64,000 nucleotides of DNA from Bdellovibrionales bacterium (GTDB taxonomy: Bacteria; Bdellovibrionota; Bdellovibrionia; Bdellovibrionales; UBA1609). The number at the start of each line of letters is the position of its first letter. Position 1 is the stretch's first letter. Of the stretch, positions 1-64,000 are shown in pieces. A program made the translations under genes and the position numbers. The notes beneath the pieces were generated by a model. The model searched no databases and was not told where the DNA came from. It was given only the letters and a program-made list of their open reading frames with translations. The stretch spans positions 348,633 through 412,632 of the forward strand of contig OZ242172.1 of NCBI GenBank assembly GCA_965205645.1. The letters are read 5' to 3'.

Positions 1-219
1 ACGAACAGGGGGATTAAGGTTTATCCGGATCCGAACCCTGAAACATTTTGCACAGATCATTGGCGATGTCGGTTTATAAAAATAAAAGAAAATAGTTTGT
101 TAGATCAAAATCATCTGATTGCTTTGTTGCAAGATCTTGTCTCTAGTAAAATAGAGATTATAAAAACAGAAAACTTGTATTCTTTTTCTGGAGAAAAAAA
201 CTACTCTCAAATCGGGTAG
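1..219 (+). CDS. 3' end of an unidentified CDS that runs off the window start
   Basis: Frame 1 is open from nt 1 to TAG at 217-219 (72 codons, ...DHWRCRFIKIKENSLLDQNHLIALLQDL...). No family recognised. Confidence 0.3.
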   Translation, partial: TNRGIKVYPDPNPETFCTDHWRCRFIKIKENSLLDQNHLIALLQDLVSSKIEIIKTENLYSFSGEKNYSQIG

Positions 220-736
220 TGGATATTAACATCACAGCCATTTTAAAAAATGTGTATCTGTGAATAAGGTATGGCAAAAGATGAATACATTTATAATTTG
301 GAGTAAGATAAAGAAATTTTAAGTTGTTGATAATAGTTCAATTTACTTTCGGGCATCAGACATGGAAAATTTTATTAAAGAAAAACTAAAGAAGGAAGTT
401 GCTTTTTCTGCAGTTTCCATCTCTATCCTGGAACCTCCGCTTATGCCACTATTTTTAACTGTTTTCAGCTAGTGAGTTCTATTTCAAGGTTAATATAAAG
501 ATCTCCGGAAATTTAAAACAAGGTTGTTAGAATAAACAGAATCATGCCAGATAATAAAAAGTTGACTAAACATGTATCTTTTATTCAAATTTTTCTCTGA
601 AATACCGATAAAATATGAAAAATCACTCTTATCTTTTTGATGACATTATTACTAGTATATTTATTTGCCAATAATTTTTCTATTTATGAGGCTAAAGATA
701 AATATCTAAAAATGTAATAACAAGGATAAAATATAG

Positions 737-1288
737 ATGGGAACTTCAATATCTCAAGTATCTCCTGGTTCCGGCCCTGGATCTAATGAATGGTCTAACT
801 TCCAAAATGATATTTCATCTGGAAATATTACTCCAGATAAAGCTTTGTCAAGTGTAAAAGAAGCTTTTAAAGGGGAGTACGGTAATGAATATGTTAACAT
901 CATCGTAGATAAAGGTGTCTCTTTAATTGAAAACTTTGTTAAAAAATTCACTTCACCACATAATATTCCAGCTGAGGCTGCTTTTATTGTTCAAGGACGC
1001 AAGCTTCTAGCTCAACATCAATCAAATTCATTTTTAGCCGAACTAGCTCTTATGAAGGCAGCTGCTTGTTCTTCAATTGATGACATTGGAAAGAGAAAAG
1101 TAGCATTTTATACAAATTATTTAACGGGAGTTGTAGATTATTCCGTCTCAAGAGATTTAACAAAGATATTGGGGAATATCGGAATAAGTAATATCTCTAA
1201 ATTAGAGAGTTATATCAATAATGTAAAAAGAAAACTATCAGAGACAATAACTAAACAAAAAAGCCTTAAGGAAATTCTGAATGACTAG
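737..1288 (+). CDS. Hypothetical 183-aa soluble protein, first gene of the QueC-like operon (possible partner or substrate, QatB-like role)
   Basis: ORF with N-terminus MGTSISQVSPGSGPGS (Gly2, G/S/P-rich). The rest looks helical. Its stop overlaps the next gene's ATG by 8 nt (ATGACTAG). Confidence 0.6.
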   Translation: MGTSISQVSPGSGPGSNEWSNFQNDISSGNITPDKALSSVKEAFKGEYGNEYVNIIVDKGVSLIENFVKKFTSPHNIPAEAAFIVQGRKLLAQHQSNSFLAELALMKAAACSSIDDIGKRKVAFYTNYLTGVVDYSVSRDLTKILGNIGISNISKLESYINNVKRKLSETITKQKSLKEILND

Positions 1289-3068
1289 CTTTAAAATATT
1301 AGTAAATAGACAATTGACTTATCCTAAGATTGATAGTGACAATAATGAGATAGAAATTCCTTTAAGTGTTCAGTCACCTATATATAAAGATAATTTAAAA
1401 CCAATTTATCGTGGAAACTTAGAAAAGGTAACACCTGAACTAAGAGATTTTATAGAAGTTGCATCAGTTATCAATTATGCCGATCGTTATTGTATTAGAA
1501 AAGAGAGAGAAAAGTGGTGCAGAAATATTGAAATCAATATTTCTCTAAGATGCCCTGAAAAATTTAAATTAATTAAATCAGATTTAGAATTATGTCTTAC
1601 TATACTTAGTGGAGATAATTTTTTATTTAATGTAAATAAGATAGATAGTAACCTTTCTTATCCTTTGCGCTCTCGAAAAAATAAAAGAAAAAAAGAAATA
1701 CAAAAGCTTTTAGATCAACTTACTCATATTGTTCTAATCTCAGGAGGACAAGACAGTTCTATAGCTGCTTATGATTATCTTCAAAAAGGTAAGGTTCCTT
1801 TTTTTGTACGAATTGACACACATGATAAAGCCAATCCTCAAAAACTTCTGAAACAAGCAAATAAAGAAGGAGTTAATTACTTTTATTTGAATCAAAAGAT
1901 TACAAAGCTTGATGCGACTATATTTAAAGGAAATTCTTTCCCTAAAGAAACAAGCCAAAGATTGAGATCTTTTTACTTTTTATCAGTGGCAACAACAATT
2001 GCTGCTACCACAAATATTAAAGAGGTCAATATTAATGAAAATGGAATAATGGCTATACATTTACCTTTGGATATATCTAGATCATCTAGTTTTTCAACTC
2101 GTACAGCTTATCCACCATATTTGTATCAGTTTTCTCAAATAGTTCAAAAATGGCTTGGAATAGATGAGTTTGAAATAAGAAATAAATGGATTTTAAAAAC
2201 GAAAAAAGAGGTTATTTCCTCTGGTTTAGAAAATAAGCTTGAAAAAGTTATATGTAATTCAACTTCATGTGCTCATGCCGCTATAGTGCAAAATATTGCA
2301 AAAATTCATAAAAAGAAAATTAATTATATAAAATCAGATGGTAGTGATTTACATTGTGGTTACTGTTTTCCTTGCATATTAAGGCGAATCTCAATGTCTA
2401 ACTCTGGGTTAGGAGATAAAGATGTATTTTACGTGATGAATCCTTTTGGGGAAATGATTGTCGATGCTGAAACTTCAAAATTTAATTTTTTACAAGAGTC
2501 TAAATCAGCCATTTTGTCTTTAATCAGATTTAGTAAATTATTCCGAGAAAAAAATACAACTGAATTAACGTCAGAGTATCCGCAAATTTATGAATGTGCT
2601 TTTGCTCTTGATGACATTAATCTTGTGAATGATATTGTTGATATGTATAAAAGATTTTCAAATGAGGTATATCAATTTATATCACAAAAATCCCCAAGGT
2701 TACTTTTCCTATATGATGATGAAAAATCTAAGCTTGTTGATAAAATTATAAATTCAGTAGCAACCATAAATTCGATGGAAGAAATTTTAAATTCCTTTAA
2801 AATCGGTAACTGGAATGAACACTTTGAGAAAGAGTTGAAGACTGCCTATAGCTTAGTTCGTTATAGAATTCTTATAGCATTAGGCAATGATTTGATAAAT
2901 CAAAATCAGATTTTATTTTTTTTTAAGCAAGCTCTGGAATCAATTCTACCTCACAAAGCTGAAGATCGTAAAAGATTACAATTGAATATACAATATGGAA
3001 GAGAAGTAAAGAAAAAAATACTAAGAGATTGTAGCTGTCCTCCCTTTACAAGAAGAAGAATAGGGTAA
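1281..3068 (+). CDS. QueC-like PP-loop ATPase (7-cyano-7-deazaguanine synthase family) with ~150-aa N-terminal and ~215-aa C-terminal extensions; QatC/Cap9-like
   Basis: PP-loop ISGGQDSS at aa 153-160. Cys cluster C330 ... HC359GYC362FPC365ILRR resembles the QueC Zn site (C-x2-C-x2-C). At 595 aa it is far longer than housekeeping QueC. Confidence 0.75.
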   Translation: MTSFKILVNRQLTYPKIDSDNNEIEIPLSVQSPIYKDNLKPIYRGNLEKVTPELRDFIEVASVINYADRYCIRKEREKWCRNIEINISLRCPEKFKLIKSDLELCLTILSGDNFLFNVNKIDSNLSYPLRSRKNKRKKEIQKLLDQLTHIVLISGGQDSSIAAYDYLQKGKVPFFVRIDTHDKANPQKLLKQANKEGVNYFYLNQKITKLDATIFKGNSFPKETSQRLRSFYFLSVATTIAATTNIKEVNINENGIMAIHLPLDISRSSSFSTRTAYPPYLYQFSQIVQKWLGIDEFEIRNKWILKTKKEVISSGLENKLEKVICNSTSCAHAAIVQNIAKIHKKKINYIKSDGSDLHCGYCFPCILRRISMSNSGLGDKDVFYVMNPFGEMIVDAETSKFNFLQESKSAILSLIRFSKLFREKNTTELTSEYPQIYECAFALDDINLVNDIVDMYKRFSNEVYQFISQKSPRLLFLYDDEKSKLVDKIINSVATINSMEEILNSFKIGNWNEHFEKELKTAYSLVRYRILIALGNDLINQNQILFFFKQALESILPHKAEDRKRLQLNIQYGREVKKKILRDCSCPPFTRRRIG

Positions 3069-3071
3069 TTT

Positions 3072-3620
3072 ATGAATTCTGGAAAAAATGAAATCGTTAC
3101 TATATATTCTCATGTTGTATCACAAGTAATATTTATTTCTACATCGGGAATTGCTGCTGGAGTTACATTATTACAGGCAGGTGTCATTCAAACATCTTAT
3201 TTGTCACTGATACTTTCTTTTATACTCTTTGCCATTTCTCTTATATTAGGAGTTTTTGGCTTAACAACACTCCTTGGACAAGCAGATACGGGAAACCCTG
3301 ATATTCATAAGTGGATAGTTCGTTGGCCAAATTTAATTTCCATGTGTTCATTTGTATTTGGAGTGATCTTTTTTACATATTCATTATCTTCACATTTTTT
3401 TTTAAAGCCAATTGATAAAAACATAAAACCAATTAAAAAAATCCTTGTTGAAACTGTCAAAAAATCTAATCTTAATTGCTTAGTTGGTAATTTAAATAAA
3501 GAACAAAGGCTACTTCTAACTTACTTTATTGAGAAGTCTTTCCAAAATATAGTTTGCCAAGCAGTACAAGTTGATTTACTAAAAAAAATAGAGAAAAATA
3601 TTGATATCAATAATAAATAA
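3072..3620 (+). CDS. Small integral membrane protein (about 4 predicted TM helices plus a charged C-terminal tail); candidate effector of the QueC-like operon
   Basis: Hydrophobic stretches VVSQVIFISTSGIAAGVTLL, LSLILSFILFAISLILGVFGLTTLL and ISMCSFVFGVIFFTYSL. Starts 3 nt after the upstream stop. Confidence 0.6.
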   Translation: MNSGKNEIVTIYSHVVSQVIFISTSGIAAGVTLLQAGVIQTSYLSLILSFILFAISLILGVFGLTTLLGQADTGNPDIHKWIVRWPNLISMCSFVFGVIFFTYSLSSHFFLKPIDKNIKPIKKILVETVKKSNLNCLVGNLNKEQRLLLTYFIEKSFQNIVCQAVQVDLLKKIEKNIDINNK

Positions 3621-3808
3621 GGAATTCATGGTCATTTCAAGAGGAATTTTTACCACCTGATTCCAAACCTGCCATTTCTACTCATTTGCAATGGCTATGA
3701 TTTATGAGACTAAGAGTGAAATGTTGAATACTAAATTAAAAGAACAAAAACTAGCAGGATAGAGAGAATGTTAAATTATAATTTTAAGACAAAAGATAAC
3801 AGTAAAAA

Positions 3809-6373
3809 TTAGATAGTAACATTTTCTACATAACTCATGAAACTGCGGTCATTTTTAGAACTAGGAAATACTAAACTAACTGCATAAATTGGAAGTGCTT
3901 CTAAACCCTTGATCATTGTTTCTGGTAGTGCTTTGGAGGGATCAAGAGGGTATATCAGTAAAAGTCCTCTTTCTTTTGGTCGCTTCTCTCTTCTGAGTTT
4001 TGTATCAGTTGTGCTAATTTTAGTCATTTTCTTTCTATACTCGCTATAAGAGTCTGATTCTGGCTTTAGAATGTCCGCCATATCAACGGCTTCGTGCAAA
4101 GTTGGTACTAATGACCTAAGTGTTATATATTCTTTACCTTCTTGTGGTTTATCAAGTGAACTACGAACAGCTAAATAAACCTTTTCTCCAGAAGGAAGTG
4201 TATATTCTACTTTTCCTGACTTACTTGACATTAAACATACTGACCAATTTGTGAGTTCATCGTGTTTATTCAAATCAGCTATATAACGAATTCCAAGATT
4301 CTTGTTGAATCTAATGTGTTCTGTATTTAATTGGAAATTCTCAAGGAATTGAATTATATATTCTGAAGATACATTATGATACAGTATAGCATTTTTAAAT
4401 TCGTTAAAAATATATCTATTAGTTCTCTCTGCTTGATTTTTCAGTTTACTAAACAAATTTTCCACGGTTTTTCTATTTTTGTTTAGAATAGAAATATCAT
4501 CGATTTTCATAGTTCGAAATTGAATTTTAGAACCTGAATAGGTGAAACTAGATCTAACTGCTGTCCTCATTTTATTATTAGATGTTATCTTAAGGTTAGG
4601 AAAAGATCTTATTCTGACAGCAACATCAATAGGTCTTTCTTGATTTACTGCCATTGCATTAATTTCGTCACGAATCTCTTGTTCAACAGTTGCTAAGTTA
4701 TGGAAATTAATTATCATACTTTCTGAAACAAAAATTCTTGTTAAATCAACATATCCCTTTCGGTAGCCAAACCAACGACCCATTTGTAGAAGAGTGTCGT
4801 ATTGTTTTGTAGTTCTATCGAAATAACTTATTGTTAATCCTTCTATTGTTAGCCCTCTTGAGAGAGTATTTCCACCTATTACAATTCCCCAAAGAGGCTC
4901 TTTTCTATCAAAAGAAAGTCTGTCTGAAGATGCAGAGTTCTCTAATATTATTTCTAACTTATCAATAAAATTACGAACTTCTTTAAAAAACTGATTTGAT
5001 TTAAAAAAAATATCTTCTTCAAGAATAAATTTAGTTGTTACCTTATGGTCATCTTCAAGTATTCTATTGAATTCTTCAGGTAGTTCCTCATAATCATCAA
5101 AGGCTAATTGAAGTTCTTGAATATATTGTTGAATCCATTCATGGTATCTTTCATGTTCACTTATTAGATGGGATATATGCACAAGCATCATAATATGATC
5201 ATTTCGTTGACCTCTAAATAACCTTAGTACACCAGAAATTATGAAAGTCCTAATTGCTAATTTTAAGGATTCTGGAATAACTTTTTTACCATCAACAATA
5301 TTATCTTCATTTTCAGGGAGAGTTCTAATTACGGGTATAGGTCTCTTCTCATCATCTCCATTCACACCCATTCGACCAAAAAGTTCTTCTGGTCCAAAAT
5401 AGGTAGGAGGTTTTTCCAAGCAAATTAGAAAATCTCGTGGATAGATATCCCCATCTAAACTTCCATCTACAAGGATATTAGCGAAGGGAGTTGCTGTATA
5501 TCCAACATAACTTACCTTATCAAAATGATTAATTAGATCTCGTATCTTAGAATTGATTGCCGTGGGGTCTTGTTCAGGTTTATTTGTGTTAATACTTGCT
5601 TGGTCAGATTCATCATCAACTATCAAAGTAGCACAATTTTTAATATTTTCTTTATTTGCTTTAGAAATCCAATCATTGAATGCTCTTAATACATGTGTAT
5701 TCTTTTTAAGTACAACAAGTGCAAATCCGTCTTTGGATCCAAGAGCTCTGTTGGCTGTAACAGCTTGTTTTTTGTCAAAATCTCCTTTTTCATCAACTCT
5801 AGTTAAAGTCATACAAGCTTCTGGTTTAGGCCTTTCTAACTCCTCAACTAGTCTGGTTTGGGTTTGAAGCCTAAGATTATTATGCATTCCACTTAATACA
5901 ATGATTAATTTATAACCTTCATCAATGGTTTTTGCTATTACAGCGGAAAAGTTGGCTGTTTTACCACTCTGAATGTAGCCCAAAACTAACCCTTTACTTG
6001 TTAAAGGACGTTTTGACTTAGGTGGAACAAGATGTTCAACAATACTGTCAGAGGCTAAGTCTAAACTTTTAATCATCTCCTTAGTCCAAGGGTTCTTTTT
6101 ATTAAATAGATGTTCCTTAAGAAGATTCCAATGACTATCTTCTTTATCTCTAGGACCTTGATACCAACCTAAGTAATCTTGATTCTCTGAAAGAGCAACT
6201 GGAGCAACTTCTCCAGCTAGTATAGGATCTGATTCTTTAATTTTCTTGATTGCAGTTTCGACTTCTTCTTTCCCAAAGATATTTCTTAAGGCATACTCTG
6301 CATCTTCGAGAGTTTGCCCTAATGCTAATTTTTCTCTAATTGATGTTTCAATAAACTGGAATCGTTGATCCAT
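3809..6373 (-). CDS. Z1 domain-containing P-loop NTPase (restriction/defence-associated)
   Basis: GLVLGYIQSGKTANFSAVIAKTIDEGYKLIIVLSGMHNNLRLQTQTRL (Z1-type Walker A block), TLIVDDESDQAS (Walker B/DExD-like), GGNTLSRGLTIEGLTISYF (characteristic Z1 C-terminal motif). Confidence 0.8.
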   Translation of the reverse strand: MDQRFQFIETSIREKLALGQTLEDAEYALRNIFGKEEVETAIKKIKESDPILAGEVAPVALSENQDYLGWYQGPRDKEDSHWNLLKEHLFNKKNPWTKEMIKSLDLASDSIVEHLVPPKSKRPLTSKGLVLGYIQSGKTANFSAVIAKTIDEGYKLIIVLSGMHNNLRLQTQTRLVEELERPKPEACMTLTRVDEKGDFDKKQAVTANRALGSKDGFALVVLKKNTHVLRAFNDWISKANKENIKNCATLIVDDESDQASINTNKPEQDPTAINSKIRDLINHFDKVSYVGYTATPFANILVDGSLDGDIYPRDFLICLEKPPTYFGPEELFGRMGVNGDDEKRPIPVIRTLPENEDNIVDGKKVIPESLKLAIRTFIISGVLRLFRGQRNDHIMMLVHISHLISEHERYHEWIQQYIQELQLAFDDYEELPEEFNRILEDDHKVTTKFILEEDIFFKSNQFFKEVRNFIDKLEIILENSASSDRLSFDRKEPLWGIVIGGNTLSRGLTIEGLTISYFDRTTKQYDTLLQMGRWFGYRKGYVDLTRIFVSESMIINFHNLATVEQEIRDEINAMAVNQERPIDVAVRIRSFPNLKITSNNKMRTAVRSSFTYSGSKIQFRTMKIDDISILNKNRKTVENLFSKLKNQAERTNRYIFNEFKNAILYHNVSSEYIIQFLENFQLNTEHIRFNKNLGIRYIADLNKHDELTNWSVCLMSSKSGKVEYTLPSGEKVYLAVRSSLDKPQEGKEYITLRSLVPTLHEAVDMADILKPESDSYSEYRKKMTKISTTDTKLRREKRPKERGLLLIYPLDPSKALPETMIKGLEALPIYAVSLVFPSSKNDRSFMSYVENVTI

Positions 6374-6563
6374 GAATTTATTATAGCCTTCGTAGAGGTT
6401 AGTCTCAGGTTTTTAACTTATAATTAGCTAAGGCTTAACACTACAGACTTAAGTATAGATGTAGCAAGAAGTTAATTTATTTAAAAAATTACATCTTTGT
6501 AATTCTGGACTCTTATTTGTCTCAAAATGAACCGAAATTATTTAAACAATTGTGAGGTCAAGG

Positions 6564-6788
6564 ATGAATAGAACAGTTAAATGGCAACTTGGAAAAGTAT
6601 CTTGGTTTAATGATGGATCAGGAGAAGGTGTTATTCGCACAGAAACAGGAAGAGATTTTTATGTTCATTGTTCAGCTATTCAATCAAACAAAAAAAAACG
6701 ATTTTTAAAACCAAAACAAAAAGTAAAAATTCAGGTTTTAGATGATGAGTTTGCAAGACATATCACTAAAGTTTCTTTGAATGTTTAA
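6564..6788 (+). CDS. Cold-shock domain (CSD/OB-fold) protein with degenerate RNP motifs
   Basis: GKVSWFNDGSGEGVIRTETGRDFYVHCSAIQ aligns to CspA KWFN..KGFGFI...D.FVHFSAIQ. ATG at 6564 is preceded by GAGG. The track ORF starts at GTG 6552. Confidence 0.7.
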   Translation: MNRTVKWQLGKVSWFNDGSGEGVIRTETGRDFYVHCSAIQSNKKKRFLKPKQKVKIQVLDDEFARHITKVSLNV

Positions 6789-6818
6789 AATTATTTCTAA
6801 TTTTGGATATACCATCAT

Positions 6819-9800
6819 ATGGCGACACAAAAAAATATAAAAGAAAATTATCTATATAAATATAAGAATCCTCTTGAACTTGTCGTAGATAATACAGATT
6901 CAATAAAGAATCCAGCCTATTGGGAAAGCACTCTGTTTTCTGAAGTTTATCTGAATAATGATTTAAAAAGGGATTTTAATGAAAGATGGGATAAAGATTT
7001 TGATGATATTGTATTTGATGAAAATGGGAATACAAAAAAATCAGGATTTGCACACTTTTATAATGAGTTTAGAAACATTGCTCCAGATTTAAAAGCGCTT
7101 ACTAATAGAAAGCTTAGTGAAACAGACACAATTACAAAAATTATTGCGCCTATATTAAATGTTCTAGGTTGGTTTGACAAATGTGAAAGTAATGCTCAAG
7201 AACCCTATGCCGCAGAAACCTCTTTTACTATAAAAGGAAGGGGTATAGAAAAAGATAAGACATATCGTACTGACATGCTACTTGTTGATGACCATCGAGA
7301 GGCAACTTATATTTCTGAACAAGAAACTTCCGATCAAAGAAGAGGAGAAGCTAGACGATATTGCATTGTACCTCTTGAAGCAAAATACTGGAACCGAATT
7401 ACTGATCAAAAAGGTAATAAAAAATTTGATTCAAAAAGAGAGGATAAAAAGAAAGATGATACTGGAAGAAGCTTTTCTTTTAATGAACAAGTTTTAAATT
7501 ATATGAATATCCTCCATAAAAACTGGGGAATCGTTACAGATGGAAATACATGGAGACTAGTTCATTTGGAAATATCAGAGGAGGATTCAGAAAGATGTTT
7601 TGAATTTAAATTAGAATCACTTCTATCAAAAGAACAACATATTGGAGAGAGTAAAAACGATCACGGTGAATTTTTAGAACTAGCGAAATATTTCTATCTT
7701 TTCTTTGGGAAACCATCTTATGTTAAAGATGATATTGGAAAAGTTTTTATCGATGAAGTTTTAAAAGAAAGTCGCAAATACATTGATTCCATTGAAGAGG
7801 ATCTCACGGATCGATTTATTTCTGCGATGAATATTACTTGTAATGGCTTACTTAGAGCTGCTAAAGAAAATGGAACAATTACAAAACCCACAGAAGATGA
7901 TCTAAAATTGATCAGGACTGTGGCTGAAAGTCACTTATTTAATATTTTATTTATTAAATCCTGTGAATCTAGAAGCATTCTACCTACCAGAAATCCAGAT
8001 TATTACAACATTTCATTAACAAGAATTATTGATCGTATTAAAGATTTTGATCCAGAAAGATATAGAAAATCTAGAAGAGATAGAGACTATATTAATCAAA
8101 AGCTTTTAAAATCATTAAATGGAAGTAAATTTAAACCTGAAGGTACAAATCTGTATAAAAACCTCATTAAACTCACTGAAGTTATTCATGAAGGGACAGA
8201 GAAATATGATTATGGATTTGAAATCAAAGGATTTAAAGAAAGTGTTTTTTCAAAAATTGAGTGGAATTTTTCTAAGAAACATTGTCTTACAGATGCAGAA
8301 ATGGTTCAGGTTCTTTTTCAACTGGGATATTCAAAATCTAATAAAACCCTCCAAAGAAATTACCGACAAATTCCCTATAACTACTTTACACCTAGACAAC
8401 TCGGGTCAATCTATGAATCCTTCTTAGAATACCAACTTGATGTTGCTCAAGAGCCTATGGTTTACCTCAAAAAGGGAAAGCACAAACAGTGGATAAAACT
8501 CACAGCAGCTATTGAAAGAAAACTTAAAGGATGTGATCTTATTGTTAAAAACGGACAACTCTTTTTTACTCCTAATAATTCTGAACGAAAAGCCACAGGG
8601 AGTTACTATACTCCAGATTATATTGTTCAGTATATCGTAAGAGAAACAATCAGTCCTTTGTGTGAAGGAAAATCAAGTAAAGAGATTCTTGAGTTAAAAG
8701 TTTGCGATCCAGCTATGGGAAGTGGTCACTTTCTAACCGGAGCACTAAATTTTTTAACAAGAGAATATTTAAAAGCTTTAGAATTAGAAAAACCATCTGA
8801 AGATATACCAACAAAAGAAGAAGCTAAAAGAATTGTATTAGATAAATGTATCTATGGTATGGATATCAATCCAAGAGCTGTAAAATTAGCAAAAATGAGC
8901 TTATGGCTTGAGAGCGCTCATCCTGGAAAAAAATTAGAAAGGTTAGATGATCAACTATTTGAACAAGATACTTTAAAACTCGAAAAACCAATTGTTGAAG
9001 ATATTTCTGCTTATATCGGTAATCCGCCATGGGTGTTAAAAAGAGATAGTGATCTGACAGAAGAGTATAAAAAATACATACAACTTAACTATAAAAGCGC
9101 AGAAGGGTTTAAGAAAAATATTTTTTCTTTGTTTGTAGAAAGAGTTTGTAAGTGGTCAGGTGACTTTTCAGTTAATTTAGTTTTACCAGATAGATTATTA
9201 GTCACTCCAAGTTATATAGAAGCTAGAAAAATAGCATTAAAGTCATTTACAAATACTAAAGTGACAATTCTTCCAGAGGAAAGCTTTGAAGATGTGACTG
9301 CATCATATATAACTTTTCATCTCTATAACTCTAAAAATGATATTGGTAGTATCAAAATATATAGTTTCAAAGAAGACTCTATGAAAGTGCACTATAACTT
9401 AAACGAATTAGGTACTAATTTTAAAATAAATATCCATAGAAATCCATCTTTAGCTCCATTTATTGAAAAATTAAATAAGATAAGTAAACCTCTGTCTGAT
9501 AGTTATTTTTGTCATGTAGGAATGATGGTGAAAGATAATAAAAATGAATTCGCTAGGATTTCTGATAAAAAAAGATCCACAAGAATTGTTAAAGGGCATT
9601 GTTTAGGAAAATTAGAGGTTGATTTTACATATTTTTTTAATCCAAATTCAGTTACTATCTTTGGTGGAACTAAAAGAAAAAAGAAACATGCTGTTAGTCC
9701 AAAACTTTTAGTAAGAAAAACTGGAAATTATATTTTGTCATCTATAGACAAAAATTCTAAACAGCCAATATATGCAGAGCAATCAGTCTATTTAGTTATT

Positions 9801-10115
9801 CCTAAAAATCAAACGGCTACAGAAAATATCGATATAATTAATATATATTTGAATACTTTTATTCCTACACTATATTTTAGGAATGAGTTGATAACCAATC
9901 CAAACTCTTATCCTTATATTCAACAATATGATCTTGAACAGATTCCTATACCTAGAGTTTTATTAAATGATAAAATACTTATTTCAAAGATAAGGGATAA
10001 AATCAAAAAATGTAATAATAAATCACTTGCTTTAGATAGAGTTTGTACTCTTCTGTGTAGCAGCTTGGATCTACCATTAGAAAAGAGCGAAATGCTATTT
10101 AAAATAGCATCTTGA
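6819..10115 (+). CDS. Type IIG restriction-modification fusion (N-terminal PD-(D/E)xK-like nuclease, gamma-class N6-adenine DNA methyltransferase, C-terminal specificity region)
   Basis: GSYYTPDYIVQYIV (motif X), CDPAMGSGHFL (motif I, SAM binding), IGNPPW (motif IV). N-terminal TDMLLVDD ... VPLEAKYW is a candidate D...ExK nuclease site. 1098 aa in a single polypeptide. Confidence 0.8.
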   Translation: MATQKNIKENYLYKYKNPLELVVDNTDSIKNPAYWESTLFSEVYLNNDLKRDFNERWDKDFDDIVFDENGNTKKSGFAHFYNEFRNIAPDLKALTNRKLSETDTITKIIAPILNVLGWFDKCESNAQEPYAAETSFTIKGRGIEKDKTYRTDMLLVDDHREATYISEQETSDQRRGEARRYCIVPLEAKYWNRITDQKGNKKFDSKREDKKKDDTGRSFSFNEQVLNYMNILHKNWGIVTDGNTWRLVHLEISEEDSERCFEFKLESLLSKEQHIGESKNDHGEFLELAKYFYLFFGKPSYVKDDIGKVFIDEVLKESRKYIDSIEEDLTDRFISAMNITCNGLLRAAKENGTITKPTEDDLKLIRTVAESHLFNILFIKSCESRSILPTRNPDYYNISLTRIIDRIKDFDPERYRKSRRDRDYINQKLLKSLNGSKFKPEGTNLYKNLIKLTEVIHEGTEKYDYGFEIKGFKESVFSKIEWNFSKKHCLTDAEMVQVLFQLGYSKSNKTLQRNYRQIPYNYFTPRQLGSIYESFLEYQLDVAQEPMVYLKKGKHKQWIKLTAAIERKLKGCDLIVKNGQLFFTPNNSERKATGSYYTPDYIVQYIVRETISPLCEGKSSKEILELKVCDPAMGSGHFLTGALNFLTREYLKALELEKPSEDIPTKEEAKRIVLDKCIYGMDINPRAVKLAKMSLWLESAHPGKKLERLDDQLFEQDTLKLEKPIVEDISAYIGNPPWVLKRDSDLTEEYKKYIQLNYKSAEGFKKNIFSLFVERVCKWSGDFSVNLVLPDRLLVTPSYIEARKIALKSFTNTKVTILPEESFEDVTASYITFHLYNSKNDIGSIKIYSFKEDSMKVHYNLNELGTNFKINIHRNPSLAPFIEKLNKISKPLSDSYFCHVGMMVKDNKNEFARISDKKRSTRIVKGHCLGKLEVDFTYFFNPNSVTIFGGTKRKKKHAVSPKLLVRKTGNYILSSIDKNSKQPIYAEQSVYLVIPKNQTATENIDIINIYLNTFIPTLYFRNELITNPNSYPYIQQYDLEQIPIPRVLLNDKILISKIRDKIKKCNNKSLALDRVCTLLCSSLDLPLEKSEMLFKIAS

Positions 10116-10155
10116 ATCTTTATAGATTTTATGAATCTTGCTCAGATTTCAATAG

Positions 10156-10560
10156 TTTTTTTATCTAATTAGTATTAGTTTAGAAATAAGCTTTTTTGTT
10201 TCCAATAGAGTAATTAGTAAACTTGATTGCATTCTGTATACAACTATACTTAGCCCTAAAAGGAATATTGGTGATTTAATTTATATTTATACTATATTTC
10301 TGAATTCTAGTTATGCCATAAAATGGTTTTCTAAAAATACGATTATTGAAGGTTACACATGGTAGAGCTCACAACTTGGCTTACCGTTACCATCTCTTGA
10401 GGAAGTCAAGAGTCATCCTCTTTATAAAAAGATTATAAATTTAGGTAAACATCTTTATAGTGAGAAAAGATCTACACTAACAATAGATGAAATAAAATTA
10501 GTAGATGAATTTTATAATTCGTTCACGTTAAATGGAGTCAAACTAAATTTAGCTCCTTAA
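10156..10560 (+). pseudogene. Decayed C-terminal (specificity-domain-like) remnant of a second Type IIG/MTase-type gene
   Basis: One frame reads ...IYIYTIFLNSSYAIKWFSKNTIIEGYTW*SSQLGLPLPSLEEVKSHPLYKKIINLGKHLY...LAP*. It has an in-frame TAG at 10363-10365 and no start codon. The pattern parallels the C-terminus of the upstream enzyme (IYLNTFIPTLYF...LEQIPIPRV...). Confidence 0.45.
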
Positions 10561-10787
10561 TGTAAAAACAATGTATTTTTTAGATACCATCTTGGCGGTG
10601 TCTAACGTATACAACATATTTAGTTCCCGTACTCTCTACCATTTATGAATTTTTCAATATTTGATCACCAGTTAAAATAGAGAGCTAATTTTTATTAAAA
10701 TTTCCTTTGCTATTTTAAAATTATAATTTTTAGTAAAAACTGCCGATTACTCATCTATAATCTTAAAAAAATTAGTGAGATAAAAAA

Positions 10788-12794
10788 ATGAAAAATCATC
10801 GGTATTTGACAAAATCACGCTTTAAACTTGGGTTGGAGTGTCCAACAAAACTCTATTATACAAAAAAGCCAGAATATTCAAATCAAACAAAGGATGACCC
10901 CTTTCTTTCTGCTCTTGCAGATGGAGGTTATCAGGTTGGCGAACTTGCAAAGTTATACTTTCCTAATGGACATAACATCACAACGCTTGATTCTGAAGAA
11001 GCAGAAGCACAAACGCTGAACCTGTTACAGCAAGATGAAGTGATTATTTATGAACCTGCTATTAAATTCAAAAATCTTTTTATAAGGGTTGATGTCTTAG
11101 TTAAAAAAGGTAATTGCTTTCAACTCATTGAGGTAAAATCCAAGTCATTTGATACAAATAAAGAAAAACCATTTTTAAGTAAAACAGGAACGATAAGATC
11201 AAGTTGGAAACCCTACTTATACGATATCGCTTTTCAAAAATATGTCCTGACAAGTGCTTACCCTGAAGCTTCGGTTACTTCCTATTTAATGCTGGTAGAT
11301 AAAAATATAAAATGCCCGATTGAAGGTCTAAATCAGAAATTTAAAATTATTAAAGATAAAAATAATAGAAAAGGAATTAAAGTCTCTAATACTCTACCTA
11401 AGGAATGTTTAGAGGAGAAAATATTGATACAAGTTCCTGTGGATGAAGAAATTCAGCTTATTTATGATGGCAAAGATTCAAAAGAACAAACAGAGAGAAG
11501 CTTTTTTGATAATATTATATTCTTAGCTGAGAAATATGAAAAAGACGAAAAAATAGTATCAGACATTGGATCAAAGTGTGCAAAATGTGAATTTACCTGC
11601 TCAAACGAAGAGGAAAAAAGTGGCTTCAAAAGTGGTTTTAAAGAGTGTTGGTCATCAAAACTAAATTGGTCTGATAAAGACTTTAAAGATGAAAATGTTT
11701 TAAGCATTTGGAGTTTTAGAAAAAAAGATGAACTAATAAAACAAGGAAAAATAAAGTTAGCTAATCTAGTTAAAGAGGATATAGCTCCTAAAGAAGATAA
11801 AAAACCAGGTATATCCGCCAGCCAAAGACAATGGTTGCAAGTGGAAATGGCTCAAAAAAAAGAGACGAAACCTTTCTTGGATGTTCCAGGGTTGAAAAAC
11901 GAAATGGACAAGTGGGTATTCCCGTTACATTTTATTGATTTTGAAACAACAAAAGTTGCTTTTCCTTTTAATAAAGGTCGTAAGCCCTATGAAGGAGTCG
12001 CTTTTCAATTTTCTCATCATGTAGTCTATGAAGACGGAACAGTAGAACACGCTGGACAATATCTAAATACAAAACAAGGTTTTTTTCCTAACTATGAATT
12101 TGCAAGACAACTAAAGAGTGAGCTTGAAAAAGATAAAGGCACTATATTTAGATATGCTAGCCATGAGAATACATACTTGAATAAAATCTATTGTCAGTTG
12201 TTAGAAGACCAAAGCAACATTCCAGACAGAGAGGCTCTTTGTGAGTTTATAAAATCCATTACAAAATCTGATAAATCTAGTCCTGAAAAATGGGAAGGTG
12301 ATAGATGTATGGTGGATATGTTTGAGCTGGTAAAAAGATTTTTTTATGATCCTTATACCAAAGGCTCTAATTCCATTAAGCAAGTTCTTCCTGCTGTTTT
12401 AAATTCCTCAGAGTTTTTACAGAAAAAATACAGTAAATCTATTTATGGCTCTTCAGGAGGTATAAAAAGTTTAAATTTTAAGGACTGGAAATGGATTGAT
12501 TGGAAAGAGGGAAAGATTATTAACCCTTATAAAATGCTACCTAAGATGTTTCAGGATGTATCTGATAAGGATATGGAACTCTTATCAGAAGAGAATGAAC
12601 TATCCGATGGTGGAGCGGCTTTAACTGCTTATGGAAGAATGCAATTTAGTGAAATAACCGAGTATGAAAAAAGAGAGCTTGAATCCGCTTTACTTAAATA
12701 TTGTGAATTAGATACACTTGCAATGGTTATGATTTACGAAGCTTGGCGGGATATGTTAGATACTAAATTAAAAGAAAACAAAATAGCTGGGTAA
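10788..12794 (+). CDS. DUF2779-type protein: N-terminal Cas4/RecB-like PD-(D/E)xK nuclease fused to a C-terminal RNase H-fold (DnaQ-like) exonuclease-like domain
   Basis: N-terminus YLTKSRFKLGLECPTKLYY (typical DUF2779 start), FIRVDVLV...QLIEVKSKS (D...ExK), CAKCEFTC Cys cluster, HFIDFET (DxE) and CELDTLAMVMIYEA (distal Asp). Confidence 0.7.
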   Translation: MKNHRYLTKSRFKLGLECPTKLYYTKKPEYSNQTKDDPFLSALADGGYQVGELAKLYFPNGHNITTLDSEEAEAQTLNLLQQDEVIIYEPAIKFKNLFIRVDVLVKKGNCFQLIEVKSKSFDTNKEKPFLSKTGTIRSSWKPYLYDIAFQKYVLTSAYPEASVTSYLMLVDKNIKCPIEGLNQKFKIIKDKNNRKGIKVSNTLPKECLEEKILIQVPVDEEIQLIYDGKDSKEQTERSFFDNIIFLAEKYEKDEKIVSDIGSKCAKCEFTCSNEEEKSGFKSGFKECWSSKLNWSDKDFKDENVLSIWSFRKKDELIKQGKIKLANLVKEDIAPKEDKKPGISASQRQWLQVEMAQKKETKPFLDVPGLKNEMDKWVFPLHFIDFETTKVAFPFNKGRKPYEGVAFQFSHHVVYEDGTVEHAGQYLNTKQGFFPNYEFARQLKSELEKDKGTIFRYASHENTYLNKIYCQLLEDQSNIPDREALCEFIKSITKSDKSSPEKWEGDRCMVDMFELVKRFFYDPYTKGSNSIKQVLPAVLNSSEFLQKKYSKSIYGSSGGIKSLNFKDWKWIDWKEGKIINPYKMLPKMFQDVSDKDMELLSEENELSDGGAALTAYGRMQFSEITEYEKRELESALLKYCELDTLAMVMIYEAWRDMLDTKLKENKIAG

Positions 12795-12801
12795 AAGTTG
12801 A

Positions 12802-13326
12802 TTAACGGTATGTTTTGGGTTTTTTACATTTAATAGAATTTTTCTTTATAACACAAGTATTCTGCGTCTTGGTTCCCATATGTGTGGAATCCTTATAAAA
12901 AAAACTGTTTTGATCCCATCGCACATATGTAGTGATAGCTCCATAAGTGGGAATTTTAATCCATTTTAAAACTTTGTTATCTTTTACAAGAGTAAAATAA
13001 AGGTTTCCCCACCAGTTTTTTTCATATTCAATATAAATTATTTTCTGTGAAGTATTGAGAGGATTCGGACAAACTGTAATATCCGGGTTTTTATACTGTT
13101 TCAGATAATGCGCTTTCTTTGATTTGGAAAGGGATTTTGATTTAACAAGATTATCATAATGGGCATTCAGTTGTTCATTAAATTTTTCTTTAAATGTCTC
13201 TAATAAAGGGGCTGGTGTTTTCATTTCTTTTGTAGTGCAAAAAGATTGCTGAGATAAAGCCTTATGGGTTGAGAATAAAACAGGTATACAAAAGAGAATG
13301 AATTTAGAATAATTCAATAGAGGCAT
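12802..13326 (-). CDS. Hypothetical secreted protein
   Basis: The ORF from internal Met gives the signal-like N-terminus MPLLNYSKFILFCIPVLFSTHKALS. This start sits directly downstream of the ATPase stop (13328). No family recognised. Confidence 0.45.
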   Translation of the reverse strand: MPLLNYSKFILFCIPVLFSTHKALSQQSFCTTKEMKTPAPLLETFKEKFNEQLNAHYDNLVKSKSLSKSKKAHYLKQYKNPDITVCPNPLNTSQKIIYIEYEKNWWGNLYFTLVKDNKVLKWIKIPTYGAITTYVRWDQNSFFYKDSTHMGTKTQNTCVIKKNSIKCKKPKTYR

Positions 13327-13327
13327 T

Positions 13328-14467
13328 TTAAACAATATCTCCTTTCCATAACTTTTCAAGAAATTTTTCCCAGGGAAAAATTTTAATGTTGTCCTTTGTT
13401 ACACGCTTTACTGAATCAAGAGAAACAACTATATATTGTTCTATCAGTTTTTCTTCTTTTAAAGCTCTGATCCCCTTGAGATGCTTATCTTGAACTAATT
13501 CAGTTGATTTGATTTCAATTGCGACTTTGTTGCCAATGATAAGATCCACTTCAGATTGTGATGTGGATCTCCAATAAGCCATACCAAAAAGTTTTCTGGA
13601 ATAACTAAGGTAAGCTCGTACCTCCAAAATAATAAAATGCTCAAAAGCTTTTCCAAAAAGCTCGCTTCTTTTCTTAATTACACCTCGCTGGCAAAGAGCA
13701 TTAACAACCCCTACATCAAAAAAATAATACTTTGCCCTTGTGATTGCTTTTCTTTTTCTTGTTTTTACATAGCCTGCTAACGAAAATCCCAGCAAAGTGT
13801 CATTCAATATTTCAATATAATTTTTCACAGTACCTGGAGAAGTTTGTAAATCCCTAGAAAGGTTTTCATAATTTATTTCCTGACCATTAGAAAGAGCGAT
13901 TAAATCCAAGAACTCTGCAAAAGCTTGAACATTTCTTGTAAGAGATTCATTTTGTATTTCCTCCCTCAAATAAAGACTGATATAGGCATTTAATTCCTCC
14001 TGATAGTCAGAAGAATTGTAAATAGAAGGAAGTCCTCCCCGATTGAGATATTTCATCAAGTTGAATTGAGGAATTTCTGACCAAGAAAGAGGAAACATGT
14101 TTGCCTGCCAAGCTCTTCCAGCAAGTAAATTCACAGCCGGTTTCTTCATTTTTCTGGAACTACTTCCTGTCAGAAGAAAACGATATCCCTTTTTTTGAAT
14201 CAACCTATGAACTTCGTCTAAAAGTGTAGGCTGTTTCTGTATCTCATCAATAACAATTACTTTTTCTCCTGGACTGTTTTCCTCTTCTAGTATTTTAGGT
14301 CGCTTTAAAAGGCGTCTGTAGGTTTCTGCATCCAGAAGATCATAGATTCTGGCCTCCTTCAAACTTTGTTGAATTAAAGTTGTTTTTCCCGTTGCCCGAG
14401 GGCCAAAGAGGAAAAAAGATTTTTTCTTAAGAAGTTGTCTTAAATCCAATTTTCTTTTGTAAAACAT
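13328..14467 (-). CDS. AAA_14/DUF4143-type ATPase (P-loop ATPase, wHTH-like middle region, C-terminal PD-(D/E)xK-like module)
   Basis: Walker A GPRATGKTT, Walker B VIVIDEIQ, LLTGSSSRK, C-terminal SEVDLIIGNKVAIEIKS. Paralog of 15100-16278, 56186-57331 and 57529-58665. Confidence 0.8.
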   Translation of the reverse strand: MFYKRKLDLRQLLKKKSFFLFGPRATGKTTLIQQSLKEARIYDLLDAETYRRLLKRPKILEEENSPGEKVIVIDEIQKQPTLLDEVHRLIQKKGYRFLLTGSSSRKMKKPAVNLLAGRAWQANMFPLSWSEIPQFNLMKYLNRGGLPSIYNSSDYQEELNAYISLYLREEIQNESLTRNVQAFAEFLDLIALSNGQEINYENLSRDLQTSPGTVKNYIEILNDTLLGFSLAGYVKTRKRKAITRAKYYFFDVGVVNALCQRGVIKKRSELFGKAFEHFIILEVRAYLSYSRKLFGMAYWRSTSQSEVDLIIGNKVAIEIKSTELVQDKHLKGIRALKEEKLIEQYIVVSLDSVKRVTKDNIKIFPWEKFLEKLWKGDIV

Positions 14468-14733
14468 ATTTTCTCTTTGTTAAAATCCACAACATAGTTG
14501 TTGATTTTCATTATTTTCAACAACTTAATTATGGATTTTCAAATCTATTTTGTCAAGATTTTACCATTTCTTTTGAGTCCAGATAGGAAGGAAAAGCTTT
14601 TTTTCACTATCTTTTTAAAGATAATCAAACATTTAGACCGCCATTTTATAGACCACTTTTATCTGTTTTTTAACTTCCATCAATTCTGGATTTTCAAATA
14701 GAATCGGTATAAAGTATAAATAAGGAGGAAACT

Positions 14734-14943
14734 ATGAAAAGTAGAAACTGGCAATGTCCTAAATGTAATCACCATGCCTGTGATGTTGACAAAATTTCAA
14801 CCACAGGTGGAATGCTTACAAAATGGCTCAACTTACAAAGTAAAAAATTTTCCACGGTTACTTGCAAAAAATGTAAATATACAGAGTTATATAAAGCCAC
14901 GACCAATCAATTAGAAAATATATTTGATTTTCTCTCTGGATAA
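14734..14943 (+). CDS. Small zinc-ribbon protein
   Basis: CPKCNHHAC ... CKKCKYTE (two CxxC pairs). Strong SD AAGGAGG 5 nt upstream of the ATG. Confidence 0.6.
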   Translation: MKSRNWQCPKCNHHACDVDKISTTGGMLTKWLNLQSKKFSTVTCKKCKYTELYKATTNQLENIFDFLSG

Positions 14944-15099
14944 ATACAAACAAGCTCTTCTAAAAAAGAGAGTAATTTATGACAAAATTAAAGGCATATA
15001 GTGTGGATGGTTTTTTACATTGCCAGTGTAATTAAAGAATCATATAAACTATTTGACTTGCATATATTCCGTGGATTATCATGATAATACACGAAATAG

Positions 15100-16278
15100 A
15101 TGAGGAAAAAAATGATTACTAGATATTTAAATCCAATGATGTTATTGAAAAAGTCATCCCATTTTCTTCTGGGTCCAAGAGCAGTGGGAAAAAGCACACT
15201 TATCAAAGCATGTTGTCTTAAAAGTTCTTCTAGTTCTAAAAGCTTTTCTGTGGATTATATAAATTTGCTGGATTCAAATCTCTATTTGCGATTAAAAAGC
15301 GATCCCTCTCTTTTGAGTTCTCTAATAAGTAAAAAATATGTGATTATTGATGAAGTTCAAAGAGTTCCTGAACTGCTTAACGAAGTACATCGTTTGATCG
15401 AGGATGAAAAAAAATATTTTTTACTTACGGGTAGCAGTGCAAGAAAGATCAGGCGAGGAAAGGCAAACCTTTTAGCCGGTCGTGCCTTTAGATCAGAGTT
15501 GTTCCCATTAACTTGGTTTGAACTTGCAGAGAATAAAAAATTCAAATTAAATCGTTATCTTCGCTTTGGAGGTTTGCCTTTAGCTTATTTAAAAAAACAT
15601 GGTGAGGAGTATCTCTATAACTATGTGGATACCTACCTGAAAGAAGAGATTCAATCGGAAGCTATAGTGCGCAATTTGCCTAATTATATAAGGTTTTTAC
15701 AAAGCGCCGCTTTTAATAATGCTCAACTGCTCAATTATACAAAGATAGCTAATGATTCTCAACTCTCACCTAATACTGTGAGAGACTATTATCAAATTTT
15801 AGAAGATACTTTAATTGGTTTTTCTGTATTTCCCTGGACACAATCAATCAAACGAAAAGCTGTTCAAACCGCAAAGTTTTATTTTTTTGATCCGGGTATT
15901 GTACATACTCTTTGTGAGACACAATCTCTGGACCCTAATAGTGATCTTTTTGGTCGGGCTTTTGAACAATTTATCGCTTGTGAGTTAAGAGCTTACCTTT
16001 CTTATAAAACAATCCGCACGCAGCTTAGATATTGGAGATCAAAATCGGGTTTTGAAGTTGATTTTGTTATTGGAAACAAAATGGCTATAGAGGTAAAATC
16101 CAGTAAAAAAATCAGTTTAAGGAACCATAAAGGTTTGTTGGCTATTAGTGAGGAAAATAATTGGAAGCATCTCATCATTGTTTCTCAGGATCCGATTGAA
16201 GCACAATTTAAAAATGGAATTCAACATTTGTATTGGGAAAATTTTTTAAAAAAATTGTGGAAAGGTAAGTTTTTTTGA
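15100..16278 (+). CDS. AAA_14/DUF4143-type ATPase (paralog)
   Basis: Walker A GPRAVGKST, Walker B YVIIDEVQ, LLTGSSARK, FEVDFVIGNKMAIEVKSS. The C-terminal YWENFLKKLWKG is shared with the paralogs. Confidence 0.8.
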   Translation: MRKKMITRYLNPMMLLKKSSHFLLGPRAVGKSTLIKACCLKSSSSSKSFSVDYINLLDSNLYLRLKSDPSLLSSLISKKYVIIDEVQRVPELLNEVHRLIEDEKKYFLLTGSSARKIRRGKANLLAGRAFRSELFPLTWFELAENKKFKLNRYLRFGGLPLAYLKKHGEEYLYNYVDTYLKEEIQSEAIVRNLPNYIRFLQSAAFNNAQLLNYTKIANDSQLSPNTVRDYYQILEDTLIGFSVFPWTQSIKRKAVQTAKFYFFDPGIVHTLCETQSLDPNSDLFGRAFEQFIACELRAYLSYKTIRTQLRYWRSKSGFEVDFVIGNKMAIEVKSSKKISLRNHKGLLAISEENNWKHLIIVSQDPIEAQFKNGIQHLYWENFLKKLWKGKFF

Positions 16279-16581
16279 TAAAATCTGTAAAATATAAAAT
16301 TTAGAATGGTTATGTAAATATATTATTGAAATAAAATAGATTGGAGTTTCTTTTTTGTAGATTCTTTTCCATAGGTTTTAACAGCTCGCTGGAGGTTTTT
16401 TTGATCCAGTTTCCTGAGTTGTCTTTTTAATAAGCTTTTATGTTTTACAGTGTCTTCTGCTAATTTATTAAAGCGGTTTAAAAATTCAACATATAAAAAC
16501 TCTTTGAAAAGTTTTCGAGAAAAATCCTGTTAAATTAAAATTTGAATCTAAAAAATTAATAAAATTAGATACTTATAAAAA

Positions 16582-16656
16582 TGGCATTCCCTACGGGACT
16601 TGAACCCGTGTCTTCACCTTGAAAGGGTGATATCCTAACCACTAGACGAAGGGAAC
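16582..16656 (-). tRNA. tRNA-Glu (anticodon UUC), CCA encoded
   Basis: The reverse complement GTTCCCTTCGTCTAGTGGTTAGGATATCACCCTTTCAAGGTGAAGACACGGGTTCAAGTCCCGTAGGGAATGCCA folds as a cloverleaf. Anticodon loop is CTTTCAA. Confidence 0.9.
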
Positions 16657-16660
16657 AGTG

Positions 16661-16733
16661 TGACCCGCCTTGGACTCGAACCAAGGACCCTCTCCTTAAA
16701 AGGGAGATGCTCTACCAACTGAGCTAGCGGATC
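16661..16733 (-). tRNA. tRNA-Lys (anticodon UUU), CCA not encoded
   Basis: Reverse complement is GATCCGCTAGCTCAGTTGGTAGAGCATCTCCCTTTTAAGGAGAGGGTCCTTGGTTCGAGTCCAAGGCGGGTCA. Anticodon stem TCTCC/GGAGA, loop CTTTTAA. Confidence 0.9.
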
Positions 16734-16737
16734 ATAG

Positions 16738-18048
16738 TCAATCATTAAACAAAGGTCTGCATTGTATTATTTTTTCTCTTTCTACACCAATAGAAACCAC
16801 ATCAATAGGAATATCTAGCTTTTTTTGGATAAATTGCACATAATTATAAGCATTCGTGGGCAAATCTGCCATCTTTTTTATATGCGAAATATCCGTTCCC
16901 CAACCTGGTAGTTGCTCATATATAGGCTCACATAAAGATAGATCTTCCGATCGGATAGGAAAATGTGAAATGACTTTTCCACGTAATTTGTAGGCCGTAC
17001 AAACCGGAATTTCTTTTAGCTGAGATAAAATGTCCAATTTCATTAAAGCTAAATGAGTGACCCCATTGATGCGGGTAGCGTAACTTAAAGCCACTAAATC
17101 CAACCAACCACAACGCCTCGCTCGCCCTGTCGTCGCTCCCCACTCTTCACCAGATTCTCGCAAATAACCTTGCATCGTATTGTGACATTCAGTAGGGAAA
17201 GGCCCTTCCCCCACTCGTGTCGTGTAACTTTTCACAATAGCTACTACCTTCTGAATGGCAGCTGATCCTATGCCAACACTCACTAGAGCCATACTCGCTA
17301 AAGTATTAGAGCTGGTTACATACGGATAAGTTCCATGCAAGATATCTAATAAGCCACCCTGCGCTCCCTCAAATAGTACCTTTTTTTTCTGAGCTAAGGC
17401 TTGATGAATGACACTAGAAATGTCATTTAAACGATGACACTCTAATTTTTGTCGCAAAACTAAAATATCTTGTAAAATGCTACTCATTGGACGAGGCTTT
17501 TTATGATAAAATTTTTCAATTAAAAAATGTTTTTCTGCAATCGCTGCACTTAATTTCTTTTTTAAGATATTTTCCGGATCAAATAAATCACCAAATAATA
17601 AAGCTTTCCTGGAAGCTCTGTCTTCATAAGCCGGGCCGATTCCTTTACCCGTTGTGCCTATTTTGCCCGAATGAGCTGCGTCTTCACGCGCTTGATCTAG
17701 TTCACGGTGGTAATCCAACAAAACAGTTGCTGAATCAGAAATTAACAATTGAGAAGAGTGAGCTAAATAGCCTAACTGTTTGACCGCTTGTATTTCATCT
17801 ACAAGGGCTGCAATATCTACGGCTACTCCTGGTGCAATAATGCACACAGTGGATGGATGGAAAATGCCAGAAGGAATTAAATGTAAAACTTGTCGCTGAC
17901 CTTTGATATATAAAGTATGACCAGCGTTAACGCCACCTTGATAACGAACGACATAATCCGCTTGACTAGAAAAAACATCAATTGCTTTTCCTTTTCCCTC
18001 ATCCCCCCACTGGGCCCCTATGACGATAATACCAGACACAAAAGACAT
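16738..18048 (-). CDS. purA: Adenylosuccinate synthetase
   Basis: GAQWGDEGKGK P-loop, GTTGKGIGPAYEDR, GATTGRARRCGWLD. The ATG at 18048 (MSFVSGIIVIGAQWGDEGKGK) is preferred over the TTG at 18075 used by the track. Confidence 0.9.
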   Translation of the reverse strand: MSFVSGIIVIGAQWGDEGKGKAIDVFSSQADYVVRYQGGVNAGHTLYIKGQRQVLHLIPSGIFHPSTVCIIAPGVAVDIAALVDEIQAVKQLGYLAHSSQLLISDSATVLLDYHRELDQAREDAAHSGKIGTTGKGIGPAYEDRASRKALLFGDLFDPENILKKKLSAAIAEKHFLIEKFYHKKPRPMSSILQDILVLRQKLECHRLNDISSVIHQALAQKKKVLFEGAQGGLLDILHGTYPYVTSSNTLASMALVSVGIGSAAIQKVVAIVKSYTTRVGEGPFPTECHNTMQGYLRESGEEWGATTGRARRCGWLDLVALSYATRINGVTHLALMKLDILSQLKEIPVCTAYKLRGKVISHFPIRSEDLSLCEPIYEQLPGWGTDISHIKKMADLPTNAYNYVQFIQKKLDIPIDVVSIGVEREKIIQCRPLFND

Positions 18049-18197
18049 ATAGTCTGGGTGAAGCAAGCTTGGCAAGCTGAAACATTGGTTAAACCTTATT
18101 TTTGATAGGTAAGACCTAAGTCAGTTAAATGCTTGTTGATTTTTATTTAATTTATTTATTCAACTTGCCGATTTTTGCATTGTAAGGAAAATTATTT

Positions 18198-18869
18198 ATG
18201 CGACATATATTTCTAGTTATTGCTAGCTTATTTATTGTTTATCTCTCTAGTTGCAGGGATCTCTCTTTGGATGATCGCCCGGATCGTCGACGAGAAGACC
18301 CTTATGGCAAAGTAGAATTACCGGAAGAAGTCATGGATGAGGGTTTTTTTGATTTTACTAAATGTAAACCTTCCGTTGATACGCCGGATAATACTATGGA
18401 TATCCTTACTGGTTTTCTTCCAGTCAAGAATCCATTCAGGATAGCTAGAAGATGCTTAAAGGATAAACTAGAAAAAGCACATAATAGTATATGTGAAGCC
18501 AGATATACTTTAGAAAACCAAAGAGAACAAGCAAGAGATAATGCCACTAAGAATCGGATAGAAAATCAAATTTTCAGGCTAGATCAAATTCAGTGGAGAT
18601 TTAATCAAAAGATGCAAGACATGGCTAGGTCATCTGATGACTATAGAGAAAAGGCAGTAGATAAAAAAGACTCCACAAGTTCCAATAAGTGGTGGTTAAC
18701 AACTTTATTTTGGATGGAAGAACAAGAAACAGCAGCGTACTCTAATATTTTTGATATAGCTTCTTATGATGAATGTTATGCTCCGGTTAATAATAATAGT
18801 CGTCGTGACACTAATAGAGACAGAACAGACAGAGATAGAAATCGAACGAACGGTCGTCGAATAAGATAA
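18198..18869 (+). CDS. Hypothetical lipoprotein with an Arg/Asp-rich C-terminal tail
   Basis: Signal peptide plus lipobox (FIVYLSSC). C-terminus RRDTNRDRTDRDRNRTNGRRIR. Confidence 0.5.
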   Translation: MRHIFLVIASLFIVYLSSCRDLSLDDRPDRRREDPYGKVELPEEVMDEGFFDFTKCKPSVDTPDNTMDILTGFLPVKNPFRIARRCLKDKLEKAHNSICEARYTLENQREQARDNATKNRIENQIFRLDQIQWRFNQKMQDMARSSDDYREKAVDKKDSTSSNKWWLTTLFWMEEQETAAYSNIFDIASYDECYAPVNNNSRRDTNRDRTDRDRNRTNGRRIR

Positions 18870-18994
18870 CGTATTTTTGTTCATAGTAGATAAAACAAAT
18901 ATTTCAGTATCTTTGCTTTGTTTATATATTTGATTCAACTTTTGTTGGTTGTTTGTATCTTGACTTAGGTGTAGTTAGCAGCCTATTGTAGTGT

Positions 18995-20281
18995 ATGCTT
19001 ATTTTCAACAAACTGGTTGTTAAACAGCTAACTTCTTTTCTAGCAGTTTTTTTTATCTTTTATTCTCATTTTGTTACAGGTGCATTCCAGTTTATTAACG
19101 AACAAGTAATAGAACATCATTTTAAATTTAATAATATATCGGTAGGGGGATTGTCCGGTTTATATTATGATCCTTATAAGAGAACTTTTTTAGCTCTTTC
19201 AGATGATAAAGGTCGTCAAGGCCCTCCACGCTTTTATGAACTAAAGCTTCATAAAGCTTTTTTTGAAAAATCCAGTCAAACACACTATCAGTTATCTATA
19301 GAAAAGCAGCGATTTTTATTAGATAAAACTGGTCGGTCATTTTCTATTGATCCAGAAGGAATATTTACGCTGCCTCGACAAATATTTATCAGTACAGAAG
19401 GACACCAACTCAAAGCGGGTGAGACTAAAAAAGATTTCCAGATGCGCCCACCTGCACTGCTGACATTTGACCTAGATGGACTGCTTCAGTATTCATGGCC
19501 TTTGCCAGCGATGTTTTGGCCAGAAAATTTAAAACAAATAACCCACTGGGGCGTAAAAGCAAATAAAGGTTTTGAAGCTCTATCCTTAGATCCAAATAAT
19601 AAATATTTTTGGATTGCTGTGGAATCTTCACTACGTCAGGATGATTGTTTACAGACAACTAATTTTTGTCATTTTAAAAAAATAATTCAAAAACCTCAGG
19701 CGGCAACCAGTCGTCGGTTTTATAGCTGTGGTCAGCAGTATATTCGCATGAGTCAGTGGGATATAAACCGCAAAAAAATGTTGAAACAAGTAGCCTATCC
19801 AATGACAAAATTCATTAAAGTGCAAAACGATCTACCGGCAAAAAAAATGCTGCTTAAAGGTGAGGTTGGTTTGACAGATTTTGCCTATCTTGGAGAAGAA
19901 CAATTTTTAATCATAGAGCGCAGTTATTTGAAAAATAATTATCGCTCAAAGTATACGACTGGTCATAATAAAAAAGCAGATGCTTATTATGTACAGCTGG
20001 TATTGGCAGACTGTTCTTCTGCGAGTGATGTTTCTAGTTATGACAGTTTACATAAAAAAACATTTACTCCTTGTAAGAGAATTCATACTGTAGATTTACA
20101 GTCTTTATTGAGATCGGCACATATTCAGGTGGATAATATAGAAGGGATTGCGTTTGGGCCTAAACTCTCCAAAAACAGTCAACTATTAGTGTTAGTCAGT
20201 GATAACAACTTTAATTCGACACAAAAAACACAATTTTTATTTTTTAAATATACGCCCAGTAGACGTATCCTACGTAAATGA
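18995..20281 (+). CDS. Secreted protein of the esterase-like-activity-of-phytase family (beta-propeller-like)
   Basis: N-terminal signal, GGLSGLYYD, DPEGI, FEALSLD, NIEGIAFGP, VSDNNF. This motif set is recalled for the phytase-like esterase family. Confidence 0.55.
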   Translation: MLIFNKLVVKQLTSFLAVFFIFYSHFVTGAFQFINEQVIEHHFKFNNISVGGLSGLYYDPYKRTFLALSDDKGRQGPPRFYELKLHKAFFEKSSQTHYQLSIEKQRFLLDKTGRSFSIDPEGIFTLPRQIFISTEGHQLKAGETKKDFQMRPPALLTFDLDGLLQYSWPLPAMFWPENLKQITHWGVKANKGFEALSLDPNNKYFWIAVESSLRQDDCLQTTNFCHFKKIIQKPQAATSRRFYSCGQQYIRMSQWDINRKKMLKQVAYPMTKFIKVQNDLPAKKMLLKGEVGLTDFAYLGEEQFLIIERSYLKNNYRSKYTTGHNKKADAYYVQLVLADCSSASDVSSYDSLHKKTFTPCKRIHTVDLQSLLRSAHIQVDNIEGIAFGPKLSKNSQLLVLVSDNNFNSTQKTQFLFFKYTPSRRILRK

Positions 20282-21063
20282 GGAAAGAAAAGCGAAAAAA
20301 GTCTTTGTGTGGCTTTGTTCCTTATGACAAACACCAACAACCTTCTCTCGTGCAGCCAGAAAAATGGCTGTCTTATGTTTATGGAAATAAAAAATGGATC
20401 CAGCTTCCTCAGCGGGCGATACTGTGCTTTTCTGATGGACTAGCTATTCGTTTGAGAAAAAAAAGAGTGGAATTTCAGAGATCTCTTCCCACTGCAAGTT
20501 TGGGGTTTCATATAGATCTTTATAAAAAAAAAGAGCAATCTGTTATTGTCGTTAGTCATTTCGGGGTGGGGGCACCAGCCGCTGTGCTTTGTTTAGAAAA
20601 ACTACGTGTCATGGGAGTTAAAGAATTTGTCAGCTTAGGATGGGTTGGTTCGCTTACTTCGCGGTTGCCAGTGGGAAGTAGAGTGATTTGTACTCGCGCT
20701 TTCAGAGGAGAAGGATGCTCTTATCATTATTTAGAACCCTCTCGCTTCGTTAGCTCTCCTGCGAATATAGATTCATTAAAATGGATTCAAAAATTAAAAC
20801 TTAATACTGTTGTTAGTTGGACGACAGACGCTCCATTTAGAGAAACTAAAAAAGAATATATTCAGTTTAAAAATAAAGGAATAGAATGTGTGGATATGGA
20901 ATCAGCTGCCCTAATGGCTGTAGGACAGCATTATCAATTACCGGTTTTTTGTATAGGAATCGTTTCGGATCATTTGTCTGCTAATAACTGGACGCCACAG
21001 TTTTTGCATACTCAAGTAAGGAAAAATGTATATACCGTGCTGAATCAAATCTTATTTTTATAG
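20278..21063 (+). CDS. Nucleoside phosphorylase family protein (PNP/UDP type 1; uridine phosphorylase-like)
   Basis: VVSHFGVGAPAAV, ECVDMESAALMAV. ATGA overlap with the upstream gene. Confidence 0.7.
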   Translation: MRKEKRKKSLCGFVPYDKHQQPSLVQPEKWLSYVYGNKKWIQLPQRAILCFSDGLAIRLRKKRVEFQRSLPTASLGFHIDLYKKKEQSVIVVSHFGVGAPAAVLCLEKLRVMGVKEFVSLGWVGSLTSRLPVGSRVICTRAFRGEGCSYHYLEPSRFVSSPANIDSLKWIQKLKLNTVVSWTTDAPFRETKKEYIQFKNKGIECVDMESAALMAVGQHYQLPVFCIGIVSDHLSANNWTPQFLHTQVRKNVYTVLNQILFL

Positions 21064-21143
21064 TATTTATAGTAGTGGACAGTTTTAACTGATTCAGGTT
21101 AAACCCATAATGCTGAAACATTTAAAGATGAGATTTATAAAAA

Positions 21144-21980
21144 ATGGAATACAATACACAAAATCTAAAACATTTTTTTCAAAATAAATATCATCAACTT
21201 AATATTCTTCCTCCATCTTTGCATTTTGTATTAGGCTCTTGTATGGGTTCAGCGTTAGATGAGGTTCGATCGAATGATTTTTTTTCTTGGGAGTATACAG
21301 GGCATGTATTATTTTCTGAAGTGCCCGATTTACCATCCCCATCTGCACCTAATCACTTAGGTCGCTATGATTATTTTGTACATAAAAAAACTAAAAAAAG
21401 TATATGTTTTCAATCCGGTCGTTTACATGGATATGAAGGGTTATCTCCATCGATCGTTGCTAGATCCGTCATTGGCCCAAAACTTGCTGGTACAGATTGC
21501 TTTATTTTATCTAATATTTCTGGGGGATTAAAACAACAAACACCGGTTGGTTGTGTCGTTGCGATTCAAGATCATATTAATTTAACAGGAAAAAGCCCTT
21601 TACAAGGTCCTCAGTTTGTGGATATGACAAATGCATATCATCAACCACTAACTTTATCTTTAGTATCTTATATAAAAAAACAAGAACTAAATTTACGATT
21701 TGGTGTGTATGCTATTATGCCAGGGCCACAACTAGAAACACCCGCAGAAATTCGTATGTTAATTACTGCTGGAGCAGATGTTGTTGGAATGTCTACTGTA
21801 TGGGAAGTCATCTCTTTACATCATTTAGGAGCAAAGATTAGCTGCGTATCCGTAGTATCTAATATGGCGGCAGGTATTGGAAAATCAGTATTGATTGATT
21901 CGGTTCGTTTGCAACCAGTTTTTATAAAATTGATCAAATCATTTATTCTGTTTTCTGAAGAAAAGGTGCAGCAGAATTAA
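21144..21980 (+). CDS. punA: Purine nucleoside phosphorylase (trimeric PNP family)
   Basis: GRLHGYEG, NISGGL, PGPQLETPAEIRM, GADVVGMSTVWEV. Confidence 0.8.
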   Translation: MEYNTQNLKHFFQNKYHQLNILPPSLHFVLGSCMGSALDEVRSNDFFSWEYTGHVLFSEVPDLPSPSAPNHLGRYDYFVHKKTKKSICFQSGRLHGYEGLSPSIVARSVIGPKLAGTDCFILSNISGGLKQQTPVGCVVAIQDHINLTGKSPLQGPQFVDMTNAYHQPLTLSLVSYIKKQELNLRFGVYAIMPGPQLETPAEIRMLITAGADVVGMSTVWEVISLHHLGAKISCVSVVSNMAAGIGKSVLIDSVRLQPVFIKLIKSFILFSEEKVQQN

Positions 21981-22034
21981 AAAAATAGTAGCTTGAAAAT
22001 AAATGATATAAAACGTGAAGGAGCATAGATTCAG

Positions 22035-23390
22035 ATGAGACGTATATTTTCTTTTCGTTTATTTTCTGTCATTACTTTTTTTACTCGTTGCTTATTTTCT
22101 AAAAGATCTAATGCAGTTATTCGTCGAGTATCTATTATCTGTTTATTAGGTTTGATAGTTTCTACAGGGAGCTTAATTGTTATTTTTAGTGTAATGGGAG
22201 GACTTGGACAGACAATCCGGGACAAATTTTTAGCTTCTGAGCCACATGTTATTATTACTTGGAAGTCGTCGACACAGCCGGATCTATTGGGTACAAATTT
22301 AATAGAGAAAAAGAAGAATAAAATTCAGCATATTTTACAGACGACTGGTTTAGATACAGGAGTCGCTGGTTTTTATTTTTTTGAAACAACAGATTTAGTG
22401 GTTAAAACTGCTGATGGAGTGTTTTCTGGTGCAATCGCTAGGGGTTATGAGCCTGAGTATTTAAAATTTTTTTTAACCACCCTTCGTTCCAATAAGGTAT
22501 CTCCATTTATTCATTTAGATAAAATGAGGGAGTTTCAGGCTAGGGAAGTTCTGTTGGGAGAAGAGCCAATATTTATTATTGAACAAGCTCATTTAAAACC
22601 AGTTTCAGAGAAAAAAATTATCATGAGTTTAGGTTTAGCTAGTGAGTTGAATCTATATGAAGGTGAACAAGTGCATTTAATTCCGGCAGAAAGCTTATTG
22701 CTTCCTCCGAGTGAACCGATTGACTTTGAACTTGCTCAGGTGGATCAAGTTGTATCTGCTCAAAGTGAATCATGGAATTCTAACTTTATTTTTTATAATC
22801 GCCAGATATTTAATTTTTCCGAGAATAGTTCTTATCTGCCTGGATTTGAAATTCGTCTAAAAGATCCTAAACAGTATGCTGTTTATCAGAAGGTATTGGA
22901 AAAAGAGGGTTTCTTAATAGAGGTATGGCCAGAAAGAAATTCGTCTATTTTTTTCGCACTTAAGTTGGAAAAAATTATTATGAGTCTTTTTCTATCTTTA
23001 GCTGGGTTAATTACTTTGTTAGCAGTTTCTTCGTTATTAGTTCTATTAATTGTGCAGAAAAAAAGAGAGATTGGAGCGTTGCTGGCTATCGGTTTTCCTA
23101 TTCAAAAAATCCGGCGAATATTTATTGGAATAGGATTATTATTATGTGTATTTGGTATTTTAGGGGGTAGTTTGTTAGGGTTGTTTACTTGTTTTTTATT
23201 ACAGAAAGCTCCTCTACATTTTCTACCATTTTTTTATCAGGAAGGTTTATTGCCTGTAGAATTTCACTTAAGTTTTTTTGTGTGGTTTCCTATTTGTGCC
23301 TTATGTGTTTCTTTTTTAAGCTGCTGGTTTTCTGTGCAAACACAATTGAGACATACACCAACCGATTTGTTAAAATCTTTACAGGGCTAA
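22035..23390 (+). CDS. LolC/LolE-like ABC transporter permease (MacB-type periplasmic domain plus FtsX domain)
   Basis: N-terminal TM followed by SVMGGLGQTIRDKFLASEPHVIIT. The C-terminal region has 3 TM helices of FtsX type and KKREIGALLAIGF. Confidence 0.7.
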   Translation: MRRIFSFRLFSVITFFTRCLFSKRSNAVIRRVSIICLLGLIVSTGSLIVIFSVMGGLGQTIRDKFLASEPHVIITWKSSTQPDLLGTNLIEKKKNKIQHILQTTGLDTGVAGFYFFETTDLVVKTADGVFSGAIARGYEPEYLKFFLTTLRSNKVSPFIHLDKMREFQAREVLLGEEPIFIIEQAHLKPVSEKKIIMSLGLASELNLYEGEQVHLIPAESLLLPPSEPIDFELAQVDQVVSAQSESWNSNFIFYNRQIFNFSENSSYLPGFEIRLKDPKQYAVYQKVLEKEGFLIEVWPERNSSIFFALKLEKIIMSLFLSLAGLITLLAVSSLLVLLIVQKKREIGALLAIGFPIQKIRRIFIGIGLLLCVFGILGGSLLGLFTCFLLQKAPLHFLPFFYQEGLLPVEFHLSFFVWFPICALCVSFLSCWFSVQTQLRHTPTDLLKSLQG

Positions 23391-23951
23391 TAGAGGTTCA
23401 TTATTTTTTTGACAGCTAAACCCTTGAGCTAAGTATTCTTTTATTTTATCTGTACAAAATGTTTCAGTACAAAAAGTAAAACGAATAAGTTCTTCATTAG
23501 CAAATATATCACATAATAAAGCATTTTTAGGTTTAAGCTGAGTAGTGTAAATATAAGTGTTTACAATCAATTGAAGAGAAGAAGCTGATGCGTGTGAGCA
23601 GATATACACTTCTGTTATGATATTGTCCGCTGCTGTTTCCTGCTCCGATTCTCTATACCTACATTGATTGTAATCTACATTGTTAGTGGGATCACAAAGA
23701 GTGAAATTATCTTTTACACACTTTTGAATATCTTCTGTGAGTGAGGGAAGGATAGATGGCGGGACAGAAATTGCTGGAGGGAAAGGATTTTGCTGGTTAA
23801 CTGGAGTAGAAGGAGAAGGAGAATGATCTTTTGGAGCAGGTAAAAGGGCTGTATCTTTTTCATCTGGTAGCGGCTGGCATCCGATTTGAAAAGCAGCCAC
23901 ATAAATACATACTATAAGAAAATAAGTAATATTTATTGTTTTTAAAGACAT
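23379..23951 (-). CDS. Secreted Cys-containing lipoprotein, paralog family member 1
   Basis: Signal plus lipobox-like QIGC. C-terminal NALLCDIFANEELIRFTFCTETFC...GFSCQ is shared with 24054-24605 and 24933-25760. Confidence 0.55.
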   Translation of the reverse strand: MSLKTINITYFLIVCIYVAAFQIGCQPLPDEKDTALLPAPKDHSPSPSTPVNQQNPFPPAISVPPSILPSLTEDIQKCVKDNFTLCDPTNNVDYNQCRYRESEQETAADNIITEVYICSHASASSLQLIVNTYIYTTQLKPKNALLCDIFANEELIRFTFCTETFCTDKIKEYLAQGFSCQKNNEPLLAL

Positions 23952-24053
23952 TGTGTAATGATTGTTAGCTTAAAAGGCACAGTTAGTTAGATATTTTAAA
24001 CCTGTGGTTAAAAAAATAACAATCATTTCCTTCTATGATGATAGGGATCTTTA

Positions 24054-24605
24054 CTATTGAGCACCTGTATCTTGTATACAAATATATCCCATGTTTGGTG
24101 ATTGATAATGATCCATTAGTTCTTTTAAGCTGTCTCTTTGGCCATTTGGCTTGCCGTTGTTGCGGCAAAAGCTTTGTGTGTAATTTGCAAATCCTTTTAA
24201 GTGTTCATTGGCGAATATAGTACAAACTAACGCATTATCCGGTCGAGTCGTTGGATAGAAAAGTTCTGTTAAACGCAATACCACATCCGGCTGGCCATCT
24301 TTTCGGCATATATGTGTTTCATGCTCTTGTCTAGCTTTTGTGGATGCACGTCGCGATAGTTCAAATTTGCAGGTTAAATAACCTGGATCAGTTTTTTCGC
24401 CGCAAGATTCTATTTCATTTGTTTGCTGTGTCTCCATTGTTTGTGTATCTTGCGGAGGTTCTGCAATAACAAGTTCTGGTATCTCTTCATCTGAACCTGG
24501 TCCGGATTCTGCCGCGGGAGAGTCTGAGTCGCTATTATCTGTTCCACAAGAAGATAATAGAACGAAAAATATAGGGCATAATAAAAAGATTTTTACGAAT
24601 TTCAT
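24054..24605 (-). CDS. Secreted Cys-containing lipoprotein, paralog family member 2
   Basis: Lipobox LLSSCG, acidic/Pro-rich linker, NALVCTIFANEHLKGFANYTQSFC...GYICIQ. Confidence 0.55.
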   Translation of the reverse strand: MKFVKIFLLCPIFFVLLSSCGTDNSDSDSPAAESGPGSDEEIPELVIAEPPQDTQTMETQQTNEIESCGEKTDPGYLTCKFELSRRASTKARQEHETHICRKDGQPDVVLRLTELFYPTTRPDNALVCTIFANEHLKGFANYTQSFCRNNGKPNGQRDSLKELMDHYQSPNMGYICIQDTGAQ

Positions 24606-24735
24606 AGTTCCTCCCGTTTTGCATATTGTAAAACTAGATGATAAATACTTAAATTTTCATCTGAATATTTTTTAATTTTCGGCTTTTTATAGAATTTTTC
24701 AAGTATTTTTTTATAAATTTGCAAATAAAAAGTTT

Positions 24736-24824
24736 TGGTGCGCCCGGAGCGACTTGAACGCTCATGTTCAACAAAGAACACCAGGCCCTCAACCTGGCCT
24801 GTCTACCAATTCCAGCACGAGCGC
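24736..24824 (-). tRNA. tRNA-Leu (anticodon GAG), long variable arm, CCA encoded
   Basis: Reverse complement is GCGCTCGTGCTGGAATTGGTAGACAGGCCAGGTTGAGGGCCTGGTGTTCTTTGTTGAACATGAGCGTTCAAGTCGCTCCGGGCGCACCA. Anticodon stem CCAGG/CCTGG, loop TTGAGGG. Confidence 0.9.
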
Positions 24825-24932
24825 AGAAAAAGTTCATTCGTTAAGAATAACAAAATACGCTACGTTTCCCAATATTGTTTAGGAATATTATCTGACTAGA
24901 TTTATGAAAGGCGCGCTATCAAAGATTTAGAC

Positions 24933-25760
24933 TTATTCTTCCACCCATGGAGGTTTTTCCAGCTCTGCTGGCTGCTGCTGCTGGCGGGGTGAAGCGTTTG
25001 TATCTGCTGGAGTGCCTCTGCTAGCAGGTGCTATTAGCGGAATATCAGTGGCAGAAGTACCTGGAACGTCTTTTTTTGTGGTGTTAAGGTGTAAGTCTTC
25101 TTCTTTAGTGCATTGGTATCCAAGTCGCTTATATTCCTCTAATGCTTCATTTAGGCTGTCTGGTTCTAGTCTAGACGATTGATTGTCGCGGCAAAATCCT
25201 TGTGTGTGGTGTGCATAGCCTAGTACTTCTCCCATTGACTGCACTTCACAAAGTAAAGCATCTTTAGGAGTAACTCCTTTATAGCTATATTCTACTAAGA
25301 GTATTTGAACTTTTTCATTTAGAAATTCTTTTTTATCTTCTGTTGGTAAACAATTATATGTTTCATAAGTTGTAATGAAGCTTTGACCTGTGTTTTTAGC
25401 AGTATCAGTGACTGTTCTGGATTCGTGGTATTTACAGTCTAAATAGTCGGAAGCTCCTTTTACGCAAGGTCCAGTTGATGCAAAAGAATCTACATCACTC
25501 GCTGCTTTATGGCCTTTAGATTTTCTTTTTTTGTCTGCTCTACTACGGCGCTTATATGATCTACGATTTTCTCCATCTAAGTCTACCTCATCTTCCTGGT
25601 TTTCTTCATCAGTAAATCCCGCCATTAATTCCTCAATGGCTGCATCTTCCATCTCTCTGTCTTCATTTGTACTGGATTGCTGATCTCCACAGGATAAGGT
25701 CAAAGTTAGAATAAAAAACACGGAACATATCATATAAAAAATATTTTTTAAATTTTTCAT
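24933..25760 (-). CDS. Secreted Cys-containing lipoprotein, paralog family member 3
   Basis: Lipobox LTLSCG, acidic linker, DALLCEVQSMGEVLGYAHHTQGFC...GYQCTK, Pro/Gln-rich tail. Confidence 0.55.
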   Translation of the reverse strand: MKNLKNIFYMICSVFFILTLTLSCGDQQSSTNEDREMEDAAIEELMAGFTDEENQEDEVDLDGENRRSYKRRSRADKKRKSKGHKAASDVDSFASTGPCVKGASDYLDCKYHESRTVTDTAKNTGQSFITTYETYNCLPTEDKKEFLNEKVQILLVEYSYKGVTPKDALLCEVQSMGEVLGYAHHTQGFCRDNQSSRLEPDSLNEALEEYKRLGYQCTKEEDLHLNTTKKDVPGTSATDIPLIAPASRGTPADTNASPRQQQQPAELEKPPWVEE

Positions 25761-26114
25761 AAATCACCTTTGTTTGTTGCTATTTTTATATTAATTTGTG
25801 CAAAAAATAAAATCAATTATTACTATTTTAGCTGTGTATTTTGGGCTTTTTCAAGTCTTTTTATGTCAATATTTCTGTCCTGGACTTTTAGCGGTTCTTT
25901 GTAAGAGGTTTCATCAAAATCTGACAGTAATTCACTTTATATAAGCACAAAGAGAGTTTTACCATTAAACTACCTAGACTTTTATCTAAATATTTTAAGC
26001 AATTGACAGCTGTAGTAAAATGAATAATGTTGCACTTAATTTCTGTAATTATAGATACATTTTTATATCAGTAATTATAGTTACATCATTAAACTTCTAA
26101 CGTGGAGATAATAA

Positions 26115-26435
26115 ATGTGGATTCCTATTGCATTAGCCGCATCTACACCTTCAACACCAGTAAAGCCTCACTTTATTGAACAGATCATGCCGTTTGTTTT
26201 TATCTTTTTGCTGTTCTATTTTCTATTAATTCGTCCTGCACAAAAAAGACAAAAAAAGCATCAAGGGATTATTAGTAATCTTAAAAAAGGGGATCATGTA
26301 CTGACTTCCAGTGGCATTATAGGAACTATTTACGGTTTGACGGATGAATTCGTAACGCTAGAAATTGCCGAAAATGTGCGTATTAAAATCGCTCGATCGC
26401 AAATTTCCTCACTGGCACCTACACAAACACATTAA
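26115..26435 (+). CDS. yajC: Preprotein translocase subunit YajC
   Basis: A single TM then RPAQKRQKKHQ...LKKGDHVLTSSGIIGTIYGL...VTLEIAENVRIKIARSQI, the canonical YajC layout. Confidence 0.8.
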   Translation: MWIPIALAASTPSTPVKPHFIEQIMPFVFIFLLFYFLLIRPAQKRQKKHQGIISNLKKGDHVLTSSGIIGTIYGLTDEFVTLEIAENVRIKIARSQISSLAPTQTH

Positions 26436-27568
26436 ACATCATAATCCACTTCCACTACATGGGATTTTGGCTTAGCTTGGCAGGTCAGTATTTCATGCCT
26501 TTGAATATTGCTATCTTCTAAAATGCCCCTTTCTTCTTGTTTAATGCGTCCTTTTTTTAATACAGCCAAACAAGACATACAGGATCCAGATAGACAAGAA
26601 AAAGGAGGATTGTAACCACCAGCTAATAATTGCTCTAATATTGGTAAATCTGATTGGGATGGGATTTCTATTTTTTCCCCACCGATCATCGCTTTTATTA
26701 CTTTAGCCCCTACTGATTGATCCACTTCTGTTTCACCTTCTTCCCCTATAATCACTACTCCAGAAGTAGTAGATGACGTTGTAGTTGAAGTGGTTATCTG
26801 TGATTGTTTAATTGCAAGCAAAGATGTTGTTGACAAGAAACTTTCCTTATGAATTTGTTTTTTATCTATTTTCTTTTTTTGTAAAAACTCCTCTACTGTT
26901 TTCATTAGACCAACTGGTCCACATAAATAAAATAAGCCGGATGAATGATCAGCAGGCGAAATAGCTAAATATTTTTCTAATATTTGTGGGTTTAATCTTT
27001 TTCGGATAGTGCACCATTTTTCTCTTGGACGAGTGAGGATATGTAGAATGTGAAAGGAGGGATAACGAGCCTGCCAATTAGCTAATTCTTGCTGGTAAAT
27101 AATAGAGGACTCATCCCGGTTTGCATAGAATAATGTTACTTGATTTTTTGGATCACTTAGCAAAGCTGTTTTTATAATAGAAAATATGGGAGTAATTCCA
27201 CTCCCTCCGGCAAATAGATAATAATGCTTAGGTTTTAAATCTTTAGGAGGTTTAAAAAATTTACCCGCTGGTTGGCGGGACATAATTTTATTTCCTTCGC
27301 ATAAATGATCAATGATATAATTAGAAACGATACCTTCTTTGACTCGTTTTACTGTTGTTTGCAAATTTTCATCTACTAATGGAGAAGAAGAAATAGAATA
27401 ACTTCTTCGGTGTAGAGTATTGTTGACGCGAAAATAAAGAGTTAAAAACTGAGCAGGAGTATAAATAAAAATTTGCTGATACTGCTTTGGGACAGATAAT
27501 AACAAAGATACGCTATCTTGTGTTTCTTGAATTTTCTTTTTTATTGTTAAGGGATAAGTTACTGCCAT
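26432..27568 (-). CDS. Ferredoxin-NAD(P) reductase-type oxidoreductase with C-terminal plant-type 2Fe-2S ferredoxin domain
   Basis: RSYSISS (FAD RxYS), GGSGITPI (NAD binding), LCGP, C-terminal C-x4-C-x2-C...C (SCLSGSCMSCLAVL...TCQA). A Thr/Ser-rich linker separates the domains. Confidence 0.7.
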   Translation of the reverse strand: MAVTYPLTIKKKIQETQDSVSLLLSVPKQYQQIFIYTPAQFLTLYFRVNNTLHRRSYSISSSPLVDENLQTTVKRVKEGIVSNYIIDHLCEGNKIMSRQPAGKFFKPPKDLKPKHYYLFAGGSGITPIFSIIKTALLSDPKNQVTLFYANRDESSIIYQQELANWQARYPSFHILHILTRPREKWCTIRKRLNPQILEKYLAISPADHSSGLFYLCGPVGLMKTVEEFLQKKKIDKKQIHKESFLSTTSLLAIKQSQITTSTTTSSTTSGVVIIGEEGETEVDQSVGAKVIKAMIGGEKIEIPSQSDLPILEQLLAGGYNPPFSCLSGSCMSCLAVLKKGRIKQEERGILEDSNIQRHEILTCQAKPKSHVVEVDYDV

Positions 27569-27574
27569 TATGAA

Positions 27575-28453
27575 TTACCCTTCACAGTTAGTTATCCATT
27601 CCACTGGAGAAGATAAGGATAACTGTCCATTTGAATAGAATTGTACAGTCAGTTGCCCTCCTGGCATTTGTACAAATACTTTGGATATTTTTGAATGGTG
27701 ACAATGGCGATATGCATGAGCGATTGCTATAGCCCCTGTGCCACAAGCAGGTGTTATCTGTTCCACACCTCTTTCAAAAGTCGCCGCGCGTAGCACAGGT
27801 GACATATTGTTTTTGTCGCTCATCGGTTTTAGTTGTGTATAAAAAGAAACATTCATCCCGTTTTTATGATGTGTGCGATTACGTCTTAATTTTTGTCCCA
27901 GGTTTGTTTCTAAAGAAGTTGTATATAGATCTGTTTTTGCACTTAAACTGCGTAGCTCCACTACTGCATGTGGCACTAAAGCGTGTATAAACAAATAAGA
28001 AAATATGTGGTTTTCAAAAGAGATACGAAATGGGCCCCGAATATTTTGAATTTGTTTAATAAAAATTTTTCCGTTTTTTGTACCAGAGTTTGTAGTAGAA
28101 TGACCGGTTGTTTGTTGAAATACTCCTTTAATAATACCGGCACCAGTTTTTAAGGTAATACACTGACTGGAAGCTAATTTTTTTTTAAAAAGATATTCCA
28201 CTGCACAACAACCAGCATTGCCACACATTTCAGCCGTTGATCCATCTTTTTGATAAAAAAGCCACTCCCAGTCTGCTTTTTCAGAAGGTTTTAGCACGAC
28301 TAATCCATCGGTTTTATTTTGATGACAAAGTCGGCGGCTTAGAGCGGCCCAATTTCTCCGATTTTTCAACTGTGAACGATTTAAATGTGTTACTAAAAAA
28401 CAATTGCCGGCACCACTCATTTTAGCCCACTTTTCGCTAGTATTGTTCATCAA
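27575..28453 (-). CDS. dapF: Diaminopimelate epimerase
   Basis: KMSGAGNCFLV, catalytic Cys motifs MCGNAGCC and ACGTGAIA. Confidence 0.8.
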   Translation of the reverse strand: MMNNTSEKWAKMSGAGNCFLVTHLNRSQLKNRRNWAALSRRLCHQNKTDGLVVLKPSEKADWEWLFYQKDGSTAEMCGNAGCCAVEYLFKKKLASSQCITLKTGAGIIKGVFQQTTGHSTTNSGTKNGKIFIKQIQNIRGPFRISFENHIFSYLFIHALVPHAVVELRSLSAKTDLYTTSLETNLGQKLRRNRTHHKNGMNVSFYTQLKPMSDKNNMSPVLRAATFERGVEQITPACGTGAIAIAHAYRHCHHSKISKVFVQMPGGQLTVQFYSNGQLSLSSPVEWITNCEG

Positions 28454-28621
28454 TAAGCACCTTTTTCCAATTAACTGTTTTAATTTTTTAATAATGCAAC
28501 ATAAAACATAAAGGAAGTTAGATACAAGATGAATAAGTAAAAATTTGAATTAAATGACAGATATTCATATCATCAGAATCAGCGAGCAAAATATGAAGAA
28601 GGTATATTTTGAAAAAAGGGG

Positions 28622-28969
28622 CTAATGCAGCCAAGGGAATTTTCTTGAATATTCTACTTGTTTTTTACGTCCTGGAAAATCAAAGCAATTAATTAAATCT
28701 TTAATCGTTTTTCTAGCTTGTTTTTTTGCTTGAATACAAACATCAAATAAATTATCCCCTTCGCAGTGCACTTTTACGTTCAATACATCAGGGATTAAAA
28801 TGAAAGTTACTGAATATTTGGATTTATTTTTGTCTTGGTTTTTTTTTAAAATAACGCCAATAGGCCCACGATTAAAAAGTAAAGGGCTTAATTCCATCGC
28901 TTGTTGGTAAACAAAAGCTTTTTCTTCTCCAGAGGGCTCTAATATAGTTAGAGACTTAGATTTATCCAT
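28622..28969 (-). CDS. Hypothetical protein (weak resemblance to HPF/RaiA ribosome-associated factor)
   Basis: 115-aa ORF. Only a loose pattern similarity (…VKVHCEGDNLFDVCIQAKKQARKTIKDL) to HPF. Confidence 0.35.
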   Translation of the reverse strand: MDKSKSLTILEPSGEEKAFVYQQAMELSPLLFNRGPIGVILKKNQDKNKSKYSVTFILIPDVLNVKVHCEGDNLFDVCIQAKKQARKTIKDLINCFDFPGRKKQVEYSRKFPWLH

Positions 28970-29203
28970 ACTTAAAAGGCTGGTTCTTACTTGTTATTTT
29001 GTCAAGTAAGAGAGCTATTTTTGGTTAAAATATAGTGAGAATCCTACATTTACTTGTCTTATCTATGGCAAAACTGTATTAATTTTGTCTGATTGACTAT
29101 TTATATGGCGAAACCCACTAATCGCGTTAAGTGTAATGAATCTAGATCGTAATAAAACTGATTTTTGTTTCTAGTACTGATTCATATAAGAAGGGTTGGT
29201 TTT

Positions 29204-29962
29204 ATGAATGACGACTGTTTAGAATCTTCATTCAAGGAGGATTCAACTATATTAACTTCATCGGCGGACAAAATTCGTCTGCCAAATAATTGGAAAAATC
29301 ATTTGATAACAGAATTTAGTCAACCTTATATGTTGCAGTTGAAATCTTTCTTACTATCTGAAATCAAAGCCGGTAAAACCATTTTTCCTAAACCAACAGA
29401 ATATTTTAATGCATTTTACATGACTTCTTTTTCCGAAGTGAAAGTGGTTATTTTAGGCCAAGATCCTTATCATGGCCCTGGACAAGCACACGGGGTTTGT
29501 TTTTCTGTGCCACCCAAAATGCCTTTACCGCCTTCATTGAGAAATATTTTTGTGGAGTTAAAAAAGGATATTGGCAAACATGCTCCTATCTCTGGTTGCC
29601 TGGAGCTTTGGGCTCGTCAAGGTGTGCTACTACTAAACTCTACGTTAACTGTGCAAGCGGGTCGTGCGGGTTCTCATCAGAATAAAGGTTGGGAAATTTT
29701 TACCGATCGAGTGATTCATCTGCTGAATAAAGAAAAACAACATTTGGTTTTTATGTTATGGGGTGCGTATGCTCAAAAAAAAGGTGCTTTTATTGATACT
29801 AATCGACATCTTGTCTTAACCGCAGCACATCCTTCTCCCTTGTCTGCAAGTAATGGTTTTTTTGGTTGTGGACATTTTTCCAAAGCTAATCAATATTTAA
29901 AAGCGCATAGGAAGACGATAATTGATTGGAATGCTTCAGAGCGAAAACAAACCTCTCAATAA
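29204..29962 (+). CDS. ung: Uracil-DNA glycosylase
   Basis: VVILGQDPYHGPGQAHGVCFSV, LLLNSTLTV, HPSPLSA. Start taken at MNDDCLE; the track ORF begins at 29165. Confidence 0.85.
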   Translation: MNDDCLESSFKEDSTILTSSADKIRLPNNWKNHLITEFSQPYMLQLKSFLLSEIKAGKTIFPKPTEYFNAFYMTSFSEVKVVILGQDPYHGPGQAHGVCFSVPPKMPLPPSLRNIFVELKKDIGKHAPISGCLELWARQGVLLLNSTLTVQAGRAGSHQNKGWEIFTDRVIHLLNKEKQHLVFMLWGAYAQKKGAFIDTNRHLVLTAAHPSPLSASNGFFGCGHFSKANQYLKAHRKTIIDWNASERKQTSQ

Positions 29963-29977
29963 AAATAAAATGCAAAA

Positions 29978-31159
29978 ATGGATAATATCAAAATAAAGTT
30001 GCAAAAAGATCATGTTTATTTTGATTCTACATTACCGTCTCATTCTCAATTACTAAAAAATGTGTTGCGTTCTTCAAACGGTATACAAAGAAGTAAATTT
30101 CGCACCGATAACACATGGATGGTCATTTGTGACAAACGTTTGCGGCAGCTACCTTTTGTAAAAAAATGGCTAAGTAATCATTTAGTTTATTTTGTCGTTG
30201 CTGGTGAGACACTAAAGGATTTTGGATTTTTTAATGAGCGCATTCAGCGAATTTTACAAATCGCGGGAAAAAAGCAAATTGCTGGTTTTATTAGTCTTGG
30301 TGGGGGTAGTGTAGGGGATTTTACTGGATTCCTAGCTAGTGTTTTTCATAGAGGAACTCCAGTGGTGCACATTCCCAGCACTTGGCTAGCTGCTATGGAT
30401 TCTGCTCATGGTGGGAAAACTGCTTTAAATGTTGGGAATATTAAAAACATTCTTGGTTCTTATCATTCTCCACAAGCTTGTTTCATTATAAGAAAATTGT
30501 TTTTGTCGCTTGCACCCAGGGAAATTCAATCAGCGGGTGGTGAACTATTAAAAACAGCTTTTATTACCGGTGGTCAGTTATATTCCAATATAAAACAAAA
30601 ACCATTACATCCTAGTCGCCTACTATGGCAGTGTTTACCTTCCGTCATTCGGACTAAATTACAGATAGTGAAAAAAGATTTTTTAGACAAAACAGGTATA
30701 CGTCATCAATTAAATTTTGGTCACACAATTGGTCACGTACTAGAATCTTATTTTCGGTTGTCCCATGGGGAATCTGTGTTATATGGGATGGTATTTGCTA
30801 TTCAATGGAGTCATCATCGACTAGGACTGAGTTCCTCTTTTGTCCACTCAGCTTTAACGTTAATAGACAGGCATTTATCTTGGTTGGATATTACTCTTAA
30901 TAAGAAAACGGTTGTAAAAACACCTAAGGATCGATTACAGAGAAAACAATTTTGTATTTTGAAATTAGCAAAATTGTTAAAAGAGATTCCAAGTTCCACT
31001 TTTCAGTCATTGCTTTTTAATGATAAAAAGAGAGTGAGCGGACAGAAAATAAATTTTGTATTTATTAAAAAACCTGGTCATGTTTTTGCACAAGTTGTTC
31101 GTTTGTCAGAAGTGCTGAGAGAAAAAAAAAGACAATCACAAAATGAACTCGGTGAATAG
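29978..31159 (+). CDS. aroB: 3-dehydroquinate synthase
   Basis: GGGSVGDFTGFLASVFHRGTPVVHIPSTWLAAMDSAHGGKTALN, LNFGHTIGHVLE. Confidence 0.75.
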   Translation: MDNIKIKLQKDHVYFDSTLPSHSQLLKNVLRSSNGIQRSKFRTDNTWMVICDKRLRQLPFVKKWLSNHLVYFVVAGETLKDFGFFNERIQRILQIAGKKQIAGFISLGGGSVGDFTGFLASVFHRGTPVVHIPSTWLAAMDSAHGGKTALNVGNIKNILGSYHSPQACFIIRKLFLSLAPREIQSAGGELLKTAFITGGQLYSNIKQKPLHPSRLLWQCLPSVIRTKLQIVKKDFLDKTGIRHQLNFGHTIGHVLESYFRLSHGESVLYGMVFAIQWSHHRLGLSSSFVHSALTLIDRHLSWLDITLNKKTVVKTPKDRLQRKQFCILKLAKLLKEIPSSTFQSLLFNDKKRVSGQKINFVFIKKPGHVFAQVVRLSEVLREKKRQSQNELGE

Positions 31160-31279
31160 GTATAGACTTGTCATTTAAGTGGCTATCATGTTATTTGTTC
31201 ATTTCTCACTTTGAGTTGTTGATGTATGAAGTGCATATGTAGTTAGTCTCCTTAAGACTGATACATTCAGGAGTTTTTA

Positions 31280-32164
31280 GTGATGAAATTTGGAAAATTA
31301 TTGTTCGTTTATATTTATCTGCTGACCTCTTTTTTAGCGGGTAGAGAAGCAAGTGCTACTTTAGAATTATCCGCAACGTATTTAGCAAAATCTGCTGTGG
31401 AAGAGAAAGTATCAAAAGATATTATAATACCTGTAAAAAAATATGCAGAAATATCTTCTGTTCCTGCGAATGATTTTGCGCAAGCTTTGTCGGCTTTTAC
31501 ACAGGGTAAACCAAAAAAAGCAGAGCAGCTTTTTTTAAACTTTTTACAAGCGCATCCTTTTTCTACTCCGGCACGTTATAATTTAGCGCTTACTTATTAT
31601 CAGCAAAAAAATCCAGCTTATGCATTAGCTATTTGGCGGCAGCTGCTTTTTGAGCAGCCTTTTGATTCAGTTGTTCGGCAAGCTTTAATGCACACACAGT
31701 CACAGATTCTGCATTATTCTACTAGTCATTGGAGAGGAAAAATGCCTTGGGGAGCAACACCGGTATGGCTATGGGTTCCGCCAGATGTTATTTTAAGCGT
31801 AATAACTATTTTTTGGGGAATATTGATTTTATTTTTATATTATAGGAAATATCAAGTGATTTGGTTGTGGTTGATACCTATGATTGCTTGTCATATTGGT
31901 GCGGGTTATTATTTTTCTTTTCGTTGGGATGATTATGCGACTTTAATAGAGGATATAGAATTGAGGAGTGCACCACAAAAGCAAGCAGTGATTTTATCTA
32001 CACAGACAGCGGGTCAGCTGGTAAAAATAAAACAGCAGTTACAAGGTTGGGCTCAGGTGTCCTCTGGCTTGAAAAATGGCTGGATCCTTTCATCTAAATT
32101 AGTTCCAGTTAAAAAAGCTATGAAAAGTAGACATTCACCGCTATATTCAGGCAAAATACTATGA
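31280..32164 (+). CDS. TPR plus bacterial SH3 domain membrane protein (BatE-like layout)
   Basis: Signal sequence, TPR-like region (ARYNLALTYYQQKNPAYALAIW), 2-3 TM helices, C-terminal SH3b-like GQLVKIKQQLQGWAQVSSGLKNGWILSSKL. Confidence 0.5.
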   Translation: MMKFGKLLFVYIYLLTSFLAGREASATLELSATYLAKSAVEEKVSKDIIIPVKKYAEISSVPANDFAQALSAFTQGKPKKAEQLFLNFLQAHPFSTPARYNLALTYYQQKNPAYALAIWRQLLFEQPFDSVVRQALMHTQSQILHYSTSHWRGKMPWGATPVWLWVPPDVILSVITIFWGILILFLYYRKYQVIWLWLIPMIACHIGAGYYFSFRWDDYATLIEDIELRSAPQKQAVILSTQTAGQLVKIKQQLQGWAQVSSGLKNGWILSSKLVPVKKAMKSRHSPLYSGKIL

Positions 32165-32667
32165 TGGATTTTTTGTGGAAAAATTTTTTTAATAAAGAAG
32201 AAAAAAATAAACAGGAAATTTTGCGAAATAATCCGCTATTTTCTTCTTTGAATAAAAAAGAGATGGCTGTGCTGTCTCAAATGATCTACACCCGATCTTT
32301 TGTCGCTGGAGAGTTTATTTTTCAGCCAGGCCGAGGGATCGGTATGTATATTATTGTCAGTGGTCATGTTCATATCTTATATGGCAAATCTGGTGGTGTA
32401 GATACTCTTATTATGTCTCGTCTAAAAGATGGTGATTTTTTTGGGGAAACAGCTTTAGTGAGGGAACAAGGGCATCCGTTTGTATCTGCGCAGGCAGCGG
32501 AAGAGTGTACACTACTAGGATTTTTTAAACCCAGTTTACTAACTATTATTGAAAAAAATCCTTCTACTGGGGCTAAAATTCTAATGAAATTAGGGGAAAT
32601 TTTAGAAAAACGGCTAAGAAAAGCAGGAGAAAAACTCTCCGAACTCAATTATAAAGCGGAAAACTAA
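32161..32667 (+). CDS. Cyclic nucleotide-binding domain protein
   Basis: cNMP-binding beta-barrel signature GDFFGETALV, followed by a hinge helix. Confidence 0.65.
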   Translation: MMDFLWKNFFNKEEKNKQEILRNNPLFSSLNKKEMAVLSQMIYTRSFVAGEFIFQPGRGIGMYIIVSGHVHILYGKSGGVDTLIMSRLKDGDFFGETALVREQGHPFVSAQAAEECTLLGFFKPSLLTIIEKNPSTGAKILMKLGEILEKRLRKAGEKLSELNYKAEN

Positions 32668-33734
32668 TGCTAGCTGTTACTACTGAACAAAAAAATCACC
32701 TTAAACATATCAATATTATTCGTGTCTTAGTGTTCTTAGGCATTTTAGTTGTTTCTGTCAGTCTGCTTGTATTAATGAATAATTTATTTATTGCCCTGTT
32801 GTTGGCATTTGTCATTAGTTATCTTACTCGGCCTTTAATTCTACCTTTGGAAAGAGCCGGTTTTAGTTACAATCAATCTTTGATTATTATTTTCATTACT
32901 GGTTTAGGGTTATTGTCTTTGCTCGGGATATGGCTTTTTCCATTGGCATTAGAGCAAGTCGCTCACTTGCAAACAGAGTGGCCTCGTTACTTTGAGGGAA
33001 TCGCTGCGTTGATTGAAACAACAGAAATGAAAATTAAAAATTGGTTAAGTATAGACATTGAGTTACGAAAAGTAGGAGAAGCGCGGTTGGCAGCTTTAGG
33101 TAAGCTGATTGTTAAAGGTTTGCCAGCTAGAGTTATGCAGTTAGCAACCATTTTACTTCTCGCTCCTTTCTTAGCTTTTTTTATGTTGAAAGACGGACAT
33201 CGGCTATCTAAAAGTTTTATGGTGTTGGTGCCCAATAATTTATTTGAGATGGTTTTGGATTTACAGTATCAGATCAATAAACAATTAGGGTTGTTTATTC
33301 GTGCACGATTTACAGAAGCTTTCATTGTTGGGTTAGTTACTTTTGCTGGCTTAAGTATTATTGCTTGTCCTTTTCCACTTTTGCTGGCAAGTTTTGCTGC
33401 AGCTACTAATTTAATTCCTTATTTAGGTCCTATTATCGGAGCTGCTCCTGCTATCATTGTTGCTTTAGTAAATCATTTTACACCTTTGGATCTGTTTTTT
33501 CTGGTCCTGGTGTATATTGTCGCCCAATCCATTGATACAGGTATTTTAATTCCTCTATTGGTAGCGCGAATAGTCAATCTGCATCCAGTGACAGTTGTGT
33601 TATTAATTATTTTAGGAGGACAGTTTATGGGAATTTTAGGAATGATTATTAGCATTCCTCTGGCGAATGCTTTAAAAGTCACTTTTGTAGCTGTTTATCA
33701 GCATCTCACTCAAAGCAAACAACTAAATCTTTGA
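32667..33734 (+). CDS. AI-2E family transporter (PerM/UPF0118)
   Basis: Polytopic membrane protein. ATNLIPYLGPIIGAAPAIIVAL is characteristic of the family. Confidence 0.75.
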   Translation: MLAVTTEQKNHLKHINIIRVLVFLGILVVSVSLLVLMNNLFIALLLAFVISYLTRPLILPLERAGFSYNQSLIIIFITGLGLLSLLGIWLFPLALEQVAHLQTEWPRYFEGIAALIETTEMKIKNWLSIDIELRKVGEARLAALGKLIVKGLPARVMQLATILLLAPFLAFFMLKDGHRLSKSFMVLVPNNLFEMVLDLQYQINKQLGLFIRARFTEAFIVGLVTFAGLSIIACPFPLLLASFAAATNLIPYLGPIIGAAPAIIVALVNHFTPLDLFFLVLVYIVAQSIDTGILIPLLVARIVNLHPVTVVLLIILGGQFMGILGMIISIPLANALKVTFVAVYQHLTQSKQLNL

Positions 33735-33758
33735 CTTTTTATCTACTAAAATTAGAAA

Positions 33759-34472
33759 ATGCCGGCCATGGTGAAATCATATAACTTTTATTATCAATTA
33801 GCTTTGTGGATAAGCCTGATTGGATATTTATTTTTATATCCTGCTTGCCATTCTCTATCTTCTAAAGAAAGTCATGCGAATGCAGAAGCCTTGTTTAAGG
33901 ATGCCGAGCAATTAAAAAACCGAGGATATTATAATGAATCGATATCTCAGTTAAGAAAACTAAAAAACAGATGGTTATATTCTCGTTTTTTTAAAGAAGC
34001 TGATTTAACGATTGCAGATATTTATTTTTTAAAAAAAGAATGGAACAAAGCAGCTGCGGCTTATACAGTGTTTTCTAAGATGTATCGGAATCATCCTCAA
34101 GCGGATCGAGTATCTTTTAGACTGGCTTTATCTGTTTTTCATCAGTTACCCTCTATTCCCGATAGGGATTTACAGTTAGCAAAAAAAGCATTAAATCATT
34201 TTAATCGACATTTAAAGTTATTCCCTAAAAGTGTTTATAGAAAACAAAGTTTGCAGTATAAGCAAAGTGTTTTATCCCAGTTGGCTCGTAAACAGTGGAT
34301 GATTGCAAAATTTCATATATCAGCTGGTAGAAATCGCTCAGCATTACCTTATTTAAAAACCTTAATTAAAGATTTTTCTGATCCGTTACCCCCAGATGTT
34401 CCTTCTATGAAAACCCTTAAACAAAAAGTTTCTGCGTTTCAGGCGCTATCGAAAAAAAGGACAGTGAATTGA
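33759..34472 (+). CDS. bamD: Outer membrane protein assembly factor BamD-like TPR lipoprotein
   Basis: Lipobox-like YPAC. TPR-like helices with ADIYFLKKEWNKAAAAY and DRVSFRLALS. Size and layout fit BamD/YfiO. Confidence 0.55.
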   Translation: MPAMVKSYNFYYQLALWISLIGYLFLYPACHSLSSKESHANAEALFKDAEQLKNRGYYNESISQLRKLKNRWLYSRFFKEADLTIADIYFLKKEWNKAAAAYTVFSKMYRNHPQADRVSFRLALSVFHQLPSIPDRDLQLAKKALNHFNRHLKLFPKSVYRKQSLQYKQSVLSQLARKQWMIAKFHISAGRNRSALPYLKTLIKDFSDPLPPDVPSMKTLKQKVSAFQALSKKRTVN

Positions 34473-35155
34473 ACTACTATTACAAAGCACAGCAGTTGTA
34501 TCAGAAAAATCAATGGGGTGCTGCTCGCATTATTTTGCAAAATGGTATTTTAAAATCTGATGCTGAACCGCGAGTCTATCATTTGCTGGGGTTGGTATTG
34601 TATCATCAGGGATATTTTAAAGCGGCAGTGAAACAATTAAAAAAAGCTGCGGCTTTACAAAAGAATCCAGAATATTTTTTAAACCTTAGCATTGTTTTAA
34701 ATGAATTGGGTTTTTATAAAGAAGGTAAAGAAGCCTATTATCAAGCAACGAAACTACAACAACAATCTGTAGAACAAAATTGGAAAGTACATATTGCGGA
34801 TCAACATTTAAATTTAGCTCAAGCATATTTAGATAAAAAGTATTTTAAACCAGCACTCAGATCCTATACACAAGCTTTACAATTTAAACCACAGGATCCC
34901 AAGGTGTATATGGGGTTAGCAAAAACTTTATGGCAGATGGGCCAAAAAGAAGAAGGATGGAAAGTTTTAAAATATTTTATTCAAATAGAACCAACATTTA
35001 TAGCGGCACGCCTATTATCAGCTGAATGGTATTTTGAAATACAGCAAATTCCACAAGCAGTTAATGAGTGGGAAAGTGTCTTATATCAAGATCCGAAAAA
35101 CGAAGAAGCAAAACAAGCTTTAATGAATATTCAACAAATAGCTCCTTGGAGCTGA
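34469..35155 (+). CDS. Tetratricopeptide repeat protein
   Basis: Multiple TPR units (YHLLGLVLYHQGYFKAAVKQLKKA, MGLAKTLWQMGQKEEG). TTG start overlaps the upstream stop. Confidence 0.55.
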   Translation: MNYYYKAQQLYQKNQWGAARIILQNGILKSDAEPRVYHLLGLVLYHQGYFKAAVKQLKKAAALQKNPEYFLNLSIVLNELGFYKEGKEAYYQATKLQQQSVEQNWKVHIADQHLNLAQAYLDKKYFKPALRSYTQALQFKPQDPKVYMGLAKTLWQMGQKEEGWKVLKYFIQIEPTFIAARLLSAEWYFEIQQIPQAVNEWESVLYQDPKNEEAKQALMNIQQIAPWS

Positions 35156-35211
35156 TTGAATGAATACAACAGAATAAGTATCAATGATAATAGAACTATA
35201 AAGTTTTTGTG

Positions 35212-36249
35212 TTAAATAAGTAAATTGTTAGAAATATTTTGATTTAAACGAACACCTTTATTCAATACCGCACGTTCAATATAGCAATCCGGTGACATTT
35301 GGCAGTTGTCTCCTAATACTGCAAAATGCTGTGCATGTAGATGAGGTAAACCTTTTACGTTACGTCCACAAAAAATAATTGTATCTGGTTGGTGGAACAC
35401 TCGCCAACCCGGTGAAAATATATTCAATATATCACATAGGAAAGCAGGCTGGTGAGCAGAGGATGAAAATAACCAAGATAAAGCTTTCTGGGTTCCATCT
35501 AAATAAGAAGATAATTGATTCATATCTAATGTTTTTAAGCCACGCATAGCGTGCACACGCACAATATCTTTTTTGCAAGCTGTCTCTAATACATCGTAAA
35601 ATAAATGTTTTGCACGCATAGGAATCTTTTGAAAAATTCGGCGGGACACCAGAGCTAATCCGCAAAAATGATATTTTCTTTTATCTGTTTTACTTGGATG
35701 TGTAAATGAATGAATGCGCCCTAAACTGTTTGTGCGTAAGACGGCTTGTTTCTTATTTGGTGGACAGCATAAAAAGCTCACTAACGCATGAGATTTTTTA
35801 TGAGCTGTATAAAACCTTTGCAAAGTGGTCGTGTTAGGTAGCCATATCATACTATCCCCATTTAAATAATAAAAATCTTCTTCTTTTGTTGACATAAAAA
35901 ATGGTTTTAGCTTACGCAGTCCTCCTGCGGATCCTAGTAAAGTATTTTCATAACTGATGTTTAATGAAATGTTCACTGTGCGTGCTATTTTTTTTAATTG
36001 TTTAGCTAATATATTTTTATGTTGTCCGTATACATTTGCTGCTGCTTCTTGAACACCTAATTGTTTTAAAAGAAATAAATTATAAGCAGCTAAAGGTACA
36101 TTTAAAAATGGTAACAACACTTTTGGTAATGAACGTGTATGAGGATAAAAACGTGTTCCTTGTCCAGCACATAGTAAAAATGCTTTTAAAGATTTGATAA
36201 TTTCCTCCGGTGGTTTGCGAGTAGATCGCGTACTAATTGTAAAAAACAA
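35212..36249 (-). CDS. Sugar-phosphate nucleotidyltransferase (MurU-like)
   Basis: N-terminal LLCAGQGTRFYPHTRSLPKVLLPF (GxGtR nucleotidyltransferase loop). Lies directly downstream of the kinase-like gene. Confidence 0.6.
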   Translation of the reverse strand: MFFTISTRSTRKPPEEIIKSLKAFLLCAGQGTRFYPHTRSLPKVLLPFLNVPLAAYNLFLLKQLGVQEAAANVYGQHKNILAKQLKKIARTVNISLNISYENTLLGSAGGLRKLKPFFMSTKEEDFYYLNGDSMIWLPNTTTLQRFYTAHKKSHALVSFLCCPPNKKQAVLRTNSLGRIHSFTHPSKTDKRKYHFCGLALVSRRIFQKIPMRAKHLFYDVLETACKKDIVRVHAMRGLKTLDMNQLSSYLDGTQKALSWLFSSSAHQPAFLCDILNIFSPGWRVFHQPDTIIFCGRNVKGLPHLHAQHFAVLGDNCQMSPDCYIERAVLNKGVRLNQNISNNLLI

Positions 36250-37172
36250 GGGTATAGTTTTATCTGCTGTAACAGATTTTCTAATGTTTTTAATGAGGGG
36301 TTTATATATGGCAGATGGCTGCTTTGCCCTCGTATGGAGTGAAAGCTGGCGAAACTACCACAGGCTTTAAATATGCGTTGCACAGCCGTTATAAATAATT
36401 CTTTTTCTATCGCTTGTTTAGAGCAACCTCGCTGCGATATTAAATATTCTATAATTTGCATTTGAAAAGACGTATCTAAATTGACATAAGAATCATAAAG
36501 TAGACTAACTAAATCATAGCAACGTGGGAAAAGTTTTGCGTCTTGAAAGTCAATTAGATATACTTTATCGTTTTGAATCATCAAATTTCGACTATGATAA
36601 TCTCTATGTGTTGGACGGTAAGGAAAACCTTCTAAACTTTGGCATAATTGTTGCCATTCGTTAAAACATTTGCTTAAAAATGATTCTTTCCATTGAAAAG
36701 CCAGTAATTGATCTACTAAATGTTCCTTAGTCCACAGCATTTCTCTAAAAAAATCTGAAGCGGAAAAACGTGACCATTCTACGCGATGCTCCTGTAAGCT
36801 CACCATTTGATCCACTGCTTGTTGATAATAATGGAAAGCATGGGTCGGGGTTTTTAATATTTTTTTTTCTAAATTAATATCTCCTAAATCTTCTAAAAGT
36901 AGCAAACCTTTTTTCTTATCTATTGCTTTAATAGTCGCTACACGTGTACCGGCGGCAATAAATGTGCGCTGCTTGGAAATATATTCATCTATTGCATCAG
37001 ATTGAATAAAGCTCTCTTTAGGAGAAGGAAGTCCCCATTTAACTAAAATCCATGAACTGGTTTGTGTTTTGATGCGAGTAAACGAACGGAGGTTAGGTGG
37101 GCTACCTTCTGGTTGCAACGGAATTTTTTCATAATGATCGGTTTTTAATTCCCACTTTAAAAAATGATCCAT
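36186..37172 (-). CDS. Aminoglycoside-phosphotransferase-fold kinase (AmgK-like anomeric sugar kinase)
   Basis: Catalytic loop HRDYHSRNLMI and metal-binding IDFQDA. Confidence 0.6.
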   Translation of the reverse strand: MDHFLKWELKTDHYEKIPLQPEGSPPNLRSFTRIKTQTSSWILVKWGLPSPKESFIQSDAIDEYISKQRTFIAAGTRVATIKAIDKKKGLLLLEDLGDINLEKKILKTPTHAFHYYQQAVDQMVSLQEHRVEWSRFSASDFFREMLWTKEHLVDQLLAFQWKESFLSKCFNEWQQLCQSLEGFPYRPTHRDYHSRNLMIQNDKVYLIDFQDAKLFPRCYDLVSLLYDSYVNLDTSFQMQIIEYLISQRGCSKQAIEKELFITAVQRIFKACGSFASFHSIRGQSSHLPYINPSLKTLENLLQQIKLYPCFLQLVRDLLANHRRKLSNL

Positions 37173-37199
37173 TGCAGGAGTATTATATAAAAAAATAAA

Positions 37200-38006
37200 C
37201 TAAATGAACAAAGGAAAAGGACGTAAAAATTGATTAATTTCAGCTGGTGGTGATTCATCCGCTTTCATGCCTATAACTAACACGCATGGCAAGGGGTCTT
37301 TTAAATCTTTTCGTAGAATATTCTGCTGATTCGTCGTTAATTGATAAAAAGAGGGGATACACACAAAAGCTCCATTTAGTTTTTGAAACATACCTTCTTG
37401 CCAATTCAGTTGGTCTACAATTAGAAAAGCAAAGCATGTCGATTGTAGATATAGATCGTGTGCTTTATGGCGTACTAGTTCTTCTGTATCTTGTTGAATA
37501 AGAATCGGTCGTGTAAAATCTTTTGGAGAAATTATTTGATTTAATTCTTTTTGTGAATCGATTGATGAATTTATTCCATATTCTATTTGTGATTTAGGTA
37601 AAGAATGAGTAGGTGGTAAGTCTGTTATCCATTGATTATTGTTATGAGTAGTTGTTGTTTGTACGGATACAATAGCGGATTGAATACAGTAATCAATCGT
37701 TGCTTTTGTTAAATCAGCTTCTGTTGGTTCTATAGCAGACATCACCATTAAAAATCCTAAAGCAGGTGGAGATAATGATTCATTGACAGAAGAGTTATCT
37801 GTCATCTCTAGTGGGAAGCATATTCCTGTATCTCCTATAGTGACCCAAGGTTTAATAGCAGTTAACGATAATTTTCTAAAATGTAAAACTGGTGTTTCGT
37901 ATTGTTTTTTCAGAATCAATATAATAGAGGGTATCCACCACCGGATAATTTGTTCTATTTGGCCTTTTGTTAAATTACAGGGGTTGTGCTTATTGGTAAG
38001 TTCCAT
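37200..38006 (-). CDS. Hypothetical protein
   Basis: 268-aa ORF in an operon-like position upstream of the kinase gene. No family recognised. Confidence 0.4.
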   Translation of the reverse strand: MELTNKHNPCNLTKGQIEQIIRWWIPSIILILKKQYETPVLHFRKLSLTAIKPWVTIGDTGICFPLEMTDNSSVNESLSPPALGFLMVMSAIEPTEADLTKATIDYCIQSAIVSVQTTTTHNNNQWITDLPPTHSLPKSQIEYGINSSIDSQKELNQIISPKDFTRPILIQQDTEELVRHKAHDLYLQSTCFAFLIVDQLNWQEGMFQKLNGAFVCIPSFYQLTTNQQNILRKDLKDPLPCVLVIGMKADESPPAEINQFLRPFPLFI

Positions 38007-38288
38007 ATTATCTTATGGTGCAAAAATCAGACCATACACATACTTTTAGAAAAGCATTATCAAGAACGGGCTAGTTTAAGTAAAATAGGTGACGAAAATA
38101 GGATTTTAAAGAGATTTTGAAGTTATTAACTGTACAAATTGTTCAATATAAATACGCATGTATAAATTTTATACTGTTTTTGTAAAATGGAGAATAGGGA
38201 TAGATTCCATCTAATTTTCACACAACATAGTAAAATTTGTTCAGTGTTGAGGATAAGTTTTCGTGCTTTATGGCAAAATGCAGATAGT

Positions 38289-39293
38289 TTAAGTGATTTT
38301 AATGTGGCAGAAAGAAGCTTTTTCCAGACGATTCCATATTGCTTCCCAAGATTCAGATATCTGTTGCTTTGTTTTATAAACATATATCACATGATTAGGG
38401 TTGTTAGATAATATATCTAAATCATGGTAGAGCCATCTAGCACTTAATTCAGCTGAATTTTTTAAATGGAGTTGTTTGAAAATATAATTATTAATGCTTG
38501 TTTGTGGATACATTTTTTGGAGTTGTGTTGCAATCAATGACTGTGTTTCTGTATTTGTCGGTAAAGTTTTGCGATGAACTGTGAGGACTGCTAAAGGTAC
38601 GGGTGGTTGATAATGCTTACCTCCTTGTCCCGGGCTTAAAGTGGAAAAAGTTTTAGTGGTTATTTTCCAATTTTGCAAATTATTATCATCTAACCATTTT
38701 CTTAATTGTATCTTGGAAATTAATCCCGGGCGCAAAATCATTAAATGATATTTATTAAAATTTGGTTCTATCACAGTGGATTCAATACCGCCAGTACAAG
38801 CTCCTCCATCCAAAATGGGTACACAATCTTTAAAAATTTTTTTTACATGATTGGCTGTTGTTGGAGATAACTGTCCATACATATTAGCACTGGGAGCACA
38901 TAATGCATGACCCGATCGTTTAATTAGTTCTAAAGTAATAGGGTGACGTGGGATTCTAAGTCCTACTTTATTTTGTCCAGCTGTAATTAATGCATGCGTT
39001 GCTGGTGATTTGTTTAAAACAAAAGTTAAAGGTCCTGGGCAGAAATCTTGTATCATTTGATTTAATATTGGATGTTTGACAGTATGAAATTGACTCATTT
39101 GCTCTGCATGATAGCAGTGAACAATGATTGGATTAAATAAAGGTCTATTTTTAATTTGAAAAATTTTTTTAAGCGCTTGTTCGTTCGTTGCTGAACCAGC
39201 CAATCCATATACAGTTTCTGTTGGTATGGCTACTACTTGTCCACGCTGAATAAGAGATATTGCTTGATCCAAACTGACATCTATATTGGACAT
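38289..39293 (-). CDS. tsaC: L-threonylcarbamoyladenylate synthase, Sua5/TsaC type (with C-terminal Sua5 domain)
   Basis: VVAIPTETVYGLAG, PLFNPIIVH, PGPLTFVL, GLRIPRHP, APSANMYG. Confidence 0.8.
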   Translation of the reverse strand: MSNIDVSLDQAISLIQRGQVVAIPTETVYGLAGSATNEQALKKIFQIKNRPLFNPIIVHCYHAEQMSQFHTVKHPILNQMIQDFCPGPLTFVLNKSPATHALITAGQNKVGLRIPRHPITLELIKRSGHALCAPSANMYGQLSPTTANHVKKIFKDCVPILDGGACTGGIESTVIEPNFNKYHLMILRPGLISKIQLRKWLDDNNLQNWKITTKTFSTLSPGQGGKHYQPPVPLAVLTVHRKTLPTNTETQSLIATQLQKMYPQTSINNYIFKQLHLKNSAELSARWLYHDLDILSNNPNHVIYVYKTKQQISESWEAIWNRLEKASFCHIKIT

Positions 39294-39585
39294 GGCATTT
39301 AATACTGGTCTGTAGAATGAAAGAGAGTGTTTTTGGACAAAAATATTGGATTAGAGATCCCTAAAAATATCAGTTGGCTGGGTGTGTTTGGAAACAGCCA
39401 CACACAAATAAACATCAAAATAAAAAAAGTATTTAATAAAAATTGATACATATAAAAGCATTCATTAAAAATTTTTCAAAAACAAGAAATAAGAAATAAT
39501 TTTTATTTGCCGGTTTGTCGTAGCTAATTTAAATCCGGAGTGAAATAATCAATCTATCTACCTACTTCCTGTCCGGCGTATTCTA

Positions 39586-40233
39586 TTATTTTTTTGCTAC
39601 TCCGGCAGATTTTAAAAATTGATCTAAACCTTTATCTGTCAAAGGATGCTCTATCATTTTTGGAAATAAAGCAGGAGGAATCGTCACAATATCTGCTCCA
39701 ATATGTGCTGCCTCCATAATATGGCCAATGTGTCGAATACTCGCTACCAATACTTGTGTTTTTATTTGATATTGGGAAAATAAATGCACGACTTCTTCTG
39801 CCACTTCCATGCCACGTATCCCTATATCGTCTAGCCGGCCGACAAATATGGATACGATACTGGCTCCCGCACGTGCTGCCATTAAAGCCTGAGTCGCTGA
39901 AAAACATAAAGTAACATTTGTAGAGATATTTTGTTGGGATAATTTTTTTATAGCGATCAAACCTTCTTTTATGAGCGGAATTTTAATAACCACTTGAGAG
40001 TGAATATTTTTTAATATTTGGGCTTCTTCATACATTTTTTGTGCATTGGTAGATAACACTTCTGCGCTGACCGCCGCTCCTGGTACTGCTTCACATATAG
40101 AGCGGATGACACTATGGTGCTCCTGGCCACTTTGAGCGATTAAAGTTGGATTGGTCGTCACTCCATCTAACGGAAACCACTTCCCAATTTTTTTTATTTG
40201 TTCCAGATCTGCTGTATCAACAAAAAATTTCAT
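39586..40233 (-). CDS. Fructose-6-phosphate aldolase / short transaldolase
   Basis: MKFFVDTADLEQIK...GVTTNPTL, VIKIP, SIFVGRLDD. Confidence 0.8.
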   Translation of the reverse strand: MKFFVDTADLEQIKKIGKWFPLDGVTTNPTLIAQSGQEHHSVIRSICEAVPGAAVSAEVLSTNAQKMYEEAQILKNIHSQVVIKIPLIKEGLIAIKKLSQQNISTNVTLCFSATQALMAARAGASIVSIFVGRLDDIGIRGMEVAEEVVHLFSQYQIKTQVLVASIRHIGHIMEAAHIGADIVTIPPALFPKMIEHPLTDKGLDQFLKSAGVAKK

Positions 40234-40279
40234 TTAATTCCTTTGTTATTATTGTGATCAATCACTTCGTTTTGCATAG

Positions 40280-41005
40280 TCAAGTATAAATATCATCTAA
40301 GCAGTAAAACCCTGGTTTTTGCTTTATCAGCCAGCGAATGATATTTAAAGCTCCTTTAGCAAATAGCCTTCGATTTAACGCTTGGTGCTCTAACCTGAGT
40401 ACTTCATCCTCTGTTGTAAAACAAATGCGGTGTATGCCAAATTCTCGTCCTTTACGTGTGCTTTGAACCGTGACTTTTTTTCGTGTAGCCGGAGAAAAAC
40501 AGTTTATTAGTTTTAGAGCTGTGCCACTCGGTTGATCTTTTTTATTTTTATGATGGATATCTTCCAGTTGAATAGAGACATCTTCAGGTGCTGAAATTTT
40601 TTTTATCCAATTTTTCATTAACCATATTCCCCAGCTCATGTTGGATTCATAAAATACTGGAATACTTTTCGCAGCAGTTTTTAATAACTGCTTTTGTTTC
40701 TTATTTAATCCAGTGGTACCACTTACAAGAGGCTTTTTATTCAATAGACACCATTTTAATGTCCATTCTAAAAGTTCTGGAGAGGAAAAATCCACTACCG
40801 CTTGTATGGAATGTGCATTGGATTGTCGTTTAGTTGGCATAGTGATTTTGTGCGCATTGCGAATTGTTTTTGTTGGTCTTGCTTTTGGCCAACTGACACT
40901 AATGATAAAGTCAGAGTTTTTTTGCTGGACTGCTTCGCGCACCGCTTTTCCCATTCGGCCTGAAGCTCCACTAAGTCCTAAATAAATTAATTTTTTTTTG
41001 TTCAT
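40280..41005 (-). CDS. dapB: 4-hydroxy-tetrahydrodipicolinate reductase
   Basis: N-terminal GLSGASGRMGKAV (NAD(P) binding) and EDIHHKNKKDQPSGTALKL (E-HH-K-DAPSGTA signature). Confidence 0.75.
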   Translation of the reverse strand: MNKKKLIYLGLSGASGRMGKAVREAVQQKNSDFIISVSWPKARPTKTIRNAHKITMPTKRQSNAHSIQAVVDFSSPELLEWTLKWCLLNKKPLVSGTTGLNKKQKQLLKTAAKSIPVFYESNMSWGIWLMKNWIKKISAPEDVSIQLEDIHHKNKKDQPSGTALKLINCFSPATRKKVTVQSTRKGREFGIHRICFTTEDEVLRLEHQALNRRLFAKGALNIIRWLIKQKPGFYCLDDIYT

Positions 41006-41271
41006 CTGTTTATCGTGGATTCATCTATTCATTTACTCGATCATTTCTGTTTTACTCTATATTTCATACTGAATGGGTTGTTGTCACAATCGTTTTTTAT
41101 ATTGCCTTGTTTGATTCTGTCAATAAACTAACTTAAAATAAATTTTTCTGGCAGTTTTGTTATAGAAATGCAGCATTTGTTAGTGATAGAACAGGATTAT
41201 CAAAAGGAATGACTCTAATGTTTATATCTACATCCGTCTTAGGGAAATCTAAAAATTAGAAAGAAACAAAT

Positions 41272-42336
41272 ATGATGTTTACGAAATGGGAAAAAGAAGG
41301 ATTTTTACTGCAGATCTCTAAGAATCGTTATGTGTTGGGAGTCGGTCCTTTTTCACTTGCGCAAAAACCAAATCCCTATCAATGGAGCTTGTTTTATCCT
41401 CCATTTTTTCTCTCTTCAGCAGGTAAGTATTGGTATCATCCTAAAGCGGCTGATGTGTTGTCACAGATGGAATTGAAAAAAGTTTTTAAAAATATGCAGT
41501 TGAATCACTTAAGTAATGAAAAATCGTTAAAAAACCAGCAAAAGATTAATGGGAGTAAATGGATTCAACCCAACTTTGAAACATTTAAAACAGTTTTTCA
41601 AATCGTGCAAAAAAATATTCAAGTAAACAAAATTCAGAAAGCCGTTCCGGTTTTTTTTGAATCCATTCCTTACTCTTTGGATAAAAATAAATTATTGTGT
41701 TTTTTGCGCCAGATCATTTCTTGCCGAAAAGGTTTCTCTTATGCTTTCTGGACTTCAAAGCAGGCAGTCATTGGTTGTACTCCTGAAATATTATTTCATA
41801 AAAAAGGCCGGTTCGTGCACACGATGGCTCTAGCCGGTACCGCTCAAAATTCCACTCATAATTTATTAAAAGATGCCAAAGAAAAATGGGAACATCAGTT
41901 AGTGGTTCAAGATATCCAATCCTCCCTGAAAAAACTGGGAAAACTTTTCACTTCTCCGTTATATGTAGATAAAACAAACCATATTCATCATTTGAGGACA
42001 GATATTGAATTGTTGTTAAAAAAAAATATGTCTTTTGATTCTCTTTGCCGAATTTTACATCCAACACCGGCTTTGGGAGGTCAGCCTAAAGATTCTGCTT
42101 TACAATTGCTGCGTCGGTTGCAAAATTTATGTGGCAAACGATTTAGATTTGGCTCTCCATTTGGGGTCGCTTTTGGTAATATTGCTTTTTGCATAGTGGC
42201 TATTCGTAATATACAGTTTATCCAAAATACAATGTATGTTGGATCCGGATGTGGATTAGTCAGAAACAGTCAAATAGATCGAGAATGGAAAGAATTACAA
42301 ATAAAAAGAGAAGCAATAAAAAAAATATTGTTATGA
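41272..42336 (+). CDS. menF: Isochorismate synthase (short form)
   Basis: Chorismate-binding core: TPEILF, LAGTA, LHPTPALGG, AIRN, GSGCGLV. ATGA overlap with menD. Confidence 0.7.
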   Translation: MMFTKWEKEGFLLQISKNRYVLGVGPFSLAQKPNPYQWSLFYPPFFLSSAGKYWYHPKAADVLSQMELKKVFKNMQLNHLSNEKSLKNQQKINGSKWIQPNFETFKTVFQIVQKNIQVNKIQKAVPVFFESIPYSLDKNKLLCFLRQIISCRKGFSYAFWTSKQAVIGCTPEILFHKKGRFVHTMALAGTAQNSTHNLLKDAKEKWEHQLVVQDIQSSLKKLGKLFTSPLYVDKTNHIHHLRTDIELLLKKNMSFDSLCRILHPTPALGGQPKDSALQLLRRLQNLCGKRFRFGSPFGVAFGNIAFCIVAIRNIQFIQNTMYVGSGCGLVRNSQIDREWKELQIKREAIKKILL

Positions 42337-43952
42337 ATATTCAATTGGCAAAAAAAGTAATTGATGATTTAGCCGCATTGTACAATGTGGATACTTTCTG
42401 TGTTTGCTCCGGATCTCGTAATGTTCCTTTTGTCTATGCTCTTTCAACCGCAAAGGGTTTTACAACTTTTCCTTTCTTTGATGAAAGATCTGCTGGTTTT
42501 TTTGCTTTAGGCTGTATTCGTCGGACCCACCATCCGGTGGCAGTTATCACCACTTCCGGTACTGCTGTCGCTGAGCTACTGCCTAGTGTAGTAGAGGCAT
42601 ATTATTCCAGTTTGCCTTTAATTCTCCTAACAGCTGACAGGCCTTCCATTTTGCGTCGCACAGCTGCGCCGCAAACTATCCAACAAATAGGTATCTTTTC
42701 TCATTATGTGGACAATACATTTGATTTAGAAAATAGTTTGGATTTTGATTTATCTCAATGGTCCGCTCGCCGACCTTGTCATATCAATGTTTGTTTTGAT
42801 GAACCTTTGTTGGATATCAAACACACACCCGTGCAGACAAGGAATAGCCCCTCTGGTAAAAAAAAGTTTGATTTCATTGTGAATAAGGATGAGCAATGGA
42901 GTGAGGATGAAAAAACCATAGCGGATTTTTTTTCCGCTTCCCGTAACCCTGTATTTATTTTATCTGAAATGCCAAATAAGTTTAGAGGCCAAACTGAAGA
43001 TATTTTATCTCATCTAAAGTGTCCTATTTATGCAGAAGCGCTATCTGGTCTACGTGAATCAGATATATTAGATCCTTTGATTTTGAAGTCCGGCGATAAA
43101 ATTTTAAATGAATGGGTGCTGGATAAAAAGATAGATGGAGTCATTCGTATGGGTCGACGTCCTTGTACCCGATTTTGGATGGATTTAGAAAAAAAACATT
43201 CTTCGTTGCCGGTTTTGTCTGTTAGTGATCAATCTTATTCTGGTCTTAGTCGACGTCCTTCTGCTGTTTCTTTTAAATCTTTTTTTAAATTTTCTGATTG
43301 CTTGTTAAACAAGCGTCTGTGCCCACCTTTAGAGGCACTTATTCAACAGGATCGTCAAAGAGCTAAAACCTTGCAGATGTTGCTAAAAAAATATCCTTTA
43401 AGTGAACAAAGTTTAGTCCAATCTTTTTCTAGTAAAATTCCTGCTAATTCTTTATTATTTTTAGGCAATAGCTTGCCCATTCGGGAGTGGCACTTATCCG
43501 CAACATACAAAAACAATAAATTAAAATACACAGGTAATAGAGGGGTCAATGGTATTGATGGTTTAATTTCTTCTTTTTTAGGTGAAAGTCAGGCGTCTCA
43601 TCAAAACTGGTGCTTGCTAGGGGATCTTAGCTGTTTGTATGATTTGACCGCACCGTGGGTTTTAAAACACCTACCTAACAAAGGGGACTATTTTATTGTA
43701 GTGATCAATAATGGTGGAGGTCAGATTTTTTCCTCTTTGCCCGCTTTGTCTTCATTACCATCCGTTGGTTCTGCCTTATTAAGAAATCCCCATCAGTTGA
43801 CTTTTGAAAAATGGGCACAGCTATGGGATATGCATTATTATCAGTTAGAGGAGTGGCCAGAAAAATTTTGTTTCCAATCTCCTGCAGTAATAGAGCTTGT
43901 TGTTCATCGTCAGCAAACACAACAACTGACAGAAGCATTGAAACAACTATAA
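42333..43952 (+). CDS. menD: 2-succinyl-5-enolpyruvyl-6-hydroxy-3-cyclohexene-1-carboxylate (SEPHCHC) synthase
   Basis: ThDP enzyme layout: CSGSRNVPF, DERSAGFFALG, TSGTAVAELLPSVVEAYYSSLPLILLTADRP, C-terminal GDLSCLYD...NNGGGQIF. Start is at the ATG overlapping the menF stop. Confidence 0.75.
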   Translation: MNIQLAKKVIDDLAALYNVDTFCVCSGSRNVPFVYALSTAKGFTTFPFFDERSAGFFALGCIRRTHHPVAVITTSGTAVAELLPSVVEAYYSSLPLILLTADRPSILRRTAAPQTIQQIGIFSHYVDNTFDLENSLDFDLSQWSARRPCHINVCFDEPLLDIKHTPVQTRNSPSGKKKFDFIVNKDEQWSEDEKTIADFFSASRNPVFILSEMPNKFRGQTEDILSHLKCPIYAEALSGLRESDILDPLILKSGDKILNEWVLDKKIDGVIRMGRRPCTRFWMDLEKKHSSLPVLSVSDQSYSGLSRRPSAVSFKSFFKFSDCLLNKRLCPPLEALIQQDRQRAKTLQMLLKKYPLSEQSLVQSFSSKIPANSLLFLGNSLPIREWHLSATYKNNKLKYTGNRGVNGIDGLISSFLGESQASHQNWCLLGDLSCLYDLTAPWVLKHLPNKGDYFIVVINNGGGQIFSSLPALSSLPSVGSALLRNPHQLTFEKWAQLWDMHYYQLEEWPEKFCFQSPAVIELVVHRQQTQQLTEALKQL

Positions 43953-44095
43953 AAACCCGACCAGACTTTCACCCTGTCAAGAGTTTTTCACTTTTTGTAA
44001 ACATTGATCCAGTAAAAGATTTTTTTTATCTCATTTTGGTACAGGACGTATTATTGACGTCTTTTTTTTATTTTTTTATGTGTCATAATCATTGT

Positions 44096-44434
44096 ATGAA
44101 CATCATCATTAATTTATTGAAACAAAAAAATACTTATTTAACACGGTTCAAGCGGTTAAGCATATGTGAACATCGCCGCATTCAAAATGGAGATTTCAGC
44201 CGATTGGATGCATTCTATCATAACCGGCAGGTTTTATTAGAAGCGATTGAATCTCTTGATAAAGAATTAATGCAACATAAATCCATTTCAGTTAGCGAAA
44301 AAGATAAAAAAACTATTATCAAGTTACTACATGAAAAACGAGCGATCATTATGTCTATTTTAGATAAAGATCTTTGCATTCATTCTTATTTTAATGAATG
44401 GGAGCAAAGTATGATGAAAAATCAAATTGCCTGA
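44096..44434 (+). CDS. Hypothetical small helical protein upstream of the histidine kinase
   Basis: Internal ATG (MNIIINLLKQKNTYL...) of track ORF 43811-44434. The upstream part of that ORF overlaps the menD 3' end. Confidence 0.4.
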   Translation: MNIIINLLKQKNTYLTRFKRLSICEHRRIQNGDFSRLDAFYHNRQVLLEAIESLDKELMQHKSISVSEKDKKTIIKLLHEKRAIIMSILDKDLCIHSYFNEWEQSMMKNQIA

Positions 44435-44448
44435 AAGCACCACAAAAC

Positions 44449-45933
44449 ATGATATCTGTTTCTAATAGTCAATGTGAAGACAATTCTATTAGGGATATAC
44501 AAGCCAGAATTAAATTATCTAATCGTTTATTCTCTGCTAATACAATTAAACAATTTTTAGGTGCGTTGTATAAAGAAACTAGTGGGCCATTTAAAATTAA
44601 AAGTTTTGTGCTGTGTTGGCATTCAGGTCATTTTGGCCGGTTTCAATATGTATATTCTAAAGAAGATACATATAAAAGACAGCCGACTAATTTATGGCCT
44701 AAAAGATTTGCTTTAGGTCTTGCGAACGTTGATGTTAGACGATATATCGCTAGTGAATTAGGTCGTCCGGTGCAACGTATTTTAATTGTACCCATTTTTT
44801 TAAAAAAATATTCTGCTAAAGAGTCAGCAGTTTTATTTGTGGAGTTTTTCACAGCAAATCCTATTCCATTACAACGTTTTTATCAAACATTTTTAAATTG
44901 CATTACAGTTGGTTTAGATCGGCTATTATTGCAAGATCATTTGCAGACTGGTTCTGATCTTTTATATTCTACATTTAATCATTTGAAAGAACCACTTGCT
45001 GTATTGGATCAAGATCATCAGATTAACAGTTCTAATAAAATGTTTGATCAAATGGGATTGTTGGAAAATACTCAAGCAGCTAACAATAAACAATCTTCTG
45101 TATATCACATTAGCCAAAAAGTGATTCACTGGAATAATCGGGTTTATGAGAGATATTCTTATCCAGCTTGTATTAAAGATTCTGTTTATACTATTTATCA
45201 TTATGTGGATGTTACAGAATCATTAGCTCTACGTAGTCAGATGATCCAAAGTGAAAAAATGTCTGCGCTGGGTAAACTAGGAGAAGAAATTGCTCATGAA
45301 CTAAATAATCCTTTAACGGGTATTTTATCTATGGCGCAGTTGCTATTGCATTCTCGGCAATTAACAGATGATTTAACACAAGATATAGATGCGATTGCTT
45401 TAGGTGCACGTCGCTCACAAAAAATTATTTCTCATTTGTTGGATTTTGCTCGTTCTAGTTCTCAGCAGTTACATGAGTGCAATTTAAATTTAGCCGTTCA
45501 AAATACTCTCTCTTTTTTAAAATCTGTTACTTGTCAGGTGGATTTTCAGATTCAGCTTTGCAAAACACCAATATTTGTTAAAGCACAGCTTTGTTTGTTG
45601 CAGCAGGTAGTATTTAATTTAATAAAAAATGCTTGTCAGGCGGCGCAAGATCATTTTGCTAGTCGTTCAGATCAGGCACGTGTAACAGTAAGTGTTGGGA
45701 AAGTAAAAGATTCAGCCTTTGTGTCTGTGGAAGATAATGGCCCAGGTATTAAAAGTGAAGATTATAATATAGTTTTTAAGCCGTTCTTTACTACTAAACG
45801 GAAACATCAGGGTACTGGACTGGGATTAAATGTTAGTATGAATATTGTAGAAAGTTTTAACGGGAGTTTAAAACCATCCCGTTCTGTTATGGGTGGGGCG
45901 TGTTTTACGTTACAACTACCGATTAATGGATAG
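44449..45933 (+). CDS. Sensor histidine kinase (no obvious TM segment)
   Basis: H-box EIAHELNNPLTGI, N-box NLIKNACQA, G1 VEDNGPGI, G2 GTGLGLNVS. Confidence 0.75.
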   Translation: MISVSNSQCEDNSIRDIQARIKLSNRLFSANTIKQFLGALYKETSGPFKIKSFVLCWHSGHFGRFQYVYSKEDTYKRQPTNLWPKRFALGLANVDVRRYIASELGRPVQRILIVPIFLKKYSAKESAVLFVEFFTANPIPLQRFYQTFLNCITVGLDRLLLQDHLQTGSDLLYSTFNHLKEPLAVLDQDHQINSSNKMFDQMGLLENTQAANNKQSSVYHISQKVIHWNNRVYERYSYPACIKDSVYTIYHYVDVTESLALRSQMIQSEKMSALGKLGEEIAHELNNPLTGILSMAQLLLHSRQLTDDLTQDIDAIALGARRSQKIISHLLDFARSSSQQLHECNLNLAVQNTLSFLKSVTCQVDFQIQLCKTPIFVKAQLCLLQQVVFNLIKNACQAAQDHFASRSDQARVTVSVGKVKDSAFVSVEDNGPGIKSEDYNIVFKPFFTTKRKHQGTGLGLNVSMNIVESFNGSLKPSRSVMGGACFTLQLPING

Positions 45934-45939
45934 TAAAAT

Positions 45940-46368
45940 ATGAAAGTTTTAATTATAGATGATGAATTGCTAATTAGACGCTCTCTTTCCCGAATAGCAA
46001 ACGAAAGAGGGCACCAAGTGAAAATAGCTAGTGATGGCCAAGAAGGTTTAAACATTTGGTTAGCATTTCGTCCGGATTTAGTTTTTTTGGATGTTTTCCT
46101 TCCCCAATTGGATGGGCCTTCTTTGTTAAAATCTGTTGGTAAATCAACTGAAAAAGTAGTTATGATTTCTGCTCGTCATCCAGAGCTTGTTAAAAGCTCT
46201 CATCTTTTGAATGAAGAGAATAATTTTCGTTCTTTTTTGGATAAAAATGTAGATTTATTTATTCCCAAGCCATTTGATGATATTTTGGCTGTTTTCAATC
46301 AGGCAGAACAATTATGTATGCGTTATCAACATGAACTAGGCACAATAGATGCTGGTCATATAATATGA
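45940..46368 (+). CDS. Single-domain response regulator (receiver only)
   Basis: MKVLIIDDE, phospho-acceptor context DLVFLDVFLP, receiver length only. Confidence 0.7.
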   Translation: MKVLIIDDELLIRRSLSRIANERGHQVKIASDGQEGLNIWLAFRPDLVFLDVFLPQLDGPSLLKSVGKSTEKVVMISARHPELVKSSHLLNEENNFRSFLDKNVDLFIPKPFDDILAVFNQAEQLCMRYQHELGTIDAGHII

Positions 46369-46375
46369 TAGCTCA

Positions 46376-46954
46376 ATGAGAATTATTGCTGGTCGATTTA
46401 AAGGTCGACGTTTATGTACTTTTACTGGTCGTCACATTCGACCTATGACAGCTAGAGTAAAAACATCTGTATTTGATGTGCTTAGTTCACGTATTTCTTT
46501 TTCCTCTCATAAAATATTGGATCTTTTTTCTGGAACAGGGAGTCTTGCTTTTGAATCCTTATCCAGAGGAGCAAAAGAAGCGCATTTGGTGGATTCCGGT
46601 CGGCAGTTTATTTCTGTTGTGGAAAAAAATGTTCAACTGTTAAAAATAGATAAAGAAGTGGTTATTTATCATCGAGATGTCTTTCGTTTTCTGTCTAGTC
46701 GGGCTGTTACAGGAAGAAAATCTATTGAATTTGGGCTAATTTTTGTGGATCCACCTTTTAATAAAAAATGGGGGCTAAAGGTTTTAAGTTATCTCAGGCA
46801 ATTTACAGCTATACAAGCTGGCGCGATATGTGTACTGGAGATTTCTATTCAAGAATCCTCTCCTCCTTCCACAGATAGTTATCATTTGTTTACGGAAAGG
46901 AAATTTGGTGATAAAAAAGTATTGTTTTATCAATGGAAAGGCTTTGCCACGTGA
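46376..46954 (+). CDS. rsmD: 16S rRNA (guanine966-N2)-methyltransferase
   Basis: MRIIAGRFKGRRL, LDLFSGTGSLAFESLSRGA, FVDPPF. Confidence 0.8.
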   Translation: MRIIAGRFKGRRLCTFTGRHIRPMTARVKTSVFDVLSSRISFSSHKILDLFSGTGSLAFESLSRGAKEAHLVDSGRQFISVVEKNVQLLKIDKEVVIYHRDVFRFLSSRAVTGRKSIEFGLIFVDPPFNKKWGLKVLSYLRQFTAIQAGAICVLEISIQESSPPSTDSYHLFTERKFGDKKVLFYQWKGFAT

Positions 46955-47448
46955 GTGATTCGCGTTCTTTATCTGCTGTGTATCCAGGAAGTTTCGATCC
47001 TATTACAAAAGGTCATATTGATTTAGTAAAAAGATTGAGTGGACTTTTTGATACTTTAGTTGTTTTAGTCTCTACTTTTTCTAAAAAAAAATATTTATTT
47101 TCCTTGCCTGAGCGTTTGGATATCGTGTCCCGTTGTTTAAAAAATATACCTAGAGTAAAGGTGTGTTCTAATGATGGACTGACAGTAGATTATATGCGTC
47201 GCAATCAGATTCAAATCATTATACGTGGTGTACGGGCAGTATCTGATTTTGAATATGAATTAACTATGGCTGCTGCTAATAAGCAGCTATTTAATAATTG
47301 TGAAACTTTTATTGCTTTTACTCGTCCGGAATATACACATTTATCTTCTCGGGTAATTAAAGATATTGCTTTGCATGGAGGAGATTTAAGTCAATGGATT
47401 CCAGAAATAGTTGTTCAAGCATTAAAAAATAAACTAAAGGATAAATGA
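46951..47448 (+). CDS. coaD: Phosphopantetheine adenylyltransferase
   Basis: AVYPGSFDPITKGHIDL. Probable GTG start in a GTGA overlap with the rsmD stop; the track ORF begins at ATG 46933. Confidence 0.85.
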   Translation: MSDSRSLSAVYPGSFDPITKGHIDLVKRLSGLFDTLVVLVSTFSKKKYLFSLPERLDIVSRCLKNIPRVKVCSNDGLTVDYMRRNQIQIIIRGVRAVSDFEYELTMAAANKQLFNNCETFIAFTRPEYTHLSSRVIKDIALHGGDLSQWIPEIVVQALKNKLKDK

Positions 47449-48635
47449 TGCTTTCTAAACGTTTATCCAGCATGCAGCCATCATTAGTGATGAGTTTAAG
47501 TGCGCGGGCAAATCGTTTAAAAGCACAAGGTAAAGATGTCATTTCTTTATCCATCGGAGAGCCTAGTTGGGCAACGCCCGCTGCTATTTGCTCCGCTGGC
47601 ATCCAGGCGATTAAAGATGGCCGAACAAAATACACTCCAGCGAGTGGAGAGCAATACTTGAAAGATAGTATTGCTAATAGTTTCAACCGATTGTTAGGTG
47701 TGAAAGTCGGGCCTTCACAAGTGACTGTATCCATCGGAGCTAAATTTATTTTATTTTCTGCTATCCAATCACTTTGTGATCCAGGGGATGAAGTATTGGC
47801 TCCCGCGCCTTATTGGGTCAGTTATCCAGCGATTGCAAAGTTGGCTGAAGCGCGTTTTGTGCCTATTCCCACTTCGGATAATTTTAAATTAACTGCATCC
47901 GCATTGAAAAAATGTATTACTGCACAATCTAAAGTGTTGATTTTAAATTATCCGAATAATCCATCGGGTGCTGTACTCAGTTTGTCAGAATTAACAGCTT
48001 TGGGACAAGTTTTGAGAGAGTATCCGCGGATAATTATTCTTAGTGATGATATTTATAATCATTTGTATTTTTCAGGGTTTATGGCTCCTCATTTATTGCA
48101 GGCATGTCCAGATTTAGAGGATCGCATCGTGTGCATTAATGCTGTTTCAAAAAATTATTCTATGACCGGCTGGCGAGTTGGTTGGGCTGTAGGAAAGGAG
48201 AATATTATTCAGGCGATGTCTAGTTTTCAAAGCCAGTCCGTTAGTTGTGCCTGCTCCATTTCTCAAGCTGCCGCCTCTTGGGCTTTAGATCATTGTGACG
48301 CAGAAGTGGAACAAATCAGGCAGAATTTAATTCAAACTAAAAATATGGCCTTAAATAACTTTCAAAGTATTAAGGGAGTTCATATCTATCCTCCCCAAGG
48401 TGGACTATATATCTGGTTGGATATCAGAAAAATAATTGGAGGCATGTATCAGAAAAAACAGATTAGATCTTCTGCTGATTTCGTGGAATGTTTGTTTCAA
48501 GATCAATCAGTGCTATGTGTACCTGGAGAAGCTTTCGGTCAAACGGGTTATATACGGATTAATTTCACTGTAGAGCCAGAACTTCTCACTAAAGCAGCTG
48601 GGAGAATCCAACGTTTTATTTCTACTTTGGACTAA
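47445..48635 (+). CDS. Class I pyridoxal-phosphate-dependent (aspartate-type) aminotransferase
   Basis: NYPNNPSG, SKNYSMTGWRVGW (PLP lysine motif), IRINF. ATGA overlap with coaD. Confidence 0.8.
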   Translation: MMLSKRLSSMQPSLVMSLSARANRLKAQGKDVISLSIGEPSWATPAAICSAGIQAIKDGRTKYTPASGEQYLKDSIANSFNRLLGVKVGPSQVTVSIGAKFILFSAIQSLCDPGDEVLAPAPYWVSYPAIAKLAEARFVPIPTSDNFKLTASALKKCITAQSKVLILNYPNNPSGAVLSLSELTALGQVLREYPRIIILSDDIYNHLYFSGFMAPHLLQACPDLEDRIVCINAVSKNYSMTGWRVGWAVGKENIIQAMSSFQSQSVSCACSISQAAASWALDHCDAEVEQIRQNLIQTKNMALNNFQSIKGVHIYPPQGGLYIWLDIRKIIGGMYQKKQIRSSADFVECLFQDQSVLCVPGEAFGQTGYIRINFTVEPELLTKAAGRIQRFISTLD

Positions 48636-48742
48636 AGTGGTTATTGGGACGAAGAGTCACAACAGATAGCTTGTTGAGATTTTTCTTTTATATTGTTTTA
48701 ATTTTATTCAGGATCACCAAGTAGCATGGAGGAGGAGTTCTT

Positions 48743-49180
48743 TTGTTTTTTACAAGTGGTATCTTAATTGCTTTTTTTTGTTTTGCTTTTTATTTAATTT
48801 GGGATCAATTTTTAAAGAAAGATTCCAGGCTAAGCACGGGTCTTCAGGTTTTAAGAAAAAAAATGAATGAACTGGAGAGTTTATCTGTGCAAATAAGTTC
48901 TCAGATTAGTCGACAGCTATTTTCTTCACAGGAAAAATGTCGGAAATTACAGGAAATGGTGGAGAAGGCACAAGCGGTATGTGATCAGTTGGAAAAACGT
49001 ATTCACGTGGCTGAAAAAAATTCTTCTACTACACGTAAATTAAAAATTGTGCATAAACAGCCTGTTTCAAAACCTGTGCATAAGCAAGAATCGTTGTTTC
49101 AATTTGGCAAATCGCCTTTTAAAGACGTAGATTTTATACCTTCCTCTTCACCGAAAGAAGGTCCAGATTCTTCCTTATAA
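48743..49180 (+). CDS. Hypothetical membrane-anchored coiled-coil protein
   Basis: TTG start preceded by GGAGGAGG. N-terminal TM (GILIAFFCFAFYLIW) followed by a helical region. Confidence 0.45.
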   Translation: MFFTSGILIAFFCFAFYLIWDQFLKKDSRLSTGLQVLRKKMNELESLSVQISSQISRQLFSSQEKCRKLQEMVEKAQAVCDQLEKRIHVAEKNSSTTRKLKIVHKQPVSKPVHKQESLFQFGKSPFKDVDFIPSSSPKEGPDSSL

Positions 49181-49188
49181 TGTAATTA

Positions 49189-49692
49189 TTATTTAATGCT
49201 ATTTTTTACGAATAAACTCATATAATAGCGAATAAGGTAATCAATACTGATAGGTTTATTATTATATGTCCATTTAAGTTCGTTAAAAGGTCCCCATTCT
49301 CCTTTAATAAAATCAGATGGTTCCTGTTGTTTAGTTTCATTACCAGTCATTAAAATGTTGCTGTTAAAGTTCATTCGGATGGACATAAGTCCAGGTTCTT
49401 TAACTGAGAAAATTAACTTATGTCCATGACGAAAAAGCATAAAATCCACTTTGGTGCCCGCAATCCCATAGATGCGTAAACTTCCTAAAAAACCTTTGAT
49501 ATGGTTAAATACGGAACAATGAGAAGTGAAAGCGGATCTTAACTGTTTCATAAATTCGTCAGTGTGTTCCGCTAGTTCGTCTGGAGAAGCTGTTGCTTCC
49601 GGTAGAGAGACTTGCCCGGAAGTTTCCATATCCTGTTCCATGCGAACCAAATTTTTTATCCATTGCATATCTTTGTTTTCTGAAGTGTCCAT
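49189..49692 (-). CDS. Hypothetical protein
   Basis: 167-aa ORF. No family recognised. Confidence 0.4.
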   Translation of the reverse strand: MDTSENKDMQWIKNLVRMEQDMETSGQVSLPEATASPDELAEHTDEFMKQLRSAFTSHCSVFNHIKGFLGSLRIYGIAGTKVDFMLFRHGHKLIFSVKEPGLMSIRMNFNSNILMTGNETKQQEPSDFIKGEWGPFNELKWTYNNKPISIDYLIRYYMSLFVKNSIK

Positions 49693-49952
49693 ATCGTTAT
49701 TTTCCCATTCTTAAAAAGTGCTGGCAAATGCGGGTGAATCATCTAAGGCAGAGCAGCAAAAGTCAAGTGGCAAGTGGCAAGAGGTTATTACAAAGATTTA
49801 TGATAACAAATATTTAGAAAAACCCTCTTGTTGGCTGATTTTTCTGCTTTGCGTCTCCCTTTGTTTGTGGTTATACTATTCAGTGTTAGGGACAAAAATA
49901 ATTGCAGATAATTTGAGCTTAGAAAGTTTAACAATTAAATAGGGAGAATAGC

Positions 49953-50438
49953 ATGAAAAAAGGAATGTTGATGTTGGTGATCAGTTTTATGTTTACTGCT
50001 TGTGTTACAAAAGAAAAAAAAGCAATTGATCTTAACAAATTAATGGGTGCAGGAGCGCAGGATATTTCTTCGCAAGATATTGATATGGATAACAAGGGTA
50101 GTGACGGTGGATCTATTGAAGGTTTAAGCACAGTATATTTTGAATATGATAGTTCTGTTTTGTCAGAAGAGATGAAAGATACTTTACGATCTAATTTAGA
50201 TTGGCTTCGTAATCAGGAAAAAGTCACCCGTGTAGAGTTAGAAGGGCATTGTGATACAATGGGTTCGGAATCATACAATATCGGTCTTGGCCGTCGGCGT
50301 GCTCAAACTGTGAAAAACTTTCTAGTGTCAGAAGGCTTAGATAAGCAGATTTCTATTATTAGTTATGGAGAAGAAAGACCACTTTCCGAGGTGGAACATT
50401 CTAAAAACAGAAGGGTGAATTTCGTTCCCTTATATTAA
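49953..50438 (+). CDS. pal: Peptidoglycan-associated lipoprotein (OmpA-family C-terminal domain)
   Basis: Lipobox FMFTAC. VYFEYDSSVLS...LEGHCDTMGSESYNIGLGRRRAQTVKNFL. Confidence 0.8.
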   Translation: MKKGMLMLVISFMFTACVTKEKKAIDLNKLMGAGAQDISSQDIDMDNKGSDGGSIEGLSTVYFEYDSSVLSEEMKDTLRSNLDWLRNQEKVTRVELEGHCDTMGSESYNIGLGRRRAQTVKNFLVSEGLDKQISIISYGEERPLSEVEHSKNRRVNFVPLY

Positions 50439-50734
50439 TGAAATTCTGTTTGTTGGTCATTCTTTTATGTATGTTGGGTGCTTGTTCTGGTCGGCCTCCT
50501 TTTCTGGAATATACTTTAGCTCGTACGGCTATCCAGTCTGCTAGTCATGCCAGGGCTAAGCAAAACGCAAAATTACAATGGATGAAAGCGATGGGTTATT
50601 ATCATAAAGGTGAGGAAAATTTTAATGATAGACATTATCTGTCTGCTCGTCGATTTTTTAATGAATCTATGCGATGGGCAGAGAAAGCAGAAAATATTAG
50701 TCGGCTTAAACTCGGTACAGGAAGTGGATTGTGA
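50438..50734 (+). CDS. Small lipoprotein (DUF4398-like helical protein)
   Basis: Lipobox MLGAC. ATG overlaps the pal stop (TAATG). Helical, with ARTAIQSASHARAKQNA. Confidence 0.45.
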   Translation: MKFCLLVILLCMLGACSGRPPFLEYTLARTAIQSASHARAKQNAKLQWMKAMGYYHKGEENFNDRHYLSARRFFNESMRWAEKAENISRLKLGTGSGL

Positions 50735-51399
50735 AATATTGGATTATGATTTTTATCCTTTATTCGTGTAGTGGCTGTATGCTGACTCGTGCAGGTATGA
50801 AGCAAGCTGGAGTATGGGGTAGGGGTAACTCCGCTATGGATCCTTCTTCTGCAGATAAATCTCTCAGTAGTCATCACACTCAGCGGTCACTAAATTTAGC
50901 CTCTGAAGATGTAGTAGAAAAACCAGAACAGACAGCTATCACATCGGAGAATCAGCCAGTGGATACTTCTGCGCGACTTTTACAACTGGAAGGTTATTTG
51001 CGGGAATTAAGAGGACAAGTGGAAGTGTTGGATAAAGTACAAAAGGATCAAGCTTTTCTCATTCAAGCTTTAGATTCTCGTCTGATTGATTTATCTAAAA
51101 AAAGTGAAGCACAAAATGCACCAAAAGATTCGTCACAATTGACTAAGGAAGAGTCTTTTAATCAAGCGGAACTGTTTTTTCAAAAACAACAATGGAAGTC
51201 GGCGATTGTATATTATGAGCAATATCGGAAAGATAACAAAAAAGGACCTCTTTATAAAAAAGCAACATTTCAAATTGGTCTTTGTTTTAAGGAATTAAAG
51301 ATGAAAAAGGAAATGCGGGTATTTTTTCAAGAACTGATTCATCTATTTCCTAAAAGCTCAGAGGCTAAAAAAGCTCGTCAATGGTTGAAACAAAAATAA
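50731..51399 (+). CDS. cpoB: Tol-Pal system protein CpoB/YbgF-like (coiled coil plus C-terminal TPR)
   Basis: Signal or lipobox, N-terminal coiled coil (LLQLEGYLRELRGQVEVL), C-terminal TPR (FNQAELFFQKQQWKSAIVYYEQY). Lies downstream of pal. Confidence 0.6.
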   Translation: MKYWIMIFILYSCSGCMLTRAGMKQAGVWGRGNSAMDPSSADKSLSSHHTQRSLNLASEDVVEKPEQTAITSENQPVDTSARLLQLEGYLRELRGQVEVLDKVQKDQAFLIQALDSRLIDLSKKSEAQNAPKDSSQLTKEESFNQAELFFQKQQWKSAIVYYEQYRKDNKKGPLYKKATFQIGLCFKELKMKKEMRVFFQELIHLFPKSSEAKKARQWLKQK

Positions 51400-51483
51400 T
51401 TCACAGTTTAAATCAATAACATCTTTAGAAAGTATAAAAATAAATATTAATGAAGCACAAGACAGGTGCTATAACAGTCTGTG

Positions 51484-52518
51484 ATGAAGAAAATTTTAGC
51501 TGTAGAGACTAGCTGTGATGATACAGCAGTGGCAGTGGTGCGGGCAGATGGTTTCGTAGAACACCATCTGGAAGTACACCAGCATACAGTGCATCAATCC
51601 TATGGTGGCATTGTACCGGAGCTAGCCAGTCGGAATCATGTGCATCATTTGCTACCTTTAATCAAGCAAGTATTGGAGGAAAGCCATAATTCTTGGGAGG
51701 ATATTTCTGGATTGGCGGTAACTAATCGGCCTGGTCTGGTAGGTGCTTTAATGGTTGGGTTAGTGACGATTAAAACTTTGTCTTTGGTAATGAAAAAACC
51801 TTATGTAGCGGTTAACCATGTAGAGGGACATTTACTATCTCCTTTTTTATGGGACAAAGAATGTGTGAAACCTTCGCAGCTTTCTTTTCCTTTTTTAGCT
51901 TTGATTGTTAGTGGTGCTCATACGCATCTGTTTGTTGTAGAGGAAGCCAGTCGGTATCGCTTAATTGGACATACAGTAGATGATGCAGCCGGGGAGGCGC
52001 TGGATAAATTTGCGAGACAACTGGGACTAGGATATCCTGGCGGGGCTAAAATAGATAAGCTTTCCCAAGGGGCTGAGCTGGGTCAATATCACTTTCCTTT
52101 AGTACAATTAAAAAAGAGCGAGCTAAATTTTAGTTTTTCAGGGTTAAAAACAGCTGCTGGGCGAAAATTACAAAAGCTAGGGGATCGGAAAGATAAAAAA
52201 TGGATATCTAATTTATGTGCGGATTACCAAGAGGCGATTGTGGATCATACTATTTCCCGTTTGGAAAAAGCGATTCAGAAATTTAGTTTACGCAACGTAA
52301 TGATTGCAGGAGGCGTGAGTGCTAATTCCAGATTACGTGTAAAATCTCATACTTGGGCAAATAAAAATGGAGTGTCGTTAGTGTTGCCGCAAAGTCGGTA
52401 TTGTACAGACAATGCAGCGATGATCGGTTATGCAGCTTTTGCACCTTTTCTGAAAGGGCAATATAGTCATCAAGATACTAATTGTTATCCTTATACATTG
52501 CCATCGGATTTTTTATGA
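51484..52518 (+). CDS. tsaD: tRNA N6-adenosine threonylcarbamoyltransferase
   Basis: ILAVETSCDDTAVAVV, GGIVPELASRNH, NHVEGHL, VSGAHT, AGGVSAN. Confidence 0.85.
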   Translation: MKKILAVETSCDDTAVAVVRADGFVEHHLEVHQHTVHQSYGGIVPELASRNHVHHLLPLIKQVLEESHNSWEDISGLAVTNRPGLVGALMVGLVTIKTLSLVMKKPYVAVNHVEGHLLSPFLWDKECVKPSQLSFPFLALIVSGAHTHLFVVEEASRYRLIGHTVDDAAGEALDKFARQLGLGYPGGAKIDKLSQGAELGQYHFPLVQLKKSELNFSFSGLKTAAGRKLQKLGDRKDKKWISNLCADYQEAIVDHTISRLEKAIQKFSLRNVMIAGGVSANSRLRVKSHTWANKNGVSLVLPQSRYCTDNAAMIGYAAFAPFLKGQYSHQDTNCYPYTLPSDFL

Positions 52519-53321
52519 ATGTACGAGAGATTAAAAATACAATACAAGAATTAAATTTCACACCAAAAAAATTTTTAGGGCAGCATTTTTTAACAAATAC
52601 AGCATTGATTCAGAAAATGATCACTGCAGTTAAAAAATTTGATCCAGCATTTATTATAGAAGTGGGACCAGGCTTAGGAGCATTAACAAAACCGCTAATG
52701 GATTTAAGTATTCCTTTGGTAGTCATAGAGCGAGATGTTATTTTATGCCGGTACTGGGAAAATAAAATATCTATTATTAAAGGGGATGCATTGAAAAGTA
52801 ATTGGATAGATTATTTAAAGCCTTCATCTTTGTTGGTTGGTAATTTACCTTATCAGATAGCTAGCCGTTTAGTGGTGCAGTGTTCGCAAAATATCCAACA
52901 TTTACGTTATATGGTATTGATGTTTCAAAAGGAAGTGGCTGAAAGAATTTGTGCGAAATCTCATTCTAAAAATTATGGATTATTGAGTGTATTGTCGCAA
53001 TCTGTTTGGGAAATAAAACACTTGGCGGGAGCTGATCCAAAAGATTTTTATCCACAGCCAAAGGTTTCTTCCAGCGTTTTGCTCTTTCAGAAAAAATCAG
53101 CGGGTGATGTTGTTTCTGATCTATCCGCATTTACTGAATTTATTAAATTATGTTTTACTCAGCGTAGGAAATTTTTGTTTAATCGGCTACAAAAGAAATT
53201 TGGAGCTAATCATGCGAAGGGTGTGTTTAATAAAATGGGGCTTTTATTATCTGTGCGAGCAGAGGAAGTGTCTGTGGGGCAGTTTGTGCATTTGTTTTGT
53301 CAGTTAAATAGATTGAAATAA
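52515..53321 (+). CDS. rsmA: 16S rRNA (adenine1518/1519-N6)-dimethyltransferase
   Basis: KKFLGQHFL, IIEVGPGLGALT, VGNLPYQI. ATGA overlap with tsaD. Confidence 0.85.
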   Translation: MNVREIKNTIQELNFTPKKFLGQHFLTNTALIQKMITAVKKFDPAFIIEVGPGLGALTKPLMDLSIPLVVIERDVILCRYWENKISIIKGDALKSNWIDYLKPSSLLVGNLPYQIASRLVVQCSQNIQHLRYMVLMFQKEVAERICAKSHSKNYGLLSVLSQSVWEIKHLAGADPKDFYPQPKVSSSVLLFQKKSAGDVVSDLSAFTEFIKLCFTQRRKFLFNRLQKKFGANHAKGVFNKMGLLLSVRAEEVSVGQFVHLFCQLNRLK

Positions 53322-53377
53322 AATTGATAAAAATAAATTTTTATTTTTTAAAAATTAATTTGTTTGCGTGAGGAAGA

Positions 53378-53863
53378 ATGAAAGCGGATACGAAAAATTC
53401 TAAGAAAGAGGATAATCATGTTATCGTGGCTACTCATCGCCGAGCTAAATTAGATTATTCAGTTTTGGATACTTGGGAAGCGGGATTAGTGCTACAAGGT
53501 TCAGAAGTAAAGTCTTTAAGAAAAAAACAGTGCCAGTTAAAAAATGCTTACGTTGTATTTCAAAAGAATGAAGCTTTTTTGCTGCATTTACATATTAGCC
53601 ATTATACTCCAGCAGCTTCTCGGAATCACGATCCAGAGCGAAAGAGAAAAATTTTACTGAATCGTTATGAATTGCTGAGATTATCTGGTCAGATTCATCA
53701 AAAAGGACTTTCGTGTATTCCTTTAAAAGTTTATTTTAGAAAACAGAAGGCTAAAGTGCAGTTAGCCTTGGTAAAAGGTAGAAGGAAGAGAGATAAAAGA
53801 GAGTATATTAAGAAAAAAGAAATGACCAAATCCGTGCGGCGTGCACTTCGCCGAGATAGATAA
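53378..53863 (+). CDS. smpB: SsrA-binding protein
   Basis: ATHRRAKLDYSVLDTWEAGLVLQGSEVKSLR, HISHYTP, DPERKRKILL, basic C-terminal tail. Confidence 0.85.
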   Translation: MKADTKNSKKEDNHVIVATHRRAKLDYSVLDTWEAGLVLQGSEVKSLRKKQCQLKNAYVVFQKNEAFLLHLHISHYTPAASRNHDPERKRKILLNRYELLRLSGQIHQKGLSCIPLKVYFRKQKAKVQLALVKGRRKRDKREYIKKKEMTKSVRRALRRDR

Positions 53864-54145
53864 TTTCGTAGTTAATTGTTTTTATTTATTGTTGATTGTA
53901 TTCACGGTTTATCTACAAACTATTTTATGAAATTTTTCCATTTTTCCTCCTTCCTAGGAGGCAATAGATAGTTGTATCTGATGATTAGCATATTTATATG
54001 GGTTAGTAGCAATAATGTTACTATTTTATTGATTTTTTAAATATAAAATTTACTAATGTTTAAAGATATTGCATGTGCTGATGGTTTATATTATTACTTA
54101 CTTAAATGAAGGCAAGCTACGGCTTGTGTTGGAGGAAGTTATTTT

Positions 54146-54616
54146 ATGAAGTTACATATTTTACGTATCGCTTGTTTGTTAGGGATAATTTTTGCTTATT
54201 CACTTTCTTGTTCTAAGACTACGAAAGAAACTACAAAGACATCCACAGGTGAGGAGGTTGAAAAAATAATATCACGTGGTGATGGTAAAACATGTGAAGT
54301 AGATCCTGTATGCGCTTATAACTATTTTCATGACTGCTGTGATCAAAGGGACAACTGTAAATGGTCAGAAAATCAAGGTGGAAGATGTGTCGCTAAAGAT
54401 TGTCTTAATACATCTTATTGTCCTAGCAAGGACACCATGGACTGTTGTAAACAAGATTCAAATTGTACATGGTTACATGGTCAATGTTTAGTTGCTGTTT
54501 GTCCTGAAAAAAAATACCTACCTTTATGCAGTAAAAGAGGGACTCAAGTTTGCTGTGAAGAATCACCTACGTGTGGTTGGATTAGTTCGCATAACAAGTG
54601 TGCTTCAGTAGAATAA
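54146..54616 (+). CDS. Cys-rich secreted lipoprotein with three internal C...CC...C.W...C modules
   Basis: Lipobox YSLSC. Modules are CAYNYFHDCCDQRDNCKWSENQGGRC, CPSKDTMDCCKQDSNCTWLHGQC and CSKRGTQVCCEESPTCGWISSHNKC. Confidence 0.6.
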   Translation: MKLHILRIACLLGIIFAYSLSCSKTTKETTKTSTGEEVEKIISRGDGKTCEVDPVCAYNYFHDCCDQRDNCKWSENQGGRCVAKDCLNTSYCPSKDTMDCCKQDSNCTWLHGQCLVAVCPEKKYLPLCSKRGTQVCCEESPTCGWISSHNKCASVE

Positions 54617-54658
54617 ACAAGGTTCATGATGATTTAAGAGGGTTATTCTCCAGTCTCT

Positions 54659-55654
54659 CTAGCCACAACCCCATTCACTATGAGTGTGACGAGATATTGT
54701 ATCATTCTCCAGTCTCTCTAGCCATCCATCTTCAAATATTCTAAGAAATGAAAAACATTTCCTCCATTGTATCCATGATCTGTGGCTTTCCCGATTCTCT
54801 CTAGCTACTTTCCAGTTCTCTTCTCTTGCCTTATCCTCTGTCTGCAATCGCAATTTATGCTTTTCTAAATTATGCTCATACTCCGCCTGAGCTTTGGCCT
54901 GAGCTATTATGTTATTTTGATATACAAGAGGTATTTTATGGACAGGTGTTACGCTTTCAACCTGCTTGGTTTGATGTTCATTGTTTATTTCCTGTAACTT
55001 AGCCTGTAATTCATCGTCTATTTCCTGCAACCTAGCCTTGTAATTCAGCCTCCCTTTTATTGACTCTTGTATCTTGGCTTGATGTTCATCGTCTATTTCT
55101 TGCAACTTAGCCTGTAATTCATCGTCTATTTCCTGCAACCTAGCTTGTAATTCAGCCTCCCTTTTATTGACTTGTATCTTGGCTTGATGTTCATCGTCTA
55201 TTTCTTGCAACTTAGCCTGTAATTCAAACCTAGCTTGTAATTCAGCCTCCCTTTTATTGACTTGTATCTTGGCTTGATGTTCATCGTCTATTTCTTGCAA
55301 CCTAGCTTGTAATTCAGCCTCCCTTTTATTGACTTGTATCTTGGCTTGATGTTCATCGTCTATTTCTTGCAACTTAGCCTGTAATTCATCGTCTATTTCC
55401 TGCAACCTAGCTTCTTGTAATTCAGCATCCCTTTTATTGACTTGTATCTTGGTTTGATATTCATCGTCTATTTCTTGCAACTTAGCTTGTAATTCAGCCT
55501 CTATTGCTTCTATTTTTTGAGGTAAATTTGCCCTTGCAGCATCAGCTTTTCTTTGCAGATCTTGTATCTCCCTATCAGTTACTGTTGCTGAAGTCTGACC
55601 GACACTGAATGCAACAAATATATAAAATAACGACAAATATCCCATCTTAAGCAT
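54659..55654 (-). CDS. Secreted coiled-coil protein built of tandem LQEIDDE(L/H)QAK...IQVNKREAELQAR repeats
   Basis: Signal peptide MLKMGYLSLFYIFVAFSVGQTSA. About 9 imperfect repeats are visible in the protein and as DNA tandem repeats. Confidence 0.6.
   Translation of the reverse strand: MLKMGYLSLFYIFVAFSVGQTSATVTDREIQDLQRKADAARANLPQKIEAIEAELQAKLQEIDDEYQTKIQVNKRDAELQEARLQEIDDELQAKLQEIDDEHQAKIQVNKREAELQARLQEIDDEHQAKIQVNKREAELQARFELQAKLQEIDDEHQAKIQVNKREAELQARLQEIDDELQAKLQEIDDEHQAKIQESIKGRLNYKARLQEIDDELQAKLQEINNEHQTKQVESVTPVHKIPLVYQNNIIAQAKAQAEYEHNLEKHKLRLQTEDKAREENWKVARENRESHRSWIQWRKCFSFLRIFEDGWLERLENDTISRHTHSEWGCG
54970..55500. repeat. Imperfect coding tandem-repeat array inside the coiled-coil gene
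   Basis: The unit core TTGATGTTCATCGTCTATTTCTTGCAAC(T/C)TAGC(C/T)TGTAATTC recurs about six times. Spacings vary from roughly 70 to 110 bp. Sub-modules are gained or lost between units. Confidence 0.8.
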
Positions 55655-55809
55655 CCTTTTTCAATGGCCTTATGTATGAATCTGTTTCCTATCCCTGCTT
55701 TATAGTAATGTAAAGCCATTTACCGAACAATTAGTTTTTAATTTTTTAATTTTCAGCGTATAAAATTTACACATATCCACAATAGCAAACTTTATATTGC
55801 CCCAAAGGG

Positions 55810-56025
55810 GTAAAAGAGGGACTCAAGTTTGCTGTGAAGAATCACCTGACTGTGGTTGGGTTAGTTCGCATAACAAGTGTGCTTCAGTAGAATAAACAAA
55901 TTAGTTTCTTTATTTTTAATGTGCTGATTACAACATTTTCAGTTTGTTAGATTCTGCTAGATGTTGTGTGTGTTGATCATTACATCTGCTGCTGCTGTTG
56001 CTGCAGTTTTTGTTTTGCGCATGAA
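55810..56025. repeat. Junction-duplicate B: copy of the 3' end of the Cys-rich gene (54531-54616) fused to a copy of the 3' end of the 338-aa gene (58900-59030 region)
   Basis: GTAAAAGAGGGACTCAAGTTTGCTGTGAAGAATCACCT...GTGCTTCAGTAGAATAAAC matches 54531-54618. The following AATTAGTTTCTTTATTTTTAATGTG.TGATTACAACATTTTCAGTTTGTT.GATTCTGCTAGATGTTGTGTGTGTTGATC matches 58900-58980. Confidence 0.85.
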
Positions 56026-56185
56026 ATTTAATTCATTAAATGAACCATATAAATCTTAGGCTAATAGTTAAAGTATAACTAAGAAAATAAAAAAGCTAAG
56101 ATAGCCAATAATATCTGTTTTTTTGTGCCAAAATTTTTATGTAATATTGCTTGTTAATGGCAGATTATCATGATAAATTATATTT

Positions 56186-57331
56186 ATGAGACAAATTATC
56201 ACAAGATGCTTAGATATATCTTTGGAGCGTGGGCAATCGGCTTTTCTTTGGGGGCCTCGCCGGGTAGGGAAAACTTATTGGTTAAAGCATCATTTTTTAA
56301 AGCCTCAGTATCATTTTATTGATTTACTAAAAACAGATACTTATTTTGAATATGTCTCTCGACCGGCTTTATTGAGAGAAAGGTGGAAGGGACAATTAAC
56401 TGTCATTGATGAGATTCAAAAAGTGCCAGCTTTGCTGGATGAAATTCATTGGCTGATTGAAAATAAATCTGCTTCTTTTTTATTAACCGGTTCTAGCGCT
56501 AGAAAACTTAGACGGAGTCATTCAAATCTGCTGGCTGGGAGAGCTTGGCGTTTTGAAATGTCTCCTCTTTCTTTTTATGAAACGAAAGGTTTTATTTTAG
56601 AAAAAGCTTTAATAACAGGATTACTTCCTTCTCATTTTTTATCCTCCTCTCCTTTAAGGGATTTAAGATCTTATGTTGCTGATTATCTCAAAGAGGAGAT
56701 TGCTATGGAATCTCTAGTGAGAAACATACCGGCTTTTACTGAGTTTTTAAGAACAGCAGCTCTAACTAGTTCAGAACTTTTGAACTATACAAATATGGCT
56801 AGAGAAACAGGCATAAAAGCCAAGGTGGTTCGGAGTTATTTTGAGATTTTAGAGGATACTTTTTTAGGTTATCGCCTTTCGCCTTGGAGATCATCTAAAA
56901 ATCGCAGGACAATTTTGACGGATAAATTTTATTTCTTTGATGTTGGAGTGGCTAATTATTTGGCAAAGAGAAATCCTCAAGTAGGTAACGAAGCTTTTGG
57001 AAAAAGTTTTGAACATTATATTTTGATGGAACTAATGAGTTACAAAAAATATAAAAATCCGGAGCTGGATATACATTATTGGAGGACGGCTTCTGGTTAT
57101 GAAGTAGATTTTATTTGCGGTGATATGCATACAGCAATTGAAGTAAAATCTTCCAGGAGAATACATAGTAACCATTTAAAAGGACTTAAAGCTTTGAAGA
57201 AAGAATGGAAAGTTAAAAATTTAATGGTGGTATGTTTAGAAAAACAAACTCGGGTGGTGGATAAAAATATATTCATTCTTCCTTGGAGAGTATTTCTGAA
57301 GAAACTTTGGAAAGAAGAACTAATTTCTTAA
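56186..57331 (+). CDS. AAA_14/DUF4143-type ATPase (paralog)
   Basis: Walker A GPRRVGKTY, Walker B LTVIDEIQ, LLTGSSARK, YEVDFICGDMHTAIEVKSS, C-terminal PWRVFLKKLWKEE. Confidence 0.8.
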   Translation: MRQIITRCLDISLERGQSAFLWGPRRVGKTYWLKHHFLKPQYHFIDLLKTDTYFEYVSRPALLRERWKGQLTVIDEIQKVPALLDEIHWLIENKSASFLLTGSSARKLRRSHSNLLAGRAWRFEMSPLSFYETKGFILEKALITGLLPSHFLSSSPLRDLRSYVADYLKEEIAMESLVRNIPAFTEFLRTAALTSSELLNYTNMARETGIKAKVVRSYFEILEDTFLGYRLSPWRSSKNRRTILTDKFYFFDVGVANYLAKRNPQVGNEAFGKSFEHYILMELMSYKKYKNPELDIHYWRTASGYEVDFICGDMHTAIEVKSSRRIHSNHLKGLKALKKEWKVKNLMVVCLEKQTRVVDKNIFILPWRVFLKKLWKEELIS

Positions 57332-57333
57332 GC

Positions 57334-57500
57334 ATTACAACATTTTCAGTTTGTTAGATTCTGCTAGATGTTGTGTGTGTTGATCCTTCATTTGCTGCTG
57401 TTGCTGCTGCAGTTTTTGTTTTTTTTGCGCGTGAAACTCAATGTTGGCAGTCAGTAATATTAAAAGACGATTGTCGGGATATAAATTCCTAATCGCAGTT
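57334..57500. repeat. Junction-duplicate C: near-identical copy of the 3' end of the 338-aa gene (58929-59095)
   Basis: ATTACAACATTTTCAGTTTGTTAGATTCTGCTAGATG...GCGCGTGAAACTCAATGTTGGCAGTCAGTAATATTAAAAGACGATTGTCGGGATATAAATT matches 58929 onward with few mismatches. It starts 2 nt after the ATPase stop. Confidence 0.85.
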
Positions 57501-57528
57501 ATCACTTTATTAAAATTACAAAATAAGC

Positions 57529-58665
57529 TTATTGATCTAGTAAGAAGCTTTCTGTTTGGGATAAAAAATTCTCATAATTATTTTTGTTAATAAAAATCGG
57601 GTGAGCTTTTTTGAAAGCATTTAAAAAAGCTTCCATTCCTGATACTATTTTTTTCTTTCCAAATTTCACTTCAATACCATAAATTTTATTTTGAAAATGA
57701 AATACAAAATCAATTTCTTTATTTCTATCTCTCCAATAGTACAGCTCACCGGGAAGGCGTAAAAGCTGCGCTCCCACTGTTGCTTCAAAAACACGAGAAG
57801 CAATATTTTTTTGATGACTAAATAATGAAAAGCAAGGACAAAGAGGTATAAACTTTGGAGAGCTTGATTTTATTTTTATCGCCTTAGATGAAAATTTTTC
57901 TAAAGATGCAAATAAAAAAGCTTTTTCATAAAAAGAGATATAGGTTTTTATAAGATCGGTATTTCCTTTGCTTTGCAGTTGTCCTAAGAGTTTTGTGTAG
58001 CTAATTTCCTGAGCAGGATAGTTACATAAAATATTAAAAACCTGTTTAAACAAAGCTGGTTTTTGAATATGCGAGAAAGGCAAAATATCCATATTAATAA
58101 CAGGTTCAATAATGGATTTTTTTATAAAGTTCTCAAACATTTCTTTTTTTTTGATTAATGAGTAAGAACCAGGATAACCACCTATTTTTAAAAATTGTTC
58201 AAGAGAAATAGAAATAATCTTTTTTGTTTCTAAAAAATTCCAATGGTAAACATTGATGATTTGATAACGGCCAGTTAAGCTTTCTGTGAGTCCTCTTTGG
58301 ATTTTAAGAGAACTAGATCCAAGTAAAATAAATTGGATTTTTTTATGTTTGGGAGATCTTAATTTCTCATCCCAGATTTTTTTTATAATCTCTGACCAAT
58401 TTCTTATTTTTTGAATTTCATCAATCACAAAATAAGTCACTTTTTTATGACAAGCTGTTTGCCATTCACTTAATATCCAAGAAAATTCATTTTCCAGGAC
58501 ACCATCTGCTGAAATATAATGATAAGGCTTTTTTTGTGATTTTAAAAAATGAATCACTCCTGTTGTTTTTCCAACCTGTCTTGGCCCTTGCACCACTTGA
58601 ATTAAGTGACCAATAGACAAGTTAGATTTAAGCGTCTTTATAAAAGGCAAGGGAACGATTTTCAT
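57529..58665 (-). CDS. AAA_14/DUF4143-type ATPase (more divergent paralog)
   Basis: Walker A GPRQVGKTT, Walker B YFVIDEIQ, LLGSSS, C-terminal KEIDFVFHFQNKIYGIEVKFG. Confidence 0.75.
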   Translation of the reverse strand: MKIVPLPFIKTLKSNLSIGHLIQVVQGPRQVGKTTGVIHFLKSQKKPYHYISADGVLENEFSWILSEWQTACHKKVTYFVIDEIQKIRNWSEIIKKIWDEKLRSPKHKKIQFILLGSSSLKIQRGLTESLTGRYQIINVYHWNFLETKKIISISLEQFLKIGGYPGSYSLIKKKEMFENFIKKSIIEPVINMDILPFSHIQKPALFKQVFNILCNYPAQEISYTKLLGQLQSKGNTDLIKTYISFYEKAFLFASLEKFSSKAIKIKSSSPKFIPLCPCFSLFSHQKNIASRVFEATVGAQLLRLPGELYYWRDRNKEIDFVFHFQNKIYGIEVKFGKKKIVSGMEAFLNAFKKAHPIFINKNNYENFLSQTESFLLDQ

Positions 58666-58757
58666 AATAAATACTATACAACAAAATAATAGATGTGTCT
58701 ATCATTTTACTAGATATATCTATTATTTTAATTGGTAGGGATTTGTATTATATATAT

Positions 58758-58898
58758 ATGAAGCTACATGTTTTACGTATTACTTGTTTGCTAGAGGTCT
58801 ACCTTTGTGCAGTAAAAGAGGGACTCAAGTTTGCTGTGAAGAAGCACCTGATTGTGGTTGGATTAGTTCGCATAACAAGTGTGCTTCAGTAGAATAAA
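58758..58898 (+). pseudogene. Internally deleted, frameshifted remnant of a Cys-rich lipoprotein gene (5' signal-peptide region joined to the last module)
   Basis: ATGAAGCTACATGTTTTACGTATTACTTGTTTGCT matches the 54146 gene start (MKLHILRIACLL). It is followed directly by ...CTACCTTTGTGCAGTAAAAGAGGGACTCAAGTTTGCTGTGAAGAAGCACCTG...TAGAATAAAC, which matches 54517-54618 but in a shifted frame. Track ORF 58695-58892 reads through it. Confidence 0.7.
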
Positions 58899-58929
58899 CC
58901 AATTAGTTTCTTTATTTTTAATGTGTTGA

Positions 58930-59946
58930 TTACAACATTTTCAGTTTGTTGGATTCTGCTAGATGTTGTGTGTGTTGATCCTTCATTTGCTGCTGTTGCT
59001 GCTGCAGTTTTTGTTTTTTTTGCGCGTGAAACTCAATGTTGGCAGTCAGTAATATTAAAAGACGATTGTCGGGATATAAATTTCTAATCGCTGTTCTGGC
59101 TTTGGATAAAATGAGCTGTGTATCTAACAAAGAGTAATTCTCATTAATCAACATCTGACGATATTGTTCATGTAAAGATTGTACTAGCCTTTGATAATGA
59201 AAATCGGATTCTGGTTGAATATATAAATTTTCCAATTGCTTTAATTGGGTGAATAAAGCTGGCTGCTCTTCTGCTTGTTTTACTTTAAAATTTTCTAGTT
59301 TTTCCCAACAATTTCCGCGGCACATTTCACCACTCCATTGATTATCTTTAACCCTAAAGCAAATAAATCCTTTATAGGAATCTTCCAATATTTGGATATG
59401 AGAAGGACTCATCTGGAAAGAAGAAAGATAATGTAGTTCCGACAACGAAGTTAATGGTTCAATGCAACCATTATCAATGATAGCCATTGGACCAAAATTT
59501 GATACTTTTAATTGTCCATCAAATTTAAGCACGACAGCTACTACATGCTCAGGATGGTGTGGGATGATTTCTATTTTGTCTCCTGTAGATAGATCTTTTT
59601 TGAGGCTGGTATCTATTATTTGCGCTAAATCCTTTTCCTGCTTGATTTTAATTAATTGCCAATTAGGAGCCTTAGCCATGTCTTCCGGTTCACACTCTGA
59701 CCAGCTATGTAGCCCAGCAAAGTCTGATAAGCTTTCTGTTAACGCTTGCTGTAATAAATGCAGGCGATCTTGCCAGTAAGGAATCAGTAGCACTTTTCTG
59801 TAAAAATTTTGCAACAATTCAAAACTTATTTGCTCATCCGGTTGACAAAAATAAGAAAAATAATTGTGCAGAACAAAAAATTCCTTATCAGAGGATGAAG
59901 ATAATTTATTAGATAGATATTTTTGAAAATCAGTGACAGCAGGCAT
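58930..59946 (-). CDS. Hypothetical protein with a C-terminal poly-Gln tract
   Basis: 338-aa ORF with C-terminus ...AQKKQKLQQQQQQMKDQHTQHLAESNKLKML. Its 3' end is the source of duplicates B and C. Confidence 0.55.
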   Translation of the reverse strand: MPAVTDFQKYLSNKLSSSSDKEFFVLHNYFSYFCQPDEQISFELLQNFYRKVLLIPYWQDRLHLLQQALTESLSDFAGLHSWSECEPEDMAKAPNWQLIKIKQEKDLAQIIDTSLKKDLSTGDKIEIIPHHPEHVVAVVLKFDGQLKVSNFGPMAIIDNGCIEPLTSLSELHYLSSFQMSPSHIQILEDSYKGFICFRVKDNQWSGEMCRGNCWEKLENFKVKQAEEQPALFTQLKQLENLYIQPESDFHYQRLVQSLHEQYRQMLINENYSLLDTQLILSKARTAIRNLYPDNRLLILLTANIEFHAQKKQKLQQQQQQMKDQHTQHLAESNKLKML

Positions 59947-60080
59947 AGTTTTGGAATAATAAATGTAATGTAAGTACCTAGTCGAGTAAATTTATTTATA
60001 CCAGAGGGGCTGTGTCATAATATTTGTGTCATTATCGTAAAATTATGTTATGAAAAAATAATTAGGAATCAGATAATAAA

Positions 60081-60668
60081 ATGAATCGTAAGATAAAATC
60101 TCAATTATTTGAAAATGCTGCAGAGCGGGAATCTACACAACAAAAAGTACAATTATCCTTAAAAGATTGGAAGGAAGTGATATCACGATTAAATCAAACA
60201 CAATTACAGGTTGAATCTTGCCATGAGAAAATAAATACAATGTATTCTCGGTTGGTAGGTTGGTTAACTCGCATTACAACAAAAATAGATGAAGTCTCTC
60301 AAGCACGTCAGAAATTGGAATCTGCTACGCATAATTTATTTCAGCAATGGGAGAAAAAAGTATTAGGTTGGGTAAAGCCTGAACAGAGACAGGAAGATCA
60401 AAGACATGTTGTTGACTTAATGCATCGCCATAGTCAATTTATTCAAGGTTATGGGCAAAACTTGGATACTCTTAAGAAATCTATGTCCAGAAATGAATAT
60501 CATATTTCTCAGTTGTTGAGCGAGATCCGGAACTTTCGTTTAGAAATGGATTTAGTGAAACGACAAGTGCATGCTCAGTCAGTGATCGCGGATCAATCTC
60601 TTCGATCCAGGTCTTTTAATATGGATTACGAGCTATCCGAAGGGGATGTCTCTACTTCTGTTCTGTAA
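60081..60668 (+). CDS. Hypothetical coiled-coil protein
   Basis: 195-aa helical ORF. Its 3' end overlaps the lspA 3' end by 43 nt (convergent). Confidence 0.45.
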   Translation: MNRKIKSQLFENAAERESTQQKVQLSLKDWKEVISRLNQTQLQVESCHEKINTMYSRLVGWLTRITTKIDEVSQARQKLESATHNLFQQWEKKVLGWVKPEQRQEDQRHVVDLMHRHSQFIQGYGQNLDTLKKSMSRNEYHISQLLSEIRNFRLEMDLVKRQVHAQSVIADQSLRSRSFNMDYELSEGDVSTSVL

Positions 60669-61129
60669 ATAATAAAAATAGCTGAAAACACTCCCACTAC
60701 AATAAAAATATCTCCGATGTTAAAAGCCGGCCAAACAAATCCTCTGAAATGGAAATCAAAAAAATCCACTACATAACCAAAATGAATTCGATCAATATAG
60801 TTACCCATTGCCCCGCCAAAAATAGAGGAAAAAGCTAGCAAATGAAATTTTTGCGTAACTTTTAACTGATGGATAATGGATACGATAAAAACAAAAGCTA
60901 ATACCGGTAAAATTAAGAACAAGATCGTGCGAATCACATCATTACTTTGTGAAAACACACCAAATACACCGCCTGTGTTTCGCACATACGTAAGGTTAAA
61001 AAAACCTGGGGTAATAATTTTTTCCTCTCCTAGATTGAATTGAGTATGAATGATCAATTTTGTCGCTTGATCCAAAGCAACAATCGCCAGTGAAATCGTT
61101 AAAAATAAACAATATTTCATATATTTCAT
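60626..61129 (-). CDS. lspA: Lipoprotein signal peptidase (signal peptidase II)
   Basis: LDQATKLII, VRNTGGVFG, GGAMGNYIDRIHFGYVVDFFDF, NIGD. Start taken at the Met just downstream of the ileS stop; the track ORF extends to 61180. Confidence 0.8.
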   Translation of the reverse strand: MKYMKYCLFLTISLAIVALDQATKLIIHTQFNLGEEKIITPGFFNLTYVRNTGGVFGVFSQSNDVIRTILFLILPVLAFVFIVSIIHQLKVTQKFHLLAFSSIFGGAMGNYIDRIHFGYVVDFFDFHFRGFVWPAFNIGDIFIVVGVFSAIFIIYRTEVETSPSDSS

Positions 61130-61139
61130 AAGTTTGTAT

Positions 61140-63890
61140 TTATAGCAGATTTTTTGTACATTTAAGACATATTTTTTCATTATTTAATTGTTCACTGTAA
61201 TGCCAGCACCGTTCACATTTCTCGCCTCTTGCCTTTTGAATAGTTATTTTTAGGTCTGTGGCAGATTGGATAGAAAGCTGTGACACGATCAACCATTCTT
61301 TAAAAGAGTCCAACCATTGACTGAATTCTTTAAATAAAGCTGGAGGTGCGTGGATCGTAGCTTGTACTTCTAAACTGGAACCTATTTGTTTATCTTTCCT
61401 CATTTGCTCCATTTTGGCATAAGCTGTTTTTCTAATGCTCAGCCAAGTTTCAAATTTTTTCTCCATTTTCGGTTGTATCCATTCCGATGGAGTCACAGGG
61501 AAATCAGTCAACAAAACGCTTTCTTTCTTTTCTCCAGGTAAGTGCTGATAAACTTCTTCACTTAAAAAAGTTACAATGGGACTCATTAAAGAAGTTAAAT
61601 TTTTTATTATTAAATAGATAGCACTTTGGGCAGACCTTCTCTCCTGACTATCTTCTTTAAAAGTATACAGGCGATCTTTTAAGATATCTAAATATAAAGA
61701 AGATAGAGTATTAGTAAAAAATACATTGAGTGTTTGATAAGTTTTGTAATAGAGAAAATTATCATAATGAACTTTAACTTGCGAGATGCATCTAGCGAGT
61801 TGACCTAAAACCCATTGATCTATTTCCTGCATTTTGGAAAAAGCTAATAAATGTTGATTGGGTGTGAAATTAAATAAATTTCCCAGCATAAAGCGAAAAG
61901 TATTTCTAAATCTTCTATAGGTTTCAGTGACTCTATCTATGATTTCAGCACTGAGTTGAAAATCTTGTGAATAATCTTCACTGCTAACCCAAAGCCGCAC
62001 AACGTCCGCTCCTCGTTGCGTAAGCATTGTCTGCAAATCAACAACATTTTTTTTGCTTTTACTCATTTTATATCCTGCAGCATCATTGATAAAGCAGTGG
62101 GTGATCAATGTTTTAAAAGGAGCTTTACCGTTCAAACAAATAGAAGAGTTTAGGCTGGTTTGAAACCATCCGCGGTGCTGGTCACTGCCTTCCAAATAAA
62201 CATCTGCTGGGAAAGTATCTTGGCCGTATTTTTTTTGGCACACAAAGTGGCATATTCCACTATCAAACCAGACATCCAAAATGTCTTTCCCTTTTTCCCA
62301 TGTATTGTTTTTGCATTTGGGACAATGAGGAACTGGATTAGGAAGTAACTGCTTGGTTGTGTGAGAAAACCAATATTCAATGCCTTGCTTAGATTCTTCC
62401 ATTTGATCCGCTATCCTTTTCATAATATTAGGATCGAGTAGAGGATGATCACATTGGCTGCAATAAAAAACGGGGATAGGTACACCCCAATGTCGTTGCC
62501 GGCTAAGGCACCAGTCCGGAGAATGTTTGATCATACTGTCTAATCGTCTACTTCCCCATGATGGGCAAAACTGGATCTGATGATGAATAGCTTCTAGAGC
62601 TTTTGCGCGCACAGGATATTCCGGTTGGTCAAGAGCAATAAACCATTGCTCAACCGCTCTTAAGATTAATGGAGAATTTGAGCGAGGATTAAAAGGATAA
62701 TTATGTGTAATTTCTGTTTCATGTAGCAGCATTTGTTGCTGCTTTAGTTTGTTAATAATTTGTGGATTGGCTTTAAATATAAAAGTACCTTTCCACTCTG
62801 TTACATCTGCAGTGAATTTTCCAGCAGCGTCTACAGGAGCAAAAATGGGTAATTTGTACTTAACACCGACTGTAAAATCATCTTGTCCATGCCCAGGAGC
62901 TGTATGTACACAGCCTGTTCCCTCTTTTGCAGTCACATGATCTCCTAAAATCACAAGAGAGTCTTGAGAAAGCCAAGGATGTCGGGCTTTTTGCCGTTCC
63001 AGGTCTTTACCTGGAAAAGAACATAGTTGATTTAATGAAAGATTTAAGTTTTTCTCCATAACACTTTTTAGTTGCTCCGCTAAAATTAATAGCTCCTTAC
63101 CAGAATCAAAAACGCCATAAAGTAGATCCGCTTTTAAACAAATGGCTTGATTGGCAGGAAGTGTCCAAGGAGTGGTTGTCCATATTACAAAATAGCAAGG
63201 TTTTTTGCTTTTTAATTGTAGATAAGTGGGGATATGCGGTGCTGGAAATTTAACATAAATAGAAGGGCTTTTACGTAAAGAATATTCCACTTCAGAATTG
63301 GCAATAGCTGTGTGTAAAACAGGGCACCAATACACAGGCTTTTTCCCACGGTAAAGTAATTTTTTATCAGTAATCATTGCCAGTGCGCGCACTTCTTGTG
63401 CTTCATATTCTGGATCCATTGTGAGTAAAGGATGATCCCAGTTAGCTAATACTCCTAAACGTTCAAATTGTTGCTTTTGCACTTCCACCCACTTCAGAGC
63501 TTCTGCGCGACACATTTTACGGATTTGTTCTCCTGTCCTAAGGTCTTGATTGCTTGATTTTTTCAATACGGCCAGTTCAATTGGTAAGCCATGACAGTCC
63601 CAAATGGGATTGAACGGGCAATGCCTGCCAGATAAGTTTCTGTACTTTACTGTAATATCTTTTAGGATTTTATTTAAAGCATGTCCGATATGTAACCGCC
63701 CATTTGCATAAGGAGGGCCATCTACAAAACTAAATAGCTTTTGTTGCTGTCGTTTTTGCATCAATTTTTGATAAATATGGTTTTTTTGCCAAAACTGAAT
63801 GAGCTTTGGTTCTTTTTCCGCCAGACCAGCTTTCATTGGAAAATTTGTTTTAGGAAGGTGCAAAATATATTGTTTTTTTTGCTCAGACAT
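61140..63890 (-). CDS. ileS: Isoleucine--tRNA ligase
   Basis: HIGH motif (PYANGRLHIGHALNK), KMSKS motif (GYKMSKSKKN), WTTTPWTLPAN editing-domain junction, C-terminal Zn finger CERCWHY...CLKC. Confidence 0.9.
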   Translation of the reverse strand: MSEQKKQYILHLPKTNFPMKAGLAEKEPKLIQFWQKNHIYQKLMQKRQQQKLFSFVDGPPYANGRLHIGHALNKILKDITVKYRNLSGRHCPFNPIWDCHGLPIELAVLKKSSNQDLRTGEQIRKMCRAEALKWVEVQKQQFERLGVLANWDHPLLTMDPEYEAQEVRALAMITDKKLLYRGKKPVYWCPVLHTAIANSEVEYSLRKSPSIYVKFPAPHIPTYLQLKSKKPCYFVIWTTTPWTLPANQAICLKADLLYGVFDSGKELLILAEQLKSVMEKNLNLSLNQLCSFPGKDLERQKARHPWLSQDSLVILGDHVTAKEGTGCVHTAPGHGQDDFTVGVKYKLPIFAPVDAAGKFTADVTEWKGTFIFKANPQIINKLKQQQMLLHETEITHNYPFNPRSNSPLILRAVEQWFIALDQPEYPVRAKALEAIHHQIQFCPSWGSRRLDSMIKHSPDWCLSRQRHWGVPIPVFYCSQCDHPLLDPNIMKRIADQMEESKQGIEYWFSHTTKQLLPNPVPHCPKCKNNTWEKGKDILDVWFDSGICHFVCQKKYGQDTFPADVYLEGSDQHRGWFQTSLNSSICLNGKAPFKTLITHCFINDAAGYKMSKSKKNVVDLQTMLTQRGADVVRLWVSSEDYSQDFQLSAEIIDRVTETYRRFRNTFRFMLGNLFNFTPNQHLLAFSKMQEIDQWVLGQLARCISQVKVHYDNFLYYKTYQTLNVFFTNTLSSLYLDILKDRLYTFKEDSQERRSAQSAIYLIIKNLTSLMSPIVTFLSEEVYQHLPGEKKESVLLTDFPVTPSEWIQPKMEKKFETWLSIRKTAYAKMEQMRKDKQIGSSLEVQATIHAPPALFKEFSQWLDSFKEWLIVSQLSIQSATDLKITIQKARGEKCERCWHYSEQLNNEKICLKCTKNLL

Positions 63891-64000
63891 GTTTTGTACT
63901 TATGTTTTAAATCGCCATAGAGGGATGCCTATTTAACTATAACTGATACCAAATGGAGAAAGCACAGAAGATAAAATAAAAATAATTCATAATAATCTGT

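What the first reader, a model, noticed from the sequence alone, without database searches (positions are those of the whole stretch)
737..3620. Three-gene operon built around an expanded QueC-like PP-loop enzyme: candidate undescribed defence system
Seen: three co-directional ORFs are translationally coupled. There is an 8-nt ATGACTAG overlap at 1281-1288 and a 3-nt gap at 3069-3071. The middle protein (595 aa) has an SGGQDS PP-loop (nt 1740-1757). Its Cys cluster (C330, then C359-x2-C362-x2-C365 within HCGYCFPCILRR) is laid out like the QueC zinc site. That core is flanked by a ~150-aa N-terminal extension and a ~215-aa C-terminal extension that housekeeping QueC lacks. No queD, queE, queF, folE or tgt gene is nearby. 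Established: QueC-like enzymes occur in the Qat system (QatC, with QatA ATPase, QatB and QatD TatD-like nuclease) and in type IV CBASS (Cap9, with TGT-like Cap10 and a CD-NTase). As I recall, recent work on CBASS IV reports that the QueC-like enzyme attaches a 7-deazaguanine derivative to a partner protein. Here none of QatA, QatD, Cap10 or a CD-NTase is present. Instead the partners are a 183-aa soluble protein and a 4-TM protein. The soluble protein starts MGTSISQVSPGSGPGS, so Gly2 and a flexible G/S/P-rich N-terminus make it a plausible modification acceptor. The 4-TM protein is a plausible membrane effector. Inference: a minimal substrate / QueC-like modifier / membrane-effector module. 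It sits in a defence island next to Z1, Type IIG and DUF2779 genes.
Basis: partly seen in the sequence, partly recalled or inferred. Interest (0 to 1): 0.88.

Follow-up and report, generated by a model that had tools for sequence, protein, structure and literature searches.

The report
Qat-like defence operon with membrane partner
This three-gene operon is a previously undescribed variant of the known Qat anti-phage system: it keeps the core pair (a QueC-like enzyme and the small protein whose N-terminus that enzyme is thought to modify) but has a small membrane protein where the usual ATPase and nuclease would be.

Summary
Three coupled ORFs (737-1288, 1281-3068, 3072-3620) exist as described, with the PP-loop and Cys cluster in place.

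The interpretation needs correcting. The 595-aa protein is a divergent QatC: NCBIfam QatC E 3e-57, and Foldseek E 3e-14 to QatC of the solved QatB-QatC complex. It carries all QatC-specific motifs, including the Thr-x-Thr that replaces QueC's Tyr/Asp. Its "N-terminal extension" is ordinary QatC; only about 128 C-terminal residues are extra.

The 183-aa protein begins MGTSISQVSP…W, the published, functionally essential QatB N-terminal signature. Intermediate-length relatives link it to canonical QatB (hhalign 93.8%).

So this is the QatBC core, which published work shows is sufficient for defence, without QatA or QatD. It is joined to a 3-TM (not 4-TM) protein.

The triad recurs in 12 of 12 complete loci, with unrelated mobile or defence flanks. 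The QatC C-terminal extension occurs only in this class.

Other QatB-like/QatC pairs carry different third genes, so the family looks modular. The published Qat surveys and structure papers I read do not describe this architecture.

Most likely mechanism: QatC-long modifies Gly2 of the QatB-like protein, and the membrane protein acts as effector. This is inferred, not shown.

Verdict: new variant of a known kind, of moderate interest.

The parts
737..1288 (+). qatB-like gene (183 aa). The protein has a disordered N-terminal tail beginning MGTSISQVSPGSGPGSNEW, followed by a 9-helix globular domain.
   Evidence: ORF. AlphaFold2 model: pLDDT 89.9, residues 1-10 disordered, all-helical. Family of 287 representatives at 50% identity; 138 of the 163 sequences held start MGTS. 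Invariant residues G2 T3 S4 S9 W19 R139 D140. Linked to canonical QatB through intermediate-length proteins.
737..793 (+). Codons 1-19: the acceptor tail with the MGTS motif, Pro10 and Trp19. Gly2 would be exposed after Met removal.
   Evidence: Eight canonical QatB sequences (alignment A6) have N-terminal consensus MGTSxSSxGP..LIPxW; 14 canonical QatB open MGTS once two ORF calls that start upstream are trimmed. hhalign aligns the first 28 residues. The motif and Gly2 are essential in Qat systems (PMC13279940, PMC13639016).
1281..3068 (+). qatC-long gene (595 aa): a QatC-type PP-loop ATP pyrophosphatase with an extra C-terminal domain.
   Evidence: NCBIfam QatC E 3e-57, PADLOC QatC E 6.8e-51. 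PDB QatC 9vlk_A E 1.8e-23. Foldseek 9y01_B E 3.3e-14, TM-score 0.77 on the target.
1281..1288 (+). 8-nt overlap ATGACTAG between the stop codon of qatB-like and the start codon of qatC-long, suggesting translational coupling.
   Evidence: Overlaps of 1-8 nt at this junction in all homologous loci.
1740..1757 (+). PP-loop SGGQDS (residues 154-159), the ATP pyrophosphate-binding motif.
   Evidence: Invariant S154 G155 G156 D158 S159. Equivalent to Pseudomonas QatC S156/D160/S161, which are essential for defence.
2094..2105 (+). STRT (residues 272-275): the QatC-specific Thr-x-Thr that replaces the Tyr/Asp with which QueC and Cap9 recognise CDG.
   Evidence: T273 and T275 are invariant. They align with STRT of the solved QatC. 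Pseudomonas QatC T278/T280 are invariant and essential.
2268..2387 (+). Zn-site cysteines C330, C359, C362 and C365, followed by R368 and R369.
   Evidence: Invariant columns. Matches the published QatC Zn-site pattern, C(x)19CGxCxxRR. The C330-C359 spacing is 28 residues here, so there is an insertion.
2682..3065 (+). Class-specific C-terminal helical extension (about residues 468-595), ending in a near-invariant Cys-Pro-Pro-Phe motif (C586).
   Evidence: Lies beyond the end of the QatC profile. Helical in the model. Conserved across the long family. No Pfam or HHalign relative. Found only where the third gene is the TM protein.
3072..3620 (+). Gene for a small membrane protein (182 aa): three hydrophobic segments (about 15-33, 46-64 and 88-106), a conserved GQA..PDI loop, and a Lys-rich C-terminal tail of about 70 residues.
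   Evidence: A local HMM finds it downstream of qatC-long in every complete locus. No significant Pfam, PADLOC, NCBIfam or PHROG family.

Best explanation
The operon is a three-gene variant of the Qat anti-phage system, built on the QatB-QatC core.

Shown by homology: the 595-aa protein is a QatC-type PP-loop enzyme with the full QatC-specific active-site signature. The 183-aa protein is a short member of the QatB lineage and carries the conserved MGTS acceptor N-terminus.

Inferred mechanism:
1. Methionine aminopeptidase removes Met1, exposing Gly2.
2. The QatB-like protein binds QatC-long, and its short flexible tail enters the active site.
3. QatC-long uses ATP to adenylate a carboxylate substrate. 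This would be a 7-deazaguanine derivative such as CDG, as for Cap9 and as reported for E. coli QatB. The Thr-x-Thr pocket leaves the exact substrate open.
4. QatC-long transfers that substrate to the Gly2 alpha-amine.

In this class the QatA NTPase and QatD nuclease are replaced by a 3-TM protein. I propose that it is the output of the system, a membrane-perturbing (abortive-infection type) effector. It would be recruited or gated through the class-specific C-terminal domain of QatC-long.

The cassette is mobile cargo of defence islands.
For: QatC identity:
- E 3e-57 to NCBIfam QatC, Foldseek E 3e-14 to QatC of the QatB-QatC crystal complex, but only E 7e-3 to B. subtilis QueC.
- QatC-specific residues conserved (against the motifs listed): D56, D68..R73..W79xR81, SGGxDS, R227xR229xxxF233, E253-N-G255, T273/T275, T307-K308, Cys4 and RR.

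QatB-like identity:
- MGTS..P..W tail, invariant across the family and shared with 14 canonical QatB from annotated or HMM-confirmed qatABCD operons.
- The gene lies immediately upstream of qatC and overlaps it, as in canonical operons.
- All-helical globular domain behind a disordered tail.
- Intermediate 217-254-aa MGTS proteins encoded next to actinobacterial QatC match the short family at 99.9% (E 3e-31) and canonical QatB at 93.8% (E 1.7e-7), over the QatC-contacting region.

Literature:
- QatBC alone defends against lambda-vir.
- QatB G2D abolishes defence, and tail deletions abolish or severely reduce it.
- The QatB N-terminus sits in the QatC active site.

Triad conservation:
- 12 of 12 complete loci, spanning Bdellovibrionota, Candidatus Berkiella and metagenomes.
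- The flanks differ in every locus and are rich in restriction-modification, CBASS, toxin-antitoxin, integrase and P4-type primase genes.

Link between the C-terminal extension and the TM protein:
- The extension is present in all TM-partnered loci.
- It is absent from QatC in qatABCD operons and from QatC paired with the ~205-aa soluble protein, 15 of 15 loci where the downstream gene is visible.

Island context in the window.
Against: - No experiment exists on this class. Defence, modification and membrane activity are all inferred.
- The QatC score (194 bits) is below NCBI's equivalog cut-off (280 bits).
- The curated NCBIfam models and the PADLOC models do not recognise the 183-aa protein at E <= 1, although both libraries recognise the neighbouring gene as QatC.
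- Foldseek does not match its high-confidence model to the QatB chain, although the complex is in the library.
- The direct profile-profile match of the globular domains is weak: 52%, E 1.5e-4, and E 0.018 once the tail is removed.
- The tail is only about 15 residues, against 30-90 in canonical QatB.
- The chemistry of QatC itself is unsettled. One group could not reconstitute activity and suggests a substrate other than CDG.
- The TM protein has no detectable relative of known function, so 'effector' rests on analogy and gene position only.
- No hit in IMG/VR viral contigs.
Confidence: 0.65

Rival explanations
1. Same QatBC chemistry, but the membrane protein is not the killing effector. It anchors or localises the QatBC complex at the inner membrane, or senses phage entry or envelope stress. 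The modified QatB-like/QatC complex itself restricts the phage, as canonical QatBC does without QatA or QatD.
For: - QatBC alone suffices against lambda-vir, and QatA/QatD only widen the range.
- The TM protein is small, has no enzymatic domain and diverges fast: 23-48% identity to the window's copy across the loci compared.
- Its TM2-TM3 loop is conserved and would face the periplasm if the Lys-rich C-tail is cytoplasmic, which would suit sensing.
Against: - Strict co-occurrence with a dedicated QatC domain, plus translational coupling, fits an obligate partner but does not separate anchor from effector.
- Small multi-TM proteins at the end of defence operons are usually effectors. That is general knowledge, not tested here.
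Confidence: 0.25
2. The 183-aa protein is not a QatB homologue. It is an unrelated helical protein that has convergently acquired, or been fused to, the MGTS acceptor tag. On this view the tag is a portable recognition element for QatC-type ligases, and the globular domain has its own function.
For: - The direct alignment with canonical QatB is significant only over the first 28 residues.
- Foldseek finds no similarity to QatB.
- The NCBIfam and PADLOC scans gave this protein no hit at E <= 1.
- CD-NTases of type IV CBASS carry an analogous MGGS tag on an unrelated fold.
Against: - The bridging family links the short proteins and canonical QatB over the globular, QatC-contacting region at 93.8% probability.
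- The weak direct alignment picks out the same region.
- Gene position and overlap are identical to qatB.
Confidence: 0.2
3. The cassette is mainly an addiction or toxin-antitoxin-like module of mobile elements. The membrane protein would be a toxin held in check by the QatB-like/QatC pair, with phage defence incidental at most.
For: - The loci sit among integrases, resolvases, P4-type primases and toxin-antitoxin pairs.
- Three tightly coupled genes end in a small membrane protein.
Against: - Homology to a proven defence core.
- A 595-aa ATP-dependent ligase is an unusually elaborate antitoxin.
Confidence: 0.08
4. The 595-aa protein is a housekeeping or phage-type 7-deazaguanine (preQ0/queuosine/archaeosine) biosynthetic enzyme.
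For: Weak Pfam QueC hit (E 7e-4) and a PHROG 'QueC-like' hit (E 1e-10).
Against: - The Pfam score is below the gathering threshold (19.6 against 22 bits).
- The canonical QueC catalytic residues are replaced by the QatC set.
- No que, folE or tgt genes appear among the genes called next to the 12 homologous loci, or among the window genes scanned to 18 kb.
- E. coli QatC does not complement a queC deletion.
Confidence: 0.02

Closest known systems
QatABCD anti-phage system, specifically its QatB-QatC core complex (Gao et al. 2020; structures 9Y01/9Y02, 9VLK, 9ZEE, 9WVJ; PMC13279940, PMC13376578, PMC13639016)
   Same: - QatC-type enzyme with the N-terminal beta/alpha domain, PP-loop, Thr-x-Thr pocket, Cys4 Zn site and RR.
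- A small helical partner encoded immediately upstream and overlapping qatC, with an MGTS..P..W disordered N-terminus.
- Defence-island and mobile-element context.
   Different: - No QatA (KAP NTPase) and no QatD (TatD nuclease).
- The QatB-like protein is about 80 residues shorter, mostly because of a ~15-residue tail, and existing QatB models do not recognise it.
- QatC carries an extra ~128-residue helical C-terminal domain ending in CPPF.
- A 3-TM protein is the third gene.
- Found mainly in Bdellovibrionota-like and intracellular gammaproteobacterial genomes, not the Pseudomonadota-dominated canonical set.
Type IV CBASS Cap9-CdnD (deazaguanylation; bioRxiv 10.1101/2025.04.06.647259)
   Same: A QueC-family PP-loop enzyme acts on the Gly2 alpha-amine of a partner protein that has an M-G-x-S flexible N-terminus. 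It serves as a conceptual model for the chemistry.
   Different: - Cap9 is a minimal enzyme of about 185 residues that retains the QueC Tyr/Asp CDG pocket.
- Its substrate is a CD-NTase.
- It needs Cap10 (TGT-like) and cyclic-nucleotide signalling.
- None of these is present here.
Canonical QueC (7-cyano-7-deazaguanine synthase, PF06508; PDB 3BL5)
   Same: Rossmann-like PP-loop core and a Cys4 zinc site. Foldseek E 7e-3 over 242 columns.
   Different: - Canonical catalytic motifs (YxQxHxxE, VPxRN, YPDC) are absent.
- About 370 additional residues.
- No queuosine-pathway neighbours.
- Pfam score below threshold.
Sister variants found here: a short MGTS protein, a 430-435-aa QatC and a ~205-aa soluble protein (metagenome loci L039-L059; actinobacterial loci L007 and L019-L026). 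I found no description of them in the literature searched.
   Same: - The short QatB-like family is shared (hhalign 99.9% with the window's family).
- Same gene order and overlapping junctions.
- QatA is absent; QatD is absent from the operon itself.
   Different: - The third gene encodes a soluble ~205-aa protein, not a TM protein.
- QatC lacks the C-terminal extension.
- Actinobacterial loci add an upstream gene of ~365 aa.
- A few loci have a QatD-like gene on the opposite strand downstream.

Membership tests
QatC (NCBIfam NF041925 / PADLOC QatC) | Scores at or above the curated equivalog cut-off of the QatC model | tested here: not met
   194.3 bits against a cut-off of 280. The match is nonetheless E 3e-57 and covers profile positions 11-398 of 398. 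PADLOC QatC E 6.8e-51. This indicates a divergent subfamily, not an equivalog.
QatC (NCBIfam NF041925 / PADLOC QatC) | SGGxDS PP-loop | tested here: met
   S154-G-G-Q-D-S159, invariant in 20 sequences.
QatC (NCBIfam NF041925 / PADLOC QatC) | Invariant Thr-x-Thr in place of the QueC/Cap9 Tyr/Asp nucleobase-recognition residues | tested here: met
   T273 and T275 are invariant. They align to STRT of the solved QatC. The feature is defined in PMC13279940.
QatC (NCBIfam NF041925 / PADLOC QatC) | Cys4 zinc site followed by RR, plus the QatC-specific motifs (D63, D(x)4R..WxR, RxRxxxF/Y, ExG, TK) | tested here: met
   C330/C359/C362/C365, R368-R369, D56, D68-x4-R73-x5-W79-x-R81, R227-x-R229-xxx-F233, E253-N-G255 and T307-K308 (against the motif list). 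Two spacings differ: x5 instead of x7 before WxR, and 28 instead of 19 residues between the first two Cys.
QatC (NCBIfam NF041925 / PADLOC QatC) | QatC fold, including the N-terminal beta/alpha domain and the C-terminal helices that QueC and Cap9 lack | tested here: met
   The AlphaFold2 model (pLDDT 85) matches 9y01_B and 9y02_B at E 3e-14, TM-score 0.77-0.78 on the target, over 482-491 columns.
QatB | Extreme N-terminus MGTS, with conserved Pro and Trp a few residues downstream, on a disordered tail | tested here: met
   MGTSISQVSPGSGPGSNEW. G2 T3 S4 S9 W19 are invariant. Residues 1-10 have pLDDT below 50. Canonical consensus is MGTSxSSxGP..LIPxW. The tail is shorter: about 15 residues against 30-90.
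QatB | Encoded immediately upstream of qatC, co-directional and overlapping | tested here: met
   8-nt overlap here, 1-8 nt in all relatives. Canonical operons overlap by 1-8 nt.
QatB | Globular alpha-helical domain homologous to QatB | tested here: inconclusive
   - No hit to the curated models or to PDB QatB by sequence profile.
- Foldseek: no match, although 9y01 is in the library.
- Direct hhalign: 52%, E 1.5e-4.
- Through intermediate-length MGTS proteins: 99.9% to the short family and 93.8% (E 1.7e-7) to canonical QatB over the QatC-interface region.
QatB | Forms a 1:1 complex with QatC, with its N-terminus in the active site, and Gly2 is required | not testable with these tools
   No multimer prediction or experiment was available.
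QatABCD system (four-gene operon) | QatA KAP-family NTPase present | tested here: not met
   The local QatA HMM finds it in every canonical locus but in none of the triad loci, nor in the first 16 kb of the window. Scans of neighbours.
QatABCD system (four-gene operon) | QatD TatD-family nuclease present | tested here: not met
   The local QatD HMM gave no hit in the window or in triad loci L001-L006 and L016-L018. Gene calls for L060-L063 show no TatD family next to the triad.
QatABCD system (four-gene operon) | Confers phage resistance | not testable with these tools
   Requires cloning and plaque assays.
Type IV CBASS | CD-NTase, Cap10 (TGT-like) and a Cap9-type enzyme retaining the Tyr/Asp CDG pocket | tested here: not met
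   No such domains in the proteins scanned. The pocket residues are Thr/Thr.
Canonical QueC (PF06508) | Passes the Pfam gathering score and sits with queuosine-pathway genes | tested here: not met
   19.6 bits against 22. The genes called next to the 12 homologous loci show no que, folE or tgt genes.

The most novel reading that the evidence does not exclude
MGTS-tagged small proteins paired with QatC-type ligases form a large, largely unrecognised modular superfamily of immune systems. The short tagged protein alone has 287 clusters at 50% identity. The N-terminal protein conjugation step would be a common switch wired to interchangeable outputs: a KAP NTPase plus TatD nuclease, a ~205-aa soluble protein, or, in this class, a 3-TM protein. 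That membrane protein would dock to a dedicated C-terminal domain of QatC and kill or arrest the cell by damaging the membrane once the QatB-like protein is modified.
Probability: 0.4. Interest if true: 0.75.

Novelty: new variant of a known kind. Interest (0 to 1): 0.6.

Why it matters
How QatBC restricts phage after (or by) modifying QatB is explicitly called an open question in the 2026 structure papers. One published gene-cluster survey, which analysed 631 QatD sequences, describes Qat as about 98% four-gene qatABCD.

This locus shows that the QatB/QatC pair is a portable core found in at least three other architectures. In one of them, this one, it is coupled to a small membrane protein and to a matching extra domain on the enzyme.

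A membrane output gives a simple read-out, such as depolarisation or lysis, for whether and when the conjugation switch fires. The ~15-residue acceptor tail may be easier to work with biochemically than the 30-90-residue tails of canonical QatB.

The result also shows that current annotation models (NCBIfam, PADLOC) recognise the QatC here but not its partner proteins, so they would miss this variant.

Tried and rejected
- Sequence searches of the 183-aa protein and of a 5-sequence profile against PDB chains found no QatB, only noise.
- NCBIfam scans of family members found nothing.
- Foldseek of the 183-aa model against the PDB and viral libraries gave no match with E <= 0.001.
- Direct hhalign of the short family against canonical QatB aligned only the tail with a shallow profile and gave a marginal globular match with a deep profile. 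The link became convincing only through intermediate-length proteins.
- Pfam, PADLOC, NCBIfam and PHROG scans of the TM protein, and a Pfam scan of the QatC C-terminal extension on its own, gave nothing significant.
- hhalign of the C-terminal extension against QatA, QatB, QatD and the ~205-aa partner proteins gave nothing convincing. This rejects the idea that the extension is a fused copy of another Qat component.
- An Rfam scan of nt 1-4000 for a preQ1 or other riboswitch upstream found no match.
- The promoter/terminator scan was uninformative in this AT-rich DNA: 18 sites found against 21 expected.
- The IMG/VR scan for qatC-long found no viral copy.
- Three related-loci runs failed because the alignments were too divergent.
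- The reading 'housekeeping QueC' was rejected on motifs, scores and context.

Full report
**1. Observation**

The stop of the first gene overlaps the start of the second in ATGACTAG (1281-1288). Three bases separate the second and third genes. SGGQDS is encoded at 1740-1757. The cysteines C330, C359, C362 and C365 are present and invariant in the family.

These are real genes. Each has homologues elsewhere, in the same order and with the same tight junctions.

**2. The 595-aa protein is a QatC, not just QueC-like**

- Pfam QueC is sub-threshold: E 7e-4, 19.6 bits against 22.
- The curated QatC models match over almost their full length: NCBIfam NF041925 E 3e-57, profile positions 11-398 of 398, against residues 53-467; PADLOC QatC E 6.8e-51.
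- The score of 194 bits is below NCBI's equivalog cut-off of 280, so this is a divergent subfamily.
- Solved QatC chains match by sequence: 9vlk_A E 1.8e-23, 9zee_B E 3e-18.
- An AlphaFold2 model (pLDDT 85.1) has as its top Foldseek hits the QatC chains of the Pseudomonas QatB-QatC complex: 9y01_B and 9y02_B, E 3e-14, target TM-score 0.77-0.78. B. subtilis QueC comes far behind at E 7e-3.

The QatC-specific signature published by Libby et al. and Gao et al. is conserved. It comprises D56, D68-x4-R73…W79-x-R81, SGGxDS, R227-x-R229-xxx-F233, E253-N-G255, T307-K308 and the Cys4 site followed by RR. It also includes the Thr-x-Thr (T273/T275) that replaces the Tyr/Asp with which QueC and Cap9 read 7-carboxy-7-deazaguanine.

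What is extra is a helical C-terminal domain of about 128 residues (about 468-595). It ends in a near-invariant Cys-Pro-Pro-Phe/Leu motif.

**3. The 183-aa protein belongs to the QatB lineage**

It starts MGTSISQVSPGSGPGSNEW. [quoted passage not shown] They also report that:

- the tail sits in the QatC active site;
- Met1 is removed;
- G2D abolishes defence, and tail deletions abolish or severely reduce it.

I fetched eight annotated qatABCD operons from plasmids. Their QatB proteins read MGTSxSSxGP…LIPxW.

An exhaustive HMMER search with the window family's profile found 287 representatives at 50% identity, 147 of them at E <= 1e-10. Almost all are 183-200 aa, and 138 of the 163 sequences held begin MGTS. 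G2, T3, S4, S9, W19, R139 and D140 are invariant across 61 diverse members. The AlphaFold2 model is confident (pLDDT 89.9), with a disordered first decapeptide followed by nine helices.

Homology of the globular part is harder to establish.

- The NCBIfam and PADLOC scans gave this protein no hit at E <= 1.
- A profile against PDB sequences did not find QatB.
- Foldseek did not match the QatB chain, although the complex is in the library. The published papers likewise found no structural relative for QatB itself.
- Direct profile-profile comparison aligns the tail.
- With a 136-sequence profile it aligns window residues 81-173 with canonical QatB residues 132-234, at only 52% probability and E 1.5e-4.

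The decisive link is a set of intermediate proteins of 217-254 aa that start MGTS. Six were read from loci next to QatC genes, mostly in Actinomycetota genomes, and five came from the exhaustive search. They match the short family at 99.9% (E 3e-31; 99.3% with the tail removed). They match canonical QatB at 93.8% (E 1.7e-7) over the same globular region. In the E. coli structure that region (residues 136-225) is the QatC interface.

I therefore treat the 183-aa protein as a short, divergent QatB. I leave about a one-in-five chance that only the tag is shared.

**4. The third gene and conservation of the triad**

The 182-aa protein has three hydrophobic segments by hydropathy, about 15-33, 46-64 and 88-106. 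It also has a conserved GQA…PDI loop between the second and third segments and a Lys-rich tail of about 70 residues. It has no significant match in Pfam, PADLOC, NCBIfam or PHROGs.

The long QatC family has about 20 clusters of 575-595 aa. They come from Bacteriovorax, Pseudobdellovibrio, Candidatus Berkiella aquae and metagenomes. In every locus with enough sequence the arrangement is the same: short MGTS protein, QatC-long, TM protein. Those loci are the window, L001-L006, L017 and L060-L063, 12 in all. The first junction overlaps by 1-8 nt, and the second ranges from a 4-nt overlap to a 13-nt gap.

Identities to the window proteins are 30-36% for the QatB-like protein, 34-43% for QatC-long and 23-48% for the TM protein across the ten loci compared. 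That indicates long co-inheritance.

Flanking genes differ in every locus. They include restriction-modification systems, a CBASS operon with BrxR, HigB and BrnT toxin-antitoxin pairs, integrases, a resolvase, and P4-type primase/AlpA elements. None is a queuosine gene. Local HMMs for QatA and QatD find those genes in all canonical operons but never beside the triad.

**5. A modular family**

At least four architectures around a QatB-like/QatC pair emerged.

- **(i) Canonical:** QatA, QatB (250-300 aa), QatC (420-457 aa), QatD.
- **(ii) The present class.**
- **(iii) Soluble partner:** a short MGTS protein (184-189 aa), QatC (430-435 aa), and a conserved soluble protein of ~209 aa. This was seen in all 15 metagenome loci where the downstream gene is visible (14 full-length), none with a TM protein.
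- **(iv) Actinobacterial:** loci with an upstream ~365-aa gene, a ~229-aa MGTS protein, QatC (433 aa) and a ~204-aa protein. That last protein aligns along its full length with the ~209-aa protein of class (iii) (63%, E 7e-5).

The C-terminal extension of QatC occurs only in class (ii). Classes (ii) and (iii) share the same short QatB family, so the extension tracks the TM partner and not the QatB form. This is the main argument that the extension and the membrane protein work together. The extension itself has no detectable relative.

**6. Literature position**

- QatBC is described as the minimal functional unit of qatABCD, sufficient against lambda-vir.
- Another group could not reconstitute activity. 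It points to the Thr-x-Thr pocket as a possible sign of a different substrate.
- One gene-cluster survey, which analysed 631 QatD sequences, reports that 98% of clusters are qatABCD. It lists seven forms, none with a membrane protein.
- A QueC-superfamily network analysis notes that only about 34% of QatC-cluster genes lie beside qatA or qatD. That leaves room for what is seen here.
- Full-text searches for QatBC/Qat-like terms, and for QueC-like plus transmembrane plus anti-phage, found no description of this architecture.

**7. Mechanism**

Shown by homology: an ATP-dependent QatC-type enzyme and its tagged partner.

Inferred steps:
1. Met1 is removed, exposing Gly2.
2. The tail enters the active site.
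3. A carboxylate substrate is adenylated (CDG by analogy; the exact substrate is open).
4. The substrate is transferred to the Gly2 amine.

More speculative: the modified complex acts through the 3-TM protein, which is recruited through the QatC C-terminal domain and causes membrane damage (abortive infection).

The main rival keeps the same chemistry but makes the membrane protein an anchor or sensor.

**8. Context in the window**

The operon lies at the edge of a low-GC segment, 0.30 against about 0.35 elsewhere. The segment carries:

- a cold-shock-domain gene;
- a type IIG restriction-modification enzyme;
- a DUF2779 gene;
- two PDC-S01 (AAA_14/DUF4143) genes.

It ends at tRNA-Lys and tRNA-Glu (16582-16733), just before purA.

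Directly after the triad there is a 26-codon relic of the 3' end of a DUF2779 gene, at 3685-3762. It duplicates the end of the intact DUF2779 gene 9 kb away. This is a scar of cassette exchange.

**9. Verdict**

The module is not a wholly undescribed system. It is a new three-gene variant of the Qat family, and the published Qat surveys and structure papers I read do not describe it. Current annotation models recognise its QatC but not its two partner proteins. Interest is moderate: 0.6.

Noticed in passing
window 3661-3762 (+), compared with 12715-12794: Directly downstream of the triad is a relic of the 3' end of a DUF2779-type gene. It reads ...FAMAMIYETKSEMLNTKLKEQKLAG*, matching the end of the intact DUF2779 gene 9 kb away (79-nt direct repeat, 78% identity). 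It looks like a scar of cassette insertion or exchange in the island.
   Followed up: partly
window 1-16733: The first ~16 kb has GC of about 0.30, against about 0.35 in the rest of the window. It ends at tRNA-Glu and tRNA-Lys (16582-16733, minus strand), next to purA. This looks like a tRNA-adjacent genomic island full of defence genes.
   Followed up: partly
[not shown]
   Followed up: no
window 13328-14467 (-) and 15100-16278 (+): Two divergently oriented paralogues with AAA_14 and DUF4143 domains. Both match the PADLOC candidate system PDC-S01 (E 1e-59 to 1e-61).
   Followed up: no
L039-L059 (metagenome contigs): A sister three-gene module: a short MGTS protein (184-189 aa), a QatC of 430-435 aa, and a conserved soluble protein of ~209 aa (N-terminus MxKFSITQLExARKNP) with no Pfam match. 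All junctions overlap. Seen in all 15 loci where the downstream gene is visible (14 full-length).
   Followed up: partly
L007, L019-L026 (mostly Actinomycetota genomes): A four-gene variant: a ~365-aa protein, a ~229-aa MGTS protein, a QatC of 433 aa and a ~204-aa protein (MTRxxFGxYRKGVREP). The last is distantly related to the ~209-aa protein above. L007's first gene is flagged FokI_cleav_dom in the precomputed table, but my Pfam scan did not reproduce that. L023 and L025 have a QatD-like gene on the opposite strand downstream.
   Followed up: partly
L006:8545-10333: In the closest relative of the window's operon (QatB-like protein 75% identical), qatC-long is split into two ORFs. This is either a frameshift or an indel error in a long-read assembly. 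The locus sits between an MmeI-type restriction-modification system and a SMODS/HORMA/AAA CBASS operon with BrxR.
   Followed up: no
L005:5567-5875, L061:4954-5298, L062:228-596: An XRE-family HTH gene lies just upstream of the triad, on the same strand, in 3 of 12 loci. It is not present in the window, where nt 1-736 hold no ORF of 60 aa or more. It may be an optional regulator.
   Followed up: no
protein P0150 (572 aa) and P0063 (274 aa): Library proteins in which a short MGTS protein runs on into QatC sequence. They are either natural fusions or frameshifted gene calls. Either way they confirm adjacency in further lineages.
   Followed up: no
window 3036-3047 (C586-P-P-F) and homologues: A near-invariant Cys-Pro-Pro-Phe/Leu motif lies a few residues from the C-terminus of every long QatC. 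Its role is unknown.
   Followed up: partly

Follow-up and report, generated by a model that had tools for sequence, protein, structure and literature searches.

A DEAD-Z1 protein from a Bdellovibrionales bacterium as the probable motor subunit of a composite restriction-modification locus

To our knowledge, H.CglI, which is the H subunit in CglI/NgoAVII restriction enzymes, is the sole DEAD-Z1 motor that has been studied biochemically, and the Type IIG enzymes known so far act alone and without ATP. The accessible portions of Toliusis et al. 2018 (PMC5861437) describe H.CglI as a DEAD-Z1 motor with its DEAD domain beginning at the N-terminus of the protein, give the structure of its C-domain (6f1s), and name a Q-type Walker A and a DDExD motif as the hallmarks of such motors. 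The same portions describe the Type ISP enzymes LlaGI and LlaBIII, in which nuclease, SF2 motor, methylase, and recognition domain lie in one chain (PMC5861437). For other Z1 proteins, operons that join MORC/paraMORC, Z1 helicase, RE-fold nuclease, AIPR, and Dcm/Vsr genes are set out in the available text of Iyer et al. 2008 (PMC2292703). Here we analyzed a 64,000-nucleotide stretch of DNA from a Bdellovibrionales bacterium (the window), in which a Z1-domain NTPase had been predicted from the sequence as standing without its usual partners. The claimed 854-aa open reading frame was borne out on the minus strand, with the following parts:

3809-6373, minus strand: DEAD-Z1-Z1C motor protein, putative H.CglI-like subunit (854 aa; Pfam Z1, E 1.5e-62)
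6077-6373, minus strand: N-terminal extension, aa 1-99 (small helical region, linker, W-rich conserved block)
5270-6076, minus strand: DEAD (N-core RecA) domain, aa 100-368, with Walker A and Walker B
4598-5269, minus strand: Z1 (C-core RecA) domain, aa 369-592 (Pfam range), with the H/H motif and motif VI
3812-4597, minus strand: predicted H.CglI-type "Z1C" DNA-binding domain with insertions, aa 593-854, from fold comparison of a predicted model

[quoted passage not shown] The Pfam Z1 match (PF10593, aa 369-592) was far beyond chance, and the REBASE-derived PADLOC model Helicase_II ("Type II helicase domain protein") scored 151 bits (E 1.2e-44). All four motifs quoted in the original prediction were located: GYIQSGKTANF at aa 132-142, VLSGMHNNLRLQTQTRL at aa 159-175, DDESDQAS at aa 253-260, and GNTLSRGLTIEGL at aa 501-513. 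The Walker A and B blocks, which had been placed in the Z1 domain, both sit in the preceding DEAD (N-core) domain. Walker A is IQSGKT (aa 134-139), with glutamine in the place of the first glycine (xQSGKT) as in DEAD-Z1 motors, and Walker B is DDESD (aa 253-257) followed by a QASINTNKPEQDP loop, giving the DDExD-plus-loop arrangement; Q135 and K138 of the former and D253, D254, E255, and D257 of the latter were invariant in 28 subfamily sequences. The same 28 sequences kept the H/H motif of the Z1 C-core (H393/H399) and both Q530 and R533 of motif VI. This last motif, QMGR (aa 530-533), fits the QxxR motif VI in the available text of Toliusis et al. 2018 (PMC5861437), and the surrounding DTLLQMGRWFG fits the pattern DThhQXuRhFG in that of Iyer et al. 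2008 (PMC2292703). The Z1 family is a large one, and the search for Z1 homologues returned 7,938 of 8,000 scored candidates at E <= 0.001. Compared to H.CglI (632 aa), the 854-aa protein has extra insertions in its C-domain and an N-terminal extension of ~100 aa that has no counterpart in H.CglI and in which W70, W82, and W96 were invariant (alignment A1).

The C-terminus, described earlier as ~300 aa without a recognized motif, comprises 262 aa (593-854) and has a recognizable fold. An AlphaFold2 model of aa 585-854 (pLDDT 89.1, pTM 0.88) was aligned by VIA-align to 6f1s_A with Z 9.9 (rmsd 3.4 Å, 138 of 146 residues aligned; runner-up Z 2.9), and 6f1s was also the top match in Foldseek (probability 0.99, E 2.1e-3). 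According to this model, the C-terminal 262 aa fold as the non-catalytic, DNA-binding C-domain of H.CglI. By sequence, 6f1s had no detectable match to the Z1 protein, and searches of PDB chains with the protein and its family profile gave nothing useful. Structure prediction and Foldseek had been suggested as the way to find a PD-(D/E)xK or HNH nuclease in this region; they returned the 6f1s fold instead, with no structure of either nuclease type near the top of the fold searches. EcoRV gave a Foldseek E of ~1 with probability 0.01, and no nuclease exceeded Z 2.9 in VIA-align. The proposal that the protein is an independent modification-dependent nuclease, with its C-terminal domain as the effector, is disfavored by a C-domain that is predicted to be non-catalytic and of the H.CglI type.

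The Z1 gene is divergent from a CSD / Type IIG-like gene pair and convergent with a neighboring operon, as had been stated; the operon is QatC-like and ends at 3620. The features beyond the Z1 gene, with all three partners encoded at 6552-12794, are:

6374-6551, no strand: divergent intergenic region between the Z1 and CSD genes, with a candidate promoter-like site inside
6552-6788, plus strand: small divergent cold-shock-domain (CSD) protein (78 aa; Pfam CSD, E 1.7e-9)
6819-10115, plus strand: Type IIG-like enzyme (1098 aa; Pfam Eco57I, N6_Mtase, TaqI_C)
10116-10787, no strand: non-coding gap (672 bp) where relatives carry ASCH-like and radical-SAM genes
10788-12794, plus strand: DUF2779 protein, proposed nuclease partner (668 aa; Pfam DUF2779, E 9.6e-21)

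The intergenic stretch spans 6374-6551 if the CSD gene starts at GTG 6552, and 6374-6563 if it starts at the ATG chosen earlier. A candidate promoter-like site at 6380-6408 on the minus strand matched 10 of 12 positions; the number of such sites in 6374-6551 (12, compared to 14.7 ± 3.6 in shuffles) was not above chance, and when 3500-7000 was scanned for promoters and terminators, the counts did not exceed those of shuffled sequence. A low-GC island, with tRNA-Glu and tRNA-Lys at its borders, holds the Z1 locus together with the Qat-like operon and two PDC-S01 genes. The usual Z1 partners are missing, as the original prediction held: neither a C5-methylase nor Vsr was found in the whole 1.56-Mb genome, and a control search for the C5-methylase family (PF00145) found it in 9 of 14 genomes. 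AIPR and DUF4420 were likewise not found in the 1.56-Mb genome, a weak negative as the control genomes were silent for both families, and none of the six genome matches to HATPase_c_3, three of them above cut-off, was near the Z1 locus. In CglI, too, the motor is encoded apart from the nuclease with a methyltransferase adjoining, and we considered membership in the CglI/NgoAVII type. It was rejected: the ten proteins of 737-16278 contain no PLD or B3-like domains of an R subunit, and the genome has no PF00145 match. CglI is partnered by a PLD+B3 R subunit and a C5-methylase, whereas the Z1 locus has Type IIG-like, CSD, and DUF2779 proteins.

Sequence and modeling indicate that the 1098-aa protein has what defines a Type IIG enzyme, a nuclease, an N6-adenine methylase, and a recognition domain in one chain. 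Its layout is an N-terminal PD-(D/E)xK nuclease, a gamma-class N6-adenine methyltransferase (motif I DPAMGSGHF, motif IV NPPW), and a TaqI_C-type target-recognition domain. BpuSI, DrdV, MmeI, and PglX have this layout in common with it and match by sequence in the methylase and recognition parts; the family profile matched CamA 7lni (E 2.3e-64) along with PglX, DrdV, BpuSI, and MmeI. The model of the N-terminal part (pLDDT 82.6) resembled the nuclease domains of HsdR (3h1t, Z 9.7), BpuSI (Z 8.9), and DrdV (Z 7.2). In the 20 sequences of alignment A3, D152 and K189 were invariant and E187 was conserved in 90% or more, and all three residues were invariant in the 19 sequences of A5. PglX is without nuclease motifs and works with BREX partners, which are absent at the Z1 locus. 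Directly upstream of the Type IIG-like gene and in the same orientation, a CSD orthologue was found in all 14 distinct related loci, and again in 26/26 metagenome loci that belong to the same Type IIG subfamily. The metagenome relatives were obtained with a smaller alignment (A6); a scan with the single protein returned no relatives.

The 668-aa protein, the only DUF2779 in the genome, consists of a Cas4-like Fe-S PD-(D/E)xK nuclease and a DEDDy-type 3'-5' exonuclease. It matched PF11074, its D-ExK triad and DEDD exonuclease residues are in place, and D102/E115/K117, C18/C264/C267/C287, and D384/E386/D510/Y638/D642 were invariant. The accessible text of PMC3985635 and PMC13621843 classifies DUF2779 in a 3'-5' exonuclease clade with a PD-(D/E)xK domain. 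From their motifs, both partners look active: in the Type IIG-like protein the motifs for nuclease and methylase are intact, as are both nuclease sets in the DUF2779 protein. The original prediction had passed over the gene at 10788-12794 as the likely nuclease partner, and it had also missed the nuclease domain of the Type IIG-like protein itself and a radical-SAM/ASCH-like gene pair in relatives.

Fusions of Z1 and DUF2779 accounted for 12 of the best 120 Z1 homologues, with DUF2779 at either protein end. The DUF2779 protein of the window is homologous over its full length to the Z1-fused modules (P0062, E 6e-26; P0040, E 2e-24), which are of a short form (~500 aa) and 25% identical to the long form of the window. 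DUF2779 matches occurred in 81 of 401 phylum genomes. Long forms without Z1 are frequent in the phylum (full-length and 42-73% identical for most of the matches listed), and unrelated defense genes often adjoin these Z1-less genes. The closest DUF2779 to that of the window (73%) lies in a locus (L129) with CSD, Type IIG-like, ASCH-like, and radical-SAM genes and without Z1; the form in the window differs from that of its nearest Z1 relatives, which marks the locus as mosaic. Complex prediction for one domain combination only, the full DUF2779 protein and aa 1-330 of Z1, gave a score of 0.00 against a mark of 0.32, a result that bears on binding in neither direction.

A Z1-centered sample drawn from 401 phylum genomes and a genome-contig scan provided 14 distinct loci with context. 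CSD and Type IIG-like genes lay beside the Z1 subfamily in every one of them, and DUF2779 in 12 (the exceptions were one 16-kb contig and one decayed locus). The Z1 gene had been called stand-alone; it belongs instead with another set of partners, strongly conserved and encoded within the window, and the suggested co-occurrence analysis with Eco57I-type methyltransferases and CSD proteins came out in favor of linkage. With these constant partners beside its Z1 relatives, the set looks like an undescribed variant of an anti-virus restriction system. When identity to the window copies was compared across loci, Z1 co-diverged with the Type IIG-like protein (Spearman rho 0.77, n=13) and with CSD (rho 0.67, n=12) and not with DUF2779 (rho -0.06, n=12), correlations that are descriptive only as the loci are related to one another. 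Two findings together were to count against the original prediction, a C-terminal region without a nuclease fold and a lack of conserved linkage to any neighboring gene; the first was observed and the second was not. Its alternative of an NTP-dependent restriction partner for the Type IIG enzyme is supported by the linkage, by the co-divergence, and by the wider Z1 family, in which none of 78 loci carries a CSD, Type IIG-like, or DUF2779 partner; the alternative of an independent nuclease is not supported.

We consider it probable that the Z1 protein is the ATP-driven dsDNA-translocase H subunit of a composite restriction-modification system at 3809-12794. Against such a system stand the Type IIG-like enzyme, which has its own nuclease and could restrict alone, and the DUF2779 long form, which is common without Z1 and does not co-diverge with it. 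Moreover, 6 of 21 phylum genomes and at least three long metagenome loci had the CSD / Type IIG-like core but no Z1, which makes Z1 an add-on and not a core part. These observations bear on a different arrangement, two systems side by side, in which the CSD and Type IIG-like proteins (with radical SAM and ASCH-like proteins in relatives) are self-sufficient while Z1 and DUF2779 make up a separate helicase-nuclease that never contacts the Type IIG-like enzyme physically and acts alone or finishes cut DNA, as RecBCD does after restriction. The conserved nuclease domain of the Type IIG-like protein and the occurrence of the core without Z1 would fit this arrangement, as would the variation between loci in how Z1 is ordered and oriented with respect to the core, and the Z1-DUF2779 fusion, a complete helicase-nuclease in one polypeptide. 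We nevertheless judge it unlikely: the Z1 subfamily was never apart from the CSD / Type IIG-like pair in the 14 Z1-centered loci, Z1 co-diverges with this pair and not with DUF2779, and an autonomous Z1 + DUF2779 module would be expected elsewhere too.

In 21 wider-family loci that we analyzed, the partners named in the original prediction were the right ones, in agreement with the accessible text of Iyer et al. 2008 (PMC2292703): AIPR in 13/21, C5-methylase in 9/21, and GHKL ATPase in 13-20/21. DUF4420, a separate PD-(D/E)xK protein, was encoded directly downstream of Z1 in 20/21, so that in this family the motor and its nuclease come, as a rule, from separate genes. At the Z1 locus, DUF2779 fills this DUF4420 slot as a probable functional replacement. 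The best-scoring named family for the Z1 protein was MzaC (338 bits in PADLOC, 391 bits in NCBIfam), with shared architecture from ~aa 60 to the C-terminus; the Mza system reportedly goes back to Gao et al. 2020. The 391 bits fall far short of the NCBIfam MzaC equivalog cut-off of 1500, and none of the Mza-type partners (GHKL HATPase_c_3 ATPase, DUF4420, AIPR, C5-methylase) is present at the Z1 locus. In MzaC and MORC/paraMORC operons, likewise, the PD-(D/E)xK nuclease is encoded apart from the motor.

The 12-13 of 14 relatives of the locus with contigs that reach far enough carry a radical-SAM + ASCH-like gene pair, and a free-standing ASCH-like gene was present in 13/14. The pair was not found in the window or the genome; tblastn with the proteins of relatives gave a best E of 0.013 against the window and 0.07 against the 10116-10787 gap, and no relics of the radical-SAM, ASCH-like, or 239-aa genes were recognized in the gap, where the only blastn matches were 22-34 nt long. 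An open frame of 64 codons at 10366-10560 had no match among the loci compared. The window locus may be a reduced or partly disabled version. A decaying remnant, in which the pair was lost and the locus no longer works so that the Z1 gene is intact in sequence and without a role, appears highly improbable. Such decay would agree with the small genome (1.56 Mb), with the mosaic locus and its DUF2779 form unlike that of the nearest Z1 relatives, and with the pair's absence, which among 15 loci (the window and its 14 relatives) can be demonstrated in the window alone; all four genes are full length, however, with every invariant catalytic residue kept, and the truly decayed relative L122, in which the Z1 gene is split and the Type IIG-like gene truncated, is unlike the window locus.

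ASCH domains adopt a PUA-like fold and have been associated with the reading of modified bases. Fusions of ASCH to Z1 (N-terminal in P0017 and P0021, C-terminal in P0100) and the free-standing ASCH-like gene of relatives are what would be expected if the locus were a modification-dependent (Type IV-like) motor system, with Z1, ASCH readers in relatives, and the DUF2779 nuclease directed against foreign base modification. This reading resembles the second alternative of the original prediction, with the nuclease being DUF2779 and not the C-terminal domain, which according to its model is no nuclease. We regard it as very unlikely, since the window has no ASCH gene or ASCH fusion, the free-standing ASCH-like family is below the Pfam ASCH threshold (best E 0.004), and obligate linkage to an active-looking methyltransferase better fits self-marking than attack on modified DNA. 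Precomputed Pfam entries gave ASCH for P0021, P0024, and P0026. BLASTP detected no similarity of the Z1-fused extensions to the free-standing ASCH-like protein or to the product of a ~140-aa gene that adjoins Z1 in three loci, and no domain was assigned to the C-terminal extensions of P0012, P0013, P0028, P0036, and P0045.

In the composite system that we favor, the Type IIG-like enzyme and its small CSD partner would recognize the sequence, mark self DNA at N6-adenine, and contribute one PD-(D/E)xK nuclease. The Z1 motor would bind DNA through its Z1 and C-terminal domains and, by analogy with H.CglI, translocate, burning ATP as it moves along unmodified DNA. It would deliver or activate a nuclease, which may be the DUF2779 protein, the nuclease domain of the Type IIG-like enzyme, or both, and foreign DNA would be cut and degraded. 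What the domains are, that their catalytic motifs are intact, that the genes are linked by conservation, and that fusions occur are observations; translocation, the binding partners, the order of events, and the anti-phage function are inferred. The same four activities occur in Type ISP enzymes, namely PD-(D/E)xK nuclease, SF2 dsDNA translocase, gamma-class N6-adenine methylase, and target recognition. In contrast to Type ISP, the motor here, of the DEAD-Z1 class, is a polypeptide of its own, the methylase and not the motor carries the nuclease, and a second nuclease (DUF2779) and a CSD protein are extra. MANTIS/Gao_RL shares the concept of methyltransferase self-marking with a separate helicase-nuclease effector, and its proteins include the AAA+ loader MtsA, MtsB, and the SauUSI-like PLD-helicase MtsD in the accessible text of its preprint (10.64898/2026.09.23.753747). 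As a named system it was rejected for this locus: the proteins are unrelated, and those in the same text are without Z1, CSD, and DUF2779 (10.64898/2026.09.23.753747). A literature search, with most subscription journals beyond its reach, found no published description or name for this gene set.

To date the gene set is confined to genomes of the Bdellovibrionota type and to related contigs from metagenomes. A tentative reading, which we hold as possible though rather unlikely, is that the window carries a stripped-down member of an undescribed multi-gene defense system in which a Type IIG-like enzyme and its dedicated CSD protein go with a DEAD-Z1 motor and a Cas4-like/DEDDy nuclease, to which the full version adds a DNA-acting radical-SAM enzyme and an ASCH reader, perhaps writing or reading a second, non-methyl DNA mark. 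If true, no restriction system before it would have included a radical-SAM step, and no earlier Z1 motor would have driven an enzyme of the Type IIG kind; the arrangement would amount to a Type ISP enzyme in split form, and the natural "minus radical SAM" form in the window would define the minimal restriction core. The gene set also gives a lead on a radical-SAM + ASCH-like pair with a tie to restriction-modification. Were the locus two unrelated systems, the finding would be ordinary. The compact four-gene, 9-kb locus raises the question of whether a separate motor can make an ATP-independent enzyme type translocate. The second nuclease is exchangeable, and the natural fusions point to proteins that work together, which would give the widespread, uncharacterized DUF2779 proteins a first functional context. 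The Z1 subfamily would be the familiar motor on a quite different chassis, an N6-adenine Type IIG-like enzyme as opposed to a PLD/B3 nuclease and C5-methylase.

The Z1 gene is divergent from the CSD and Type IIG-like genes and convergent with a QatC-like operon, as originally noted. The features around it are as follows (window positions).

737–3620, + strand, Qat-like operon of three genes (183 aa, a 595-aa QatC-like PP-loop enzyme, and 182 aa)
3809–6373, - strand, Z1 gene, an uninterrupted ORF of 854 aa
6552–6788, CSD gene, divergent cold-shock domain (E = 1.7e-9)
6819–10115, Type IIG-like protein of 1098 aa, Eco57I/N6_Mtase/TaqI_C
10366–10560, + strand, stop-to-stop open frame of 64 codons between the Type IIG-like and DUF2779 genes
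10788–12794, DUF2779 gene, ∼670-aa form
12802–13359, 185-aa ORF adjoining the AAA_14/DUF4143 genes, no family match
13328–14467, - strand, AAA_14 + DUF4143 ATPase gene, PADLOC candidate system PDC-S01
15100–16278, + strand, AAA_14 + DUF4143 ATPase gene, PADLOC candidate system PDC-S01
16582–16733, - strand, neighboring tRNA-Glu(ttc) and tRNA-Lys(ttt) genes that bound the low-GC island on the right

All four motifs originally named were located in the Z1 protein: GYIQSGKTANF (aa 132–142), VLSGMHNNLRLQTQTRL (aa 159–175), DDESDQAS (aa 253–260), and GNTLSRGLTIEGL (aa 501–513). The Walker A and B blocks are present, but not in the Z1 domain to which they had been ascribed; because Pfam Z1 (PF10593) spans aa 369–592 (E = 1.5e-62), both belong to the preceding RecA-like domain. 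The 262 residues C-terminal of the Pfam Z1 domain carry no Pfam assignment. H.CglI, the motor subunit of the CglI restriction enzyme, consists of three domains: a DEAD domain (N-core RecA), a Z1 domain (C-core RecA), and a C-terminal domain that binds DNA and has a unique fold (PDB 6f1s). It translocates on dsDNA by ATP hydrolysis and operates in an R2H2 complex with a nuclease encoded by a separate gene (PMC5861437). Its hallmarks are that Q replaces G in Walker A, that Walker B reads DDExD and leads into a loop, that Z1 opens with an H/H motif, and that motif VI is QxxR (PMC5861437). All of them occur in the window protein, as IQSGKT, DDESD, H393/H399, and QMGR (530–533), and each was invariant in an alignment of 28 Z1-subfamily members. 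DTLLQMGRWFG matches the helicase-class signature DThhQXuRhFG of Iyer et al. 2008 (PMC2292703). The PADLOC 'Type II helicase domain protein' and MzaC models matched with E = 1.2e-44 and 338 bits, respectively; NCBIfam MzaC gave 391 bits where its equivalog cut-off is 1500, so that, judged by sequence, the protein is a relative of MzaC and not MzaC itself.

The C-terminal region (aa 585–854) was modeled from an 88-sequence alignment with a pLDDT of 89.1 and a pTM of 0.88. A Foldseek-independent comparison with 48,161 PDB chains yielded one clear match, the H.CglI C-domain 6f1s (Z 9.9, rmsd 3.4 Å, 138 of 146 residues aligned; runner-up Z 2.9). Foldseek also placed 6f1s at the top (probability 0.99, E = 2.1e-3) and returned no nuclease at meaningful probability. 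At the sequence level the match to 6f1s is only 12% identical, and searches with the Z1 protein sequence do not recover that structure. Since the model matches 6f1s and no nuclease, the region is predicted to be the DNA-binding 'Z1C' domain of the DEAD-Z1 family, enlarged by insertions; the modeled fold thus speaks against the suggestion that it is a nuclease effector.

The gene had also been described as stand-alone, a view that did not survive comparison with related loci. Among the best 120 homologues (39–83% identity), 12 carry Z1 and DUF2779 in one chain of 1,360–1,450 aa, with DUF2779 N-terminal in P0040 and C-terminal in P0062 and P0103, and the window DUF2779 protein aligned full length with the fused modules (E = 6e-26 and 2e-24, 25% identity). 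Within the phylum, 24 of the 401 genomes searched had the Z1 family, and 15 of these hold the close subfamily (at least 42% identity). We compiled 14 distinct Z1-centered loci with context from the phylum flanks plus two loci of a species-genome scan (L002 and L116, which share a contig, were treated as one locus, and a 2-kb contig plus two fragments were excluded), and gene content was determined by ORF calling with clustering and by tblastn. In all 14, the CSD gene immediately preceded the Type IIG-like gene. DUF2779 was present in 12 and missing only from a 16-kb contig and from a visibly decayed locus whose Z1 gene is split. Genes of ∼130 aa and ∼470 aa (radical-SAM) occurred in 13 and 12 of the loci, with misses at contig ends. 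Identities to the window copies gave rho values, descriptive only because the loci are related, of 0.77 for Z1 versus Type IIG-like (n = 13), 0.67 for Z1 versus CSD (n = 12), and -0.06, i.e., no correlation, for Z1 versus DUF2779 (n = 12).

Sampling from the Type IIG side gave a complementary picture. The Type IIG subfamily was present in 21 of the 401 genomes, plus two weak methylase-only matches, and Z1 was absent from six of the 21. A metagenome scan centered on the N-terminus of the Type IIG-like protein recovered 26 subfamily loci, every one with the CSD gene; Z1 was present in 13, three long loci lacked it, and many others were too short. The remaining 25 metagenome loci, without a CSD gene, comprised 24 distant relatives and one 1.2-kb fragment. 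Because the core sampled in this way includes Z1-less loci, Z1 is an add-on to the CSD/Type IIG-like pair.

The Type IIG-like protein contains methylase motifs I (DPAMGSGHF) and IV (NPPW), and its family profile matched CamA (7lni, E = 2.3e-64), BseCI, PglX/BrxX, TaqI, DrdV, BpuSI, and MmeI through the methylase and recognition half. In a conserved N-terminal block, the stretches EAKYW and TDGxxWRL hold D152 and K189, both invariant, and E187, which at least 90% of the sequences retain. A model of aa 1–350 (pLDDT 82.6) resembled nuclease domains of the HsdR fragment 3h1t (Z 9.7), BpuSI (Z 8.9), and DrdV (Z 7.2). This fold match, together with the methylase and recognition half, points to a full Type IIG layout with a nuclease of its own. 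The main competing explanation would have such a Type IIG module be self-sufficient, with Z1 and DUF2779 forming an independent or merely downstream helicase-nuclease; we regard this as unlikely, though to be taken seriously.

The window DUF2779 protein retains D102/E115/K117, D384/E386/D510/Y638/D642, and four cysteines in the Cas4 pattern (C18, C264, C267, and C287), in agreement with published classifications that combine a Cas4-like PD-(D/E)xK domain with a 3'-5' exonuclease (PMC3985635, PMC13621843). Two forms exist, ∼500 aa in the nearest Z1 relatives (68–71% identity) and ∼670 aa in the window, and the window copy is closest (73%) to one that resides in a Z1-less locus. The ∼670-aa protein is widespread in the phylum: 81 of the 401 genomes gave DUF2779 matches, and the majority of those listed cover the full length at 42–73% identity. 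The ∼670-aa form in the phylum often neighbors SIR2, reverse-transcriptase (DRT-like), OLD, and McrBC genes (including L131–L134). The ∼670-aa protein may be a free-standing or promiscuous defense nuclease.

From the domain identities, intact motifs, linkage, and fusions, we consider that the Z1 protein is probably the translocase subunit, powered by ATP, in a composite restriction-modification system; translocation, protein contacts, the order of events, and a defense function of the locus are what we infer from these observations. The Type IIG-like enzyme and the CSD protein would recognize a short sequence and methylate host copies; unmethylated DNA would engage the Z1 motor, which would travel along the duplex and have the DNA cleaved and degraded, whether by the DUF2779 nuclease, by the nuclease domain of the Type IIG-like enzyme, or by both. 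Such a system would resemble CglI in having a motor separate from the nuclease and Type ISP in its set of activities, as if that enzyme had been split into several chains. A Type IV-like mode of action could draw on the fusion of ASCH to Z1 in the relatives P0017, P0021, and P0100, but it fits the window poorly and seems quite improbable.

A radical-SAM (∼470 aa) and ASCH-like (∼130 aa) pair, often with a ∼75-aa gene, is conserved in relatives (L110–L121, L129, L130, L135, and L139–L162) and joins the core in 12–13 of 14 with sufficient contig reach, whether or not Z1 is present. In the ∼130-aa family, 13 of 15 members gave subthreshold matches to Pfam ASCH (best E = 0.004), and the family profile gave a weak one to 2dp9/1wk2 (E about 0.01); the radical-SAM family is distantly PA0069/Rv2578c/SPL-like. 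A radical-SAM step in a restriction-modification module might introduce a second DNA modification, or it might serve repair or reversal. None of the three genes was found in the window (tblastn best E = 0.013), the radical-SAM and ASCH-like proteins of the closest relative had no match in a search of the whole genome, and the gap at 10116–10787 (672 bp), where relatives carry these genes, held no recognizable relic. The open frame at 10366–10560 matched nothing among the loci compared and is probably non-coding. The four genes left (Z1, CSD, Type IIG-like, and DUF2779) are all intact; we read the locus as a natural reduced version, a disabled version being less likely, and a dead remnant appears very improbable.

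The genome (G000) is a single 1.56-Mb contig with an estimated completeness of 91.75%. It is smaller than every same-family genome listed (1.9–4.2 Mb), yet keeps a multi-system defense island. The Z1 locus lies in a low-GC stretch (about 0.27–0.35, versus about 0.40 just past 16.5 kb) that also contains the Qat-like operon and the two AAA_14/DUF4143 genes, and this stretch is a typical defense island. Beyond the tRNA pair, GC climbs from about 0.31 to 0.40. The QatC-like enzyme scored 194 bits with NCBIfam QatC (cut-off 280) and E = 6.8e-51 with PADLOC QatC, and the 182-aa protein matched DUF420 (membrane) weakly; this operon was conserved beside the Z1 subfamily in none of 14 related loci. 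The divergent AAA_14/DUF4143 genes matched PDC-S01 with E = 3e-59 and 9e-61.

Neither PADLOC (2023) nor NCBIfam (June 2026) lists any of these proteins as components of a common system, and no description of the gene set was found in the full texts searched, a collection with few of the subscription journals. MANTIS/Gao_RL, the nearest recent system, was ruled out as the identity of the window system, its proteins being unrelated. The locus probably encodes a restriction system that depends on ATP and uses a DEAD-Z1 motor, in a form for which we found no description.

G000 carries a single Z1 gene and, 4.4 kb away, its only DUF2779 gene. No C5-methylase (the control search was positive in 9 of 14 genomes) and no Vsr were found in its 1.56 Mb; searches for AIPR and DUF4420 were also blank, a weak result because control genomes were silent for both. 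Of six HATPase_c_3 matches, three exceeded the cut-off, and none of the six lay near the Z1 locus. Conversely, the CSD, Type IIG-like, DUF2779, ∼130-aa, and radical-SAM genes were absent from all of the other 78 loci of the species-genome scan (Z1 identity 29–38%). A Pfam scan of two genes each side of Z1 in 21 of these found DUF4420 (putative PD-(D/E)xK) directly downstream in 20, and as neighbors AIPR in 13, HATPase_c_3 in 13, C5-methylase in 9, and an ankyrin-sigma70 fusion in 7, so the usual partners originally named hold for the wider family. In the fusion loci (Mza-like operons L005, L010, L021, L025, L029, L069, and L072), an ankyrin-repeat protein is joined to a complete sigma-70 (regions 1.2, 2, 3, and 4) upstream of the GHKL ATPase gene, where other Mza-like operons have the C5-methylase. 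A Z1 motor with a separately encoded RE-fold nuclease is the rule of the Z1 family; in this subfamily the nuclease slot is held by DUF2779, and an N6-adenine enzyme takes the place of the C5-methylase.

Follow-up and report, generated by a model that had tools for sequence, protein, structure and literature searches.

The DNA between smpB and a gene for a 338-amino-acid protein (the 338-aa gene) contains several partial copies of one gene junction, with inserted cassettes lying between them, and the question it raises is how such an array was assembled and whether any of its genes drove the process. We analysed a stretch of 64,000 nucleotides (the window) from a Bdellovibrionales-like bacterium of an uncultured lineage, whose small genome comprises ~1.56 Mb. 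The original prediction held that several successive insertion or recombination events had struck one target, and that the junction is an insertion hotspot for DUF4143-type ATPase genes that move with site preference.

Self-BLAST of the window together with a repeat search recovered four copies of the junction, partial or whole, within a few bases of where they had been predicted (54518-54620, 55810-56032, 57334-57508 and 58754-59103; Table 1). The copies are less alike than had been supposed, their identity being 89-97% rather than near-complete. Their ends are sharp, and past every copy end the local alignment scores of the adjoining sequence were no higher than those of shuffles. Self-BLAST revealed no further long repeats in the 64 kb except an unrelated pair of 79 bp and the 33-75-bp repeats within the coiled-coil gene; the number of the latter is strain-dependent (331 versus 275 residues in the encoded protein). 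A 3′ fragment of a DUF2779 gene at 3683-3761 is a scar of the same kind at an insert that is not an ATPase gene.

Table 1. Features of the smpB to 338-aa gene region, numbered from the first nucleotide of the window
Feature	Position	Strand	Description
smpB	53378-53863	+	Conserved left boundary gene; Pfam SmpB, E = 1e-48
Cys-rich gene upstream region	53864-54145	+	Part of the strain-variable tract
Cys-rich gene, intact	54146-54616	+	ORF; 156 aa, secreted or lipoprotein; three CC-x5-C-x-W repeats
Copy A	54518-54620	+	Last ~100 bp of the intact Cys-rich gene plus 4 nt
Cassette 1, secreted coiled-coil repeat gene	54621-55809 (gene 54659-55654)	-	ORF with its own upstream ~155 bp
Copy B	55810-56032	+	Displaced; Cys-rich 3′ end (90 bp), spacer, last 108 bp of the 338-aa gene
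Cassette 2, ATPase 1	56033-57333 (gene 56186-57331)	+	AAA_14 + DUF4143; PDC-S01; promoter region included
Copy C	57334-57508	-	Displaced; last 175 bp of the 338-aa gene; open 56-codon frame kept
Cassette 3, ATPase 2	57509-58753 (gene 57529-58665)	-	AAA_14 + DUF4143; PDC-S01; ~88 bp upstream
Copy D	58754-58929	+	Cys-rich pseudogene plus 30-bp spacer, at the original position beside the 338-aa gene
338-aa gene	58930-59946	-	ORF; conserved right boundary gene; poly-Q tail; 3′ end is the repeated anchor

The individual copies carry information on their age and origin. Copy B aligns over 227 bp with 58812-59037 (92.1% identity, E = 1e-89) and over 90 bp with 54531-54620 in copy A (95.6%, E = 8e-36). 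It contains indels and retains three bases that are common to the outgroup L001 and have been lost from both the live 338-aa gene and copy C; copy B is the oldest of the copies. Copy C, which across 175 bp is 96.6% identical to 58929-59103 (E = 3e-79), begins 2 nt past the stop codon of ATPase 1 (57329-57331), and the two stop codons lie 3 nt apart, a spacing equally tight in the native smpB/338-aa gene pairing of L003 and L005. Since all three substitutions that separate copy C from the live 338-aa gene are synonymous, a functional allele is its probable source. Of the four differences in copy C between the window and the related strain L009, three recur between the live 338-aa genes of these strains. 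Copy C thus co-varies with the resident gene at three sites in each strain, and gene conversion homogenizes the two. In copy D, the 5′ 41 bp of the Cys-rich gene are joined to its 3′ 101 bp, with 335 internal bp deleted and the frame shifted, and L009 has the same deletion. The 5′ piece (58754-58794) and the start of the Cys-rich gene (~40 bp) are about 87% identical, and 58799-58899 matches 54518-54618 at 95.0% (E = 4e-40). The 3′ piece does not differ at any of 90 positions from the single Cys-rich gene of the close strain L010, and the 3′ end of that gene differs from copy A at five of 90. Microhomology amounts to 2 nt at junction j1 and 1-2 nt at the internal deletion of copy D, the two places at which it could be checked, as most junctions have one known parent sequence.

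Comparison with related strains shows that the content of this slot varies. In four more distant relatives (L001, L003, L005/L007 and L008) it is empty, smpB and the 338-aa gene being convergent and either overlapping or at most 121 bp apart. Because smpB directly faces the 338-aa gene in these relatives, the Cys-rich gene and the rest of 53864-58929, a tract of 5 kb, are specific to the lineage, and the Cys-rich gene was not part of an ancestral junction as first proposed. In L010, as the prediction had anticipated for an empty site, the Cys-rich gene stands alone and directly convergent with the 338-aa gene. The full array recurs in L009, a 152-kb contig assembled separately from another sample, where the order of cassettes and copies and the junctions are the same as in the window and a long Cys-rich/Hint gene replaces the short Cys-rich gene. 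The occupant in L006 is an ankyrin-repeat gene, on a contig that stops before smpB. In all, there are five occupancy states, and on every contig that spans both sides the slot lies between smpB and the 338-aa gene. Homologues of the 338-aa gene are confined to Bdellovibrionales-like genomes and in every case adjoin lspA and ileS. The Cys-rich gene has no match in Pfam, NCBIfam or PADLOC, and its homologues are limited to the L010 allele and to repeats within two giant proteins. In the window the slot has gained four extra genes, of which two are candidate anti-virus genes. From these comparisons it seems reasonably likely that the interval from the smpB stop codon to that of the 338-aa gene is an accessory-gene slot that varies between strains and was built by serial displacement, with the ATPases as its cargo.

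The pattern of identity along the locus is mosaic. Between 54990 and 58811 the window differs from L009 by about 0.2-0.3%, whereas smpB and rsmA differ by 2.3% and the 338-aa gene by about 7%. The window and L010 diverge by 0.2% in both flanks (smpB and the genes before it, and the 338-aa gene), by 2.9% in the region upstream of the Cys-rich gene and by 4.8% over 53871-54618, although the long-read assemblies of L009 and L010 have depths of 4x and 2x, respectively, and sequencing errors may account for part of the 0.2% differences. The window departs from L010, and loses homology to L009, just past the smpB stop codon (53871-53890); L009 lacks 53864-54145 and has a different sequence there instead. 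The right-hand switch point (58807-58822) falls inside the Cys-rich 3′ repeat of copy D. Since the array is ~99.8% identical despite flank divergence of 2-7%, with a crossover within a repeat and gene conversion, it moves between strains at present by ordinary homologous recombination. The individual duplications are nevertheless old, because they are common to the window and L009 and because copy B retains ancestral bases. The prediction had set a hotspot against a structure that is ancient and static; the individual insertions, being shared with L009, do fit the latter description, but the slot overall does not.

We then considered the two ATPases themselves. Both combine an N-terminal AAA_14 domain (79.2 bits in ATPase 1 and 87.5 bits in ATPase 2, against a Pfam cut-off of 27) with a C-terminal DUF4143 domain (116.4 and 60.9 bits, respectively; cut-off 28.1), the Pfam E values for ATPase 1 being 4e-22 and 1e-33. 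In PADLOC, both match PDC-S01 (E = 1e-60 for ATPase 1; E = 1e-116, PDLC04791, for ATPase 2), as do two other paralogues in the window. The Walker A (G-P-R-x-x-G-K) and Walker B (I-D-E) motifs are invariant in the four paralogues, as are the residues D308, E319 and K321 of a D...E-x-K motif. DUF4143 has been classed as a PD-(D/E)XK fold (PMC3424549), and AAA_14-DUF4143 proteins of COG1373 constitute the PADLOC candidate system PDC-S01, which was nominated by genomic embedding, with validation pending (PMC12988326). No solved structure for this ATPase family was detectable by sequence. Judged by these profiles and motifs, each ATPase is probably a single-gene ATPase-nuclease with its own promoter, from a candidate defence family, and any role in defence would be putative. 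The ATPase 2 protein is identical in the window and L009.

One explanation for the array is that the cassettes are the remains of integrative islands, inserted site-specifically at the 3′ end of the 338-aa gene by a tyrosine or serine recombinase that was lost or acted in trans. Each island would have brought a replacement 3′ end, and tandem integrations would have left the displaced 3′ ends behind. The repeated unit is indeed a gene 3′ end and the gene is kept intact, as at classical att sites. Moreover, the 86% homologue of ATPase 1 belongs to an island immediately 3′ of tRNA-Lys/tRNA-Glu that also contains a tyrosine integrase and an HTH_17 gene, and the two further PDC-S01 genes of the window lie directly downstream of tRNA-Glu/Lys. 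At the slot itself, however, there is neither tRNA nor tmRNA, and no integrase or excisionase gene or remnant was found in or near it. As originally noted, the slot holds no transposase, integrase or terminal inverted repeats; the ORFs from tsaD to ileS, all accounted for, include no recombinase, and tblastn with the L012 integrase gave no matches in the window. The fragments of the 338-aa gene differ in end point (108 and 175 bp) and have no common core, the Cys-rich duplications (90, 101 and about 480 bp) would demand a second site, and one insert includes a Cys-rich gene copy plus spacer, a piece of a related strain's chromosome and not an attP region. Integration of islands is therefore an unlikely origin for the array.

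Alternatively, the ATPase-nucleases could mobilize their own cassettes, with widely staggered breaks or a stimulation of break repair yielding insertion together with a target duplication of 100-700 bp. The intact nuclease and ATPase motifs would allow this, and the presence of four paralogues in 64 kb may hint at mobility. Five ATPase-1-type genes (76-88% DNA identity) occupy five unrelated sites; those of 80-86% identity to ATPase 1 lie in the integrase island, a type I restriction-modification locus, between secY and adk, and near tuf. Their homology has constant ends, from ~47 bp 5′ of the ATG to the stop codon, and the DNA homology of ATPase 1 to its four homologues in other genomes is limited to 56138-57340. 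The gene also lies beside or between long directly repeated pieces of adjacent DNA in the window, L096 (where the piece is an adk fragment), L012 and L015. Purifying selection alone, however, would leave such promoter-plus-ORF homology at this divergence, and the unrelated sites argue against the predicted site preference. The two ATPases are 25% identical and share no DNA, end motifs or defined ends; the cassettes also lack inverted repeats, and one of the three does not encode an ATPase at all. The duplications vary irregularly in length (90, 108 and about 680 bp), and similar scars accompany inserts other than ATPase genes, namely the coiled-coil cassette, the DUF2779 block and, in L015, a PARIS-like pair; the copied 5′ end of an AAA_15 gene in L015 is likewise a scar of this kind. 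The L015 duplication brackets the adjacent gene pair and not the ATPase. Across 36 metagenomic ATPase loci, flanking repeat pairs (16) were not commoner than non-flanking ones (19), were heterogeneous, and were no more frequent than expected if placed at random. We know of no DNA transposon that makes duplications this long; the prediction was right that they far exceed any transposase target duplication. In view of the whole-array recombination that accounts for current turnover, self-mobilization seems quite improbable. The slot as an insertion hotspot is supported, whereas the ATPases are best read as passive cargo and not as movers.

The array could also have arisen within a single chromosome, unequal exchange between sister chromosomes producing tandem duplications that were later deleted in part and diverged, with nothing imported. 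Direct repeats in the same orientation and nested order would fit such a history, and gene conversion among the copies is an intragenomic interaction. Such exchange could not yield three unrelated genes that are missing here from all the more distant relatives, and the cassettes themselves are not duplicated. In addition, the mosaic identity reflects exchange between strains and the synonymous-only substitutions of copy C point to another functional allele, so that a purely internal origin is highly doubtful. The chance that the repeats are an assembly artefact is negligible: the chromosome is metagenome-assembled and strain variants of the locus co-exist in related samples, which might favour mis-joined reads or collapsed variants, but the independent L009 assembly has the same array, and differences of 3-11% between copies, with a unique sequence at each junction, prevent read confusion.

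The history that we favour is serial displacement by DNA from related strains carrying other alleles of the slot. At each event, one homologous exchange would take place in the 3′ end of a shared boundary gene (338-aa or Cys-rich), and the other end would be joined illegitimately within that same gene. The boundary gene would emerge intact, with a dead partial copy displaced deeper into the slot; B, C and D would be such dead copies, in keeping with the predicted succession of events at one place, each of which duplicated part of a boundary gene. The DNA that came in might be a linear fragment (homology-facilitated illegitimate recombination) or a circle (a single Campbell-type crossover), routes that look alike in sequence because their product is identical. 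In the order we infer, the Cys-rich gene would have entered between smpB and the 338-aa gene, followed by ATPase 1, generating copy B. ATPase 2 would then have arrived with a second Cys-rich gene, generating copy C, the redundant Cys-rich gene later decaying to copy D, and the coiled-coil gene would have entered last, at the left. The completed array would since have been passed on or lost whole, through homologous recombination in the flanks and repeats. Donor alleles with the predicted junctions (ATPase 1 convergent with a full 338-aa gene; the ATPase 2 promoter beside a full Cys-rich gene) were not found. In the laboratory, homology-facilitated illegitimate recombination gives mostly deletions, not duplications, and a join inside the anchor is atypical. 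Furthermore, cassette 1 is joined on its left at 54619/20 in the window and in L009 alike, yet onto different genes, and the same position (within 2 nt) in two strains would be unexpected under random illegitimate joining.

Overall, the slot seems a clear yet fairly ordinary example of how bacteria gain accessory genes, in which the partial copies of neighbouring genes would be a record of how genes were stacked by recombination between strains. Several classes of mobile structure were considered and rejected. An att-bounded genomic island does not fit fragments of the Cys-rich gene that start at differing points and 338-aa gene ends of 108 versus 175 bp. For a transposon or insertion sequence, there is no transposase, no inverted repeat brackets the cassettes (the best pair, of 22 nt, lies inside the two ATPase coding regions) and the duplications, at 90 to about 680 bp, are neither short nor fixed in length. 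An integron array would have intI beside it and attC sites between its cassettes, but no integrase is present and the sequences between cassettes are boundary-gene fragments, not imperfect palindromes; the cassettes carry their own promoters and are present in both orientations. The product of Campbell-type insertion-duplication, a single crossover of circular DNA carrying a short chromosomal fragment, is similar to the slot in that an insert lies between direct copies of tens to hundreds of bp, which are able to recombine and delete it; no circular intermediate or vector is known for the slot.

With respect to COG1373/PDC-S01, both ATPases share the two domains, strong profile scores and the catalytic residues, and the embedding of a close homologue in a type I restriction-modification locus matches the context in which the system was nominated. 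The core defence hotspot cDHS1 of Pseudomonas aeruginosa likewise has conserved flanks and strain-variable content without transposase or integrase, and its transfer by homologous recombination in the flanks has been proposed (PMC10250203). The mosaic pattern of the slot supports flank recombination of this kind. The slot is smaller than cDHS1 (0-5 kb versus a median of 26 kb; PMC10250203) and has only two candidate PDC-S01 genes, its other occupants being secreted proteins without a PADLOC match, but the steps of its building are legible as scars.

A close likeness in structure is to polymorphic-toxin arrays. Rhs C-terminal displacement, orphan cdiA-CT/cdiI modules of CDI systems and the T6SS effector-immunity arrays of Vibrio cholerae also present a full gene followed by displaced partial copies, with new genes between them, and for T6SS arrays and Rhs the same combination of one homologous anchor and one illegitimate join has been proposed, completed arrays being swapped by homologous recombination (PMC5361080). 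Here the corresponding series are the full 338-aa gene, copy C (175 bp) and copy B (108 bp), and the full Cys-rich gene, copy B (90 bp) and copy D. Polymorphic-toxin arrays carry toxin-immunity pairs and use the toxin gene's conserved 5′ body as anchor, whereas the slot is anchored in the 3′ ends of two boundary genes that converge, and carries its cargo as single genes (for a coiled-coil protein and two ATPase-nucleases). The sole feature reminiscent of polymorphic toxins is the Hint-domain gene of L009. Unlike in these arrays, displacement in the slot proceeds from both sides, and no secretion system is involved.

Repeats at the locus were mapped by self-BLAST of positions 53000-61000 against the whole window, by repeat finding and by multiple alignment. 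The copies of the junction between the Cys-rich gene and the 338-aa gene that had been reported in the original prediction were recovered almost to the base, with an actual identity of 89-97% rather than the near-identity claimed. The initial 90 bp of copy B are 95.6% identical to copy A, and the entire copy aligns with 58812-59037 at 92.1% identity (227 bp, E 1e-89). Copy C starts 2 nt past the stop codon of ATPase 1, and copy D is a frame-shifted Cys-rich pseudogene, missing 335 bp, downstream of which lie the spacer and then the live 338-aa gene. The ends of the copies are sharp: no homology was found past them, and the adjoining sequence aligns at shuffle level. With the internal repeats of the coiled-coil gene set aside, long repeats elsewhere in the 64 kb comprise only an unrelated 79-bp pair and a short palindrome.

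Positions of the slot, the junction copies and the ATPase and island genes in the window
Feature	Position	Strand	Description
smpB	53378-53863	plus	left boundary of the slot
Copy A	54518-54620		3'-terminal ~100 bp of the Cys-rich gene at 54146-54616, which is intact, and 4 nt
Coiled-coil gene	54659-55654	minus	cassette 1
Copy B	55810-56032		Cys-rich 3' end, 30-bp spacer, final 108 bp of the 338-aa gene
ATPase 1	56186-57331	plus	cassette 2; AAA_14 and DUF4143 (Pfam)
Copy C	57334-57508		final 175 bp of the 338-aa gene, 96.6% identity (E 3e-79)
ATPase 2	57529-58665	minus	cassette 3; AAA_14 and DUF4143 (Pfam)
Copy D	58754-58899		~41 bp of the Cys-rich 5' end (about 87%) fused to its final 101 bp (95.0%)
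338-aa gene	58930-59946	minus	live copy, right boundary of the slot
QatC-like gene	1281-3068		island
MzaC/Z1-like gene	3809-6373		island
Type IIG/DrmMI-like methyltransferase	6819-10115		island
DUF2779 gene	10788-12794		island
ATPase paralogue	13328-14467		island, PDC-S01; adjoins tRNA-Glu and tRNA-Lys
ATPase 4	15100-16278		island, PDC-S01; adjoins tRNA-Glu and tRNA-Lys

The two ATPases of the slot share only 25% identity. Walker A, Walker B and the D...E-x-K residues are retained in all four ATPases of the window, each of which matches the PADLOC single-gene candidate PDC-S01 (E 1e-59 to 1e-116). DUF4143 has been placed in the PD-(D/E)XK nuclease superfamily (PMC3424549), and PDC-S01 is described as a very common ATPase-PD-(D/E)XK fusion and an unvalidated candidate, nominated by its genomic embedding (PMC12988326). 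No solved structure was found for ATPase 1 by sequence search, and Pfam gave no convincing match in the Cys-rich, coiled-coil or 338-aa proteins. For the Cys-rich protein, a word search returned its own allele only and a full HMMER search only two giant repeat proteins. These metagenomic proteins, P0140 and P0141 (3594 and 2499 aa), contain 38 and 13 copies of the 35-residue Cys-rich repeat of the lipoprotein, and the repeat is therefore a building block of giant proteins that presumably sit at the surface. The other two ATPases belong to a defence-type island that occupies positions 1-16750 and adjoins tRNA-Glu and tRNA-Lys (16582-16733).

Relatives were collected as contigs carrying homologues of the 338-aa protein, which are few, and by a scan of species-representative genomes, in which only two distant Bdellovibrionales MAGs came up. 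The organism groups with uncultured Bdellovibrionales-like bacteria that have chromosomes of 1.4-1.8 Mb. In the more distant relatives L001, L003, L005/L007 and L008 (IleS identity to the window 88%, 73%, 68% and 65%, respectively) the gene order is ileS, lspA, a 195-aa gene, the 338-aa gene and smpB, the last two being directly convergent, with an overlap or a gap of at most 121 bp. In a further relative, L006, an ankyrin-repeat lipoprotein gene comes next after the 338-aa gene. Since the slot is empty or differently filled in all of these genomes, the whole of 53864-58929 is lineage-specific. This includes the Cys-rich gene, which had been taken for one side of the ancestral junction.

Close strains were reached via members of the window's own protein clusters. 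The 10-kb contig of L010 carries smpB, the Cys-rich gene, the spacer and the 338-aa gene, and so provides the empty site called for in the original prediction. The 152-kb contig of L009/L011, which derives from a different sample, carries the full array of coiled-coil gene, copy B, ATPase 1, copy C, ATPase 2 and copy D, followed by the 338-aa gene; because the same junctions are present in another sample, an assembly artefact is ruled out. In L009 about 2 kb takes the place of the short Cys-rich gene and the region upstream of it, and the left end of the coiled-coil cassette lies at the same position in the two strains, joined to a different gene in each. This replacement holds a long gene, at 8709-10224 of L009, which encodes many of the same CC-x5-C-x-W repeats and ends in a Hint/intein-like domain (...VHNY, then stop). 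The frame of the gene is interrupted in the 4x assembly, and its stop codon extends into the left end of the coiled-coil cassette that both strains share. The Hint domain prompted us to consider a polymorphic-toxin locus, which was rejected as toxin tip and immunity pair are absent.

Identity between the strains is mosaic. Divergence of the window from L009 is ~0.2-0.3% across 54990-58811, 2.3% in rsmA and smpB, about 7% across 58812-60200 and about 1% further right. From L010 it is 0.2% at 52500-53870 and at 58798-61500, a value of which sequencing error may account for part, both strains being represented by low-coverage long-read assemblies, and 4.8% at 53871-54618. The right-hand switch point falls at 58807-58822, within the Cys-rich 3' piece of copy D, and the single Cys-rich 3' end of L010 shows no differences from copy D over 90 positions and five from copy A. 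The simplest account is that a single homologous exchange replaced ~4.9 kb, from 53871 to about 58810, one crossover lying where smpB ends and the other within the Cys-rich 3' repeat. The event would represent either a gain in the window lineage or a loss in that of L010.

Highly divergent patches occur inside the Cys-rich, coiled-coil and 338-aa genes. Around 18 substitutions relative to L010 are clustered at 54267-54330, in the first Cys-rich repeat, between flanks that are 0.2% divergent; they could reflect diversifying selection or a small imported patch. Within the array, otherwise near-identical to that of L009, the region encoding the C-terminal domain of the coiled-coil protein (54750-54990) is ~10% divergent, and a 162-bp difference in repeat number at 55134-55295 gives proteins of 331 aa versus 275 aa. 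The divergent region at the right contains the 338-aa gene, whose product is 91.7% identical between the two strains, compared with 97-99.5% for the proteins of its neighbours; the gene either evolves rapidly or represents an allele imported on its own.

The copies also record their own history. At three of the four sites at which copy C differs between the window and L009, it has the same base as the live 338-aa gene of the strain in which it lies, which is gene conversion inside each genome. Relative to the live gene of the window, copy C has three substitutions in 54 codons; as all are synonymous, it is a piece of a formerly functional allele and not a randomly decaying copy. Copy B contains indels and shares with the outgroup L001 three bases that have been lost from copy C and the live gene, and is therefore the oldest fragment. 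The internal deletion of copy D is identical in the window and L009. The duplications are therefore older than the separation or exchange of the two arrays. The individual insertions are old, yet as a unit the array remains polymorphic.

Every cassette holds a single gene, preceded by 88-155 bp of native upstream sequence and followed by 2-38 bp beyond the stop codon, and direct copies of a segment of a boundary gene lie on either side. The segment measures 90 bp around the coiled-coil gene, 108 bp around ATPase 1 and about 680 bp (Cys-rich gene, spacer and 175 bp) around ATPase 2. We infer that the cassettes arose by a combination of exchange and illegitimate joining, in which DNA of a strain with a different slot allele would enter through two joins. 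The first would be an exchange within the shared boundary gene, and the second an illegitimate joining of the far end in the same gene, upstream of the exchange. The stretch of the recipient from the illegitimate join to the end of the gene would persist as a dead fragment, and the live boundary gene would be made whole by the donor copy. A circle entering by a single crossover would give an identical product. The 3-nt spacing from the ATPase 1 stop to the copy C stop resembles the close convergent arrangement native to such a donor allele, and microhomology amounts to 2 nt at junction j1 and 1-2 nt at the copy D deletion. Long duplications are frequent in this lineage. We read them as a mark of how the DNA integrated; selection for intact boundary genes, some of them essential, in a gene-dense setting may have favoured them as well.

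The original prediction suggested that the ATPase genes, or something that carries them, move with a site preference. Homologues of ATPase 1 number in the thousands. We compared five genes of this type, that of the window and four homologues with 80-86% protein identity. Besides the smpB slot, they occupy an island with a tyrosine integrase immediately after tRNA-Lys/tRNA-Glu (L012), a type I restriction-modification locus, adjoining an AAA_15/DUF4276 pair (L015), the secY-adk interval of the ribosomal protein operon (L096) and a site near tuf (L097). In every case, DNA homology among the five begins ~47 bp ahead of the ATG and ends at the stop codon. Long duplications of neighbouring sequence near the ATPase gene lend some support to ATPase mobility: in L096 (5700-11100) codons ~23-70 of adk recur as a copy at 9306-9448 (143 bp, 95%), in L015 the AAA_15 gene (PARIS AriA-like) has its 5' end copied (267 bp, 97%; 3783-4049 versus 5677-5943), and L012 has a 104-bp repeat. 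The L096 insert comprises the ATPase 1 homologue (80%) and an FGE-sulfatase gene, bracketed by the adk copy and a 117-bp repeat (7765-7878 versus 9489-9602), an insertion with target duplication in a gene order that ranks among the most highly conserved. In L015 the copy forms an 87-codon ORF leading into the promoter of the DUF4143 ATPase gene.

The L015 duplication, however, brackets the neighbouring gene pair and not the ATPase, and L097 has interspersed palindromic repeats rather than long duplications. Scars of the same kind lie in the window beside the coiled-coil gene and the DUF2779 block. The latter scar, at 3683-3761, is an intergenic 79-bp, 78% copy of the DUF2779 3' end, 9 kb upstream of its counterpart (12715-12793); this displaced 3' fragment is of the type seen at the focal locus, but the block it brackets is without ATPases. 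Across 36 metagenomic loci, repeat pairs of mixed nature were flanking in 16 cases and non-flanking in 19, as in random placement, and flanking repeats were judged not to be specific to the ATPase family. No inverted repeats or common end motifs were found at the cassette borders in the window. The only element shared there is the perfect palindrome ATTATCATGATAAT, promoter-proximal at ATPase 1 and ATPase 4 (56160-56180 and 15070-15090, ~10-25 nt upstream of the start codons). Its relatives GATTATCCTGATAAT and ATATCAGGATAAC are retained upstream of the homologues in L015, L012 and L096, and it may be an operator or promoter part travelling with the gene. Between 53000 and 60500 no known RNA family was detected with E < 0.1. 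Promoter and terminator scans were at chance level.

Given the scars beside non-ATPase genes, the missing cassette ends, the non-specific repeats and the lack of viral relatives, we treat the ATPases as cargo. ATPase-driven mobility with site preference is not upheld; the hotspot and the serial recombination stand. It is very improbable that the PDC-S01 ATPase-nuclease unit (promoter and ORF, ~1.2 kb) is a new, end-less selfish cassette, whose own PD-(D/E)XK nuclease/ATPase provokes breaks or fork collapse at the recipient site so that repair copies the cassette in and duplicates 0.1-0.7 kb of target. If true, this would account for close homologues at unrelated sites, even secY-adk, often beside long neighbour duplications. 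As for integrase-mediated entry, tblastn with the L012 integrase found no match in the window, neither the window nor L012 contains att-like copies of the tRNA-Glu/Lys 3' ends, and the slot has no tRNA or tmRNA attachment site, the window's tRNAs lying only at 16.6 and 24.7 kb. Carriage by a phage or satellite finds no counterpart in the viral contig collection, which holds no close relative of ATPase 1 or ATPase 2.

Overall, the locus is a well-documented case of a known kind: a slot for accessory or defence-candidate genes that was probably built up by displacement and is passed between strains by homologous recombination. The entry of accessory and defence genes into hotspots without mobile-element genes has so far been largely inferred. 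Here its steps are legible, from probable illegitimate joins in boundary genes that are left whole through duplication, and dead fragments that date the events, to gene conversion among the copies and exchange of the array between strains by homologous recombination. Population and PCR studies could make use of three alleles found in nature (empty, one gene and full array). The PDC-S01 ATPase-nucleases are unusually mobile cargo in these small-genome Bdellovibrionales-like bacteria, one copy even lying in the secY-adk stretch, which makes them reasonable candidates for direct defence assays. None of this needs a new mechanism. Exchange coupled to illegitimate joining has been proposed before for T6SS effector-immunity arrays, Rhs and CDI orphan modules (PMC5361080), and the idea of a slot that is flanked by core genes and turns over by homologous recombination agrees with the core defence hotspots of Pseudomonas (PMC10250203).
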